Of a stretch of DNA of 64,000 nt, positions 1 through 64,000 are shown one piece after another. The notes under the pieces are model-generated. The model worked only from the letters and a program-made list of their open reading frames with translations. It made no database searches and was not told the DNA's origin. The DNA comes from Schmidtea polychroa (lineage: Eukaryota), in assembly GCA_044892525.1 (NCBI GenBank), contig CM097885.1, forward strand, positions 45,136,001 through 45,200,000. Direction: 5' to 3'. The translations under genes and the position numbers were made by a program. Position 1 is the first letter of the stretch; each line of letters starts with the position of its first letter.

Positions 1-135
1 GTGGCAAGCTTAAGTCGATTACATGCTCAAGAAGCTCCACTCGAGTTGGACTTCGATATCGACCACATGATATTCACTGCCGATATGAACAGTACTCAGA
101 TTGATCTCGATGAGCTTGTGGTCGATGCGAGGTGA
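1..135 (+). CDS. 3' end of an unidentified reading frame running in from the window edge
   Basis: Open frame VASLSRLHAQEAPLELDFDIDHMIFTADMNSTQIDLDELVVDAR ends in TGA at 133-135. GC content is higher than the flank; no family recognised. Confidence 0.3.
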   Translation: MASLSRLHAQEAPLELDFDIDHMIFTADMNSTQIDLDELVVDAR

Positions 136-279
136 ATCCCGTGTGATCCTTAAATATACATCTTCTGTTAACAATGTTGTTTAAATAATTTCAATATAGT
201 ATTGTCCTTTGTGTCTTTTGTTTTAATTATTGTCTTATACCCATTTATATTGAATACCGGTTAGACTTAGACGTATGAG

Positions 280-1073
280 TAGGGTTTACAATCCCGGGAT
301 CCCGGGATTCAATTATTTCTCATGTCATTCCAGTCCCGGGATTTAAAACATTTAATCCCGGGATCGAATTTAATATTGTTTAATTAAAATAATATACATT
401 ATTTAGTTTGAAATAAATAATTATATTTCGTTATTTTATATGGGATTTAATAAACAAGCTTTAACAATATAATTTAAATATATTGTTAATCATTGAATAA
501 TCAAAGACTTTTATTATACGGAAAATCACCCTACATCTCATCTTAATTTATATAAAGGCTTGGTTTCATTGAAATTCTAAGTGAGGGGTTGTTTTATTGA
601 ACACTTTCCTTGGTTTTTCGGTTCGATTTTTATTTTTACCAAGTAATTTACCAAGAATTTTACAATTTCATTTTACGTAATTTTTAGAATTTTAAATTCT
701 ATATCAGCCCTCCATGTCAAAAGCCTGGCAATACTTTCTCAAAGAAAACAGGGACGAAGTAAAATGCAAGAAGTGCTTCAAAAAGATTAACACGAAAGGT
801 GGATCCACCAAAGGCCTCTTAACTCATCTTACAACCATTCACCAAATAGACTTGAAAATGAACGTAGGCACACATTCTCAACGCCAGGTTTCGGAGGAGC
901 CCGACTGCAAGAAGCGAAAACTATCAGTAATCACTGAATATTTTTCAGTTTCCAAGCCGTCCCTTGATGAAATTCTAGTGCCCATGACAGCTAAAGACGG
1001 ACTCCCTTTCAAGGTTTTCATAACCTCGAAGGATATTCGGGCCGGACTAGCAGCAAGAGGATTGGACGGTTAA
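280..1073 (+). mobile_element. 5'-truncated remnant of an hAT DNA transposon (left end plus BED zinc-finger N-terminus)
   Basis: Terminus TAGGGTTTACAATCCCGGGATCCCGGG with repeated ATCCCGGGAT subterminal motifs. ORF 714-1073 has a BED finger (AWQYF...CKKC...GSTKGLLTHLTTIH) followed by MTAKDGLPF, typical of hAT transposases. Confidence 0.8.
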
Positions 1074-1173
1074 CTGAACATTTAACTGGCAAGAAAATCT
1101 TCTTTCGGTATTAATAGGGAAACTTAAATCCGTCAGTACGTTGTCATCGTTCGACAATTTTCTTTTTGACGTA

Positions 1174-1925
1174 CCATAAATACTCGCGTATAAGTCAACC
1201 CCGCGTAAAAGTCGAAGTGGAAATTTTAAAAGGTTTATAAGTCCTAAATTGGAAACCCGGGTATAAGTCGAAGTAAAAAATTAAACAAAAACATTGAAAG
1301 ATTTTATTGAAAAATAATGACATAAAATATTTTTAATAGGATAGATAAATTGTGATTGTTTGATTAGTCGTCAAAAAGTTCATTGTAGACCTCCTCTGAA
1401 ACATCTCCAACATGGTCATCTGTGTGATCATTATCTTCAGAGTAAACTTCGACATCAGAATCGTCTACGAACAAAGCATCATCTTCAGTTCCATCCATAG
1501 CATTGCTGATGCCACATTTAATAAATGCATATTTGATCATTTCATCTGGGATCGATTTCCAAGCCTCATCAACCCAACCAGCTACAAGAGAATTCAAATG
1601 AATTGATCAACCATTTGTAAGTTAATCAATTGAATAATTGTATATTACTGTTTTGAACTGTTGCAAACCTATCGGTTATTAAATAACATTTCTTAATAAA
1701 TGCTTTTTGGTTTAATGAGTTAATTCAAAATTAATTTAATTATGATAAAATAATCCATTTTCAATTACTGGTATATAATTTAATAATTTAATAATATAAA
1801 TAAATGTGATTAAAAAAACTTGAAAAATTAATTAAAATTTTTATTGACTCGCGTATAAGTCGAAGTGGCTATTTTGACTTGAAAATTTGACGTAAATTTC
1901 TCGACTTATACGCGAGTATATATTG
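1174..1925 (-). mobile_element. Internally deleted pogo/Tigger-like (Tc1/mariner) element
   Basis: TIR-like ends TACTCGCGTATAAGTC ... CGACTTATACGCGAGTATA. ORF 1364-1597 (-) resembles a pogo DDE transposase C-terminus (WVDEAWKSIPDEMIKYAFIKCGIS plus acidic tail). Confidence 0.8.
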
Positions 1926-2654
1926 TCTTTATATCGCCAATCCATAACCCACAGAGAGAACACAATGAGTAGTAGTCCTAGTAATGAATCTTACCAGCTC
2001 ATTGGATCTCGACCATTCTGTACATCACCAACATAGACATTACCATGAATACACAGATGAGAATTGAAATAATCATGCACGTGTTTGTAGTAGAAGATAA
2101 TTTTATGTTCTTCATATGTCAGAAGATCTAGGATGAAATGGACATATTTCTGGTTGGGCAAAGAAATAAAATGTTCTTTTTTTTGATGAAATTATTTAAT
2201 TTGCTCGATAGAAGAAAAATCAAATTAGAAAAAACAATAAAAGTGGAGTATAAAAGTAAATTGATCCCTGACCCAGACATATTAATGTATATTAGTGGTT
2301 CTCTAGTTAAAAATGCCCCAACAAATCTTGATTGTGGATTTATTAATCCTAACCTACATTACATAAAATTGCAAACATATTCAAATGTGGATGTCATTGA
2401 AATTATTTGTATTAATGCTTCCTTAAAAATAGTACCTTAATGATTATAATTAGGAAAATAATATATATGCATCTCATATTGCTGTCGCAAGTGATAAGAT
2501 GCTTAATAATAAATTATAATTAATGAGAATATTATTATTACTACTCAGACAATATGATTAATTACTTAATTGAACGGTTGATTTTGATTTCAATTGTAAA
2601 ATATGTTAAAATTAATCTTAAACTAATATCTATATATCTATATATATATATATA

Positions 2655-3420
2655 GGCGACGGTTTATTATACGCATCCCAAAAAAAAATTAATTAATAAA
2701 TAAATCAATTAAATAATCATTTTATTTTAAACCTTAAAAATGCAAAATTATACTGACTTATACACAATTTTTCAAATTACCTCTGATAAATTGGAATGTA
2801 TTAAATACTTTCAAAGAAAAAATGTTTTAAAAAGTAATTTTAATTGTTTTTGTGGTCAACAAATGACTTTAATAAAAAGAAATAATATAACAATTGGATA
2901 TACTTATAAATGTCCGAGAAAATCCTCTTTCTGCAGTGTAAGGAAAGATTCTTTTATTGAGAAATCAAAGCTGCCACTTTCTATATTGCTTCTTTTGACT
3001 TATTTTTGGATATTGGGGGTGCCTAGCAATAATATTTTAACAATGTTAAAGTTACCAAAAAAACCTTTGGCAGATTGGAATAATTTCTTTTCAGAAATTT
3101 GTTCGACCTCTGCTAAATTTAAATAACGATGATCTCATGATTGGGGGAGAAGGAGTAATCGTGAAAATCGACGAAACTCTTATCTCCAAAAAAACCAAAT
3201 ATAACAGAGGTCGGAGATACAGGGAAGTTTGGATGATGGGCGGTATTGACAGAGAGTTATTGCGGTATTGCGAGAGTTGTCGAAAGAAGAGATCGTGAAA
3301 CTCTTCTTCCTTTAATCACTAAATTTATAATACCAGGCTCTATTATTCACTCTGATATGTGGCGTGGATATTATACCGAAACCTTAATTATTAACTTGAA
3401 TGATCAGTATTTAAGATAAA
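2655..3420 (+). mobile_element. Merlin (IS1595/ISXO2-like) transposase pseudogene
   Basis: ORF 2740-3126 has a C-x-C zinc-ribbon region. It continues through frameshifts into IGGEGVIVKIDET...KYNRGR...WMMGGIDR and RDRETLLPLITKFIIPGSIIHSDMWRGY, the ISXO2 DDE motifs. GG-starting putative TIR at 2655. Confidence 0.85.
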
Positions 3421-5187
3421 TATTTACTGGATTATTAATGACTAGAATTTCAAGTTTTTTCTTGTTCATTACTTACATTTTTATGATATTTATTTAGTAT
3501 GTTTTGAATAATTTAAATTTTTACATGATATTTTTCAATTATTTAATCAATTTTTACATAGTTATTGAAGAATACTAGGAAAATATTGGAAAATCTTACT
3601 AGTGCCTTGAGTTTAGTTGCATTTTTATTAATTTTTCATTCAATGATCATCATTTTCCTCGATGAATGGAATTTTCTTTTAAAGATCAATCTATTTGTTA
3701 GTACATAGTTGTTGGTATTTGTTAGTAAGTACTTGGTACTTGGTAGTACTGTACTAGGTATCCGGTTGATAGAGATGTTGACAAGAAGAAAAAAATCAAA
3801 GTTTTATTATTGAATTACAAATGGCCAGTTACGGCATAAGGAGATGAAATTCTCAACCCTTCATTCTCTAAAGCTGCGACTAATTTATCTGTGAACGAAT
3901 GAGCATACGGCTCAAACGTTAAACTCGGCTGGTTCGATCTGTATTGATATACCCATAGCCAGCTATGTTTGGTATAGAGCAATGGACATTTGATGAAGGG
4001 ACATTGTATGAGCATTTTTTGATTGAATTTGAAATTGGGAATTCTATGTTTGAAATAACAAAGTATTTGAATTAGCTAAGTATTTGAAACATGAGGTGGT
4101 GTTCAGTATTTTTGATTCGATATATCTGCTTTGACGTTTGAATTGCGAACTTGATGTTTGAATTATCTTGGTATGAGTTGGTGAAAAGCATTTTTCATTA
4201 AATATATCTGCTTTTACGTTTGAATTGCGAATTCGATGTTTGAATAAGGTTTGTATACGATGATGAAATGTAAAGGTAAAAGGTGTTAGAGATGTATAGA
4301 AGTTGTACAAAAGACGAGATAGATGTAGGAATAATGTATGAAAATCAAGTAGAGGCAGTAAAACCATAGGAAAGATATAATTCTTGAAATTAATACAAAG
4401 ATTATAAAATTGATAAGGCAAATACAAAAAATTGCATAACATAATACACCAAAAAACGGATAACTGGGTAAAATAAACCGTAAAAAAAAGTGAAGACACT
4501 ATCAATATGTAAGAGCGATACTCGAATAAGTAAAAGGTATAATCCGGATAGCTTCACCTGGAAGTGATAGTTAATAGTCATTTGCAAATAGTCGAGTAAG
4601 TCTATACAAAGCCCGAAAACTGGTTGGTATTACGAATATGCTGGTGATTTTCGCCTGAAATTTTCTTGTAATTGGAAATATTTTTTCTTATTATAGTAAA
4701 GAATAAATTAATAGTTATTATTTAGTATAGATTTTAGAATATGATTTTGAAATAATAAATATAGATAATTTTATGAGTTATTTATTAAGCGAATCGGCCG
4801 ATAGGCCAATGAGCTGCGTTAAAAATTTTTCAAGAGATCATTTGAAAATCTGATCTTTAGAAAATAAACTATATTAAAAAACAAATTTTATATAAGATAA
4901 CATTAATAATTTTACTTTTATTATAATATTAAATTTTATAGTTTAAATTTTAATTAAATATAATAATAATTTATCATAAAATATAGGAGTTTTAATTTAA
5001 AATAAATATAATGGGATTTACCAAAAATTTAGGAAATCTTTTATTAAAGGATTTAAAATCAAATTTTATTATAAGTTTATTGTTATTTAAATTCAAATTA
5101 TGTTAAATAGAATTTTATTATAAGTTTAATCTTAAATTTTATTAGGAACATTTTTAAATAAATTTAAGAAATTTTTACTTTTATTAA

Positions 5188-5395
5188 CCCTGCAGAGCGC
5201 GCGCTAAGAAGATCGTTTATATATTCTTGATTATTTGTTTTGTTTGGACAGATTCGTAGATATATATTCCGTAGATATATAATACATATGCCAAAAACAG
5301 TAAGACAAAACAGTAAAAAAAACGGTAAAAAGTAAAAAGTAAAAAACCATCAAAGATCGTCTGGGTCTGTGAGACCCAACGCGCCCTCTGGAGGG
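5188..5395. mobile_element. piggyBac-type MITE (208 bp)
   Basis: TTAA on both sides (5184-5187, 5396-5399); imperfect TIRs CCCTGCAGAGCGCGCG / CGCGCCCTCTGGAGGG. Confidence 0.8.
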
Positions 5396-5777
5396 TTAAA
5401 GGGTTTTAAATTCAAATTTATGTTAAATAGAATTTTATTATAAGTTTATTGTTATTTAAATTCAAAATATTCAAAAAAAAAATATGTTAAATAGAATTTT
5501 ATTATAAGTTCAATGTTAAACTTTTATTGTGGCATTTTATTATAATACTAAATTTTATCAAATTATTTAAGATAATATAAATTAGAAATTAAATTTATGT
5601 GACCAGAAATAATAATGAGGTTTAATATCCCAGTATCAAAGATTTTTGTTGAGAAGTATTAAGTTTTTATGTTTCTTTTTGGGTCAAGATTTAACAGTTT
5701 TTCATGGCATGTGGATTCAGGATTCTTTGACTTGTTCATCTTGATTTTTAACTTAATTTTCTTCGGATTAAATGTTT

Positions 5778-6488
5778 TTATTTTGGTTCTAGCTCTCTTT
5801 GGTAAAGTTTCTTTGGTTTCAGCTTCTTCTTAGTATTATTAAGTTTCATAGATTCATGATTCATTTTCTTGATTTTGGTTCCGGTTATTTTTGGTTTCTT
5901 TTTCAATAATATATTTTCAAATTCAGGTATTGTTTCTGGGGATGTTACCATAGTTTCTGCGATAGTGGGATTATTTTTAAATGAAGCAGGCTTAGCTGTA
6001 GATGGCATCATTTCATCATCATGGTAGTGTAATGATCTACAACAACATACAATGAAATTATTATAGAAAATGATAAATATCTCTTCATTTCGATCCAAAT
6101 TTTAATTTTCTTTGTTTCTTGACTTTAGTTTGCTTTACTGTATTGGGTTTACTTTCCTTTTCATTATTTTGATTTCTGTTACGGTTTCAGATTCATTTAT
6201 TACGTTCAAAGTGATTTCTGAGGTGGGATTAATCAGCTCTGGAATATCGATAATATTTAAAGGGTCAGGTGAGGAGGGCATGGGTCTTATCTCCGTCAGC
6301 CAGTCTGGACCATTTGCAAATTCATCAGGATAGTTTAAAATATAGGATCTTCCTTTCCAGTCCATGGTAAAGTCTTTGTTGAAATATTCAAAGTGATCTG
6401 ATAACTTAGCCAAGATTTTGTAAAAATTTATCATAGAGTTTGACCAATACCCACAGGGGCACAAAAAGTTCTTTCGGATAAACTCAGG
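5778..6488 (-). other. Unidentified, probably spliced or decayed coding region
   Basis: ORFs 6135-6464 and 5778-6098. An acceptor-like TATATAG precedes PEFIRKNFLCPCGYWSN; donor-like GTAAAC and acceptor-like TTGTAG lie between the ORFs. No family recognised. Confidence 0.35.
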
Positions 6489-6883
6489 CTATATATAATG
6501 AAACGAATTAACAATAAATATTTATTTAATGAGCATGCAAATAATTCATTTTTACTTTGCAATAATAAGTCAGTATGGATCTTAGTAATCAATTAAAAGA
6601 AGTAAGTTAAGCAGATTTTTGTGAATAAAAATTAGAATTCTATAGCCTTTTGTTGTAATTTTAAAATATTTAAATTATTTTTATTTTTAATTCCACGTGG
6701 TGTGTAGTCAATTAATCAAATATGAAAAACTTAAAATTGGATAAAAAAACAATTATGTTAATAAAAAAACATTTATATTATTATAAAAAAATTCATTTGT
6801 TTTTTATTATTCAAGTTTATTTTAAAAGGTTATATACCAAATAAAAATTATAGTGATTTGGCTTTTTTTCTTAATAATTATTT

Positions 6884-7597
6884 ATGGATTATCTTATCAA
6901 CGATCGGTTCACGGAATATTCCGATGGAATTATTTTTTTTCAAGGAGTTTTTCAAATTAGAAGAAAAATATGGAAAATCTGGGCCTGCATTTCTTTATTA
7001 ATATTACCTATGACATTTTTGTGCAATGCCAATTATGTTGGCGATTTATTTCTACCCGATATGCCAAATGGAACCTTGAAAGAAACGTCCGGTTATCGAG
7101 ATATCAATTCTTCAGGGGTCATTGAAATTGTTATTAAAGTTCCTGACTCAACTTTAGTTAATATGAAAAGTCGTTTGGAAAATCGTATTGTTTCCACATC
7201 TTTATCAAATTCAAATTTCCTATATAAATTTAACGTAGATTGCTTGAATAATTATATCAATTATTGGCTTCATAAATATCTACGGCGGCTGTGGGAGGCA
7301 GAATTGAACAAGTTTCGACATTATTTCACAACAATCAAAGGCTTGCATATTCATTTTATTCATGTCAAACTGATTGTAAAACAAAAAAAGTTATTCAGAA
7401 ACAATGATGGCCTGATAGATGAAACTCAGTTTCAAAATATGCTCAGCTGCCGATATTTTAATAATCCAAAAGCGGATTCGTTTAATAAAAGGAGTAAACT
7501 ACGACAATATCCCACTTCTGATACCATTGTCGTAGTTTGCTCCTTCTTGATTGGTGATGGACTTTCTTTGACATATTCATTAAATGAATCCGCTTAA
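6884..7597 (+). pseudogene. EPHX1: Truncated, degenerate microsomal epoxide hydrolase (EHN domain)
   Basis: N-terminal hydrophobic anchor, then FNVDCLNNYINYW...EAELNKFRHYFTTIKGLHIHFIHVK, matching the EPHX1/JHEH N-terminus. A decayed HGWPG motif lies in another frame at 7402-7416. IVVVCSFLIGDGLS resembles FEVICPSIPGYGFS. The ORF stops before the catalytic nucleophile. Confidence 0.75.
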
Positions 7598-7799
7598 TTA
7601 ATTCACTACATGGTGTTTTAAAGTGGTTGAGTTGACATTTATTATCATTCATATTTTGACGAAAATCATCATTTTAGTTAAATTTAGACATTTTACTTAG
7701 TCAGAAAAGGTTGATTGTAATTAAAAATATTTTTAAATTCTAACATAAATAAAATAATTTATTTATTGAAAAAGCATTTGATAAAATACAATGAAGAAT

Positions 7800-8520
7800 A
7801 TTTAGTTGGTTGTAAGTAGCTAGTTGTAAATGCTTAGTATCTAGTTGTTTGAGACCTAGTTAGTACTTGGTATCTGGGATCTAGTTGGTTGCTTGTTGTT
7901 GGGACCTAGTTATTAGTACCTAGTTGCTGGCACTTGGTAACTGGTTGTAAGTACTTGGTTGATAGTTCTTAGGACTTGGTTGTTATTTTTTGCAGGTATC
8001 TGGTTGTAAGTACATAGTAGCAGGTTGTAAACTAAGTACTTAGTTGTAAATATTTGGTACATATTTGTTAGTATCTAGTTAAAAATACCTAGCAGCTGAT
8101 AGTTGTTACTTGATATCTGATTGTAAATAGTACCTAGTTCTTTGGTTAGCTGTTTGTTCAAAGTACATAGTTGTTAGTATTTGGTTGTAAGTATCTGGTT
8201 GGCCTTTTAGATTTGGACAAGAATATAAGAAATATTCTACTTGATGAATTAAGAAAAGCTTATTATAAGCAAATACTTGATGAATAAATTTTGTTAAGTC
8301 TTTAATTATTATTATGTTATGTGTAGGTATGTGGTTGTTAGTATTTGGTATCCAGTTGTGGGTATCTAGTTGTAAGTACTTTGTTGTTTGTAATTGGTTG
8401 TTGTTGGTTGTTAGTACATGGTACTTGGTATCTAGTTGTAAATAATTGGTAGTTGGTTATAAGTACTTGGTAGCTGGTTGTAAGTACTTGGTTGTTGTTG
8501 GTATCTGATTGTTGAATTAT
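7800..8520. repeat. Degenerate TAGTTG/TACTTGG-type simple satellite
   Basis: Dense imperfect repeats such as TAGTTGTAAGTACTTGG; a shorter patch of the same type lies at about 3700-3770. Confidence 0.75.
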
Positions 8521-8572
8521 TATTAATATTACTATTATTATTTATAAGAAAACGCCAATCAAACATTCTTTT

Positions 8573-8611
8573 CACGATATATTTCGACAGTTTTCCTGTC
8601 ATCATCAGGTG
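8573..8611 (-). ncRNA. Minimal type I hammerhead ribozyme
   Basis: Minus strand reads CAC-CUGAUGA-U-GACAG(GAAAA)CUGUC-GAA-AUAUAU-C-GUG: canonical core, 5-bp stem II, palindromic stem III and 3-bp stem I. Confidence 0.85.
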
Positions 8612-11410
8612 GAATATAAAAACTATATAAATTTAGCATTTTAAACAAATTTATTAATTTTATTAATTTTATAAAAATTTTTTGATATTTAATAAAAACA
8701 TTTCATCTTTTTTTAATTTCAATATTTTTTACTGAAGAAATTATCTTATTTACTGAAACATAAATCACTGAACATTTTGATTAAATTACTGAATGTTCTG
8801 AAATTAATCTTTCATTTTATTAATATTAGGAATAATTTTGTTTTACATTAACAAAATATTTCTATTTTATTTGAATATATAAATTGTCAACAAATAAGTC
8901 ATCACTAATTTATTATTAAATTCCTTTGAAAGACGGGAAATTAAATTTATTATATATTCATAATTCATCAACGGAAGTTTTCATTTATTAGTTATAACAT
9001 TAAAACAACAATTTATTTATTTCGATTGAATATAGTTATGGTTTTATATCACGTCTTTTTAGTTATTTAGATATCTACATATAGTCTGCTTTATAAATGA
9101 GAGTCACTCATATTGTTTGAAATATTTATAACTGAGAAAATAAATCAGTTATTATTTATTGCTTTAATTTAAACAAATAATTTTTGAAATAAAATGAATA
9201 AAATTTTTTCTATTATTAATATCAAATTAATTGAAATTTTAGGCACATTATTGCCAATAAGCATCTAGGTAATGACTGACTGACCTGCAATAGATTCAAA
9301 ATTACAGTTTAACAAATTATATATTATAAAATACTTGAATATTTTTGTTGTTCAGAATTGCAAAAATAATCCACTTATTTTTCTTTTTAATCAGTTTTGG
9401 TTTACGAAAATTTATGTTGTTTATATTTATGTTTAATATTAATTAACAATTTTGTTTAAAACTAAATTTGAGTTTCTTAATGACTTATTTGGGAATTTTC
9501 GGTATTTATATTTATTTTTATATTTTTATTTATTTTATATTTATTTTTAATTATATTTCTAAATTATTTTTTTTTGTATCAATAAAGACAACTAAAAATT
9601 TCTTTTTATTTCATTTGTATAAAATAAAACATTAATATTTCTATAAAAACTGTTAGAATTATTTAGAATTTATTAATTTTTAAAAATCTAGAGAATATAA
9701 ATTGAACATAGTCCGTCAATGGTGAAAAAGAATACCGATAATTAGAAAATATTTTTTTGAAAAAAATTAATAAATTTAAAAGGAATTCACTTTGTCAGGG
9801 AAATAAATTTTTTCATATTTATAAATTGTCCTAAAAAGTTTTCGATATAAATTCCAGTATTTATGAAATTAAAAATATAAACTATTTTTATTACAATTCA
9901 ATTCTGTCAGACGTCCAAACATTATTCAGAAATTTGTTATCATTCTAGATCAATAGTGCTCATTTTAAAAATTACCAGTATATTCGTGGATCAGAAATTA
10001 TTTAAATTGTATAATATCCTATTGTTTTTGAAAATCAATTAAAAACAATAAACAAATGAATAATTAATAAAAATTATTCTTTTCAAAAATTTAAAATAAA
10101 TAATTAACATTAGCCTTGCATTTTTACAATTTGTAGTCAAAATAAAAATAATTAAGATTCTTCAAAAATTTAAATTATTAAGTTAATTAATTTATCTAAA
10201 ATACGATGAAATAATTTGATAATAGCACAAACATTGGAAATATTTGATACACAGTTGACAATTATAGAGTGAGATCAGGTTTCTAACATAATTTTGGTGA
10301 CAGCCAAAAAGTTCATAACTAATCTGCCATTAGAAATCACCTGGAATATCAATTTTAATAAACTTTATTTTATTCAGTACGTCATTCAAAAACCAAAAAA
10401 CATGTATTTTGAATGAGATTTACTATTTTTGGCGCACATAAAATTTTTCAACTATTAGTAACACCTTGAAATAAAAGTGCTAATTATTTTATTTAATAAT
10501 ATTAATTTCTAATTTATTTGTGTTTTATTTTAATTATTATTAAATATTTAATTTAAATTATCATAAAACTTATTTGTATCAATTCATTTTTTTCAGAAAC
10601 AAATTATAAATGATTAAAATATAAAGTTAACATAGCCAAGTATAACTCAAACACTTTTAAATAAACAATAAGCGCAACTTCATTTCAAGATCAAGCAAAT
10701 AAATGAAAGTCTTGTTAATATATTATTATTAAAACAAACAAAGTGAAACAAGTTCACCGTGAAATCCTTAAATTCTTTTATCGTTTTTGTCATTGATCGA
10801 CTTTTAATTTTTAATTTTTAGTTGTGATTATCTTTATTTTAGACTATATGTCTATCTTTTTATTTAACATAAAATTTCGGATAAAACGTTTGGAAAAACA
10901 TGTGCAACGAAATTCTTGTTAAATAAAAAAATATTGTTCTATACAAACAATAGCTTCCAACAGCAGATTATCTTATAGTTTATAACGTAAATCGAAAATA
11001 TAATATTAAGCCTAAAAAGGGTTGCAGTACCATAGTAAATAATTTTTGGAAATGTTAATCATTGAGTTTTAATTAAAATTATATTTATGAAATCAAAGAT
11101 TTTTGAATTTAAACACCCCAAGTCAAAGGATTAATTTTTTACATCATTAATATTTTTTAAGAATTATCGGTTAAATTGTTTTATTTTTTCTAAATTTTTC
11201 ACCAGAAATATTTATTATCTTTTTGTTTAATATTAATAAATCAATAAATATAATATAACAACAAAGGTTTTTGGTTAAATTCATTGAACGAAAAAGAAAT
11301 ATATATTAATAAATATTAAAAAAAACAATAAATAACCTTTATTTATTTAAAAAAAGAAACAATCCCAAAGGAATTATTCAAATAATTATTTTTCATTCAA
11401 CTCTTTTCTA

Positions 11411-11850
11411 TTATCTTCCAAACATTATCGGATCAAATCGTTTTCCAAACTGGATTGGATCGAATCTCTTACCAAACTGGATTGGATCGAATCTCTTACC
11501 AAACTGGATTGGATCGAATCGCTTGCCAAACTGGATTGGATCGAATCTCTTACCAAACTGAATTGGGTCGAATCGCTTACCAAATTGGATTGGATCGAAT
11601 CGCTTACCGAATTGTATCGGATCAAATTTTTTCCCGAATTGAATTGGATCAAATCGTTTTCCAAATTGAATAGGATCAAATTTTTTGTAAAACAGAATCG
11701 GATCATATCCTCCATCAGACTGATTAAGCTCATATATCTTTTTTATGAAACGTTTTATCAATTCTAATAGTATTTCATATAATTTACCTGTGGGTATCCA
11801 GATATGACATGAAATAAACCTACAGTTATAATTAGAGTGACATGTGTCAT
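11411..11850 (-). CDS. spp-15: Neuropeptide precursor, 123 aa, two coding exons (11850-11788, 11719-11411): 9x FDPIQFamide, 1x FDPIMFamide and an N-terminal GYDPILFY peptide
   Basis: ATG at 11850 begins a signal peptide (MTHVTLIITVGLFHVISG-YPQ). A 68-nt GT..CAG phase-0 intron (11787-11720) joins it in frame to repeats flanked by G-KR/KK amidation and cleavage sites. The symbol is recalled from the planarian DPIxF peptide family (related to schistosome npp-26) and should be verified. Confidence 0.93.
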
Positions 11851-12951
11851 ATTTGAAAATCTAAATTGCATTAGATAAAATATTTTTTCGATATTTTATA
11901 TATATATTAACGAATTATGTTTGGACGGGAAATTATCCAATAACAAACATTTTTGATGTTTACATATTAGAAAAATTTTATTTTTGCTATTTTTCATCTT
12001 TCCTTGACATATTCCAATTTTTACTATTTCCATGATTTTCTTATTTTTTTTAATATGAAAAATAAATAAATTTAATTATTGGTTTATATTTTAAAATCAA
12101 ATTCATTGTAAGAAAGACAATTAATTTTAAATAGTAAACGTAAAATCTTTATTTAATAATAATTATTATTATTAAAAACAATAAAACAACAAACACATTT
12201 CATATTTCATTGAAAATCTTATAATTTCTATCAAATGCTACGAAAACAATAATTACCTAATAATTATAACTTATTGAGTTGATTAAATAATTTCAAAAAA
12301 TTCGTTGCTGATTGATGTTAATTGTAAGGGATGTCTCACAAAAAATTTCTCCCACTTATTATTAAAATTTTCAAGCTTAATTTCTAACGCCTTTCAATTG
12401 GCTATGATCCTGAACCCGTGGAAACCTGTGGAAAGTCTCTCTAATATATATTGAATAGCACCTATTACATGAAAACTTATATGCTACCTGAAATTAAACC
12501 TATTGTGTTTAGAAATTTATTCCTAAACTTATTTAATGATTTTAAAGATTTTAACATTATTTTAAATATATTGGAATTCCCTAATGACTTCATGACAGAA
12601 AACTTAAAATATTATTACCTTCCGACTATTGAATAACTAATACATGAGATTTTACAGTTTCATCATCATTAAATGAACTATAACGTTCATTGCTTTCATC
12701 GGGTATAATCATTATTATTATTACTAATACTTTTTTTTACTAATACTTCATTTAATTAGTTCACATCATTCTTGATTTATTTCTTTATATTTAGATAAAG
12801 GTATCTCACAAAAAATAAAATTCAATCTGCTATAAAAAGAAAATGTTTGTACATCACCCGATGCTTGCATATGTGCAAAAAAGGGATATACAATCCTAAC
12901 AACTGAACAAATATGAAAACGAATATTAAATATGTCTAGATTTCTCTACAC

Positions 12952-14000
12952 CAGGGGTGGCGAACTTTTTTTAGATTGCGTGCCAATATTTTAAAATAAA
13001 AAAATAAAAACACGCTGGCGTGCCAAGTACATTTTTTAGCATTTTAATTGATTCTGTTACATACCATGTGTTCACATTAAATGTTTCAAGTCTAGTTTAG
13101 TCAAAAATAATAGTTATAACTACAATTTTAACAAAACTACAATTACTATAATAGTATAACTTTACTATAAGAATATATTTAACGTGATTTAGTGACTTAG
13201 TAAAATCAATGTGACTTTTGTTGTTGTATAGTGGATGATAGAAGTTTTATATCTTGAGAATATTTTGTATTCTTCAAAGTTACACAAGCTGCATTCAAGT
13301 CGTCAGTCAAACTGTTTCTGGTGTCTGATTTTATAAAGTTTATCGATGAAAACAATGATTTGCACGAGATGAGAAAATTGACAAAATCGCAATCGCTACT
13401 TTTTTCAGAGAGTTGAAAGTTTCAGGAAGACAATTCCTGACACTGAGCACCTCATTTTCAGCTGGTAGCTGCGGTTCTGATCCATTGCAGCGCTCACATT
13501 CAATTCTTTCTAATCGCACTCGTAAGTCAACAAACTTTTGTTTCCAAATTGAGCTGGACTGTAGCTCAACTAACTGCATTTCAAAAACATTGTTAAATCC
13601 AAATTTTCAAACTCGACTGTATCTGGATATATTATAAATTCTCTCTTTTACTGTATTTCGACTAATTGGCAGATCTTTTATTCGCTGAAAAATTTTGTCT
13701 TTATTTGGAAAATCTTCAAACAAATATGGCGCACATTCTAGCCAAGTTTCTTTGATGTAATCACCATCACTGAAAGGCTTGCCATGCTTAGCTATTATTT
13801 TGGAAACTTCAAAACTTGCAGACACTAAGTTAGATGTACTTTTAACAAACTTTACAAACGAACAGGATTGTAAATTTGCATATTTTAACTGGCGCAATAT
13901 ATATTCATTTTGTTCATCTTCGCTTTTGCTAAGAAGCCACTTGTGATTACTTTCATAGTGACGTTTAACTGAAGATCTTCGACAAACATCGTAAATTTTA
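12952..14000 (-). mobile_element. Deleted hAT (Charlie/SPIN/GTF2IRD2-like) transposon remnant
   Basis: Terminus CAGGGGTGGCGAAC at 12952. Minus-strand fragments ASFEVSKIIAKHGKPFSDGDYIKE...ISRNTVKERI and LPETFNSLKKVAIAILSIFSS (dimerisation region). Confidence 0.8.
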
Positions 14001-14943
14001 ATAACTTAATTTAAAAAAATAATATTTTGATAGAATTTCAGAACATGACAAAATTCAATTTTTGATGCCTTCGAAAATTGTAAAGGAATTTGGAAGTTTA
14101 CTGAGAATCACCAAAATTCGATTGGAACAATAATTTACAAATGCAAAAAAAAGTGGAGAAATTTCCAAAGGAAAGAGAGGTTGTAGCAAACAAATTATTT
14201 CAGCAGAACAGAGAAATTAATGTATTAAAAAATATGTTTGGCAATTACTGTCTTTAATAAATTTTAATTCAAAATGATCTAGCTTACATTATATCAAAAT
14301 AATTCCAAAAAAATTGTCATGCACAAGTTCTTATAAAAAGCTTAAAAGTAATTTAAAATAAATTATAATACAAATATTGACTAAAAGTAATATTTAAGAA
14401 CTTGAATAATGATCTCATAGTTAGATAAAATCAAAATTCAAGCCTTAAAATTTACTTAAAATACAAAATCTTACTCAAAGCCATTTCATCACAAATGGTG
14501 AATCAACTATAATTGGTTTACATACTAACTTGTATTATAGATGTTTTTTCCGTATAAACAGGTATAATTGTGCATTTTCCCTGCATGTGTCCATTCAGGG
14601 AATACTTTTTATGTGTTTATGTCTCTGTAGTTGTGTTGCGTATTTCTGATGAATTCTGAATAATAGGATGTAAAACTAGGTACTCTGCATGAAGTAGGAC
14701 AAGCATTTATTAGGTTTATTTAAGTTTAATATATTTCAGCAATTACTATATTATTATTTCCATAATAAGTTTTAATGTCTTAAAATTATGTTGATAATAA
14801 TTCTTTTAAAAATCGGTAAAAATATGTTCCATTCTTTTATATACTATCCTAATCAAACTTTTCCGATTCTCATTATCTTCTCATGTTGGCAATTTTTAGA
14901 TTCTAACCGAATTATCTAAAAATCATCATTTCAATAAGTTGAT

Positions 14944-15012
<69 letters not shown>
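14944..15012. repeat. (AAT)n microsatellite
   Basis: Directly visible; similar tracts at about 15860-15960, 33605-33635, 43290-43335 and 46470-46500. Confidence 0.95.
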
Positions 15013-15250
15013 GTAATAATAGTTGAAAAATTAAAATATATCTCAAAAATTAATAAATTCATTAAACAATGTAAAATTAAATTTTTTCTGCATTTACTTT
15101 TGATTTAAAATCATTTAATTAAAGAAATGTCATCAGGTGATATTTTAATTAATATTTCACGGTTAACTCAAGCCTCTTAAAGAAAATTGTTAAAATTTAC
15201 CTTTTGAAAAATATATCTTTCAAGTGTTAATTATATTACATTTATAGAAT

Positions 15251-15282
<32 letters not shown>

Positions 15283-15864
15283 GTGTGTGAGTATGTGTGT
15301 GTGTGTATTTATGAGCCACATATTTTTACAATATTTTAAATATTTTACATTACAAGATTCTAATAAATATCTATTTGAAAGGTTTTCTCCGCAATTCATA
15401 ATTAATGTTTGTGTGTGTGTGTGTCTCTTTAATTCGAAAGATGCCGAAATCTCATGATTTAAACCCGGCATAAATAATTATTTAAGTTTCTTTTAGATAT
15501 ATAAATTTCTGATGTTAGAAAATGTAAATGAAATTTTAAAGAAAATTAATTTTAGAAATTGTCACATAAATGGTTTTAATAGACCTTTGAATAATTGTAT
15601 TTGTCTGAGGAAAATTAAATTCAAAATTATTTAAATTTTTAGATGACAAATTTTAAGAGGAGATAAAATCCTTCAATTAAAAATAACTTATAAACACAAA
15701 ACTTGTAAACTTTTATAAAATAAATAATAATTTCACAAATCATTTGTCAATTTTTTTCATTAATTTATCCTGTCGGTAAGGAAGTTAATGTGAATATTGA
15801 CAAAAATAGTTATTAACAATTAGTTTTATTAATCATTTTAGTTTTGGAATACAGAAAATAATAA

Positions 15865-15939
<75 letters not shown>

Positions 15940-16218
15940 TAATTATAATAATAATAAAAATTATAATTATAATTATAATTAATAATAATAATTATAATAA
16001 GTATTATTATCGTTAATTTTCAGCCTCTTATCAAAACTGTCTGTCATTCCGATTTCCTCTCAAATATATTGTTACATATTGTTCCAATCCAGTGTTATGC
16101 GAGCATAAAATTATATTCGAAGAAAATAAACATAACTTATAAAACTTTAGAACATAGAAACATTGCATCCTAATTATTACAGTGAAAATAACTTATTACT
16201 AAATCACATACAATTTAA

Positions 16219-16482
16219 CACGTTCACGCAGACGCCGATTTTCGTGATGTGCATCATCTGGTGGTGCAGTTTATCCTATTGAACAAAAGTTATGTTTATA
16301 ATACGTTATTAATTATAATTGTAATTTGAAATAAATGTTTTTGATGAATATACTTTAAATTTTCTAATAATTCGTCTAATATAAGTATAATAACACAATC
16401 AAATACGTCCCACCGGTGTTACACACCGCCCGATGGGACAGGTTAGTGCGGGCCACTGGTGACCCGCGCCGGCGTGAACGTA
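16219..16482. mobile_element. piggyBac-type MITE (264 bp)
   Basis: TTAA on both sides (16215-16218, 16483-16486); TIRs CACGTTCACGC / GCGTGAACGTA. Confidence 0.8.
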
Positions 16483-17415
16483 TTAAACAAAATTCACATA
16501 CGTCGTCCGATAGTACTAAACAAACAAAAAGTGCATATCTTGGGTAATACTTTCAGAGTTTATATTTGTTAGAATGATTTTTCAGCGTCTTTATATACTA
16601 TTTGATGTTTTCCTTTCACGAATTTTCTGCCACTCCTAAGAAAATAGTGAGTATTCAATTGTGTGAATTTTCAGAATGACATTGTACACCTATTTTGTTA
16701 TTTATTTAATTCAGATAGAATTCATTAAATTTATTTATTGTATTGTGTTTCATCACTCTGTTGCATTGGGTGTTATGATGTATTATTTTAGTTTTTAATC
16801 AACTAAATAATTTATTTAATTAATTTCTTTTAATTTTAATTTCTTTAACCAATTTTTGTACAATTTAATGGAAATTTTTCCATGATTTTCATTTATTTAT
16901 TTTTTTTATCAATTTTTTCTATTCTATTTGTTAATTTTATCATAACTCTTTCGTATATAAATATGAGAAAGAATCTTTCCTTATATTTTTGATATTACTA
17001 TTTTATTTTTTTATTTATTATTCGTTTCTTTTTGAGTTGGCAGACTTTTTGAATGTTGATGCTTGCATCTCTTCTTACAGTTTAATTCATCTTGGTGATT
17101 TTGTATGCTTACGTTTTTTTTGGCCCGGTAAAACAAATTTTAAAATCACCATTTCTACTTAAACACCTTTTTTTATATGATCAAATGAGATCAATTTACA
17201 GTATTTCAGATATGGTAATAGTTACTTTTACCACATCCAGATTTTAAGATAGTTATACAACAAGAAATAAATTTCAAATAGAAGGCTTTTTAGTTTCTTC
17301 TTAGACCACATTCATAGTTTAAAGACACAGAATCGGAATATCGTATAGGGAGTGAAATTATTACTTTGAGACCTAATTTCACTGTCCAAAGGCATTATAT
17401 AACAATGGCTTATAT

Positions 17416-18145
17416 CAGTGCTCTTCAACCTTTCGCAGTCGTCGGAACCCTTCCAAAAACTTTCGCAGTCGTCGGAACCCTTCCAATAAAAATTTCCCCA
17501 TGTATATGTGGGCATGTATATATGTATTCAATTGGGGTTGTCGATGTGGTAATTTATAAAAAAATAATGCACTTTATAATATAAAATTATTTTATTTAAA
17601 TAATTAATGGCAAAAATATAAAGTTTAACATAAAAAAAATAGAAATTTGATATTAAATGGTACTCAATGACTAGGTTGAGCCTGTTTTTTGCTACAAATT
17701 ACATTGAAATCTGGTACAATTCTTGTAATTTGTAGCCTCATTTCATTTTCAGCATCTAATTTATTTCTGTATTTTGTTTTTGTGGCAATATATAGCGAGA
17801 AAGATCTTTCACACATATAAGTGGTCACAAATGGCATCAAAATTTTAATCATTATATATTGAAATTTAAAGAAAAAATCGAATTATTCTCAAATATTTTT
17901 GATAATTTATACTTTTCTTACATTTTTAGTAAATAAAAAAAATTTCAATGTCATTGTAGCATTTCATAAATTTTCAAGGCGTAAAATTTTACAACAGAAA
18001 ATTTTCAATGTATAAAATATAAATTATTATATGTTTATTTATATTGAAAACTTTTTTTATAAGAAATCATAAAATTTGTTCGCGGAACCCATAATTTTTT
18101 ATACGGAACCCAAGGGTTCCGCGGAACCCAGGTTGAAGAACACTG
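17416..18145 (-). mobile_element. Non-autonomous hAT (Buster/Charlie-like) element
   Basis: TIRs CAGTGCTCTTCAACCT / AGGTTGAAGAACACTG with 8-bp TSD GCTTATAT (17408-17415, 18146-18153). Residual dimerisation-domain ORF 17664-17852 (PFVTTYMCERSFS...KTKYRNKL). Confidence 0.92.
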
Positions 18146-19049
18146 GCTTATATTATCAGTCTGCCATCATTCAAATCCGAATAAAATAATTCATCGTTTA
18201 AATATAATAAATATTTTCAAATTATTTATTACATTTATATTATCAGTAAAATATTTCATTATTTGATCGAATATTTTCACATTCAATTTCTTGTGTTTTC
18301 ATTTTAGATTTTTATTTATTTAATGTGAATTTTCGGTGAAACTTTTCACAATCATTTATTTATTAAGCAAAATATATTGAGAAAATAAAAATGTTTATGA
18401 AATAATAATATAACTACACAAAATATTGCCGGTTTAAACAAAGATTAATATTGAAATCATACGTTGATTAGTTTGAAAATTTTTTGAAAGATTAAACAAA
18501 AATTAAAAACGGAGAAATGATTGATTATTTTCATTAAAACAATGATTTATTCAGGAAAAGGAATCTGATAAAATTTTTATTTAAATAGTTTTCATTAATA
18601 TGAAAATCTAAACGAATCTAATTCCAATAACCGAATCAATTTATCAGAATTCCTCAATGGAACCAAAATTTACAGACTTTTAGAATCAAAAATTGACATG
18701 TCATTAAATGATAAAGAAATTAATTTTTTAATTGGATTTTTATAAAATTTTGTTGTTTTCAATATTTGTTTAAAATATTTTCCCAATCTGGTCCGGTTTT
18801 CTAAGGATAGTTATAAATTTTTCAACGGTGCTTCGAACTAAAGTTTATTCATAATTGTTATGCTATTTTATAATGACATTAAGAGAAATGTCAAAATATA
18901 TAATTTTAATATTTTATTGATATGTTTATTATTTTATAAATGGAAAAAATGGGTGGACATCGAAAAACATCGAAAAAATTAAAATGAAAAAAAAAATTAA
19001 AATAAAAACAAATTAAGAAATTATCTTCAATTATATTGTGTTTCTCTCC

Positions 19050-20032
19050 GTTAATTCCTTCAATTAATTCCTTAACATATAGCATATATGAAGTTAAGCT
19101 TTTTTGCTATCCCAACAATCGTATGAATATCTAAAATAATATTTAGTAAGATGAAGTTCTAAGTTTTTGCACGGGGTAAACCCGCATCATATTTTCTTAT
19201 TATTTTCTTCATATATCCAAATATTCTTTCTATTTAATTAGTGTGAATTAAAATTTACTAAAAATCGAAAATCAATACCGGATGGGGAGACGGGTATGAT
19301 TGAACGCCAAATTGAAAGACAAATCCAGAATTTATAATGAAAATTTAATAGGGGGTTCAAAGGGAAAGTTATAACGACGAAAAAACAAATTAATTAAAGT
19401 TAATTAATCCGAAATGGAAAGTCCGAGACAATGGGAAACTCGATGCGCATTGAGACCCAACTAATTAGATAGGAACGCGAACTCACCCGAGCGCCAATCC
19501 GGAGCAAACAAATTAAAAGGATTTAACAACGCTCAAAATATTTACACAAGATTCCCGAAAGCAAATTAATTACAAAAAGCTTAAATTCTTTAGATAATTG
19601 CCCTCTCAGAAAAAGTATAAAAAAGAGCTCAAAAACAGACGAGTTTTTTTTTCACCAGTTGGTCGAAGAAACCAAAGAGAAATCGAGTGAATAAGTTAGT
19701 TAGAGATCAAAAGACAAAATCTAGTAATTGAAATCAAATTTTAACCCTCGTGCCAGAAAAGCTAATTGCCCCTTTGGTTTTCTACCTTCGCGAGCAATAT
19801 TTATTGGATAGAAAGATGCAAATCTAGTGACGAATCGTAATTTTGATTGAAGTTTAATAAAATTATTCTTTTTTGGATTTCGATTTATTCGTTTAAATAA
19901 GAACAAGAGGAGTAAAAGAAAGCCAACTTGCAAAATAATAACCCAACTATATATTTGTCTTGGATTTTTGTTAATTGGTACAAAGTAGAATATTTGAAAA
20001 TTCCAAACTATTATTAATAATAAAAACATACA
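19050..20032 (+). mobile_element. Probable old LTR relic distantly related to family A
   Basis: TTAATTAA followed by GAAAGTCCGAG/GGGAAACTCG motifs and an AAAACATACA end, resembling the LTR at 25320. TSD and left end not resolved. Confidence 0.4.
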
Positions 20033-22529
20033 TATTGCAACAAAACTTTAATTTATATTATTTTTCATTATTTTATTATTTTATTTTATTTTTCATTAAT
20101 TATTAAGATAAGTAGATAAGTAGAAATAAAACAACATAAAAAATTATTAAATATCACAAAATATTTTCATTGCTTGCGAAATGAGTTGCATTGCTTTCGA
20201 AATTCGATCCATCGTTAGCTTTTGCTCCTGAAACATTATCAGGTGTATCTATATTGTTGGATATTAATTGCAATTCGGTACTAGTTTCTGACTCATCGGT
20301 GTCCTTATCCAAATAAATCGATAATAACGATTTTATATCCACACGATTTTCAAATCTGACAATTTTCCATAATAATATCAATCTGCACAGTTACCAATTT
20401 CAATTTTTTATTCTCATACCCTGGGAGTCTTTCGATGGGAGATCTCCCTTCTGGTGCACTAAGAATACAATATTATGGGTTTGCACTGAGTTATCTTTGC
20501 CTTATTCTAACCTTCGAAATTTCTAATTTTTCTTCGACCAATTGAAAAGTCTTCTCTTATAATATTGCTCCAGTAATTGAACTTTCCCTTTCCGCTTCTC
20601 TTGAATTTAACAATTTAATTTACTAATTTGTCAATTTGAGGGTTTCGGAGTTTTCACCTAGCTCATTTCTATTAACTTTTAATTAATGTTGGGTTCCCTT
20701 TCATCTTGGGTATCTCTTTATTCATAAATTTCTTTAACTCTTATTAGATACTTTTGTTGACAACCCGAGTTTCCCCACGGCTCAGGCTCAATTAGGTCGA
20801 GTTTTTCATTAACTAATTAATTTTATTTTCTTTAAATGTTTTCTTCTAGGGACCGCTCATTTATTTAATTTTTTTATATTTGGATTTGTCTTATCATTCA
20901 GAATCCACTCATATTAGTTGATAAAGGTAGGATATAGTTATGAGCAATCAACAATACATCCATTTTATTTGCTGAACTATGCTTTCTAGGTGTAAAACTG
21001 TTTGCTATTACTTTTTAGTATATATAAAATTTTTGTACATAATTTTATAGTTTTGGGTATTTGACAAGAATTTTAAGAGGATAATATTTCAAAAGCAAGT
21101 TAAAACACGTGTTTTTATTTACCCACTCAAGTTTAGTCTGTTGAAATTTGTTTGCACAAACTTCTATGACGAAATTAACATTTCGAAAATTTACATCACA
21201 CAAATTTAATTTACAAAATGGGCAACAGCGATATTTATCAAAATAGTTTTTTCTTAGGGAGGGGTCACTCGGTGAAATGGTTGTGCTGTTGGTGATTCAG
21301 AATTGCTAATTATAAGTAATTGATAAGAATAAATATTTTAAGTATCCAAGAAATCAGATCCGACAAATAAAATATCTCTAATAGATAAAATTAGTCTTTG
21401 GCCTTTCAAATCGAAAGCCAGCTACGAGCCTTTTTAAAATGAAAGAAAATTGTCAAAGAATTTTTAAAATTTTTTAAATTCCATTTTTGTGAAATTTAAA
21501 TTTCAAAATAATATTTTTTTATCAGTAGGTTACTCACAAAATTTATGAATTTTATAAAAATTAATTTTGAAATACACCATTCTCATTTTTTTATTCCCAA
21601 CAATTGACAAATAAGAGAAATTTGACATTTATATTTGTGCATAAATTACAGTTCAAAACTAATTTTTTAAAAAATAAAAATTGAAATGTACATTAAATTA
21701 AAAAATAAATAAAGACAATTTATTGCCTTTTTATGACAATATTATTCAGCTTGAAAACATAAAATCGCATACAAATGAATTTAAATGAAATTTCCTTAAA
21801 TATGCTAAAAGTAAAATTATTCATTGGAATCAAAAGAAATTATCCATCTGTTAGTTTTTCATTTTTTTACTCAAAGTGAGACAGAATACCAAATTTATTT
21901 ATTCGAAATTTATTCAATTATTTAAATATTAGTATAATCATTTGTTTTTATCTGTTATTAACTTAAAAATTTCATTTAAAAATATTATTTTAATATATTT
22001 TAAACACCAAAAAATAAACGAAAATTTGTGTAAAAAGGAAAACCGTTGATCTATAGTTGAAATGTAAATGAAAATAAATAATGCTATTTCAATGACTTAC
22101 TTATTTTTTCAATGCTTATCAAATTAATATTTGAAATTTTATTTTATTTTAAATATAATTATATTTCATTTTTGAAATAGAAATTTTTAATTGGCTTTTA
22201 AAAGGGTCTATTTGAGTTAATAAAAAATAGTCATTTGTTTGAATGAATAATAAGGCAAACTAACGTGTTCATTTATGAATTGTAAACAGGCAAAAATTAA
22301 AATATTGTTTATAAAGTTGGCAAAATCCTACCAAATATTCGATTTGTTTTAATCAGTCGAATCGCCAATATTGGTAAAATAAAAAATTTTTGGCAATTAT
22401 TTTTTTTAAACTCATTTTTGGAGTAAATAAAAATTAATTTCTTTCAAATTTTGGATATTTACAGTCTCAAGCCCTCTAAGATTTATGTATGAAAGTTGAC
22501 TGTGAATTTTCTAATTATTAAACAGATTC

Positions 22530-24360
22530 TGTTGATGTCTCTAAACAAAAATTATATTAAATGAAAATAAAATGGAAATTGAATGTAACAAATAGAAAGA
22601 AAATTGTGATCAATCACATAAATGATGGCTGTTGTTGGTTTCCTATGTATATACGTGTTATTATTATTTTTATTATGTTATTATTAAGTGTTATTGTTGA
22701 TATGTATTAGGAGTTTGTAGAACCCGGTAGAGTCTCCAGTAAAAAGTGTGCCAGGACAACCGGGGTGTTTGTATGTAGCTTGATAGAAAAAATACAACAA
22801 CAATAAATAGTAATCACAGACTTTATCAACTAGAAGAAAAACACACTTTTCCAGGTTCGATCAACGAGTCACAGTTATAGAACTATATCTTTTGATTGAA
22901 TATACAATTAGTCTATGACTGCTTTCTGAGAAGGAGATGAGCTTTTCCTAAATGTCTTCCTAGTATTCCATAATAATAAGGGTACTTCGTTTTGTGGGAA
23001 AAGAGATATGAATTACGATCTCAATTAGTTATTCTTAAACCGGAGATGCTTTCAGTTGTCTACACAGACTTCAGTATGAAACTAGGTAATCTGAGATCGG
23101 TTAAGTTGTCATTAGATATGATTCGTTACCAGGATTAGGTTAGGGGAAAATATGTGGATCGTTTATAAGCTGGGAAAGTATTCGGACTAATGTCATAGTT
23201 AATCTTCAACAGTGCCTTTAAATCCAAACAGTATTAGGAAATGGAAGGATAGGTGAATTGCTTCTGATTCTATAGGATATTTTAATTAAACTCTTGATTA
23301 GATCTTGGGAGGCTTTTCAGATTACAGCTGTTAGATTTTGTAGTTTAATTTTATTTGTTTATTGATCTTTCGATTCTTTTATTTCTGTCATGACAATACT
23401 CTAGTTTCACTTAACTATTATAAGCATTATAATAATGATAATAATCACAAATACGTAAAAAGAACAAATCTAACATGCAGTAATGATAATAATAAAATCA
23501 ACAATAATAACAAAAATAACAGTATATTACAATGGCAAAGTAAATTATGATGGAAACAGAGTTAGGAAAGGGTACAGTTAGATTCGAAATGCAAAATGCG
23601 GAAATTTAAGGAAAAATTAATAGATTTTATTTATCGAAATTGAATTTGGAAAACGGGACAGGTATAGACTAGCTAATGTCGAAAAACATGGTGATTAGGA
23701 ATCGGTCAGAAAATGTATAGGAAGAGTCAAAAAGTATGGAAATGCGTAAAAATAGAAAATCGTAAATTAATTAATTAATTGGCTAATGGAAAATCCGAGC
23801 TTAGCAAATACGAAGGGGTAACAGAAAAGCGCAATCAATCACCATTGGCTCTCAGACGATATTCAAGAAAATCGCTTGTCAACGCGTTGCCAGACAGAGA
23901 AAATTTGGCCGAAGCCTAATTAATCAAAATGAGTATTCTGGTACATAAGGAAACTAAGAATTAAAAACAATCGGCCTTTCGCCTCAGCTAAAAAGAAGAA
24001 AACGAGATTAGGTTAAAAGTAGCATAGTTAGAAGGAATAAGATAAAAAGGATTAGTGAAGCGATCAAATAAATGACTACAGCAGAGATCTCTAAAGAGCT
24101 GAATAAAGAGAAAACGAAATTGTTAACGAAAAAGAGTTCAATCCAGAGGAAGCTTATATATAAGGTGATTATTTTTATACAACACACGAGGTCAAGACAT
24201 CACACGGCGAATAGGACGTTATATCATTGTTGTGGATTTAAAAAGATTGTAGTAATTTGAAACAAAATATATACATTTGAAGTGTTATTTGTTGAAAATT
24301 TATAGAGCAAGAAGAGTAAGAGACACCGACTCGTAGTATTAAGTTTAATAAAACCCAAGA
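22530..24360 (+). mobile_element. Older family-A solo LTR (about 924 bp) interrupted by a family-B solo LTR
   Basis: Starts TGTTGATG and ends AAAACCCAAGA, with 4-bp TSD ATTC (22526-22529, 24361-24364). Clearly homologous to the LTR at 25320, e.g. AAAGGGTACA...TTATCGAAATTGAA...TTAATTAATTGGCTAATGG. Confidence 0.8.
22630..23531. mobile_element. Family-B solo LTR nested in the family-A solo LTR
   Basis: TG...ATTACA ends with 5-bp TSD ATGGC (22625-22629, 23532-23536); conserved hairpin at 22723-22764. Confidence 0.8.
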
Positions 24361-24602
24361 ATTCTACTATGAATTTAGCCATAATCGTCATCTTTGTAAC
24401 AACATTGATAGTACTCTACATTCCTAATTTTCCCAACATATTTTTCATTTGGTCGATTGATTTCATCTAGCAATTTCTTGACAGAATTTAATTCTTTACA
24501 AAATGATATCAACAAAAATGTTAAATGTCAAGATTTACACATATTTTGTTGTATAATTTACAATTTTACAATGATAGAATAGTTTTAATGAGTTTTAATT
24601 TA

Positions 24603-24825
24603 CCGTATATACTCGCGTATAAGTCGAGTAAATTTTTTAAGGTTTCTAAGTTCTAAATTGGAAACAAAAAAAAGCGTATAAGTCGAAGTAACAAAAATAA
24701 GAAAAGGTTTAATGATTTCATTAAAAATTAATTTGTAGGTTTTTTGACTCGCGTCTAAGTCGAAGTGGCTATTTTGACTTGAAAATTTGACGTAAATTTC
24801 TCGACTTATACGGGAGTATATACGG
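24603..24825. mobile_element. pogo-type MITE (223 bp), same family as 1174-1925
   Basis: TA on both sides; TIRs CCGTATATACTCGCGTATAAGTCGAG / CTCGACTTATACGGGAGTATATACGG. Confidence 0.9.
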
Positions 24826-24951
24826 TATATGATTTTTTTATTACATCGTTAATTTTTCTGCAGTTGCCAGTGTACTGATATAATTTATTTCTCTTTTAAA
24901 CTTCAATATTCAAAGCTTTAGTTGATCCATTTTATTGAGTAAATTGATATA

Positions 24952-25319
24952 ATATAAACATTACAAGCTTTGTGATACCCAGTGCAAATTCCAATAGTAG
25001 ACTAGTTTCGAGCTTTTGGCTCTCATCTGTATTATGCTGGAGAAGTGAAGATTTTTCTTCGCGCCAGGTAAATATACAATATTGCTGATTCAACTCTATT
25101 GCATACATTCCCTGGTACACTGGAAATCATATCACCTGCAAATTAGACGTGATTTCCAGTGTACTAGGGAATGTACTAGGGTTCAGCAATATTGTATTCA
25201 TACCTGGCGCGGAGAGAAATTTTCACGTCTCCTGCATAGTACTAATGAGAGCCAAAAGCTAGAATCTAGTCTACTATTGGGATTTGCACTGGCTATCACA
25301 AAGCTTGTAATGTTTATAT
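24952..25319. repeat. Long imperfect palindrome (foldback/MITE-like)
   Basis: Arm 24952-25088 is the near reverse complement of 25183-25319. The spacer has a further inverted pair (GTACACTGGAAATCA / TGATTTCCAGTGTAC). Confidence 0.85.
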
Positions 25320-26307
25320 TGTTGAGGTTTGAAAATAAATTATTAAATTATATAGTTCAGATTAAAAGGAAAGCCGAAATTGAATGGCGGTCAAGCAGAG
25401 AAGCAATGGCAAAGAAAGATATGATAAAAACAGAACTATAAAAGGGTACAATCAGACATGAAATGGGAAAATGCGCAAACCGGAGGAAGTGGAATAAAGT
25501 GAAAAGTTATCGAAATTGAAGCTGGAAAACGGGAGAGGGGTAGATTAAGGGATGGTGAAGAAGACAGTGAGCAAGAAATTGTTAGAAAATGTGTAGAAAG
25601 GGTCGTAAAACAGACAAATGTGGAAAAACGTAAAATATTAATTAATTAATTGGCTAATGGGAAACCCGAGCTAATGAGAAGCCCGAGCCAATGGAGAACC
25701 CGAGCGATGAAGAAAACCCGAGCACGGCAATTTGGAAGGGTAAACAAACGAGGAATTCAGAGGGCCATTATCCAAACAACCGGATAAACGAGGGTAAACA
25801 AAAGACGGAGAATTACGAAAAGGGTCAACAAAAATAGTCAATTAGGGAATGATAGCGGAAGAAGTCAAAACCAATTAGGTCAAAAACGGGGCAATTACAA
25901 CGATTATGGGAGTATATAAGGAAACTCAAAATTCACATAATCGGCGATAGCCTTAGGTAGGGATACGAAGAAACAGACGATAGGAGTTCGAGGAATAAAA
26001 TAAAAGAAAAAAGGAATTATAAGAGGAATTTAGGAGTCAGAAAGGAATATTAAAAGAGTTCGGATCAGAGAGCGGAATCAAACAAAAGGTGAAACCTATT
26101 TTTTTAAATCGTACAAGGCCGAGACCTTCCAGAGCGGAGTTCGATCTGAAATTGTGTGAGAATTGTGATTAACCAACAGTGTGATTAATTGTTGAGAGTT
26201 CTGAATTGTTATAAAACAAATATACGTTGGGAGTTTGTGTTTATTGATTTTGGAACACGTGGAGTCTGAGTAACCAACGGTTGATTTTGATATCATAAAA
26301 CCCAACA
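25320..26307 (+). repeat. 5' LTR (988 bp)
   Basis: TGTTGAGG...AAAACCCAACA; TATATAAG at 25913-25920 and AATAAA near 25993; direct repeat of 33712-34665. Confidence 0.95.
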
Positions 26308-26314
26308 TATATTT

Positions 26315-26332
26315 TGGTGAGCCCGACGTGAT
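26315..26332 (+). promoter_or_regulatory. Primer binding site, tRNA-Trp type
   Basis: TGGTGAGCCCGACGTGAT differs at one position from the canonical Trp PBS TGGTGACCCCGACGTGAT; 7 nt separate it from the LTR end. Confidence 0.85.
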
Positions 26333-26457
26333 TAAACGTTGGTGGGCGAATATTGAAGGGTGAAAGAGGTGAAGAAAATTAAAGTAATAAGAAAATTGAA
26401 AATAATTGGAAATTGGAAGAGGTAGTAATTATTGATTATTAATTTTAATATTTAGCC

Positions 26458-28845
26458 GTGAGTGAATACAATTTGAGAAACCGAAAAGTAAAGATGGCCA
26501 GAGAGAACGCTGAGATGATAGATTTTGCCAGTTGTCAAAAATTACCGATGAATCAGTATGGAGGAGACCCGGTTGATTTTGCCGATTTCATGGGCGATTA
26601 TTATATGTACGCTTCGGCCTATGGGTGGTCACAAGCCATAATGGTACAAAGATTCCCACTCTATTTAAAAGGAGCCACAAGAGAAGCTTGGCAGCAAGTG
26701 GATAAAAAGACAATTGGAAATGATTGGGCCAAACTCAAGGATGCGATGGCAATGAAATTGGTGGGAGGCGATAAAAAAAGAATAATGCGCCAAAACTTTT
26801 ATGCCAGAGTACAAAATCCAAATGAATCGGTAAGTGAATTTGCATACCGTTTAACGACTTTAGCAGACAAAGCCTTCGAAGCAAAGCCTGAACAAGTGGA
26901 GATGGTAAAACAAGTCAGAGAATTGCTAGAAGATCAATTTATAACTGGAGCCCATCCTGAAATTAAAAAACCACTATGCTACGTGGATTTTTCGAATTTC
27001 GATGAACTCGTGAAAAAAGCAATGAAAATTGAATTGAATTTAAAAAGTACCAGAAAATCTGAAGTATTTGCCGCAAATGCCGAGAAAAGAGAAAGGTCGA
27101 TAACTCCAGTAAAGAATCAATGGGAATCAAAAGAACCAATTCAACCAAACAGCTCTCCAAGATTAGGTAATAAATTGGAAGTTAATAAAGCAACTTTTAG
27201 CAATCAAATAAACGAGATAGCGAAGAATATTGTATGCGAGTTTTGCAAGAAGCCTGGACATTATTCAAATCAATGTTGGTTCAGAAATGGTAGAAATATG
27301 AGTCCCAAAGGAAGACTTACTGAAAATAAGCCAAACAATGGTGACATTGAATGTCATCGATGTGGAAAAATGGGCCACATTAGCAGAAATTGTTTTTCAA
27401 GGACTATATCACCTTCTAGATATCCCAAGAAATCAAGTAAATTTCAAGATGAATCAATCAATGCCAATGTAGTTTATGCTCAAAAAGACGACTTTCAAGA
27501 AAAGATAGAAAATGAAGTTCGAGAAATGAGGAAAAAATTAGACAAGTTGATGTCGAAAATTGAATTTGATGATGAAGCAGACTCTTATATGGCGTACGAA
27601 AATATTTCGGAAAACTTTGCTAATAAAGTAAAAAATGACTTGTTGAACGAAAAGGCTACGTTGTTATTAAATAAAATGGAAAGATGGCTCGAAAATATGG
27701 AAACAAACAATCCAAGATTGAAAGAATGGGTTACAGAGTTAAGTCAGATCCAACTTAGTCATAAGAAATTGAAAAGTGCATTGAACTTATGTTCTAAGCT
27801 TTACAGCATACTCCAAGATGAGGAAATTGCTAAATTAATGAGAACATTTGGAAAAGCATTAAGATCCAAAAACGATTTGGATAATATTATCGTGGAGACC
27901 ACAGACATCAATGGTATTAAAGCTCAATTTTCTATCAATCCTTATGGACAAATCAAAGATTTGACAATGCTTATTCTGGCTAAATACAATAAAGGCAGCG
28001 TGAAATTGACACAACGGCAAATGGGACAACTGAGGGATGAGGAATACTTGGTAGATTGTGGTTTAATCCCTGGATTAAAAAATGAGGTAAATATTTTGGA
28101 TACTTTTAATCATTCAAATTCAGATTTTAAAAAATGGAACGAAATTTTAGGGAATTTGCGAGACATGTTATATATTGGAGATGAGGACGAGATCAATAAA
28201 TGTCTTGAATTAGTGATGAGTTCAAAAATGAATGGAAAAGATAAGGAGAAGCTGTTCGAATGTATTATGCCGCATATTCATAAAGAAACGAAATATCAAA
28301 CCAGATTAAAGGAAACTCTACGGAAATTAAAATATGATTACAGAGAACCGGAGTGTAATTCGAAATCATTAATGATAGCTCTAAATATTGATGGAAAAGT
28401 TGAATACTTTCAAGAGCACTGGAGCGTTAAGGTGTCAAAATTACGACAAAAAGCTGCAGAAACAATGGAAAATAATGAGATTATTGTACTGACTTACAAA
28501 GGAATAGTGTTGGACGATGACGAAAATTTAGTTAATTGCGGGTTTAATCCAAATGACATAAATAATGTTTATGCAACGAAGCCAAAGGATGACATGTCTG
28601 AAAACGAGGTCATTGTAACTCACTGGCCTAGAATCGTAAAAGAGGAAGATGATGAGATTGGAGCAATTAAAACTGAATTATCTGAGGAGCTAAATGAAGC
28701 TGAGTTGAAAGGTTTTGAGTCAAAAAACAAAATTTTACATGAAGTGCGAAATGGAAATGTAACTGATGTCAATGAAACTGATGCAGCAAGTCAAGAAATT
28801 TATAATATGAATGGCAAGCCGATAAAAACGGAAGAATTAAAATGA
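26458..28845 (+). CDS. gag: Gag polyprotein with capsid-like region, two CCHC zinc knuckles and two ubiquitin-like domains
   Basis: Retrotransposon-gag motifs (FPLYLKGATREAW; FYARVQNPNESVSEFAYRL; EDQFITG). Knuckles CEFCKKPGHYSNQC (27235-27276) and CHRCGKMGHISRNC (27352-27393). Ubl-like segments at 27883-28098 and 28363-28575. First ATG at 26494. Confidence 0.92.
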   Translation: MSEYNLRNRKVKMARENAEMIDFASCQKLPMNQYGGDPVDFADFMGDYYMYASAYGWSQAIMVQRFPLYLKGATREAWQQVDKKTIGNDWAKLKDAMAMKLVGGDKKRIMRQNFYARVQNPNESVSEFAYRLTTLADKAFEAKPEQVEMVKQVRELLEDQFITGAHPEIKKPLCYVDFSNFDELVKKAMKIELNLKSTRKSEVFAANAEKRERSITPVKNQWESKEPIQPNSSPRLGNKLEVNKATFSNQINEIAKNIVCEFCKKPGHYSNQCWFRNGRNMSPKGRLTENKPNNGDIECHRCGKMGHISRNCFSRTISPSRYPKKSSKFQDESINANVVYAQKDDFQEKIENEVREMRKKLDKLMSKIEFDDEADSYMAYENISENFANKVKNDLLNEKATLLLNKMERWLENMETNNPRLKEWVTELSQIQLSHKKLKSALNLCSKLYSILQDEEIAKLMRTFGKALRSKNDLDNIIVETTDINGIKAQFSINPYGQIKDLTMLILAKYNKGSVKLTQRQMGQLRDEEYLVDCGLIPGLKNEVNILDTFNHSNSDFKKWNEILGNLRDMLYIGDEDEINKCLELVMSSKMNGKDKEKLFECIMPHIHKETKYQTRLKETLRKLKYDYREPECNSKSLMIALNIDGKVEYFQEHWSVKVSKLRQKAAETMENNEIIVLTYKGIVLDDDENLVNCGFNPNDINNVYATKPKDDMSENEVIVTHWPRIVKEEDDEIGAIKTELSEELNEAELKGFESKNKILHEVRNGNVTDVNETDAASQEIYNMNGKPIKTEELK

Positions 28846-28848
28846 GAA

Positions 28849-30444
28849 TTGAAGTTTATTGAAATTGGTAATACTGATAAATCAAATAACCGTAAGCGGA
28901 AAAAGTGTGAGTTAACAGAAAAAGACGATTTAAGCGATGTAAAAATAGATTTAAATGATTTTATTAAAACAAAAGTGATTTTAAAAAGGTTGGTAATGGA
29001 AATATATGCACTAAATGAAGAGAATGTATATGAAAATGAATTTATGCAACAACTTGCGAAACAGCTGAAAAGGAGATTTCCAATCATACTTCAATATAGC
29101 GTTAAAGGAAATGTATTTTGTGATGAAACAGTAATCAAGAAGTTAATTAACAAGGGTTTGAACAGAGACGTAGTATTGACGGTTCTAGCTTGTATGGTCT
29201 TGAAAATTGGCACACATGGTTGTTTGGACTCGGAAAAAATGGAAAAGTGGATCGAAAAAGCCACCAAAGTGGCAAATACATATGTGACAAACTGGATAAA
29301 ATATAATGGTGGATGGAAAAATTTGGTACTAAAACCGAGGAATTCAAAAAGGGTGTATGAGTTAAAAAAGGCAAAAATGATATATACATGGTTGACGATG
29401 TTTGTTTTTGTAATTTTAGGAATCATCAACAATACAACGTTATTGGTAGTACATGATTATTCTCAAATTAAAAAGAAAATTCCCAGAAATGTAAAAATTT
29501 ATAAAGAATATAAAATTGTGAGTACTGATCTGAAAGAAAAGCAGAGGAAAAATTTCAAAGGTTGGGTAAAGAAATATCAGGATATTTTTATAAAACAAAA
29601 TGAAGCAAAAAGGGACACGAAACTTCAATTTACCAAAAATAAAACTTTAAACAGTTATAGTAATAAAGTGTTAATTACAACAAAACAAATAGAGAGTAAT
29701 AACTTACGAGAGCCATTCACACCGAATTATGACAAAAATACTTACGTGGCACGAGAGCTAAAGGCAAATTTCAAGCCCCCGTGGAGGAATAAACAAAACG
29801 AGACATACACTCCTGAAAAATTCAACAATCAAATTAGAGTTAAAGTAAAAACAAATGAATTATATAACATTGAGAAAGTTATAGAAAATAAATGGTCATT
29901 GTTTAAAGTTGACAGCCAGTTAAACCATTGGAAAAACGAGTCAAATCGAGTAGTTTTTACAGTTCAAAATAAATCAGCGATAGCATATCAAAATTCGGAA
30001 ATCGACAAAAGAAGCATTATCTGTAGTGGACAAAAAATTATCGTTTTGTTGGATGCCGGTAAAAGCTATTTTTCATTTATTACTCCTAATTTAGAATATA
30101 ATTACCTGATAAAAATTAAATACCAACAACGGATATTCGAGCCATATCGATGGCAAACAACTTTATTGGAGACAAAAATGGTGCCAAAGCTGAAATCCGA
30201 CATAACCATTACACGTCCAACTTCTACAAGTCAATATCAATTTAACAATCGTCTAATAAATAAACGGACTCAAATTGAGATTGGTCAAACTTTAATCATC
30301 TGTGAATATTCGATATACCTCATACTGACAGCATTCCTCATACTATCGCTTAGGTTAAGAGTAATAACAATCATTTTGTGTGGAAATAGACAGCATACTA
30401 TAAATGACTTACGACTCGAATCTTTCAATGTGATCAAAATGTGA
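28849..30444 (+). CDS. ORF2, in frame with gag: Bcl-2-like domain, TM anchor and degenerate pol-like remnants
   Basis: BH2 motif TNWIKYNGGWKNLV (29287-29328) with a degenerate BH1-like INKGLNRDVVLTVLACMV and a hydrophobic segment IYTWLTMFVFVILGII. Later KKYQDIF resembles the pre-RT linker, and IIVLLDAG (DAG at 30052-30060) resembles a retropepsin active site. Confidence 0.8.
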   Translation: MKFIEIGNTDKSNNRKRKKCELTEKDDLSDVKIDLNDFIKTKVILKRLVMEIYALNEENVYENEFMQQLAKQLKRRFPIILQYSVKGNVFCDETVIKKLINKGLNRDVVLTVLACMVLKIGTHGCLDSEKMEKWIEKATKVANTYVTNWIKYNGGWKNLVLKPRNSKRVYELKKAKMIYTWLTMFVFVILGIINNTTLLVVHDYSQIKKKIPRNVKIYKEYKIVSTDLKEKQRKNFKGWVKKYQDIFIKQNEAKRDTKLQFTKNKTLNSYSNKVLITTKQIESNNLREPFTPNYDKNTYVARELKANFKPPWRNKQNETYTPEKFNNQIRVKVKTNELYNIEKVIENKWSLFKVDSQLNHWKNESNRVVFTVQNKSAIAYQNSEIDKRSIICSGQKIIVLLDAGKSYFSFITPNLEYNYLIKIKYQQRIFEPYRWQTTLLETKMVPKLKSDITITRPTSTSQYQFNNRLINKRTQIEIGQTLIICEYSIYLILTAFLILSLRLRVITIILCGNRQHTINDLRLESFNVIKM

Positions 30445-31615
30445 TAAAAACTATATTATAAAATTACATGCGTGTAAACAAATTTTAAAAATTAGCATGG
30501 TTATATGAATGTAGATTTGTTACTGTGTTTGGTCGAACTTCGCTATGGTATGCTTGGCCTTGCGCGATAAAGAGTGTTTAAGAAAACTTTAATTATATTT
30601 AACTTCAGGAAGCCCAAGAGGAAGAGTCAATCAAAGAGTGTCGAAACTCAATGAAAGAAATGAGAAGATAAATGAAACCAATGGAGAGGAAAATTGACGA
30701 CTTGGAACTAGAAGATACGATTTGTAAAAGAAAGCTGGAAAGGATGGAAATTCTCTTGTTCCAATTCGAAGCTGAAATCGTATTGTTGAAAATGCAGATG
30801 CAGGGACAGGAATGACCTACTAATAAGGAGGGAGAGATGAACGCGGTACATTAAAATAATTTAATAATTGCTATTAATAAATATTTACAATGAAAACCTC
30901 ACTTTCGTCCTCGAAGTACCAAAAATAATGAGAAAGACTAAACAAAAAAAAAATAAATAAATTAACTAATAAAATTTAATAATAATAGCATAAAGAAATG
31001 ATAGCAAATAAATAAAATAAAAATTTGTAACCTAAGACTTAAAATTGAATAATCAAAATGAGTTCATTAAAATTTGATAAAATGTGCATTTAAAATTGGA
31101 TAAAACCGACACAAAATCTGTCGCTGTACCATAGCAAACACGCTCTATAATTAATAATGCATAATTGATAGCTTCCAATCATTAAGATACACTCAACATT
31201 TAGATAGGAAGCTTGTTATATTGGAAAATCGAATTCCTATTACAAGGAAGATGAAAGAGAAATATTTAATAATGAAATGGAAAATTATTTTTTAATATTT
31301 TTTTTTGAATGGTTATTAGAATGTAATTTTTCACATAAATAATTTTAAAGGTTTAATAATTTTCTATTAACTGTCTTAAAATTGCTCATTTGAAATCCAA
31401 ACGATATTGGGCATGAATACATATTGCGGTAACGACACAAGCTACTCCAAGAAAAAGCATAATAATAAAATAATAAAATGTAAAATAATAATTTGTAGTT
31501 ACATTTAACAAAAAAAAAATTTTTTTCCATTACAGCAAGTCACAAACTTGATACAGAACTTCTGTTTCCATTCTTCAGCTGTTTTCCGCTGTAATCGACC
31601 ATAACTATCTTCAAG

Positions 31616-31947
31616 TCAACGAGCTCTTGAAACTTGTAGTTCAAGTTCTTTTTCATTGAAAATGGATATCAAATTTTTGGGTATGATTTCGTAAAACCCT
31701 TCGAGAAAACTATGAAGTTGTTGGTGAATAGCTCCAATCATTTTCTCTTGACAAACTAATTTAACAGATTCAGATTTATTTTCCTCTGTGAGAAGCACTA
31801 GAGAGTTTCTGTCGGTCCAAATTCTGATATTTGAATAGAAAACGTTTGATAGAGAGACATTGTCAAAACATCCTTTTCTATAGGAATTCCGAACCAGGGA
31901 AAAACTGATAGTATTCTTTTTCTAGATCAGTACATCAAATATATTTG
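31616..31947 (-). pseudogene. HUWE1: Captured HECT-domain exon fragment of a HUWE1-type E3 ubiquitin ligase, antisense to the LTR element
   Basis: Reads [15 protein letters not shown]..., (frameshift) [21 protein letters not shown]..., [52 protein letters not shown]. This is colinear with the HUWE1 HECT as recalled. An acceptor-like TTACAG lies at 31953-31948. Confidence 0.85.
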
Positions 31948-33601
31948 CTGTAATTTTTAATGAGTTATCAAAAAGTTCTATTATTTAACAATAATTCATT
32001 TTTCATGAAATTTCAAGCCTGAAAAGCATATCAAAATTATTAAAAATAATTTTTAAATAAAATTTATATAGAATATTATTAAATTAAATAAAAAAATGAT
32101 AAAATAAAATGGTCTTACAAAATAGGCAATAAAACTAAATTAAATCTAGTCAAGTAGTGTGTAAAAATCCAATACACACTACATAGTTCTTATTGTAGAA
32201 ATGCCGAGTGTGTGTTTGTAGAATGCACGAACCATCATCCGGAATTAGAGTGCGCTTGGAACGATCTGTAGAGAAATATTGTTGATTGCCTAACATGTTC
32301 AATAAAATTTTGTATCCTCTACTGTGACATTAATTCCAATTCTTTTATTTTTTCAAATATCAGTGATGACAATAAAGATCTTATTAAACGAAAATTCAAA
32401 AATAAAAATGCCATTATTTTTACTTTAGATATCGACTTAAATGTTGATGGTTCATACATTTTCCACTTCAATAATACCAATCAATTAATTCAAAAGCTTT
32501 TAGAATTTTTATCTCAACAACATCGAACTTTTTCATTACAGGCACTTATTGATAAATTGGAATTCCCATCGACAAATAATTTGGGTCGATTATTCTCTAT
32601 TAATTGGAAATGATTTTTGACAGCTATTTCTGATTAATTTATATAAAATCAAAATTTTTACATAATCATATTTTTGATATCTAATAATAATTCATTATTT
32701 TGTTATTAATTTTCTGATTTGCTATTAATTGATTGATGATTTGTTATTAATTGCTGATTTGTTATTAATTGATTTGCTGTTTCTTATCATAACTTAGGTT
32801 CTGAACAGTTAATTGTCTGAGAGATTAGTACTTTCTTGAATTGAATTGAATTTTTTGAGTTGGATTGGTTGTGATGTTATCAAGTGCATGGCTTCTACGA
32901 ACACACCCAACTGAAAATAAATAAATAAAATTCAATTAGCAAATCATCCTTACCGTAGTTGATTAAAATAACAAATAATGTCGAAGTTTTGTTGTGATGG
33001 AATAAATAAAATTCAATTAGCAAATTACAAACTAAATGATTACCAGACAAATCCGAATGAGATTTTGGGTAGTAGTACAGTTTATATATGATATTTCTCT
33101 GCCAGCAGTAATTACACAGCACTTCAGCACCAGCCGATCAGAATTGATAAGACACGCCTATATCGTAGATTGTTTGGTATATTTGTGTATTTGGGTTGAT
33201 GTGAGTTTGGAATCACTGTTTGTGCAACCACTACACAAATCAATGTTTATCATATTGGTTCCGGTGGACGGTTGGAGTGGGTCGTTTGAAAATTAGCTCC
33301 TATCTCGGAACAAACAAACTGTGATAAATTTTAACCTCCTTTAACTCGATTCAAATGTTGATCGATGGAATATTTTAAATTGAACTGCAATGATAAAACT
33401 GATATATGGGTAATCTAAATCATTAAACATTATGCATGTTAAATTAAAGACGAATTTTAATAAAATTAATAATAGTCTAATAAAGTCTAATAAAATTAAT
33501 AATAGTCTCAAAATTTTAAATATCTATCAATTTAAAAAAAAAATAATCTCAAAATTTTAATATTCTAAATATTTTATGACTCTCCAATCAAATGAAATTA
33601 A

Positions 33602-33635
<34 letters not shown>

Positions 33636-33698
33636 TATGTGAATTTTAACTGAAATTACATTCTCGAATAAGCATATTTCGAGGACGAAATTTTTTTT

Positions 33699-33711
33699 AA
33701 GGGGGGAGATA
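33699..33711 (+). promoter_or_regulatory. Polypurine tract
   Basis: AAGGGGGGAGATA immediately before the TG of the 3' LTR. Confidence 0.9.
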
Positions 33712-34665
33712 TGTTGAGGTTTGAAAATAAATTATTAAATTATATAGTTCAGATTAAAAGGAAAGCCGAAATTGAATGGCGGTCAAGCAGAGAAGCAATG
33801 GCAAAGAAAGATATGATAAAAACAGAACTATAAAAGGGTACAATCAGACATGAAATGGGAAAATGCGCAAACCGGAGGAAGTGGAATAAAGTGAAAAGTT
33901 ATCGAAATTGAAGCTGGAAAACGGGAGAGGGGTAGATTAAGGGATGGTGAAGAAGACAGTGAGCAAGAAATTGTTAGAAAATGTGTAGAAAGGGTCGTAA
34001 AACAGACAAATGTGGAAAAACGTAAAATATTAATTAATTAATTGGCTAATGGGAAACCCGAGCTAATGAGAAGCCCGAGCCAATGGAGAACCCGAGCGAT
34101 GAAGAAAACCCGAGCACGGCAATTTGGAAGGGTAAACAAACGAGGAATTCAGAGGGCCATTATCCAAACAACCGGATAAACGAGGGTAAACAAAAGACGG
34201 AGAATTACGAAGAGGGTCAACAAAAATAGTCAATTAGGGAATGATAGCGGAAGAAGTCAAAACCAATTAGGTCAAAAACGGGGCAATTACAACGATTATC
34301 GGCGATAGCCTTAGGTAGGGATACGAAGAAACAGACGATAGGAGTTCGAGGAATAAAATAAAAGAAAAAAGGAATTATAAGAGGAATTTAGGAGTCAGAA
34401 AGGAATATTAAAAGAGTTCGGATCAGAGAGCGGAATCAAACAAAAGGTGAAACCTATTTTTTTAAATCGTACAAGGCCGAGACCTTCCAGAGCGGAGTTC
34501 GATCTGAAATTGTGTGAGAATTGTGATTGACCAACAGTGTGATTAATTGTTGAGAGTTCTGAATTGTTATAAAACAAATATACGTTGGGAGTTTGTGTTT
34601 ATTGATTTTGGAACACGTGGAGTCTGAGTAACCAACGGTTGATTTTGATATCATAAAACCCAACA
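33712..34665 (+). repeat. 3' LTR (954 bp)
   Basis: Matches the 5' LTR except for a 34-bp deletion and two substitutions seen by eye (25820/34212, 26171/34529). Confidence 0.95.
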
Positions 34666-34849
34666 ATATTATTTTAATGTTAGACATCAGTAAAAAAATA
34701 TTTTTCACCATTATAAATTGATATAATTTATGTATTGACTAATATTAGTGAGTTCAATAAAAGTTGTGTAAATTGGTATGACTGATTTTCTAAATTTAAT
34801 TTTATTAGTTATCGGGAATTTCAGTAGTGTTCGACAAAGAATAATTTTG

Positions 34850-35200
34850 ATCCAAGGACAACATGAATTCTGAATGAAAGGCAGGTTGTAGTATTGACAA
34901 CAGAGAACATTTGGAGATTTATTCTCAATTATCTTTTACATTTTCAAAATGGTTGCCAATATCAGTAACCATGAGTATCGCTATGGGACGATAGTCAGAT
35001 GATTTGGGTTTTCATTTCAAGGTTAATTGAAACCATTTATCCGAAATATATAAATTTTCAATCCAGAACATCAACAATTAGTTTTCAGCCACATAACACA
35101 TTCCCATCTGGGGTAATCAATAAGTACCCAGAGATGTAGTGATAGAAAGAATTTAAGTCATTTGGGATTTTGAAGTCAAAGATTTAAACCACTGCAACGA
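34850..35200 (-). mobile_element. Decayed non-LTR retrotransposon (LINE) RT fragment
   Basis: Minus strand gives TPDG...KW...KPKSSDYRPIAIL..., the conserved LINE RT N-terminal motif, with stops. Confidence 0.5.
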
Positions 35201-36441
35201 AATATTTCAACTATTCAGAATATCAACACTCAATATATTTTAGGATAAAAATAAAATTTAATAATTTACAAATTTGTTAATAACAATTTCACTCCAGAGT
35301 TTACCGATAGTAGGTCGCAGCTAATTTAAAAAAAAGTACAGATTAATTTTTTATTTTCTATGATAAATGATATATAAAAATAAGCGAAACACTTAACGTG
35401 TTACAGGGATTAGATTAGAAAAGCTGATATAATTGTAATTAAAATAATCATCTTTGTTATAATACATAAATAATATAAATTACTTTAAAATATTATAAAT
35501 ATGGTTTTCATAATAAATTATATTAATAAAAATAAATAATGTAGCATATTGTTAATAATGTTATTATAAATTTTAGTTTAAAAATTTACATTTGCTTTTG
35601 ATTTTAGGAATCAAGACTTCAATTTCGATTACAAAAAATTGATTTATACAAAAATGAATTCAGTAGCTCTAATTTTCTTCAATTTAACTTAGAAAAACAA
35701 CATAGAATTGTGGATGTTAGTTATATATTGAGTAAAATTTTTATTTGATTTATATAGGATATTTTGTTTCAAGGTAAGTGATTGAATAATACATTTTATT
35801 ACTTTGTCACTAAAGAAAATGAAAATCTCATTAAATCTAAAGAAAACCTATTAAATCAGCAGCATAAATTGAAAGACACTGATTTAAAGTTGCATCATAC
35901 TTTGCATGAAATTTTGAAAATTGATAATGGTATTCTATTCTATTTATTTATGCATATTAAATAATAATTAAATAGAAATTATTCTAAATAAAAATGCTTT
36001 AACAAATCAAACGGGCTTGCAGAAATTTATTGAATTGAATGATAAATTGACGAAGTTAGAAATTGTTATAGATGTTTGTAAAATTTAAATATTGCTAACG
36101 TCTGGTTTACTATAATGTATGTAACTGTAATCCTATATGCTTTTACCATTTACTTCACTGACTAAAATAGTTTGTGAAACGCACTTAAAGACTGTTATTA
36201 TAAAGACTGATGTAATACGGAGCACAGTATTAACATAACAGTATAAACATAACAACGGCTTTAGGATGTTTTGTTGGTTGTTCATTGTGTTATATAAATA
36301 ATGGAAAGAAGAATATTATTAACGTTGCTGAGTTCTATGAGGATATTATTTAAAAACCAAACAATAGGCAGAGGTGGCTGAATTAAACGCTAAGGGAGAT
36401 AAATAACCAATACCAATGATGATGACAAGAAGAGTAATTAC

Positions 36442-39188
36442 CAACGTTCCCTCTAATTTTTAAAATTGGTGTGTGTGTGCTAACTGCAATGTGGGCAAGT
36501 ATATTAAATTAAAAAAAAATTGGGCAAAATTTCAAAAAAAAATTTTTTTTTTCATTTTATTTTTGTAATATGTAAATAATAAAAAAATTTTACACGTTGC
36601 ATTATATTACATTCAAGCAAGTATTACTAATTTAATAAAAAGTTATAAATAGAAAACAAAAACAATATACCTATATTATATTCAAAAGGTAAAATAACTA
36701 TTAAAAATAAAAAATTATAAAATCAAAATTTAATGTTTTTCACGTCTGTCCTTATTAACAACCCAATGTTCATAAATACTGTCTAAATTAATATTGCCTC
36801 CTGATGTGATAAACGTTTTTATTCGCATCAAGTTATCTAAATTATTAATCTTTAATCTGTTTCGTGATTTTGATTTTATAGCATTCATCAAGCTAAAACC
36901 ACGTTCACAATCTGCACTGGATGACTGAAATGTAGCACAGATATCTAGAAGCACTGTCAATTCTTTAAATTGTGAATCTGCATTAGCCAGCTTAACTAAA
37001 TCAAAAAAATTAGCTACGGAATTACTTTTCATCTTTTCAATTATTAAAAACTTAAAATCGTTATATTGTTTTGAAATTGATGTTCCAATTTGTTCGTCAT
37101 ATCCGGGAATTATATTTTTATATTTTTTAACCAGCTTTTCTATACAATCTTGACCAAAGTTAAAATCTTTTGAATTTATTATAGCATTATGATCAAATGC
37201 ATGCCAATCCATTACGTCTTCTTCTGGAAACCTATTCTTTAAATGTATACATAGCAATTCGATAAATCGTAAAATTGCTGAAGTGTCGATACCAGGATTT
37301 TTACCAATTAGATCTTTTATATCATTATTCCAATGAACTATTTCGCCTAAATATTGGTTTTCGATTTTGTTGATCCTTGCTTTAGCAAATTGCATTGCAT
37401 CCATTATTGTCAACAAACTCCTCTGAAATATTTTACAAAGAGATGACAACTCTTCAAGAACGTCATTTAAAACCATTAATGAAAGGCGATATTTTGGATC
37501 GTTAAGAAGTTTTAAGCAATATTTGCATATTGGATCATTACATTTCTCCACTTCCTCAGTGCAGTATTCTATCAATAGATCGTACTTACGAATAAATGCT
37601 CTTACTGCAAAATGTCTTGACAGCCATCTAACTTCCTTTAATGGACGAAATGCTAATACATCACATTCAGTTACGCTTGCCAATTCTTCAAAGCTTGCTT
37701 TCTTTACGGTTGATCTACTAAACATGGTAAATACTGTCTTTAATAATGTTTCAATATCACACATTATTGGTACTTTTTCCAAGCATCATCAATTCCTAAA
37801 TCTTCCTTGTGTGCTACACAATGCTGCTGCGATAAATGAGGGATTCTGTTCCGTAACAATGCAGCCACACCATTATTCTTACCAAGCATTACAGAAGCAC
37901 CGTCTGATGTAAACATTACCATATTATGCATATTGATATTATTTTTTATATAAAATTCATAAATAGCTTCAAATATGAAGGAACTAGTACATCCAGTCAA
38001 TTTTAAAATTCCTGCAAATACGGTTTTATGGTCAGAAGAAGTTTTTGGCCGGTATTTTATGTATAAAATTAAAGTTTTGTGTGTAGATATATCAGTACTT
38101 TCATCAACAATTAAACAATGAAATAACGATTCTCTTAGTTCCTCAAGAAACTGTTTTTGTATTACAAAAAGTAATGCATTGAACAAATTCGAATGCATAA
38201 TTCTTGCTGCGCCAACTTTTGGGAATAGATATATATTTTTCCATATACTCATGAATTTCCTGTACTGATGACATCGAAGTGTTAATTTTTATTGCAAGAA
38301 TAACGTTGTCTATCAAAATTTTGGTATCGTTTTTATTAGATTTTTTACGTTCTATCAAATCTGCACGTATCTGTCGTTCTTCTGTAGAGGAAGTTAACAT
38401 TTCAACAATTCCACCTTTTTTGCAATTACGTAATTTTATTACCGAATCTAAATGTACTTTTTGGCTTAAATGCCTCTTTGAGTAGTACAACTTCCAATTC
38501 GCCCAGTTTTTGCCATTTTTAAACTCACTTTCAGTTTTTGCTTCGGTACATATTTTGCAAAGTACATCATTGGTTTCAATTTGATAATTAAAAATATCAC
38601 CTAATTTAATTTTTTCTTTTATAGTTGACGATGAGACGCATGTTTCAACAATTTCATTTAACCATTCTTTTTTGAATTTTGAAGATGTCTTGATTGTGGA
38701 TTTTAAGCTTTCATCGAATTTTCGTTTTGACATACTAAATGTATAAAAAATAAAGGGATTGCATTTTAAAATAATTTTTGAAATAAATATCACAGCCTTC
38801 TCAACATTAAAATAAATAATCAAAATCATAGTGCAAAATTTAATTTACTGTAGATTACTTACTTATTTATTATTTTTCTATCATGTCGTGGTGTTATCTG
38901 TTAGTTAATTTTAAATTTCACATCCACATTTATTGAATTCAAAAAAGTGAACATTGACATTTAATTTCAATGTTGCCAATTGAGACATACTAAAACAAAT
39001 AACCCAGAATTTAGTGTGGAAATCTATACGAAATTTTCAACTGGGTGCGTTTACGCAATGAAAATGGTGACAAATAAAAAAAATTATTGTTTGCAATAAT
39101 TTCTAGTGGGCGGATAGAAATGCTGAGTGGGCAAATGTCAATTTTTAACTGGGCGGCCGCCCGTTTGCCCAGCTTAGAGGGAACGTTG
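36442..39188 (-). mobile_element. Full-length hAT transposon (2747 bp) with a twice-frameshifted transposase (ZNF862-like)
   Basis: TIRs CAACGTTCCCTCTAA / TTAGAGGGAACGTTG with 8-bp TSD GTAATTAC (36434-36441, 39189-39196). Overlapping ORFs 38143-38829, 37764-38252 (VDESTD, SDGASVM, HCVAHK) and 36730-37782 (RWLSR, SSADCERGFSLMN). Confidence 0.95.
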
Positions 39189-39936
39189 GTAATTACATTT
39201 AATATCTTTTATAATCCCATTAATAATAATGATAGTAATACCACGTAATAAAATTCTGACTAATAATTAGTATAACAATGGCCATTAAGATAATAACCAT
39301 AGAGATAAAATTAAAAAAAATAATGTTAATAATAATAGTGATGCTTATAATAATGGGGAATAATAATGATAATGATAAACAACCTTATTAGTATTCATAA
39401 TAATAATAAAAATCCTGGTGCTAATAATGGTAACAATAATAGGGATAATAATAACCGTCACCATAATTAAATGTTAATATAAGCCCTTTGCTGTGAAAAT
39501 CCAACACTTTTTGTCATCATTATTACAAGATGTTACCCGTCAAAAATAATGTAGCAATTTTTTAGTTTCGATATATTTAATCTATATTTAATTGTATTCA
39601 AAACATATAATTGAAAAACTTTTTAATGACAATAATTTTAGTAAATGTTTTCGAGTTATTAAGTAATTGGCCCTGATATAATATAGTTTTTTAATATTTA
39701 TCTACTTATAATTATAGAGTAGTATAAAAATTATTTATCGGACAGACNNNNNNNNNNNNNNNNNNNNNNNNNNNNNNNNNNNNNNNNNNNNNNNNNNNNN
39801 NNNNNNNNNNNNNNNNNNNNNNNNNNNNNNNNNNNNNNNNNNNNNNNNNNNNNNNNNNNNNNNNNNNNNNNNNNNNNNNNNNNNNNNNNNNNNNNNNNNN
39901 NNNNNTAAGCCTTTTGCTGCAAATAATGTATTTAAT

Positions 39937-39975
39937 GAAAGAATTTTCGACTATACGATAGTCCTTGTCAATCTC
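39937..39975 (-). ncRNA. Minimal type I hammerhead ribozyme, U3-A8 variant, sense to the PLE
   Basis: GAGA-UUGACAA-G-GACUAU(CGU)AUAGUC-GAA-AAUU-C-UUUC. Confidence 0.75.
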
Positions 39976-40380
39976 CTGGAATTTAGCAATGTTCTTCTTC
40001 AAAATACCCTTCAATCTTTCTTTTATTTCCTTTCTCTTAATTCTCATTGGTTGTAAATATAATGAATTGTTTTACTAAAAACTTTTAAAATTTTTTTATA
40101 ATTTTTACATTTAAAATTTCAAAATGACACAAACTAAAATTTTTAAATTTTTTACAGCTTCTATAATTAGCTTCTAGAAGCCTAATAAAATATTTGAAAA
40201 TATTTTAAATAAAGCCTCCAATAACTACTTATATATGCTATTTAAATATTTCAATAAATGTGTCAATTTTGATTTTCAAACCCTATTTTTTAAAATTTTT
40301 TTCTATATTATTCTAATTATTACTTTTTAATTTATTCTTATTTTTTTAATTTCTTTGTATATTGTCAGTTATTCTCAAAG

Positions 40381-42951
40381 TCAATGACAACAGATCAAAT
40401 TCATGATTTCATTGATTTCTTCTTTAGTGTTGATCTTTGGCTGTCTGTTTATTATGAGAATTGCTTCTTTGATTCTGACATTTTTCTTTTGGATGTTTCC
40501 ATTAGCTATGATTTCTATTGAAATATTTTTTCTTTCCTCTGTTGGCTGACACTGCCGGAGATGTCTGCCCAACGAGGATGTTCCACCAGGATCTAGATGT
40601 TCTTTAACTCTTTGGTGCAATGTCCTGAGGGTACTTCCAATGTAGATTTCATTGCATACATTGCACGTGATGCAATAGACGATGTTTTTTCTAAAGCACC
40701 TATCTTTCGGTGTCTGGCAGTTTTTCATTGTGCAATTGTTTTCTCTATTTATGTTGCCTGCCAGAGCCCTTCTCAATGTCCAAGATTTATGTGCTATCCG
40801 AATTGGAAGACCGGTACGTTTAAGTTCTTTCAGGATCTTGAAGTCGAGTATGTCACTGATGAATGGGATATTCAGATAGAAATATTTCTGATTCTTTTGT
40901 GTTAATTCCCTAGATCTTCTTGGGGTAGAATTCATTTTTTCAATGTCCTCACCTTGGTATCCGTTTCGGTGTAGGATTTTATTGAAATTTGATTGCTCTT
41001 TAAAGTTTTCGTTTTTCTCCGTGCATCGATTGGCTATTCTTCGTTTCTCGTTTCTTATGACATTTACTTTCTGTAAGTATGGAAGCGCTGATCTTTGGTG
41101 CATAAATATTTCTTTGCGAGCTGGTTTTCTGTAGAACCCGTATGTTGGAGTATTTTCTTCTATTTTGATTCTCAAATCCAATAAATTGAGGGATCCATCT
41201 TCTTCCGGATATTCGATTTCGAACTTAATATCTTGATGAGCCGCATTGAATGAATGAAATATTTCCTCCGCTTCTTTTCTGTTTTTGGTCAAGATGAAGA
41301 TATCATCTACATATCTTGCATAGAAACCGATGGGTTGTATGGTCCTCAGTGTCTGTCGTTCGAGGTTATCCATAAAGATGATTGCTAGCAGTCCTGATAT
41401 GCTAGAACCCATAGGCAGACCTTTAACTTGTTTATAGATATTTTGTTCAAAGGTAAAATAGGTGTTCTCGAGGATAACAGTAAGTAGTTTGGTGATATTC
41501 TCGGTATTCATTTCCTTTATTAACAAGTTGCTTTCTCTTAATTTCTTTTCTAAACATTGAATAGCCTCTGTTGGTTCGATAGATGTGTATAGTGATACGA
41601 CATCAAGACTAAATGGGTATTGGAATTCTCTATGACAAGTCATGTTATTATTTAGTCTTGTCATGAGGCAGTCGCTGCTTTGAAGATGGTGTGGTATCGT
41701 GTCCAATAAAGGTTTCAAGATCTTTGCAAGGAGCCAACTTGTTTTAGTTGTTGGTCCATTTTTGTTGGACACTATAGGTCTAATTTTGATACCAGGACCC
41801 TCTTTGTGAGTTTTAATTAGGTGGTAGAAGTTAGGAAGATCAGAATTTTTTGTGACGAAGCTGTTGGTTATTCTGTTGTTGAGCCTCATTTCCAAAGCTA
41901 TGGCTTTCCATACTTTGTTGATCTTCATTTCGATGGTGTTTGGTGACATGCGGCTGACTTTCTTGTATGTTTCGATGTTGCCGAGGTGTTCGTAACCAGC
42001 TTCACAGTAACGATTCTTCTCTATAATGCAAAATTCTCCCCCCTTGTCACTTGGTAAGTAAACGTACGGTTTCTTTTTAAGGGATTTTAATATTGCCTGT
42101 TCGTCTTTCGTTAGGTTTGAGAGATATGGTTTTCTTCTTTCCTTCTCAACTAACTCCATGATTTTGTGACAGACCTTTGAGAGTGTTGAATCTAATTCTG
42201 CATCAGGATTTGGTTGATAGAGTTTATCTGTGTTTATGTATACTGGGAGCTGGTTTTCGCTATTTTCATTTTCATGCGGTATTGTATTGTTCCATTTGAT
42301 CTGGTACGCAATGCGACAAAGAGCTGTTTTGAAATTGAGGATGGCTGCTTCATCTATTTCTCTGTTTATACTGAACTTTGGTCCTAGTGAAAGTAATCCT
42401 TTTTCACCTTTGGATAGACAATTTGTGAGGTCGGTTACTAGTTCTTTGTTCACTGTAATGCTTTCGTTTCCGTCCAGTGTTTCATTGTTCTTAACAAGGC
42501 CTGCTTTGAGCTCCTTTTTTCTCAAAAGGTGTTTGATTCTTTTGTCAAATCGCAAGGAATAATGTACTTCTGCTGTCATGAAGGATTGTCTTTGTACCTC
42601 GTAGATCAATTCTTTTGGGTGGTTATTCAAATACGTTTTCAAAATGTTTTCTTGATTCTTTTGTTCCCGATGAGTTTCTCCGTACATACTTCTAATTAAA
42701 TTTGTTAAAATATAATCTTTGATGTTTTTATTTCTCTTGATGTTTTGATCTTTGTTGAGAATCTGAGGTAAGTGGATGTTATCAATTGTTGTTGGAAAGA
42801 TCTTTATTTCCTTACATCGGCGAAGGAAATTTATTTGGCAGTATAATTTCGCAATTTTCTCGTTGATTCTAGCTAAATTCCGTATTTCCAAGTATTTTGC
42901 CCGGCTCAGGCCTTTTGAAAGTATAAAATGATGATTGCTTGGTAGCAGCAT
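40381..42951 (-). CDS. Penelope-like reverse transcriptase with GIY-YIG endonuclease, 856 aa, uninterrupted
   Basis: PSDKGG, KIRPIVS, SLDVVSLYTSI, GLPMGSSISGLLA and YARYVDDIF motifs; C-terminal NIVYCITCNVCNEIYIGSTLRTLHQRVKEH. Confidence 0.96.
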   Translation of the reverse strand: MLLPSNHHFILSKGLSRAKYLEIRNLARINEKIAKLYCQINFLRRCKEIKIFPTTIDNIHLPQILNKDQNIKRNKNIKDYILTNLIRSMYGETHREQKNQENILKTYLNNHPKELIYEVQRQSFMTAEVHYSLRFDKRIKHLLRKKELKAGLVKNNETLDGNESITVNKELVTDLTNCLSKGEKGLLSLGPKFSINREIDEAAILNFKTALCRIAYQIKWNNTIPHENENSENQLPVYINTDKLYQPNPDAELDSTLSKVCHKIMELVEKERRKPYLSNLTKDEQAILKSLKKKPYVYLPSDKGGEFCIIEKNRYCEAGYEHLGNIETYKKVSRMSPNTIEMKINKVWKAIALEMRLNNRITNSFVTKNSDLPNFYHLIKTHKEGPGIKIRPIVSNKNGPTTKTSWLLAKILKPLLDTIPHHLQSSDCLMTRLNNNMTCHREFQYPFSLDVVSLYTSIEPTEAIQCLEKKLRESNLLIKEMNTENITKLLTVILENTYFTFEQNIYKQVKGLPMGSSISGLLAIIFMDNLERQTLRTIQPIGFYARYVDDIFILTKNRKEAEEIFHSFNAAHQDIKFEIEYPEEDGSLNLLDLRIKIEENTPTYGFYRKPARKEIFMHQRSALPYLQKVNVIRNEKRRIANRCTEKNENFKEQSNFNKILHRNGYQGEDIEKMNSTPRRSRELTQKNQKYFYLNIPFISDILDFKILKELKRTGLPIRIAHKSWTLRRALAGNINRENNCTMKNCQTPKDRCFRKNIVYCITCNVCNEIYIGSTLRTLHQRVKEHLDPGGTSSLGRHLRQCQPTEERKNISIEIIANGNIQKKNVRIKEAILIINRQPKINTKEEINEIMNLICCH

Positions 42952-43209
42952 TTATTATTTAAAACAATAAAATGATAATTTAAGCCTTTTGCTGCAAATA
43001 ATGCTTCTAGAAGCTAATTATAGAAGCTGTAAAAAATTTAAAAATTTTAGTTTGTGTCATTTTGAAATTTTAAATGTAAAAATTATAAAAAAAATTTTAA
43101 AAGTTTTTAGTAAAACAATTCATTATATTTACAACCAATGAGAATTAAGAGAAAGGAAATAAAAGAAAGATTGAAGGGTATTTTGAAGAAGAACATTGCT
43201 AAATTCCAG

Positions 43210-43248
43210 GAGATTGACAAGGACTATCGTATAGTCGAAAATTCTTTC
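43210..43248 (+). ncRNA. Second, identical hammerhead copy in the inverted pLTR
   Basis: Same sequence as 39937-39975 on the opposite strand. Confidence 0.75.
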
Positions 43249-43287
43249 ATTAAATACATTATTTGCAGCAAAAGGCTTAAATTATCA

Positions 43288-43336
<49 letters not shown>

Positions 43337-44099
43337 AAATATTAATATTTAATTTTTTAATTTGTATTTTCTCTTCATATTAAATTTAAAATATTAATTT
43401 TGTTACCCTCCTTAATATTTAATGTGCTTATGTCTAGAAATCAGTCCACTATACGTGATAAAATGGAGCAATTTAAGTCGAAATTGTAGTGAAGACTCAA
43501 AATTTATTTTATTTTATTTTGTTATTTGTTATTTATTACATTTATAAGTTTAGTCTCATTAAACTATTAGTACAAGTTAATTTTTAAATTGTATATATAA
43601 ATTTTAAAAATTTGTTTTGTTTAATCCTTATTATATATTTTTCATGGTTTAATTAATCACATTTTCATTTTTTCAATCCATCCTTTAATATTGGGTTTAT
43701 CGTTTATTAGTGACTTTTCCACTTGTGTCAAATCTAGTCCACCTCCCATTTCCTCCTTTTATTAATTAAAATATTAAAAAATTATAATAGCAAAAACCCT
43801 GAACCAAAAAATGCCTTTCTATGGTCAGTTTCATATTAACATATTAACAAAGCACGTCAGTTTCTATGATGTTCATATCCGATTCCGAATGATCGTTAAC
43901 AGTGTTCGTTGTGAATCCCAATTTAAACAAATTCATGTTAACTAATTCTTTTTCTTTTCAACCTTTCGCTTACGTTTGAGCGCTCCACTTAGATAAACAC
44001 ATTTGTCTGACATTTTGTATTTCCGATTGATTGTTAAATATTTTTAAATATTAATCTGATTTATTTATTTAATTAATATTTTCTCTTGCTAATAACCAC

Positions 44100-44350
44100 T
44101 GATGATGCTGTCATGATGTTTTTATTTTTTTTTACATTTTCGGGGCCTGGCTCAGGGGGGCACAATGGATAATCCGATCCTGAATGCAACGTAAAATCAA
44201 TTGATTTCGAACTGCAGGGAATTAGAGACTTGAGAGAACGCGAATTGAAACTACTTATTATGAAAGTTGTGCAGGCTTCTCGTAAATTTTTATCAGATAT
44301 TTGTTCGCGCTGGTCCTGCAATATTTGGTTAACTCGAATTATTTGATTCT
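44100..44350 (-). other. Possible host exon, unidentified
   Basis: About 75 open codons (SENQIIRVNQILQDQREQ...PLCPPEPGPEN) between an acceptor-like ACAG and a donor-like GTAAAA; GC-richer than the flanks. Confidence 0.3.
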
Positions 44351-45357
44351 CCGACCCCTGTCATCCAACATAACCACATATACTTATTGTCTTTTAATTA
44401 CGTGTTCATTAAAAAATGCACATTGTCTAATGTTTATCTATATCTCCTGAATTAATTATATGAAGTCCCTGTAGATACTAATTATATTTAGTTATATTCG
44501 TTTATCAAATGTGGAGTTTTCCTATTAAATACCTATATTCATTGTATATTAGATACATGAGTAGGTAGAAGTGAGCTCACGATGACTCATCGTTAAGGTT
44601 AATTGAAGGACATAGAAAATTTTAAGGTCAACCCCAACCCCTACCTTTTACTTTTGAGGTCATAGAAAATTTTAAGGTCAACACCATATCGAACAATTTA
44701 AGGTCAAATTTTAAAAAATTTTCTTTAGTCCATTTAATGAATTACTTTTTCGAAAATTTTTCAAAGTCAAAACACATTTTGATACTACGTTTGGATTGCA
44801 AATGTCTTTGTTACTCATACAATTGTATTGCATGTCTTTGTATTACACACCTTAAGGATCGAAAAATATTTCTAAACGAGATCTAAATTGATTTTGTGTG
44901 AACATGTGTAAAGGGCAATAAATAATGGCAAAATCAAAATTTTTTTAAGAAAATACATGTAATTTTGGGCTGATAATCTATGTGTCTGTATATGAAAACA
45001 TTGATAACGGGCAATAAATAACTCACACACAAGTTATATATCATTCGGTATTCTACTAATAAATATATATAAATATATAAAATACCAAATTGAATCGAAT
45101 CAAAATAAGGGCAAAATCAAAAATTGTAAAATAAATCGTCATTATCAGACATTTTAAAAATGTATTTCTATTTTACCTATTTATTTTTTTTTAAAAAATG
45201 TGTAATTATGATTTTTATAGTTAATTAAAGCACATATTTACTTCATTTTCGCAAAATAATTTTAAAATACCGCAACATAATATATTTTCTATCTTGATTT
45301 TAATTGGCTGGAAAATAAAGTATGCTTTTCATTAAAAACATTTTCATTTTACTTTAG

Positions 45358-45643
45358 AAAATAATGAACACGGTCTCGATTACGAAAATGGTATTTTCAT
45401 TACTTTTTCATTTATTTTAATATATATTTATTTTCTAGATAACAATTGTGTTATAATTGAGGAATATGTTGCTAAAGATTATGGACGAAAAAGTAAAATA
45501 TTAATTCATGTTTTATTCTTAAATGTCTTTTCCAGGAAATATTAATGTTGATGTTAATGAGGATGCAGTTTATGTTGATGATTCTGCTGCTTATGTTGAT
45601 TATGCTACTGGAGCTATTGGATATTCTGTAAAGAAGATTAAAT
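45358..45643 (+). CDS. Three small symmetric (phase 1-1) exons of an unidentified gene
   Basis: Exons 45358-45390 (33 nt), 45439-45492 (54 nt) and 45536-45643 (108 nt), with GT-AG introns of 48 and 43 nt, splice into one open frame: ENNEHGLDYENDNNCVIIEEYVAKDYGRKRNINVDVNEDAVYVDDSAAYVDYATGAIGYSVKKIK. Confidence 0.55.
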
Positions 45644-46470
45644 GTATGTATTATATTCTATTTTTATTTTTTATTTAAAATAGTAATCACATTAAAACTA
45701 ATATTTTCAAATTATGAAATTTGAATTTTAAATCAAATAATTATTTTTAATAAAAATAACTTTCAAGTGTCAAAATAATATTTATGTCTTAAAAAGGGCG
45801 AGAAGTTCAATGTCAAATTAATCAAAACTATATTAATCATTCAAAATTTTAAACTATTTTTATATGATTTTATATAAACGGCTTTTAAGATTTATTGCTT
45901 AAAATAATTATTTAAATATATTATTTTCTTAAATAATGTTTTATAATATTATATATATCTAAATAAGTATATTTTGATTTGTTAAAATTATATATTAAGA
46001 TGTCTATAATATATGTATTTAATTCACAACAATTATTAGATGATTAATATTTTAATCATAATTATAAATTATTTACCTTGAACATAAAAATAATACATAC
46101 ATATAACATATTCCTTAATTATAACACAATCGATTCACAAAGGCATGATAAATTAAGAATAATGATATTATGTAGAGTAGTTATATAAATCCATTAAATT
46201 ATATGTTTATTGTTAAATATGTTTTGAAAATTAAAGCAATTATAAATATTAAAGGTAATTTATACAAACAATATTAGTAGGGTAACACGTGGACCCGGGA
46301 ACGAAGACATATGACGTCATTGGTGACGTAACAAATACATATGTTATACCCCATCCCCTGGGAGGGGTATTTTTAAGGGGAACAACCATATATGAGTCAT
46401 CATATTTCCAAAGGTCAACGTCGATTTGAGGACAGTTTAAAGTCTATCCTCGATCATCTACCATCGACCA

Positions 46471-46502
<32 letters not shown>

Positions 46503-46796
46503 TAATATTATACTTTAAATAATGTTTTCTGAAATATACATTCAAACTAAAATTTATTAACACATTCAACATATATAAACTTTTTTAGTTTTAATTTATT
46601 TCGCAATTTTTGCACAATCATAATTGGTGACCCTGAAGAGGGCCGATTTTTCGTTCTCATTTTTTTTTAAAAATCAATATTCGCCATCATCATCTAAAAT
46701 AATCATGAACATCTGCTGGATCATGGAAATTATACGGATCTTCTTCTGCCGGCCTGTAGGAGTCTGCCATCGGGGCATCTTCTGTTGGATCTATGA

Positions 46797-47860
46797 CTAT
46801 ATCGGTGTCACCTCCCTATAATGGCCATATACCAAACTTTGATTTTTATCCACCCAATTCCGCTTATCATCTCTACACGTATTATTTTTAATACTAAAAA
46901 GTTGGTGATTCTTCGATGTTATTCTAAACTGAGGGACTATGTATATTTCATCGTTTAAATAATCTAGATACGACTGATGTGTTAATCCAGTATCTTTCAT
47001 ACTAATCCCCTTGGCCTTCATACTTTCCTCATCACCCATTAAACTGTAACATTTAGGTCTCAAGAACACCCAATCTTTATATAATAGTCCTTTATCCTCG
47101 TCTTTGAATTTACAAATGACAGAATCAATGTTCCTAATATATAAAGGATGATTTGGGTCATAATTCGAAGTATCTAATAATTGATCCCTAATCATCGCAG
47201 GTAAAAAATGTCAAGACTACAATGCCTAATTTCCAAGGAGGAATCAGTGTCCCCAGCAACGATATTAATTTCGCAGTTGAATTCGTCGCGATATTTTTGC
47301 AACTCTTCATACTGCAGCTGGTACATCCTAAGTTTGGATAAATCTAGTACAGTTTGACCAATGTAACTAGGTCTATCCAAACACACTGTGTCCTTCCTCA
47401 ATAAAACCGAAATCAAGTCATCGATTTTCGTGGATTTACGAAAAGTCGGTTTCGAACATAATGTTAATAATTTCTGTGCAGAATTACACAGACGTAAATT
47501 AATACGTTTTTTAAGATTTTCAACAGTCTTGCCGTAAAGCCTGTTGTTTAATAATTTATAAAAGTTTTTGTCAAGTTTATTTGTCGACGCTGCTCGTAAC
47601 GCCGTATTTGTGTTAATATAATTTTGAATATTTTATCTTGCTTAAATTTAATTGCTCTATGTATTTTTGATATTTTAACACCTAATTTAATAAATATTTG
47701 CAGAAGCCTCCGATGAAGAACATAGTTCCTCTTGGCGCTGTGTGTAAGCAACAGCTTCTCAATTTTCGAAAAGAGGGTACACACCTTTTCAGCGGCAACG
47801 GGAATATCATCCAGTTTATCGTGAATTGACGTCAGTATATCTAAATCCACTTCTATGGTA
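46797..47860 (-). mobile_element. Polinton/Maverick protein-primed DNA polymerase B, C-terminal fragments (frameshifted)
   Basis: GYTIEVDL, FYKLLNNRLYGKTVEN, RPSYIGQTVLDLSKLRMY, IVAGDTDS, LRPKCYS...KAKGIS and DDKR motifs. Confidence 0.88.
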
Positions 47861-48732
47861 TAACCAATGTTCCCTCTAAGCTGCGCGGCCGCGCAGCTGC
47901 TAAAAATCATTCGCGCACTTGTTTTTTTTTAATTTTTAAAAATATTGTTACAAAATTATTTATATTCCTATACAAAGTATATACAACATATTTAAAAAAA
48001 AATTAGAAAAACATTCAAAATTTTGAAAATAAAACCCCATGAAAAAAAAGTTAGTTACTTTCATCAAACTACCGGCTTTCTTTCATATTTACCATAGCAA
48101 CGGTCGTTTTTTATTTTTGCATTCTTAAATTTCATGGCAATTTATTTTATGCTTTTGTTAGTTATAATATTTTCATTAGTATCTCTGTAACTGTGCAACT
48201 AAGTAAATTCGTGTTTGTTCAACTTAAAAAAAACTAATTTGTTTTATAACTGGAGATTGTGGTAAAATTTAAAGTATTTGCAATGATGAAAATAAGTTAA
48301 TAAATTTCAAATTTCTAGGACAAAAAAAATAAATCCTGAACAAAAATTCAAACAATCTGCTAAATAAAATTATCATATTAATTTTATAGTTATAAATTAT
48401 TCTATATTCAAAAAGAATTATTTCTAAGTTATTTAATTTATAATAATACTATATTTATTATAGATTATATTAATTAATACAAAACTATCAAACATATTGT
48501 CGTTATTTATTCTTTCACTTTGCTCTTGCATGGGTATTTGGAATTAACACCCTTTATCTACCTATACTAGGGTTAGTATTTAGATCTATAGTATAGAAGG
48601 TACGACACATATAATTCCAAATGTAAGTATAAATCACATTTTAACATTTCTTTAATTTTTTTTCATAATTCTTATAATAGCTTATTCTTACATATTAATT
48701 TATTCTAGTTTATCAAACTTCTTACTAGAAAG

Positions 48733-48850
48733 TAGGGCTTGCAATACCGGATCAAATTTTCAAAACCGGTATTTCGGTATATCATTATATTAATACCGGG
48801 ATCCCGGTATTAATACCGGTATTTAAGAAAAACAAAAAAAAGCAAAACTG
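48733..48850 (+). mobile_element. hAT left-end fragment
   Basis: TAGGGCTTGCAATACCGG with repeated AATACCGG motifs, similar to the terminus at 280. Confidence 0.65.
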
Positions 48851-48866
48851 TTACAAAATAATTAAA

Positions 48867-49292
48867 ATGTCGTTTAAAAACATGAAAAAGATAAATCTAC
48901 CCGAAACTTTCACTGACAAATTATTATCCACAATCAAGGAGATGAAAACTGTCAAAGTTCAATTCGGGATAGAATCTGATTTCGAAAAGGATGGAGAATT
49001 CAAATCATCAAAATTTCCTAGCAAAGCTGTGATGGTAACTGAGAACAATTTTGAAAAGTTTATTGCAGATGGTATTGAAAAACTGCACGAAAAAATTCTT
49101 ATCAGATCGGAACTTGGAAGCGAGTGGCGTCTGATTAGAATAATTGATATTAATTTCAAAATAACTAAGATTTCTGAAATATCCAGATTATCCGGAAGAA
49201 ATTATATTCCAACTCCGAAAGCCTTAGTAAATAAAAATAAATGTGATAAATGGAAATTATGTGTTTCGTATATAGTGTGCTGCCCAATTTGA
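48867..49292 (+). mobile_element. Polinton pPolB N-terminal fragment
   Basis: ELGSEWRLIRIIDINFKITK...LSGRNYIPTPKALVNK matches the GSGW...GSSYIxLP region that precedes the Polinton polymerase exonuclease. Confidence 0.65.
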
Positions 49293-50484
49293 AAAAAAGA
49301 TGTCATCATGGTGGATAATACAGATGTTGAAAATTATATACAGTTCTTCCCTGAATTAGTATATAATGATCCATAATTTATTTGATCCATAATTGATTTT
49401 CTCATTGCGCTTCCCAATAGCTCCATGAATTTGTTCTGAATCTTTGACTACAAATAAGAAATACTATATTTATTATCATCCTAATTTTTACTAAATGTTC
49501 ACGTAATATTGGATCGTACTTAGCCAACACATCAACAAGCTCCAGAAAATTTCCTCTATTTTCCATTGAACTGTGTATCTTCTTGATAAACACTTTCACG
49601 ATGACCTCGAAAAGCAAAATTTTGTTTTGATAAGAATCTAATTATATCAAGTATTCTGGTAAGAATTTCCTTTCATTTTTTCATTTCCTTATCAATATTC
49701 TGTAGTTGTAGATTATCCAAAGTTGCACCATGTCTAAGTCTTATTTCTATTTCCTTTCATTGGGGAAATGATTTAATGTGCCCTGGATTCAAATCGTGTT
49801 GACTTATTTTAAGATTTAGTTTCCACCATTTGGTAAAACCATTTTCTGTGTTAAAACTTCATTTACAAAGATCATTAAACAGTTTACAACAAAAACAATA
49901 AATACTTTTCTTCGATGGTGAATACACCATCCATGAACTTAGCCGCTTTTCACCATTAGGTAAATTTTGAAAAAAACAGTCGCGATTAAGTTTTCTTGTA
50001 TCACATTTGGATTTAATAGTATTACTAGGATGTTTTACTCCTTCACTGAAATTGGCATCTAAATTTTGAATTGCAAACGAATATTGACATACCAGGAATA
50101 CTCTTGTATTGTTGTCAATCTTGTTAGGCCATAATCTTACATCTTTCATAGAAATAGACGGAATAATTTGTGAAGCAGACTTTATCAGAACTTGATGAAC
50201 TTTTCTTCACCAGTATATCTTTTTGCTTCAACAACATCGGAAGAAGTTTTCTCGCTTTCGAGGACTACTACTTTGCCAGTACTTGAAGCAACAATATTAA
50301 AAGAACTAGAAGTTGATTCACTTTATTTTTATTTTGTATTTCCTCCCTTGTCTTCTTTTTTTTCTAAATGAAGCTCCGCTTTTTTTATTCGTTTCATCTT
50401 ACGGATATGTTAAAAAATAAATTACAGAAATAAAACGTATAATTTGTATTTTATTATAAGATAACGCCAATCAAGCATTCTTTT

Positions 50485-50520
50485 CATGATATATTTCGAC
50501 AGTTTTCCTATCATCAGATG
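50485..50520 (-). ncRNA. Second copy of the 8573-type hammerhead, with a damaged stem II
   Basis: CAU-CUGAUGA-UAG(GAAAA)CUGUC-GAA-AUAUAU-C-AUG. It lies in a roughly 200-bp repeat shared with 8540-8720; 3 nt are missing from stem II. Confidence 0.7.
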
Positions 50521-53500
50521 GGATATAATAACTGTATAAATTAATGATTTTAGACAAATTTATTAATTATATAAAAAAAATATTTATTTTATAAAAACAT
50601 TTAATTATTTTTTAAAAATTATAATTAAATTAATATATTATTTTTAAAATTTTAGCATTCAGAATTTAATTTAATAATTAAAAAATTTTATTAATTATTT
50701 AAATTAACATAACAATCAATACATAAATATACAATAAAAATTATTTAAAAACATTTAAAATACAAGTATTTACTGCATTCTCCACATTAATTTTCAATGA
50801 CTTTATCAACAACGCCTCACAAATCACATATTCCCAACAATTATCGAAATTTTTTAATAAAATTTTAAAATCAGACAATTTGTATTTTAAATAGTATAAT
50901 TTTTTCAAAATTATTTATGAATTTTGTGACGTTTATTAATGGAGAAATTTGAATATAATGGTTAAATTTCAACGATTATTTATATTACTAGTTGTAATAT
51001 TATTTAAGTTTTATTTATCTAATTCTATATTTTATATTTTCGGTGGCATGCACATGCAGTCGTCGTTTACATTCTAAATATAATTTTTAATTTTATAAAA
51101 TACTTGTAAAACTGTTATAGACTCAGTTATTAATGCTANNNNNNNNNNNNNNNNNNNNNNNNNNNNNNNNNNNNNNNNNNNNNNNNNNNNNNNNNNNNNN
51201 NNNNNNNNNNNNNNNNNNNNNNNNNNNNNNNNNNNNNNNNNNNNNNNNNNNNNNNNNNNNNNNNNNNNNNNNNNNNNNNNNNNNNNNNNNNNNNNNNNNN
51301 NNNNNNNNNNNNNNNNNNNNNNNNNNNNNNNNNNNNNNNNNNNNNNNNNNNNNNNNNNNNNNNNNNNNNNNNNNNNNNNNNNNNNNNNNNNNNNCAATTC
51401 ATAAATATTGTAATTAAAATGAATGTAATAAAACAAAATAATAAAAAAAGATTGAGCAATTTATATTATGTTTAAATATTAGACGTCGAACCAAATGCTT
51501 GTTGATGGTACCTCATGAGAGCCATTACCTCGAGCCTCTAATTTGTGTTGATTTTCCATATGATATTTTAGTCGAAATGGAATTTCTCACATGTCCCTTG
51601 ATTTATATTTATATTGGCGGGATGGTTAGCATGTAGGGATTGTCTTTCTTTAATCATCCGCATTCGTAGAGAATCTTCTCCTAATCTTCCTGCCTATTTC
51701 GGTGACGTAGCATTAGTTGATGTCACCTGGGAAATATCCTCCTTGAATCGTGACTCAATGTTATCGACGTAGTATTTATTAATAGTGGAAATATTTTATA
51801 TAATTTTACATGTTCTTCGAGATGAACCCTCCTTTTTCAATCCTTTAGGGTTTCTTGTCTTTTCTCAATTGTTATTTTTCTTATTTTACTTAAGATAATT
51901 ATAATATTGAAATTAAAGAAAGGTTCCAGATATAATAATTGCAACGAATTAAAAGACTTAACAGAAATCTCCACCGTATATATTGTTTTCCGAGTCTAAT
52001 ATATTATTAACCATATTTTAAAATATATTACCAATTATGTTTTGGTGTTAGACAGCAGTAGGTGTTTGGTAAGTTCGGAAGTAAATTTTTTTCTCTGAAA
52101 TATTTTTCGACTAACTTATCATTCCCGTCACTTTTATCAAAAATGCCGTTAGTCATAATCCTAACATAGAAATTAAAATTTGTCTGACAATAGTAAAATA
52201 AATGGGGTTACCATTGGTGATGTGTTATCATGAAATCTGCTGCGTTCGTCTATTCATTGCCTGTTTACGTCAATAGGTATGTATGTTACTGCATCGAGCT
52301 TACCGTGGGATGATCTTTATTCGACATTTACTGTCGAGCTTTGTTTTAATCTAATTCTCAGTGCCTACTGATTACTCGGGGAATCCCCTTCCCAGTGGTA
52401 TGCCTATTGATTTCCACACCAACGTGCCACGACACACTTATGTATGGAGAATTTCTCTTCCTGTTCTGCCATGCGATTGGAAATCTTTGACGTGGAAATT
52501 TTGTCGATCCATTCTAGTAATTGTTTGCTCTAGGATTGTTCTATCACTTGAATGGTGGTTTTCTAACCGTTTTGAATTATCACAGTGATTTAGCAAAGTT
52601 AAATGAAAATTTATATTTTTAATTAAAAAAAAATTTATTTATTATTTTAAAATGTATTTATAGTATATAGAAATATATATCCAAATATTAACGAATTAAA
52701 TTGACTGAAAAAAGTTAATATTCAGCAAAATTCATTAAATCATAAACTCACAAATTCTAAATTACATGAATATTTAAACAATTTTTCTTTTATTCCTAAT
52801 CGGTTCTTCGGTTTTATTTCTTCATCCTATTGTAACCCGAGATGTTGAAGAAGATCAAGAGTCGCATGGAAATTTGTGTGCGCACACTGGCAGTGATTGG
52901 CAATGCTGTTGGTTAAATTATCTAAAAATTTTTTTGGATATTTTCCTTATGGATTTTTTTTAATTAATTCTCGTGATAAGGAAAAAAGGGGTAAATAAAT
53001 AAATTTGCTGATATAGATAAGTTTTAAATACGAAATATATTAACTTTATCAAATGTTTTCTTCTATTTCTCCGTTAATTACGGTCATAATTTACGGTGAT
53101 AATTACCACTACGTGCCCCCTTTTAATATCCTCATCGTTACTGATCAGATGTCAGCTAAATTTCTAGTTTGAGGATTATGTACTAGTAAAAGTAGTATTG
53201 TGATGAACTATATTAGAATCAGTTGCAACATTTCTATCAGCGTCACTGGTAAACTCAGTTCTACAAATAGAAGGTGTGTTAGATTATTAACAATGCTGTC
53301 TAGTAGTGGAATTTTCATTTGGACTTTAATAATGTTTCCATTCTCTTTCATATTTTCGTATTTATGAATTAATAAGCAAGTTTATATATTTTTTTATAAT
53401 AAAAGGTTTTCTGGAGCGTTTGTGACATTATTTTAAGCTATTTCATTGAAAGTTAAAACCTTTAAACCTACCTTAACAAGAGTACCTTTGCGTTATTCTT

Positions 53501-53551
53501 ATTCAACCGAACAATGTACAAAATAATGCGGCCGAATATTAATAATTTACC

Positions 53552-53554
<3 letters not shown>

Positions 53555-53642
<88 letters not shown>
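53555..53642. repeat. (TA)n microsatellite
   Basis: Directly visible and abuts the LTR end at 53643; another tract lies at 62521-62558. Confidence 0.95.
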
Positions 53643-53645
<3 letters not shown>

Positions 53646-54712
53646 TGGGTTTTGGATTATTTCAAGTCGGTTCTCTCTGACTCCTGTGGTCTTTAAATCA
53701 AAACAATGAACGACCCAACGTATATTGAAACAACAGGTTCACAATTTATTATCACGCTACAATTACCAATCAAAGTTTGATACGATTCTCCGCTCGGCGT
53801 TGATGCTTTGCAAACAAATAATATTCACCTTTTAGTCCTTTAGACTCTCTCGATTCACGTTTTCCTCGGTTTCTGTTTGGTTTGATTCCTTTTCACCTTT
53901 CCGTATTCTTAATTCTATTTCTTCTTTTCCCTACTTTCCCTAATTCGTCTACCAACTTTTCCTACAGTCTAATTCTTCGAACCCTAGCTGAGGCAAAATG
54001 CCGATTTTCTCTGATTTTTCCTTTGCTTATATACTCCTCGAAATCAGGATGACAAATGGTTATTGCCGAGCCAATCTTTCGTTTGACATTTTCTCCTACG
54101 TGTTTGCTTCGGCTGTCATCCATAATGGTCCAACGAATCCAGATAATTAATGGCCCTACCGGTCTTCCTACGCGCGCTATCTTCTCCTTACTCTTTTCCC
54201 ATTAATCATTGTGTCAAGCTAATGGGCCCAAATCTTCCTTTTGTTTGCCTTTCTTCTTGTTTACCCAGCTCGGGTTTCCTTTATCTCTCGGGTTCTCCAT
54301 TGGCTCGGGTTTCCCATTAGCTCGGGTTTTCCATTAGCCAATTAATTAATTAATTAACGTTTTCTGTTTTCATACATTTGAATGTTTTTCGACCCTTCCT
54401 AACCATTTTCTGATAAATCTCTAGCCATCATCTTGTTGACCATTAGCTAATCTATACCTGTCCCGTTTTCCCATTCGATTTCGATGATTTTTCCATTTAT
54501 TGATTTTTATCGGATTTCCGGATTCTCGCCTTTCGTAATTGCTTTTGGCATTTTCTAACACTGTTTCCATCACACTTTCCTTTACTATTGATTCTGTGCG
54601 CAATCCCGCTTTTATTTGTCTTTTTTCTTCGCTTACTTTCTATTTGAATTATTAACCTAAATTTCATTTAAATTTATTTTAATTTACGGACCTCAACATA
54701 TCTCCCCCTTAA
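53643..54712 (-). mobile_element. 3' LTR (53643-54698) and PPT of a second, diverged family-A element
   Basis: Minus strand reads TTTCGAGGACGAAAAAAATTTTTAAGGGGGAGATA-TGTTGAGG, nearly the same junction as 33678-33719. It has the same CCCGAG array and an AAAACCCAGCA end. Confidence 0.88.
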
Positions 54713-56385
54713 AAATTTTTTTCGTCCTCGAAATCCAATGTTTTGCTGTGATTATGTCCTTGGACGTAATTTTAGATACATTTAAATATTATTAGATTGT
54801 ACTTTATACTTTTCTAGATATTTTTAGGAAGAAATCTTTTACTTATTTAACGAAAATTGAATTTCTATAAATCTAAATATTGATTTATTATTCCATTAAA
54901 ATAGACATCAATATTTGACAAATCTTTACAAAACTGTTTATGAGATACTTTTTGTGACTTTCTTTTTTAAAAATGAACTGCTTTATTAAAAATAGTTCAG
55001 GAAATGACTCCTTAATTTTGTTGTCTTAAAAAAAATTATAAGAAATTCTGAAGTAGCTACTGTATATGTTCTTGTATTTTCTCCAGTAATTACCATATAA
55101 TGGAGGTTGCTTATTTGCTAACTAACTTCCATTGAACATCCTAATTCAATCAATATGATGCGCATAATTATAATTGGTTAAAAACGCTATTCAATTAAAT
55201 ATGCACTTTCGATCACACAAATGCTTCCTAGGATTAATTAAAATGTATTACTATAATACTTTGCCCTAAACGCTCTGGATTTCATTTTGCCATTGAATCT
55301 CCTTAGAATTTACTAAATGCTACTGAGTGTTAATTATCCCATGAAAATTTCTCCGTTTACTATTTTATTAAAATGACTTGTAAATAATTAAAATTTATAA
55401 TTGAATAATTAAAAATTTAAACTATAAATTTCAAAATATATATTCATTCGTTTTTATTTTTAAATTGTATTATGAGGATTTTTCAATATTATTTTATCTA
55501 AATAATTAATTAGTTTACTCCAAAAAGCAACGATAAAAATAATTAATATTCATTTTTGCCTGCCAAAAAAAATTAATGGGAAATTCGAATACCAGATTGT
55601 GTTATGAAGGCTACAGTTTCCATCCGAACATAACATGAAGGCATGATAAACATAAAGTACAGAGGCCGTCACATTCTAATACGATTCCTTTTTTTTTAAA
55701 AGCCTATTCATTAAAACCCCCAATAAAGATAAAAATTAAAAGAAATTGGTCGCAATTTTCAGATGCGTTTACGTTGCGTGTATGTATTCTGGGACAGGGA
55801 GAACACTGCCCAGACTGAATTGCGATAACCGAAACTCGGTGAAAGCTACACAGTAGCGATTGCAACTAGTTGACATAATTGGATTGGGTTTCAAACGAAA
55901 GATTGACGTGTGTGTCTCTAGTTCATAATTTTTTTTACTTTTAACATACAGTGAAAAGTTGCTGACAAATATTGGGAAGTAAATGAACACACATCCTCAA
56001 CAAATCGCAGATATACTAATAGATCGTAATGAAATTATTTTTATTTGAGAATGACAAATATTGGGAAGAAANNNNNNNNNNNNNNNNNNNNNNNNNNNNN
56101 NNNNNNNNNNNNNNNNNNNNNNNNNNNNNNNNNNNNNNNNNNNNNNNNNNNNNNNNNNNNNNNNNNNNNNNNNNNNNNNNNNNNNNNNNNNNNNNNNNNN
56201 NNNNNNNNNNNNNNNNNNNNNNNNNNNNNNNNNNNNGGTCTAATACCAATGTAGGGAACAAGGATCTTGCTTTCTTCATATAGTTCTTCCATTTTCATTA
56301 TCGGGATAAAATATGTACATTTTTCATTTTGTTTTCCATTGTATTTATAATTAAACTAACATATAGGTTTTCAGTTATTAGGGTT

Positions 56386-57234
56386 TGTTGTAGAGTTCGT
56401 TGGTTAATATTTGTTGGTTTATATTTAAGTATTTAATGTATGATCGTGTTGTGTTTTGGAAATTTGAAGAGCCCAGCCGAGTCTCCAGTAAATAAACTGT
56501 CTCGGGACAGCTGGGATGAATGTGTGTAGGGTGAATGATAAATATCTATAAAAAAAACAAACGATAACAATTTTACAATTTAAAAATTTTATTTACAGAA
56601 CAATAAAAGAAAAACCTTGTTTATTTCTTCGGTATTTGACTTACGGTATTCTTCGTTCGATTTCGACTTTTTCATACACGAAAGGAATAGACTTCGGTAT
56701 TTATCGAGTATATGATCTACTTCATTTATTAAGTTTCGTCAAAATTAGTTATATATGAATTCGAAAAATTCGTTTACAAATAATGGTTCTGAAGTAGAAT
56801 TACCGAAAGGAATAGACTTCGTTATTTATCTAGTATATGATCTACTTCCTTCTTTATTGAGTTTTGTCAAAATTCGTTATTTATGAATTCGAAAAATTCG
56901 TTTACAGATAATGCTTCTGAAGTAGAATTACCGAAAGGAATAGATTTTGTTATTATTCGGATATTTGATTTACGTTTTCCTGATTTCAGGTTTTGGATAG
57001 AATCTTATTTAGTTTAATTTTCTTAGTGCTATAACTTTTTAAAATTAATTTTTTATCAATTTTTTATTTTATTCAATTTTCTATAGCGATAACTTACCTT
57101 GGTAAATTATCGCTCTATAGTTTTTGATTAAAAAAAATAAATAAAAAACAAATTCTTCTCCACGTGCAACGTGTGAGATTGTAGTTTACATTTAACCAAT
57201 ATAACCAACAAAATAAAAAAAGTAAGATATTACA
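56386..57234. mobile_element. Family-B solo LTR
   Basis: TGTTG...ATTACA ends; TSD GGGTT/CGGTT (4 of 5 match); hairpin 56472-56515; internal tandem repeat of 125-128 bp period at about 56679-56945. Confidence 0.75.
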
Positions 57235-57249
57235 CGGTTCATCATCAGA

Positions 57250-57800
57250 TCCGGAATTCTTTCCTGGTCGCGATCTTGAAATCACTACAACCAAAATTGG
57301 ACGGCTATTCCGACTTGCGTTTGAGAATTCTGTTATTTTTGTTGTTTCTTTCTGTCATTTGCCACCACTATATTTATCATGCTGTTATTCGTTTAATTGG
57401 ACCATGTCCGCTCCAAGCTGCGACAAATGCACTCTTCGGACGGCAGTCTGGAACCCAAATAAGAAGTACATGAGGGAGTAGTAGTAACATAGGTGCTCAC
57501 CTGCCTCTTGTCCTCCACCGACTATGCACGGAACCAACGTGAAACACGTCACGGGTGCTTAGTCGTAAATCAACAGTCATGTGGATTGTTGAGGAACTCA
57601 ATCCTTAGCGTTTGGTTGAATCTTTTTAACCTTATCGATGAAGAAATGAATGTATTACTCTACTCGGAATTTTTGTTGTTTTAATTGGTATAATTTTCTC
57701 CCCACTCGTCCAACAGATCTTGCTACTATTATGCTGCTAGTTTGTCAATCTCGAGGATGCAATGCACAAATGGGAGCGGTGCAATTTACCTACGAAAAAG
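57250..57800 (-). mobile_element. Decayed gypsy-type integrase fragment
   Basis: Minus-strand remnants KRFNQTLRIEFLNNPHD (ERFNxTL motif) and VLLIWVP...AWSGHGPIKRI (C-terminal GPY-like region). Confidence 0.55.
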
Positions 57801-60800
57801 GGTAGTTTAGTCTTTTGTTCGTGACGGTTATGAAATGTTCGGTGACTTTTGTTGGGTTAAAATCAAAATAAGTTTCTTGTTTTAACAGGCAAAATAGGTA
57901 AACAGACAACTAAGACGATCTATATAACATATAAACCGCATAAAGAATTTTAAAACATTAAATAAAACAAAAGTAAAGATAAATTAAACAAAAATAATAA
58001 AATTAGAAAATGCAAGCAGTTGCACACAAATCACATTTTAAAAGCACAAAAATGAGATAAGAGTGATATGAGAGGCCGATCATTCGATCAATCAGAAAGA
58101 AAAGAAAAAGGAAACAAATTTAAAATATCAAAGAATTAAAACAAAAAATAAAATTGATTTATCAGATTGATTGGAATCTGAAATGAAAATAACAAAAATA
58201 AAAACGTTCAAAAATATACATGGTCTATTCTTATTGGTCGAATGCATTCAAAAAATATATAAGGCTCAGTCTATGGACACTTTACCACTATTTTTAAATC
58301 TAAATTTCTACTGTAATTTTCGTTAACTAGTTTTGATCGCTATTTTTACTTAACTCCAATTTATTCAAATCGTTCATTTGTTACTTTGGAAAATTTTCAG
58401 GATTTTAAATCGCACTGTTAGGAATTTTATTCTTTGTTTATATGAACTGATACATTTTTTGGTATATTAAGTTTCATTAAAATTCTGTTAACAAATGTTT
58501 TTCGCTCTCCCTATTTAATTTATAATCAATTTATTATTTATTATTTTACTCATTTTATGGCCAAACAGGTAACATTTTATACTTATAACGTTTGTATACT
58601 TGTGTTGATCAGGAATCTTTTTCTATCAGCGAGTCAGGGAAAAATTCATGTCTCCCTATCTCGCTGATAGGAGAACGTTTAGATCCTGCAGTAGATTATC
58701 GTGCCAGAGTTTTCTCTATAGAAATTACGCGTGATCACTCCGATACTTATATTTAATTTATTGTTTTGTTACCACAAAACCCTTCCGGTGTAAACCAACC
58801 AACAACTGATATCATAGTCTATAGCATGAAATAAGTCATAATGAATAGCATTTGTTGGCGCTTAAGGGTGAGTGATTGACTGGCGCTTTCCTTAAGTCAA
58901 TTTTTATTCTCTCGTTTATGCTTTATCTTTTATCATTATCTCTAATCTTAGGTTCACTATTTCTGTTGTCTTTACTTTACTCGTTGTGCACTTTTATAAA
59001 CGTTTATTTCCCCAGCATGCCTCTTTTTACTACTCCGGGTTTTCCCCACTCTCCTGACTCCGAATGCGAAACACTTGCACTGGTCGATCTCCGATAGTGT
59101 GGTGATCAGTCACAGGCAAAAATGTTACAGTATATTTCATCAGGACAGTTGGTAATTCCCTGGGCCTTATCTACACTACGCACTAAGCTCATGGGTCGTG
59201 GATTTGTCAAACAAGAAAGCAGAAATAACGAAAAGAATTGGAAAATCTTTGCCCTATTTATTTGCTCTCAGTTTTCGTTATATCCTTATTCTCATTTTTA
59301 CATCGTGCTCTTAATCTACTTATCTCGATTACTATTAGTTACTCTTTACTCCAAATATATCCGCATTTCTCGCTTGGTTAATGTTATATTGCTAATGCTT
59401 TTACTCTCACTGCTTCAGTTCGCTTATTTCTCGTTAATATCCTCACTATATGCTCATGCAGATCACTCTCTCTTCACTCATTAGTATTTGTTCACCCATT
59501 TTATTCGTTAATGGTTTATTTACTAAATATCCCTTCTTAATATATCATGCTTCCGTATTTGTATTTTTTTCCTAACTTTGATTCTTTATGTTATCTCTCA
59601 CTGATTTCCCCCGTTACAATGTTTTCTCATTTCGTATATCTTTACGTTTTCATAATTTATTCGTTGTTTTTCTGTTGATGGGTCTCTTTGTTCAAATTCT
59701 TGTATATTATGTTTTTAACTTATTTCCGCATCTGTATGCTAGTTAACTTTGGGTCGTTACTTTGGTCGTTCATTTATTTGTTCATTTTTTCATATTATTG
59801 TTTATCTACATATGCATGTACATATACACACATATATACTTTTATATAGCCATGTACTTTTTACGTTTATATTTTACATTATATATAGTCATAACCCTTT
59901 CTATTTAAATGGGTTCGGAGGTAGTTGTGCTTTCCAGATCTCCTTTCCACTGCCCTTTTTTATGTTCTCTACTCTTTTTAGGTTTCTTTCATTTATTGTA
60001 TTTTCCCCAAGTCTGGTTCCAATTGTTTCCCATTTTCTATGATATCGCTGATGTTTGCTTATTTTTATAGTCCATTTCAGTTATTAGTATGAGAATTATA
60101 CATATAGCTGTGCTGTATATTCATATTACTTTGGCTAACCTTGAGCTTCCTAGTTTTCTTTCGTTGTATCATTATGTCGATATCTACCGATATCTGGTGT
60201 CTTGTGTATTTATCTTATTTCTGAATTCGTTTTGTTAAACAACTTTTAGAATTCCTTTCTCTGGTGTCTGTAATGTTAGTCTGTTTTGCAAAGTCATCCA
60301 GTAAATTTTAGCTTAGTTCTTGTGCCTCACGGGGATTTTTATTTCGATTTATTTCTGCTCCATTTTCAATGAATTATTCACGATTGTCCTTAGTTTAGAT
60401 TTATTTTTCGAGTTCCAAGCAAGTGTTATCCCTTCATTTGTCTTGCAGATAAGTTTAGTTCTTGCTTTCGTTAATTTACTGGACACTTGTTTATTCTGTG
60501 TGTTTATAATTTTATCCTAATGTTTCGATGTCTTTACTTTCTTTTTACTTTCCACAGATTTTGTTGCTTTGCTCTATCTCGTCTGGTCTACTCATCTCTT
60601 GATGTATTCCTTTATGCAGTACTCTATTTATTCAGAAAAATGAGAAAGTACTATCCTTTCCACAATGTTAATGGTCTTGGATTAACATTTGCAGAGGCTA
60701 AACTTTAATGGACCGTTCGATTAACTCTGTTAAAGACATGATTATCATTCGCTTTATTTATTATTTGGTGCTTTATTATCTGTCGAGTTTTACCATATTT

Positions 60801-60985
60801 ATATTTGGATGTTTATTCAATCGTTTTTATTATTCAGCCCAAGTGATAAGAGTGTGAACAACCATGAAGTGGATCTTTAAGAAAATAAGTGATATTAATT
60901 TAAAATTAAATTTTTATTATCCTGAAAATTAAATTCAACACAAAATTTTGGTAAAGTATATAGATGGCTAAAATTTAAAAGTAAT

Positions 60986-61700
60986 TGTTAAGTTAATAAT
61001 TACACTTAGTTTGTGTATAATTTGTATAGTTTGTTTAGGAAATCTGAAGGACCCGATAGAGTCACCGTTAAAAATGTGGCGGGACAATCGGGTGCGTGTT
61101 GTGTATGTTAGCAAGTTAATAACAAATAAAATAAAAATAATAAACAATAATAGATATCGAACATAAACTTTTATTCAAGTAAAAATTGTAAAAACCTTGT
61201 AAAGCAACGCAAATCCTTAACTTGTCCTTAAGATTTGACACTAGCTTTATCTTTGAGTTGGAATATAGTTTTGGTTAACTAATTGGATCTGTAACTTTAT
61301 TTTTAGCTTTGAATTGTTTTCCAGAATTTTTTGATTCGTAATTGGAGCTCGAAATTTTATCTTTACTGGGGTAATTGGATTAACTAATTGGATCTGTAAC
61401 TTTATTTTTAGCTTTGAATTGTTTTCCAGAATTTTTTGATTCGTAATCGGAGTTTGAGATTTTATCTTTTATTTTCTGTTTCACAAATTTGATTTCTCGA
61501 TAAAGTCCTATTTCATACTATTTATTTTGTGTTTGATTTTTTTGAATTTTTGTCGATATTTGTAGCGATAATTTACTATGGTAAATTATCGCTTTATAAT
61601 ATTTATTATTCTTTGGGCATTGCGACCTACACTCCATAAAATAACAAGGCGTCGCAAAACCTTGTTTAAAAATAAATAAAATATATAACTGTACATTACA
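60986..61700. mobile_element. Family-B solo LTR (715 bp)
   Basis: TGTT...ATTACA ends with 5-bp TSD GTAAT (60981-60985, 61701-61705); hairpin 61052-61092; 105-bp-period duplication at 61275/61380; AGCGATAA...TTATCGCT palindrome shared with 57085. Confidence 0.85.
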
Positions 61701-62517
61701 GTAATCATTAACAGATATAGGTTGCTTTTATTGTATATATAAATCTGTATTAAATTAAAAGAATTGAAAATTAATCAGAGGAAGATAAATAACAAATTAA
61801 ACCTCAGGCTGCTATATAATGTCATATGGGTGGAAGTTAAATATTTCTCTATTTAATAAGCAACACGAGCATAGCAATCACCGGGGTTTGGTTACCCTGG
61901 ACAGTGATTGCAAAGGTTCGGTTGCTATGAGGGAATATAAAATAAATAACTAATAAATAATAATAGAAAAATAAATAACAATAATTAGGAGAAACTAACA
62001 AAAAATAAAAACATTGAAAGTAAAATAAAATTTAACAAATGCAAGAACTATTTTAAGAAAATCAACTAAAACAACAAAGAAACATAAAAATACAAAAACA
62101 GACTCGAATAAAGTCGAAAGATAGTAGAAATACCAAATTCTAGACAAAATTCCAGAACAATTCATAAAAATGGCGAAATCAATCATGGAAGCCATTCAAA
62201 TCAATAAAATTTAATAAAAATAGATAAATTAGTTCTAAAAATAAAAATTCAAATTTAAGAATTCAGAAAAAACGGTGCTAAAATAAAATTAGACTTTAAT
62301 TAAATTAAAGTCAAATTTTAAAATTGGAATGTTCTGGAAATGCCCAAATCCATCATGGAAGCCAATTTAACAGAAAATAATTAAAAAATAAAAATCATGG
62401 TCCTAAAATCACCATTAAAATCATCAAAAATGTAAAATAGGATATTCTAGAATTAAAAAGTATTCGATTTTGTTTTACTACATCAACGCACACATACGTA
62501 TTTTCACACACAAAAAT

Positions 62518-62560
<43 letters not shown>

Positions 62561-64000
62561 GCCACATTTTAGTCACAAAAAACACTCTATGCCAAATATT
62601 TTTTCTTTACTATTAGTTTGTGAAATCAAATCGTAAACTATTAGTAAGAATGATAATTTGTATTGTTATAATATGATTGTAATATACCTATTAATATAAA
62701 TTTCAATGATAAATTTTAATTTTTTTTACATCTTTCTAGTATGTAAGAGGGGTCAAAATCAAATCGATTAATCTTCGATGTTGATCCGTCTTGCATTTAA
62801 ACTCTCAATTTTTAGCGTCATTGAGCACACATCCATTGTTGCGGGGTCGTCGTAGGTCGTACCGACTCAGTGGTATATGCCACTGGGCTTTTTGATAAAT
62901 AGCCTCTGGTACGGCGGAGTTCTCAGGACTCGGTATATTATTATTATATTCCGGTAGTACATTGCCGATCCACATAACATTAAGGCTTGTCGTAGTGGAC
63001 GGGGCGTCCTAGGATTCCCATTATAGTCACTACTTATAAACCAATATTTTAATATTTCCACATTTCCATATTTTAATATTTTCATATTTTAATATTTTAA
63101 TATAATAATAATTTTAATAATTTCATATTTTAATATAATAATAATTTTAATATATTAATAATTTCAATATTTTATTTTAATAATTTTAAATATTTTAATA
63201 ATTGAAAAATATAAAAATTTCTAAGAGATGTCCTTGAATAATTACCTTAAAAATTTGTACAGGTACTAAATCGAGTATGCTGATCAATATTTCGTTAAAA
63301 AAATTTGAAAAAAAGTGACCGAAATGGGTTTTGAACCCATTGGTATTGACAATATTTACTGCTATATATACTAAAAAATAAGTTGTTATTGTGTGAATAT
63401 TTATTAATGAAATTAATAATTAATTTTTTTTTATTTGTAATCTTGATGTCTTGTAATTTAAAGAATAAAAAAAAATTTATGAAATAGTAAAATTGCTCTG
63501 AGAGGACAGTGGTATTTGTTTTTTTTCCACCGTCCTCTCAAAAGTTTTTTTTTGATCCGGATCATTTTTTTATTTATCATTTTTGACCTCTTTCGGTTAT
63601 CGAATCTCTTCCAATATACAAGCTGCTTAGACTCAGACATCAGAATCAATTCAATAGTTGTAATGCATCTCAATGGTGTTATTATCAGCATTACCGAAAG
63701 TACAAATGAGTTCGAATGTACAAAATAAAAATGATAAAATTTCCGACCGAATCAATTCTTTTTAATTTGGCTTGTAAATAATTTAACGGGATATTGATTA
63801 TTTTATCTGTAACTTAAAATAATAATTTTAACCAAAATGTATTGGAAATATTTTAAAATAATATAAAAATTTAAATCATTTAAAACATCTTTCCTATATT
63901 GCAAGCAAATAAACGATAACTGTTCAAAATATTAAAAAAATCTAATTGTCAATAATAAAACTTGGAATGTGTAGTAAAATCTATTAAAATACACCATGTA

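What the first reader, a model, noticed from the sequence alone, without database searches (positions are those of the whole stretch)
25320..34665. Young LTR retroelement encoding its own Bcl-2-like apoptosis regulator
Seen: intact LTRs, TSD, PBS and PPT, plus a Gag-linked frame with a clear BH2 signature (WIKYNGGW), a degenerate BH1 and a hydrophobic anchor placed as in Bcl-2 proteins. Known: Bcl-2 mimics are typical of large DNA viruses, not retrotransposons. From memory, giant planarian Burro gypsy elements have been reported to carry an anti-apoptotic domain, so this may be a relative. Inference: a compact TE-borne cell-survival module (Gag + 2 Ubl + Bcl-2-TM + antisense HECT) that could protect the stem or germ cells in which it replicates.
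Basis: partly seen in the sequence, partly recalled or inferred. Interest (0 to 1): 0.9.

Follow-up and report, generated by a model that had tools for sequence, protein, structure and literature searches.

The report
Pol-less planarian-type retroelement with Bcl-2-like domain
A recently inserted 9.3-kb LTR retroelement has no replication enzymes but keeps an open frame for a capsid protein, two ubiquitin-like domains and a very divergent Bcl-2-like cell-death regulator; this arrangement is already reported for the giant Burro retroelements of planarians, so the find is real but not unprecedented.

Summary
Two LTRs (988 and 954 nt) differ by 2 substitutions and one 34-nt indel. They have TG..CA ends, a 4-nt target duplication, a PBS and a PPT. 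One long sense frame (26494-30444) carries Gag, two CCHC knuckles, a coiled coil, two ubiquitin-like domains, a Bcl-2-like helical region and a hydrophobic anchor. One in-frame stop lies between the second Ubl and the Bcl-2-like part.

The Bcl-2 call is supported only below threshold:
- Pfam PF00452 scores 16 bits (E 0.015).
- The best PDB sequence hits are a flatworm Bcl-2 (E 0.2-0.3).
- About 50 top Foldseek hits are all Bcl-2 family, but from low-confidence models.

The fold is therefore not shown.

The element has no PR/RT/RH/IN. Its 3' third is non-coding and holds a single antisense exon-sized fragment of a HUWE1-type HECT domain, not a working ligase. It is best read as a non-autonomous, compact relative of Burro-type elements. 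In Burro, a SUMO-like domain followed by a BCL2-like motif is already published (PMC6431247).

I did not fetch copies from elsewhere, because the bar on fetching may apply, so selection on the domain is untested.

The parts
25320..34665 (+). Whole LTR retroelement, 9346 nt, with no N runs inside
   Evidence: LTR pair and flanks
25316..25319 (.). Left copy of the 4-nt target-site duplication
   Evidence: The same 4 nt sit at both flanks. This is weak on its own in DNA that is 72% A+T.
25320..26307 (+). 5' LTR, 988 nt, TG..CA ends. It contains a 17-nt unit repeated about 3 times (25653-25705).
26315..26330 (+). Primer-binding-site-like stretch starting TGG, 7 nt after the LTR
   Evidence: Read directly. 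The tRNA partner is not identified; there are no tRNA genes in the window.
26494..30444 (+). Single long sense frame, given as one part. It reads Gag, two CCHC knuckles, coiled coil, Ubl, Ubl, Bcl-2-like region, hydrophobic anchor, then a tail of unknown kind. One in-frame stop interrupts it; no frameshift was seen.
   Evidence: The first ATG is at 26494, where the relative P0001 starts to align.
26653..26889 (+). Gag capsid-like domain (PF03732)
   Evidence: E 9.7e-9, 35.8 bits, above the cutoff of 24.1
27235..27393 (+). Two CCHC zinc knuckles (27235-27276 and 27352-27393)
   Evidence: PF00098 E 9.3e-8; CX2CX4HX4C pattern found twice
27910..28071 (+). First ubiquitin-like domain
   Evidence: It aligns with residues 547-599 of relative P0001, which score PF00240 at E 2.7e-8, above the cutoff. 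The window's own copy gives no Pfam hit on its own.
28429..28569 (+). Second ubiquitin-like (SUMO-like) domain
   Evidence: Own weak PF00240 hit, E 0.0026. It aligns with residues 727-775 of P0001, which score PF11976 Rad60-SLD above the cutoff.
28945..29343 (+). Bcl-2-like helical region, predicted as about 7 helices, with the BH1-BH2 part at 29122-29316
   Evidence: PF00452 E 0.015, 16.2 bits, below the cutoff of 31.4. PDB best hits 3qbr and 7jmt, E 0.2-0.3. Foldseek top lists are all Bcl-2 family but not significant. Helix pattern.
29377..29451 (+). Hydrophobic anchor-like segment about 20 residues after the BH2-like motif
   Evidence: Kyte-Doolittle 19-residue mean up to 2.1
29452..30444 (+). 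Open tail of about 330 codons with no recognisable family. A second hydrophobic segment lies near its end (about 30286-30387).
   Evidence: No Pfam or PDB match; hydrophobicity
30445..33698 (.). Non-coding 3' third with host-like composition and no pol remnant
   Evidence: 64-104 stops per ~1089 codons in every frame, and purine share falling from about 0.6 to about 0.5. No family hit in any open piece of 35 codons or more except the HECT piece.
31628..31822 (-). Antisense exon-sized fragment of a HUWE1-type HECT domain (N-lobe only)
   Evidence: PF00632 E 2.8e-11, profile positions 132-187 of 306. HUWE1 chains score E 3.7e-19, matching residues about 4192-4252 of 4374.
33699..33711 (+). Polypurine tract abutting the 3' LTR
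   Evidence: Read directly
33712..34665 (+). 3' LTR, 954 nt
34666..34669 (.). Right copy of the 4-nt target-site duplication

Best explanation
This is a recently integrated, non-autonomous LTR retroelement of the planarian Burro type in compact form. Shown: it keeps all cis parts needed for retrotransposition (LTRs, PBS, PPT). It also keeps an almost uninterrupted frame for Gag, two CCHC knuckles, a coiled coil, two ubiquitin-like domains, a very divergent Bcl-2-like region, a hydrophobic anchor and an unassigned tail. It has no protease, reverse transcriptase, RNase H or integrase. Its 3' third is non-coding DNA that includes one antisense exon-sized piece of a HUWE1-type HECT gene. Inferred: pol was replaced by trapped host DNA, and the element was copied in trans by enzymes of an autonomous relative. 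The Bcl-2-like domain was inherited from the Burro-like lineage rather than acquired by this element. The Gag-Ubl-Ubl protein is the main product. The complete Bcl-2-like part has no ATG of its own before its first helix, so it could be made only as a rare read-through fusion. That fusion would be membrane-anchored and might damp mitochondrial apoptosis as cellular Bcl-2 proteins do. The HECT fragment has no protein function.
For: Cis parts and youth. Coding state: 2 stops in 1329 codons against about 130 in the other sense frames. Gag and CCHC. Two relatives, P0001 and P0002 (31-32% identity), share the Gag-CCHC-coiled coil-Ubl layout. P0001 scores PF00240 and PF11976 above cutoff and ends just after the second Ubl, so a stop there looks ancestral. 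Bcl-2 pointers: PF00452 is the only apoptosis-related Pfam hit, E 0.015 over profile positions 34-100. The two best PDB sequence hits are Schistosoma japonicum Bcl-2. All of about 50 listed Foldseek PDB hits for two models are Bcl-2 family chains. The W-x4-GGW motif is unique in the window, and a hydrophobic anchor follows it. No pol. Composition shifts in the 3' third. The HECT piece is isolated, with none in the flanks. Literature: Burro polyproteins carry Gag with 2-3 CCHC knuckles, a Ubi2/SUMO-like PF11976 domain, then BCL2-like, then env-like, PR and RT; DNA trapped between LTRs gives non-autonomous derivatives (PMC6431247).
Against: Every Bcl-2 signal is below the usual significance thresholds. 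Both AlphaFold models are poor (pLDDT 38.7 and 51.9) and their TM-scores to Bcl-2 chains are only 0.2-0.48, so the fold is not shown. phmmer of the downstream part against 1.84 billion representatives found nothing, and a domain-only search found nothing. No Burro sequence was compared, so kinship rests on shared domain order. The MATH, BIR and ankyrin domains reported in Burro are absent. No read-through context or downstream RNA structure was found (z = 0.5), so the Bcl-2-like part may not be expressed from this copy. Copy number and trans-mobilisation are not shown.
Confidence: 0.65

Rival explanations
1. The Bcl-2 likeness is chance. The region is just a lysine- and asparagine-rich helical linker in an A+T-rich element, and the W-x4-GGW motif is a coincidence.
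For: PF00452 scores 16.2 bits against a cutoff of 31.4. PDB E-values are 0.2-0.3. There are no hits in two large protein searches. The 3D models do not superpose well on Bcl-2 chains. BH1 is degenerate.
Against: Three different methods point to the same family and to nothing else. The hit covers both BH1 and BH2 in register. The best sequence hit is a flatworm Bcl-2. The helix count and the anchor position fit. The published Burro architecture places a BCL2-like motif exactly after the SUMO-like domain.
Confidence: 0.12
2. This is not one mobile unit. It is a 3'-truncated element plus a separate solo LTR (or an assembly join) that happen to bracket host DNA, including a HUWE1-like exon.
For: Composition changes near 30.5-31.3 kb. 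The 3' third has no element-like coding. A 4-nt duplication of A/T bases is weak evidence.
Against: The LTRs are 99.8% identical. A polypurine tract abuts the 3' LTR. The matching 4-nt flanks have a chance of about 0.008. There are no N runs inside. No further HECT exons lie in the flanks, so this is not a resident HUWE1 gene.
Confidence: 0.08
3. One reading: this copy is an actively selected, self-contained cell-survival module (Gag, two Ubl, Bcl-2-TM and antisense HECT) that protects the stem or germ cells in which it replicates.
For: The long frame is nearly intact. The apoptosis and ubiquitin theme recurs in Burro. HUWE1 is known, from my own knowledge, as a ligase of a Bcl-2 family member.
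Against: The HECT piece is about 60 residues with no catalytic part. There is no pol, so the element does not replicate by itself. The Bcl-2-like part lies behind an in-frame stop with no ATG and no read-through signal. A young copy stays open without any selection. BURRO1 is described as intestinally enriched.
Confidence: 0.1

Closest known systems
Burro / GYPSM1 giant Ty3-gypsy-like retroelements of Schmidtea mediterranea and other Dugesiidae (Grohme et al. 2018 and Jurka 2007, as summarised in PMC6431247)
   Same: N-terminal Retrotrans_gag with 2-3 CCHC knuckles, a coiled-coil ('Smc'-like) stretch, and a SUMO-like PF11976 domain followed by a BCL2-like motif, all in one sense frame. The host genome is very A+T-rich.
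   Different: It is 9.3 kb rather than over 30 kb. No MATH, BIR or ankyrin domains were detected, and no env-like region. There is no PR-dUTPase-RT-RH-IN. A stop follows the second Ubl, whereas Burro has one giant polyprotein. Direct sequence similarity was not tested.
Large retrotransposon derivatives (LARD-type non-autonomous LTR elements; Kalendar et al. 2004, cited in PMC6431247)
   Same: LTRs, PBS and PPT are kept, pol is replaced by non-coding or host DNA, and copying depends on an autonomous partner.
   Different: It retains a long open gag-type frame with accessory domains. Copy number and a partner element are not established.
Cellular Bcl-2 family proteins, nearest the Schistosoma japonicum Bcl-2 (PDB 3qbr, 7jmt)
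   Same: BH1-BH2 region in register, the W-x4-GGW motif, about 7-8 predicted helices, and a hydrophobic segment about 20 residues after BH2.
   Different: It scores far below the family threshold and BH1 is degenerate. It is embedded in a retroelement frame with about 330 further codons after the anchor, and it has no start codon of its own.
Bcl-2 homologues of large DNA viruses (herpes-, pox-, irido-, asfarviruses)
   Same: A mobile genetic parasite carrying a Bcl-2-like domain.
   Different: The viral structure library gave no significant match. Viral Bcl-2 entries were scattered among noise, so nothing suggests a viral rather than a cellular origin.
Host-gene transduction by retroviruses and LTR elements
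   Same: A piece of a host gene (HUWE1-type HECT exon) lies between the LTRs in place of element genes.
   Different: The piece is antisense, about 195 nt, non-functional as protein, and apparently flanked by non-coding DNA.

Membership tests
LTR retrotransposon (structural definition) | Direct LTRs with TG..CA ends and a short target-site duplication | tested here: met
   LTRs of 988 and 954 nt, 2 mismatches plus 1 indel, and a 4-nt duplication
LTR retrotransposon (structural definition) | PBS next to the 5' LTR and PPT next to the 3' LTR | tested here: met
   Read directly. The tRNA partner is not identified.
Autonomous Ty3/gypsy (Metaviridae-like) element | pol with PR-RT-RH-IN in that order | tested here: not met
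   No such Pfam domain in the long frame or in any open piece of 35 codons or more across 30445-33711, on either strand
Autonomous Ty3/gypsy (Metaviridae-like) element | Gag with capsid-like domain and CCHC knuckle(s) | tested here: met
   PF03732 E 9.7e-9 and PF00098 E 9.3e-8
Burro-type planarian retroelements | SUMO-like/Ubl domain followed by a BCL2-like motif downstream of Gag-CCHC in the same frame | tested here: met
   The order is Gag, CCHC, Ubl, Ubl (PF11976 via P0001), Bcl-2-like, matching the description in PMC6431247. The Bcl-2 part is sub-threshold.
Burro-type planarian retroelements | Giant size (over 30 kb) and a single polyprotein of about 4900 aa with MATH, BIR and ankyrin domains and an env-like region | tested here: not met
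   The element is 9.3 kb and none of these domains was found
Burro-type planarian retroelements | Sequence similarity of Gag or LTR to named Burro elements | not tested
   The length-limited protein searches could not reach proteins of about 4900 aa.
Bcl-2 family (PF00452) | Score above the Pfam gathering threshold | tested here: not met
   16.2 bits against 31.4
Bcl-2 family (PF00452) | BH1 and BH2 motifs in register | tested here: inconclusive
   The profile match spans positions 34-100 and the BH2-like W-x4-GGW motif is present. BH1 is degenerate.
Bcl-2 family (PF00452) | Globular bundle of about 8 helices around a central hairpin | tested here: inconclusive
   7-8 helices are predicted, but pLDDT is 38.7 and 51.9 and TM-scores are 0.2-0.48. 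The top hits are nonetheless all Bcl-2 family.
Bcl-2 family (PF00452) | C-terminal tail anchor | tested here: inconclusive
   The hydrophobic segment is at the right distance, but the frame runs on for about 330 codons, so it is not terminal.
HECT E3 ubiquitin ligase | Complete HECT domain with C-lobe and catalytic cysteine | tested here: not met
   Only profile positions 132-187 of 306 are present. No other piece lies in the element or its flanks.
Non-autonomous LTR derivative (LARD-like) | Cis parts kept and pol absent | tested here: met
Non-autonomous LTR derivative (LARD-like) | Several dispersed copies sharing the same internal structure | not tested
   There is no second copy in the window. 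Copies elsewhere were not fetched.

The most novel reading that the evidence does not exclude
A pol-less retroelement keeps only the host-manipulating half of a Burro-like genome (Gag, Ubl, Bcl-2-like). In addition, its sense transcript carries about 195 nt antisense to an exon of HUWE1, which I recall as a ligase acting on a Bcl-2 family member. If that stretch feeds the small-RNA pathways, the element would interfere with cell-death control in two ways: a read-through Bcl-2-like fusion protein, and antisense targeting of a host apoptosis-linked ligase. Its keeping the module without pol would mean the module serves the element family in trans.
Probability: 0.06. Interest if true: 0.75.

Novelty: new member of a known kind. 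Interest (0 to 1): 0.4.

Why it matters
Transposon-borne apoptosis regulators are rare. In animals they are so far described only for the Burro elements, where their function is untested. A short, nearly intact copy isolates the Gag-Ubl-Bcl-2-like part from a 30-kb polyprotein. That gives a tractable sequence for structural and expression description of the domain. It also shows that this lineage spawns non-autonomous derivatives that carry host gene fragments. It does not change the picture that Bcl-2-like domains in planarian retroelements are already known.

Tried and rejected
1. Close or distant protein relatives of the Bcl-2-like part. A domain-only word-index search and a full phmmer of the downstream part against 1.84 billion representatives both gave nothing. 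No alignment could therefore be built to improve the structure prediction.
2. Foldseek against the viral library gave only noise.
3. Profile search with the Gag-Ubl alignment A2, run to see whether longer relatives carry PF00452 or pol domains. It returned only the same two proteins.
4. By eye I thought a D-A-G loop in the tail of the frame looked like a retropepsin active site. Pfam and PDB searches of 29986-30441 gave no support, so I rejected this.
5. An env-like region after the Bcl-2-like part, as in Burro. There were no hits.
6. Continuation of the HECT piece in another frame, or further HECT exons in the element or its flanks. None was found.
7. A read-through-stimulating RNA structure after the in-frame stop. 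None was found (z = 0.5).
8. Rfam and tRNA scans of the window gave nothing.
9. An exact look-up of a host ORF (epoxide hydrolase-like) to name the organism. It is not on record, so the organism is only inferred to be a planarian, from the roughly 28% G+C content and the Burro-like layout.
10. Grohme et al. 2018 is not held in the paper library, so its content is cited through PMC6431247.


Full report
**1. The observation**

The window is about 28% G+C throughout. Repeat search and alignment show two direct repeats, at 25320-26307 (988 nt) and 33712-34665 (954 nt).
- A global alignment gives 2 mismatches and one 34-nt indel, a substitution divergence of 0.2%. An earlier count said 3 substitutions; 2 is correct.
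- Both repeats start TGTTGA and end CCAACA.
- The four bases outside each end are identical, with a chance of about 0.008 at this composition.
- A TGG-initiated PBS-like stretch lies 7 nt inside the 5' LTR, and a polypurine tract abuts the 3' LTR.
- There are no N runs inside the element.

**2. Coding content**

The sense frame from 26458 (first ATG at 26494) to 30444 has only two stops in 1329 codons, one internal and one terminal. The other two sense frames have 127 and 138. This is a real and essentially intact coding frame. Pfam finds Retrotrans_gag (E 9.7e-9) and zf-CCHC (E 9.3e-8), plus a weak ubiquitin hit. Two CX2CX4HX4C knuckles are present.

The length-limited protein search found two relatives, P0001 (799 aa) and P0002 (674 aa). 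They are 31-32% identical over 74-87% of the upstream part and align throughout Gag, the knuckles, a coiled-coil stretch and two Ubl-like blocks.
- P0001 scores PF00240 (E 2.7e-8) and PF11976 Rad60-SLD (E 1.4e-5), both above their cutoffs.
- These two stretches map onto 27910-28071 and 28429-28569 of the window.
- P0001 ends shortly after the second Ubl. This suggests that a stop in the linker after the second Ubl is an old feature of this group rather than fresh damage.

**3. The Bcl-2-like part**

The downstream part of the frame begins after the one in-frame stop, which lies in the linker between the second Ubl and the helical region. The evidence for Bcl-2 kinship is as follows.
- **Pfam.** PF00452 Bcl-2 scores E 0.056 for the whole downstream part and E 0.015 (16.2 bits) for the domain alone. 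The match covers profile positions 34-100, that is BH1 to BH2. The gathering score is 31.4.
- **PDB sequences.** The two best hits are both the Schistosoma japonicum Bcl-2 (3qbr, 7jmt), E 0.2-0.3. They align the helix before BH2 and the W-x4-GGW stretch.
- **Motif frequency.** W-x4-GGW occurs once in the six-frame translation of the window and never in 200 shuffles.
- **Structure prediction.** AlphaFold2 without an alignment predicts an all-helical domain of 7-8 helices but at low confidence, pLDDT 38.7 and 51.9.
- **Foldseek against the PDB.** For both models, every one of about 50 listed best hits is a Bcl-2 family chain (Bcl-2, Bcl-xL, Bak, Bok, A1, NRZ). However, E is 0.07-0.9 and TM-scores are 0.2-0.48.
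- **Foldseek against the viral library.** It gives only noise, with a few viral Bcl-2 entries scattered in it.
- **Hydrophobic segment.** One follows about 20 residues after the BH2-like motif.
- **Large protein searches.** Two searches found no relatives, so no alignment could be made to improve the model.

Several methods point to one family and to nothing else, but each is below its usual threshold, and the fold itself is not demonstrated. I put the probability that this is a true, very divergent Bcl-2 homologue at about 0.8-0.85. The published Burro architecture raises that figure.

**4. Expression of that part**

In the standard code the downstream part has no methionine before a position inside its first predicted helix. 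A complete domain could therefore be made only by reading through the in-frame stop, or by a splice that I cannot predict. The 100 nt after the stop fold no better than shuffles (z = 0.5). I recognise no known read-through context (own knowledge). Whether this copy makes the domain at all is open.

**5. What is missing**

After the anchor the frame runs on for about 330 codons with no family or PDB match. From 30445 to the polypurine tract, every frame on both strands has 64-104 stops per ~1089 codons, and the purine excess of the sense strand fades.

I scanned all open pieces of 35 codons or more there, on both strands. Nothing of PR, RT, RNase H, integrase or Env was found. The element is therefore non-autonomous. 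In break counts:
- the gag-type frame has one in-frame stop and no frameshift that I could see;
- the pol genes are absent altogether, replaced by one block of non-coding DNA;
- the LTRs differ by one indel.

**6. The 'antisense HECT'**

One minus-strand piece matches PF00632 (E 2.8e-11) over profile positions 132-187 of 306. It is closest by far to HUWE1: E 3.7e-19, against about 1e-10 for NEDD4-type ligases. It matches residues about 4192-4252 of 4374.
- No other HECT piece lies in the element.
- There is none in another frame next to it.
- There is none in the larger open minus-strand pieces of the flanks that I scanned, ten pieces of 52-108 codons.

It is an isolated exon-sized fragment without the catalytic lobe. 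That makes it trapped host DNA, not a ligase gene and not a resident HUWE1 locus. I searched pieces only by reference and joined nothing.

**7. Comparison with what is known**

The review PMC6431247 reports the following.
- Burro elements of Schmidtea mediterranea (GYPSM1/Burro-1 to -4; Jurka 2007, Grohme et al. 2018) and a relative in Dugesia (Girardia) tigrina encode a giant polyprotein.
- That polyprotein starts with Retrotrans_gag and two or three CCHC knuckles.
- It contains an 'Smc' (coiled-coil) motif, MATH, BIR and ankyrin domains, then a Ubi2/SUMO-like PF11976 domain followed by a BCL2-like motif, an env-like region, and PR-dUTPase-RT-RH-IN.
- DNA trapped between LTRs yields non-autonomous derivatives.

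The element here shows the same unusual order: Gag, CCHC, coiled coil, Ubl/SLD, Bcl-2-like. It lacks the MATH, BIR, ankyrin, env-like and pol parts, and it is 9.3 kb rather than over 30 kb. The very A+T-rich DNA also fits planarians (over 70% A/T; PMC11410931). I therefore file it as a compact, pol-less member of the Burro-like kind. Direct sequence kinship was not tested. A TE-borne Bcl-2-like domain is not new, and its function is still untested in the literature.

**9. Verdict**

The element is a young, non-autonomous Burro-like LTR retroelement with a probable but unproven Bcl-2-like domain and a trapped HUWE1-type exon fragment. I rate interest as moderate (0.4) and classify it as a new member of a known kind.

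Noticed in passing
window 40381-42951 (-): An 856-aa ORF with reverse transcriptase (PF00078, E 2e-14) and a GIY-YIG nuclease domain (E 1.2e-5). This is the layout of a Penelope-like retroelement. An N run (39748-39905) lies just beside it and was left as it stands.
   Followed up: partly
window 36730-38829 (-): Three overlapping ORFs carry a hAT dimerisation domain, DUF4371 and a weak zinc-finger hit. This looks like a hAT-type DNA transposase split over several frames.
   Followed up: partly
window 6884-7597 (+): A 237-aa ORF with an epoxide hydrolase N-terminal domain (PF06441, E 2.5e-12), probably part of a host gene. An exact-product look-up found no record.
   Followed up: partly
window 23530-23801 (+) and 54268-54734 (-): Two stretches are 71-75% identical to the 5' portion of the element's LTR. 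They are probably solo-LTR remnants or LTRs of a related family.
   Followed up: no
window 25653-25705 and 34045-34097 (+): A 17-nt unit is repeated about three times inside each LTR, possibly a regulatory repeat. The 34-nt difference between the LTRs removes a TATA-like stretch from the 3' LTR only.
   Followed up: no
window 33602-33635; also about 14945-15021, 15855-16020, 43287-43337, 46471-46520: An (AAT)n microsatellite lies just upstream of the polypurine tract. The same simple repeat recurs elsewhere in the window.
   Followed up: no
window 51139-51394 and 56072-56236: Two further N runs.
   Followed up: no

Follow-up and report, generated by a model that had tools for sequence, protein, structure and literature searches.

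Why does an element encoding a Bcl-2-like protein carry part of a HECT ubiquitin-ligase gene in antisense, and does this piece act on the gene from which it was taken? The question arose from a sequence-only reading of the window, i.e., the whole stretch of 64,000 nucleotides from Schmidtea polychroa analysed here (contig CM097885.1), in which a decayed huwe1 exon with a possible intron was noticed on the minus strand of such an element and small-RNA targeting of huwe1 was proposed.

The carrier element

The carrier is a pol-less derivative of a Burro-type LTR retrotransposon. Burro elements are giant Gypsy-like LTR retrotransposons of planarians (PMC6431247), which are abundant and controlled by piRNAs (PMC8532177) and have been reported to protect planarian stem cells via captured anti-apoptotic coding domains (PMC13465017, citing Lee et al. 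2026). Apart from the 3' region, the window copy revealed the following parts:

25320..26307, plus strand: 5' LTR (TG...CA), with an ATAT target-site duplication
~26316-26333, plus strand: primer-binding site after the 5' LTR, which we take to resemble tRNA-Trp
26449..28845, plus strand: Gag with zinc knuckles and a weak ubiquitin-like domain (Pfam)
28846..30444, plus strand: predicted Bcl-2-like domain with hydrophobic tail, then remnants of the polyprotein C-terminus
33712..34665, plus strand: 3' LTR, with a purine tract just before it (~33699-33711)

Since the two LTRs differ at only 2 of 954 aligned positions and by one indel of 34 nt, the insertion is young. The Gag region matched the Pfam families Retrotrans_gag (E = 1e-8), zf-CCHC (9e-8), and ubiquitin (0.028) and aligned at 63% identity with the N-terminus of a 3,329-aa relative. 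Such a frame, encoding Gag, fusion glycoprotein, protease, RT, RNase H, and integrase, is found in relatives that have the same LTR, and in relative L348, Gag-(Ubl)-BCL2-like-env-PR-RT-RH-IN are joined in a single polyprotein. Of the 3,329-aa ORF, the window copy corresponds to the two ends, with env, PR, RT, RH, and IN deleted, and a stop codon (28843-28845) separates its gag and Bcl-2-like frames at a place where many sister copies possess open frames of about 1,310-1,330 aa. Altogether, the family includes 1,159 Bcl-2-like candidates in the genome.

The earlier description of a Bcl-2-encoding element agreed with our results, as the carrier has LTRs and a weak but consistent Bcl-2-like domain. 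Pfam detected Bcl-2 in six of seven family members, with a best E-value of 0.0024 that is below the cut-off, and all 56 PDB hits at E<=0.1 were Bcl-2 or Bcl-xL, each of them weak. A single-sequence model (pLDDT 53) led to a best Foldseek E-value of 0.09 with Bcl-2 family rows on top, while a protein search gave no match and Atlas resulted in sub-0.9 bacterial matches alone. The predicted label also agrees with the published motif (PMC6431247).

According to the accessible part of that description, Burro and the carrier family have in common that one long polyprotein combines Gag and zinc knuckles with motifs of ubiquitin-like and BCL2-like type, an in-frame fusion glycoprotein, and PR-RT-RH-IN (PMC6431247). 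In regard to size, Burro1 exceeds 30 kb and encodes 4,873 aa, whereas the long relatives here have about 16.5 kb and ORFs of 3,329-3,346 aa. Unlike Burro, the window copy lacks env and pol, and a 3' slot of host fragments does not appear in the same part of the Burro description. Pfam analysis of the 3,329-aa ORF revealed no BIR, RING, MATH, ankyrin, or dUTPase domain, i.e., neither the named cargo nor the length of Burro1 was found.

RNA-like contigs of run X1 covered LTR, gag, and Bcl-2-like parts, none was placed on 31580-33463, and the back-joint within the huwe1 piece did not appear among the X1 or X7 contigs listed; these blanks are uninformative as to expression of the piece. One X1 contig joined 25541 to 29637, skipping 4,095 nt, which might represent a deleted copy or processed RNA. 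Several loci (L045/L046, L051-L054, L329-L337) displayed the same LTR and slot modules on internal regions diverged by 70-80%, pointing to frequent recombination between autonomous and pol-less subfamilies. A cluster of short remnants of the family, reaching from LTR to LTR and nearly identical, was located at L128 (G000:C1:265.48-265.63 Mb), where at least five of them lie within 150 kb. In the window itself, older LTR relatives of the carrier (71-75% identity) were located at 23530-23801 and 54268-54734, and the insertion point of the carrier is the end of a pair of 138-nt inverted repeats (89%; 24951-25320), probably a MITE.

Identity and interruption of the huwe1 piece

The minus-strand frame at 31616-31921 matched the Pfam HECT family (E=2.8e-11), which confirmed the decayed HECT fragment. 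HUWE1 occupied the best 9 of 50 rows in a PDB search with this frame (E=4e-19 vs. 7e-11 for NEDD4), and a protein search of the own genome resulted in 24 matches, namely element copies, a 33% identical paralogue, and the locus at C3:122.40 Mb (G000:C3). The latter is the only huwe1 locus among about 20 HECT loci of the genome, with HUWE1 as its best match (E=1e-121 vs. 1e-70 for TOM1). Based on the PDB ranking and this single host locus, huwe1 and not another HECT gene was the source, as the sequence-only reading had supposed.

The host counterpart falls within one open exon of 681 codons. At the DNA level, the window aligned with this exon in three blocks, two of which (32229-32197 and 31940-31637) are colinear with the host, while the third (31638-31540) corresponds to host sequence about 690 nt farther upstream in the exon. 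The piece extends beyond the span first noticed to 31540, with an upstream exon part joined behind a downstream part, and is organized as follows:

32197..32229, minus strand: huwe1 piece A, first 33 nt (host C3:122404804-122404772)
31942..32195, unstranded: TA-flanked dispersed repeat of 254 nt, inserted after capture and interrupting piece A
31637..31941, minus strand: huwe1 piece A, main part (host C3:122404770-122404444; 91% ungapped identity)
31540..31638, minus strand: huwe1 piece B (host C3:122405132-122405034; upstream exon part set behind piece A; 95% ungapped identity)

Piece A displays a 22-nt deletion, a frameshift, and a stop codon. A coding role of the 101-codon minus-strand frame was rejected, since no in-frame start with the HECT part precedes the frameshifted stretch and the changes look neutral. 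The huwe1 piece was found in at least 22 genomic places and is antisense in all of these 22 (of 52 candidates, 40 were scored; copy C54 possibly duplicates the copy at C2:9.84 Mb), in pol-less and long-frame copies alike, and five copies retain just 186 nt of it. The fragment is thus common to multiple copies, as anticipated, and a single-copy accident or assembly artefact was ruled out by these 22 copies and by the joint of A and B, which was also present in contigs of the DNA-like runs X2 and X4.

The proposed intron did not withstand comparison with the host. The splice-like words do exist (GTAAGA at 32118-32113 and TTACAG with its acceptor at 31948, 170 nt apart), and both lie inside the 254-nt repeat. 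In the genome, the host exon runs through without interruption; contigs of runs X1 and X7, in which two GT-AG introns farther downstream are spliced out, likewise span it as one 2,000-nt block. The repeat stands alone at C2:105.39 Mb (93%, same ends) and has at least 15 dispersed relatives (69-93% identity); it is whole in 6 of the 22 huwe1-piece copies and missing at an intact site in 10 of them. A lineage of five copies retains it partly, with internal deletions, and one older copy lacks the part of the huwe1 piece around the insertion site. The 254-nt sequence is a repeat inserted into the huwe1 piece after capture; the reading as a captured host intron was rejected, since the host has no intron there and both splice words sit in a dispersed repeat. 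Regarding the upstream degenerate exon that had also been suggested, 33 nt (32197-32229) are indeed huwe1 sequence, while the remainder of the claimed exon is not.

The 3' slot and the route of capture

In total, 40 loci (from 161 candidates) share window positions 30330-31129 at 95-100% identity. In the 34 of these loci that were analysed, the shared stretch is followed by 1.4-3.7 kb of patchwork that differs between subfamilies and ends at the purine tract; five of the 34 carry nested insertions and have no LTR within 7 kb. The 3' region of the carrier is a hypervariable, reshuffled slot, filled with different host pieces in each subfamily. Besides the huwe1 piece, the slot of the window copy contains:

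31127..31395, plus strand: intron piece of an FAD-oxidoreductase gene, presumably GPD2-like (sense, 95%; single non-element match at C3:131.67 Mb)
31411..31546, minus strand: piece of a small single-exon membrane-protein gene (antisense; donor C2:78.50 Mb; exact run of 41 nt)
32227..32313, plus strand: piece resembling a non-coding stretch at C4:86.14 Mb (88%)
32332..32811, plus strand: 3' coding end and 3' flank of a CARD-domain gene (sense, 99%; donor C4:71.75 Mb)
32810..32898, plus strand: 89-nt repeat piece (98-99% in at least four non-element places)

The membrane-protein piece is an older capture from a donor without a Pfam family, and possibly the oldest and most widely retained cargo of the slot. 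Antisense pieces of this kind (donor L217:1278-1748) were seen in the L089 type, the window type, both older copies, and long-frame copies, and a 44-nt core of it recurs in RNA-like contigs of X1, X6, and X7. The CARD-gene piece occurs in 11 copies and excludes the CARD itself; its donor, one of four CARD-domain loci detected in the genome, revealed RAIDD as the best PDB match.

Other subfamilies harbor an exon piece of a forkhead gene (antisense, 95%), the start of an innexin gene (sense), a single-exon GPCR-like frame piece (103 nt, sense; labelled by eye, without a Pfam match), a pacifastin-like frame (E 0.007, antisense), and a further antisense frame without a Pfam match, presumably acetylcholine-receptor-like. 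An intron piece of 217 nt (sense) derives from an ankyrin gene on whose strand a HECT domain follows 50 kb downstream; we take this gene to be HECTD1-like. Another piece, 1,364 nt of a karyopherin-like gene in antisense (L102 slot; donor L132:581-1943; about 30 copies), comprises an exon and both flanking intron parts and is direct evidence of unspliced capture; its family label comes from Atlas and is weak by the Atlas recognition score. In the slot of subfamily L097, we identified 546 nt of a 642-bp satellite unit (99%), which forms a tandem array at L445 (G000:C38:386000-394112) and gave no match in an Rfam search. Genome searches found no donor for the innexin piece, for 32227-32313, or for the widespread module L089:1755-1961.

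Altogether, about 11 host-gene pieces (exons and introns; six antisense, five sense) were counted in addition to satellite and repeats, a count that is biased toward exons, since several pieces were found by translation. Identity to the source ranges from 75-91% up to 99%, the latter in the CARD-gene and satellite pieces. Of 84 slot frames, Pfam assigned a family to two; for a second set of 28 frames, picked by eye from 158 slot frames and donor loci, it gave clear families for donor and flanking loci alone and just two weak matches for slot frames. Also left out of the count were a proteasome-subunit frame (L368) and an actin gene (L126), both located outside elements. Intron pieces with a single outside match are read as captures because most copies and older lineages lack them, though a move from element to intron is possible in principle. 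About 48% of the slot of the window copy is coding-exon sequence, whereas coding exons average a few percent of a genome; capture or retention was non-random, as this share far exceeds the average. Polinton-like polymerase elements were observed inside the slot of several copies (L114, L118, L111, L112), and one such insertion splits the huwe1-bearing copy at C1:30.37-30.39 Mb by 13.6 kb.

The sequence-only reading had taken the supposed huwe1 intron as a sign that genomic DNA or pre-mRNA was captured. This holds for the family via the intronic pieces and the exon with flanking introns, but not via the huwe1 piece. None of the pieces identified crosses a spliced junction.

The huwe1 piece itself is circularly permuted. 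In host sense, A (exon index 3196-3556) is followed by B (from 2868). In an older copy at C1:206.43 Mb, B extends to exon index 3194, and both the window lineage and the copy at C3:69.89 Mb have 3196 as the first position of A; a landing of both ends within 2 nt has a rough chance of 0.7%. A and B add up to about one turn of a segment of ~690 nt (C3:122405132-122404444), the two ends of the proposed circle being taken from different copies and the full turn occurring in no single one. Two older copies share the 22-nt deletion, one of them also the A-B joint; since joint and deletion are common to separate lineages, huwe1 was in all likelihood captured a single time.

The permutation suggests a circular intermediate, probably a small circle of DNA; circular RNA or a pair of repair jumps would be less likely origins. 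The exon segment C3:122405132-122404444 would have been closed into a circle on a 2-nt TA microhomology, opened again at one point with the loss of one base, and patched into the element during DNA repair. Copy-choice recombination in reverse transcription may then have shuffled slot modules between autonomous and pol-less copies, and later deletions would have trimmed the piece differently in each lineage. A canonical back-splice was ruled out, as no GT donor follows A. We consider it very unlikely that the passenger was captured from RNA, with reverse transcriptase switching onto circular or nascent huwe1 RNA in plus-strand synthesis and copying one turn. Such a template switch is a known route (PMC13317346), one exact turn would presumably also be expected from a reverse transcriptase with RNase H on circular RNA, the slot is biased to genes, and an AG precedes the start of B; against it, the joint has no GT donor, captures by the family include satellite and intron-bearing sequence in either orientation, and no spliced junction was crossed in the pieces identified. 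The permuted huwe1 piece likely records, as a fossil, how a small circular intermediate came into a retroelement.

What seems to be new is the capture in circularly permuted form, together with the modular 3' slot of Burro-type elements; the kind of carrier is known. The literature searched gave no report of a huwe1 piece or of a 3' host-fragment slot in Burro, although Lee 2026, Grohme 2018, and Henderson 2015 may contain one. Plant LTR elements (Bs1, Sirevirus), Pack-MULEs, and Helitrons are similar in carrying fragments of many unrelated donors per element, which can serve as small-RNA reservoirs and lead to epigenetic conflict (PMC13317346); in contrast, our carrier is an env-bearing LTR element of an animal, its slot is reshuffled among subfamilies, and one piece is circularly permuted.

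Passenger or guide

Based on tests of selection, we regard it as probable, though by no means certain, that the huwe1 piece is a decaying antisense fragment in a Burro-type 3' region, captured once as a circle of ~690 nt and carried as a passenger without a selected role against huwe1. Excess conservation was found neither in polymorphism nor in divergence or codon tests, which have low power on 200-400 nt. In the huwe1 parts that all 19 copies retain, 10 of 189 sites were segregating, compared with 24 of 355 in neighbouring pieces (P=0.58); the rest of piece A had 23 of 213. Divergence from older copies was 10-15% for the huwe1 piece, 9% for the LTR, and 12% for the conserved 3' region. Lineage-specific changes comprised 37 replacement and 20 silent ones, compared with 72% replacement expected at random (P=0.24), and at all six replacement sites shared by lineages the host retains the human residue. 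The captured host region showed no accelerated change or escape: in two close relatives, identity of captured vs. flanking sequence was 228/230 vs. 60/60 and 217/230 vs. 58/60, a test at the protein level in these two relatives and at the DNA level against element copies alone. The piece is also minority cargo, present in 9 of 40 subfamily loci (one inferred across the 13.6-kb insertion) and in at least 22 places against 1,159 family candidates, and carrier copies do not outnumber non-carriers (these counts being lower bounds).

The persistence of the huwe1 piece in three lineages that are about 10-13% apart, together with its remaining competence for pairing, speaks against a passenger. Exact runs to host huwe1 measure 28-51 nt across copies, and of 283 ungapped windows, 11 perfect 31-mers and 162 with two mismatches or better were found, so that the divergence is compatible with small-RNA pairing, as had been presupposed. 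In Drosophila, captures near 90% identity yielded donor piRNAs, while those near 80% did not (PMC13534243). Close precedents are the Drosophila telomeric retrotransposons TART-A/nxf2 and those with piwi/aub, which similarly hold a ~90% identical non-coding host fragment in an untranslated region with the potential to guide piRNAs (PMC7785250, PMC13534243). According to the accessible parts of both sources, their donors are piRNA genes, capture is recurrent, element-antisense piRNAs target the donor, evolution of the host region is accelerated, and families with a capture reach higher copy numbers. The huwe1 piece differs from TART-A/nxf2, being one capture in the opposite orientation, with a host gene that is not accelerated, and minority cargo.

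We hold it unlikely that the whole slot is retained with its host pieces as hostages or camouflage, so that piRNAs against the element also hit host genes and silencing is tempered. Under this view, as in TART-A/nxf2, targeting would fall mainly on pieces in sense orientation, among them the CARD-gene piece with its 99% identity; element-antisense guides would miss huwe1 and hit sense pieces, because the huwe1 piece lies antisense. The CARD-gene piece, with 278 perfect 31-mers in the window copy, is the best slot candidate for such targeting. The share of coding exons and the continual turnover of pieces agree with this view, as does the coding cargo of the family, which is related to apoptosis and ubiquitin (PMC6431247). 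BURRO elements are piRNA targets of nuclear SMEDWI-2 (PMC8532177), and precedents are described from maize (PMC13317346) and Drosophila (PMC7785250, PMC13534243). On the other hand, the sources include satellite, introns, and repeats, most modules are confined to a minority of copies, a genic bias could also stem from open chromatin or RNA templates without selection, and no piRNA-pathway gene was among the pieces identified, compared with 8 of 9 Drosophila captures in the accessible part of the source (PMC13534243).

The weak excess of CARD and HECT sources also bears on this view. Three of the ~11 slot gene sources are CARD or HECT genes (from four CARD and about 20 HECT loci in the genome); without huwe1, 2 of 10 have a rough chance of 0.0007 if these families alone count and of 0.03-0.09 for a broad ubiquitin/apoptosis class, values that are post hoc, use assumed base rates, and count a second HECT gene by a HECT domain 50 kb downstream. 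This excess (CARD gene at 99%, second HECT gene) keeps a TART/nxf2-like reading in play. Distinctly unlikely, by our estimate, is the more specific idea that a swappable 3' cassette of host sequence turns the piRNA defence of the host on cell-death and ubiquitin genes, with the CARD end, the antisense huwe1 circle, and the second HECT piece as its parts; if true, it would be the small-RNA arm of a polyprotein-encoded anti-apoptotic programme, fed partly by circular host DNA.

The role that the sequence-only reading had proposed, i.e., that antisense huwe1 RNA or element-sense piRNAs lower HUWE1 and thereby protect Bcl-2-type proteins, was not supported and is highly improbable. It could draw on the antisense orientation in all 22 copies, which are not independent after a single capture, on 37 possible 5'-U 31-mers with perfect pairing at positions 2-18, on the presence in long-ORF copies, and on an identity of ~91%, within the range effective in Drosophila (median ~90%, PMC13534243). 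However, the piece is one of many unrelated captures, it evolves like its neighbours, and neither conservation nor host escape left a signal. TART-A guides are antisense to the element (PMC7785250), and such guides here would have the same sense as huwe1 mRNA. Silencing of planarian huwe1 leads to more apoptosis and inhibits regeneration (review PMC8533874) and also causes hyper-proliferation (PMC8583885); since it increases apoptosis, it would oppose and not complement an anti-apoptotic cargo. A planarian link between HUWE1 and MCL-1 was not found in our search. With the huwe1 piece as a probable passenger, small-RNA cross-talk with huwe1 would, if present, be a side effect.

In an animal stem-cell system, the slot offers a natural test of piRNA redirection to donor genes by captured pieces: the donors are known together with their orientations, ages, and diagnostic alleles (about 35 differences in 436 nt for huwe1), and sister copies that lack a given piece can serve as controls. 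Without any small-RNA effect, the finding would be ordinary hitchhiking of gene fragments.

Further features were observed elsewhere in the window. A hAT-type transposase is present in pieces on the minus strand (36730-38844), followed by a Penelope-like element (RT and GIY-YIG; 40381-42951) with a 277-nt inverted repeat (39906-40181 / 43003-43279, 99.6%). Broken frames at 46797-49292 resemble, by eye and by likeness to frames of L111/L114, a Polinton-type DNA polymerase, and a tandem array of 27-nt units (11351-11860) is open on both strands.
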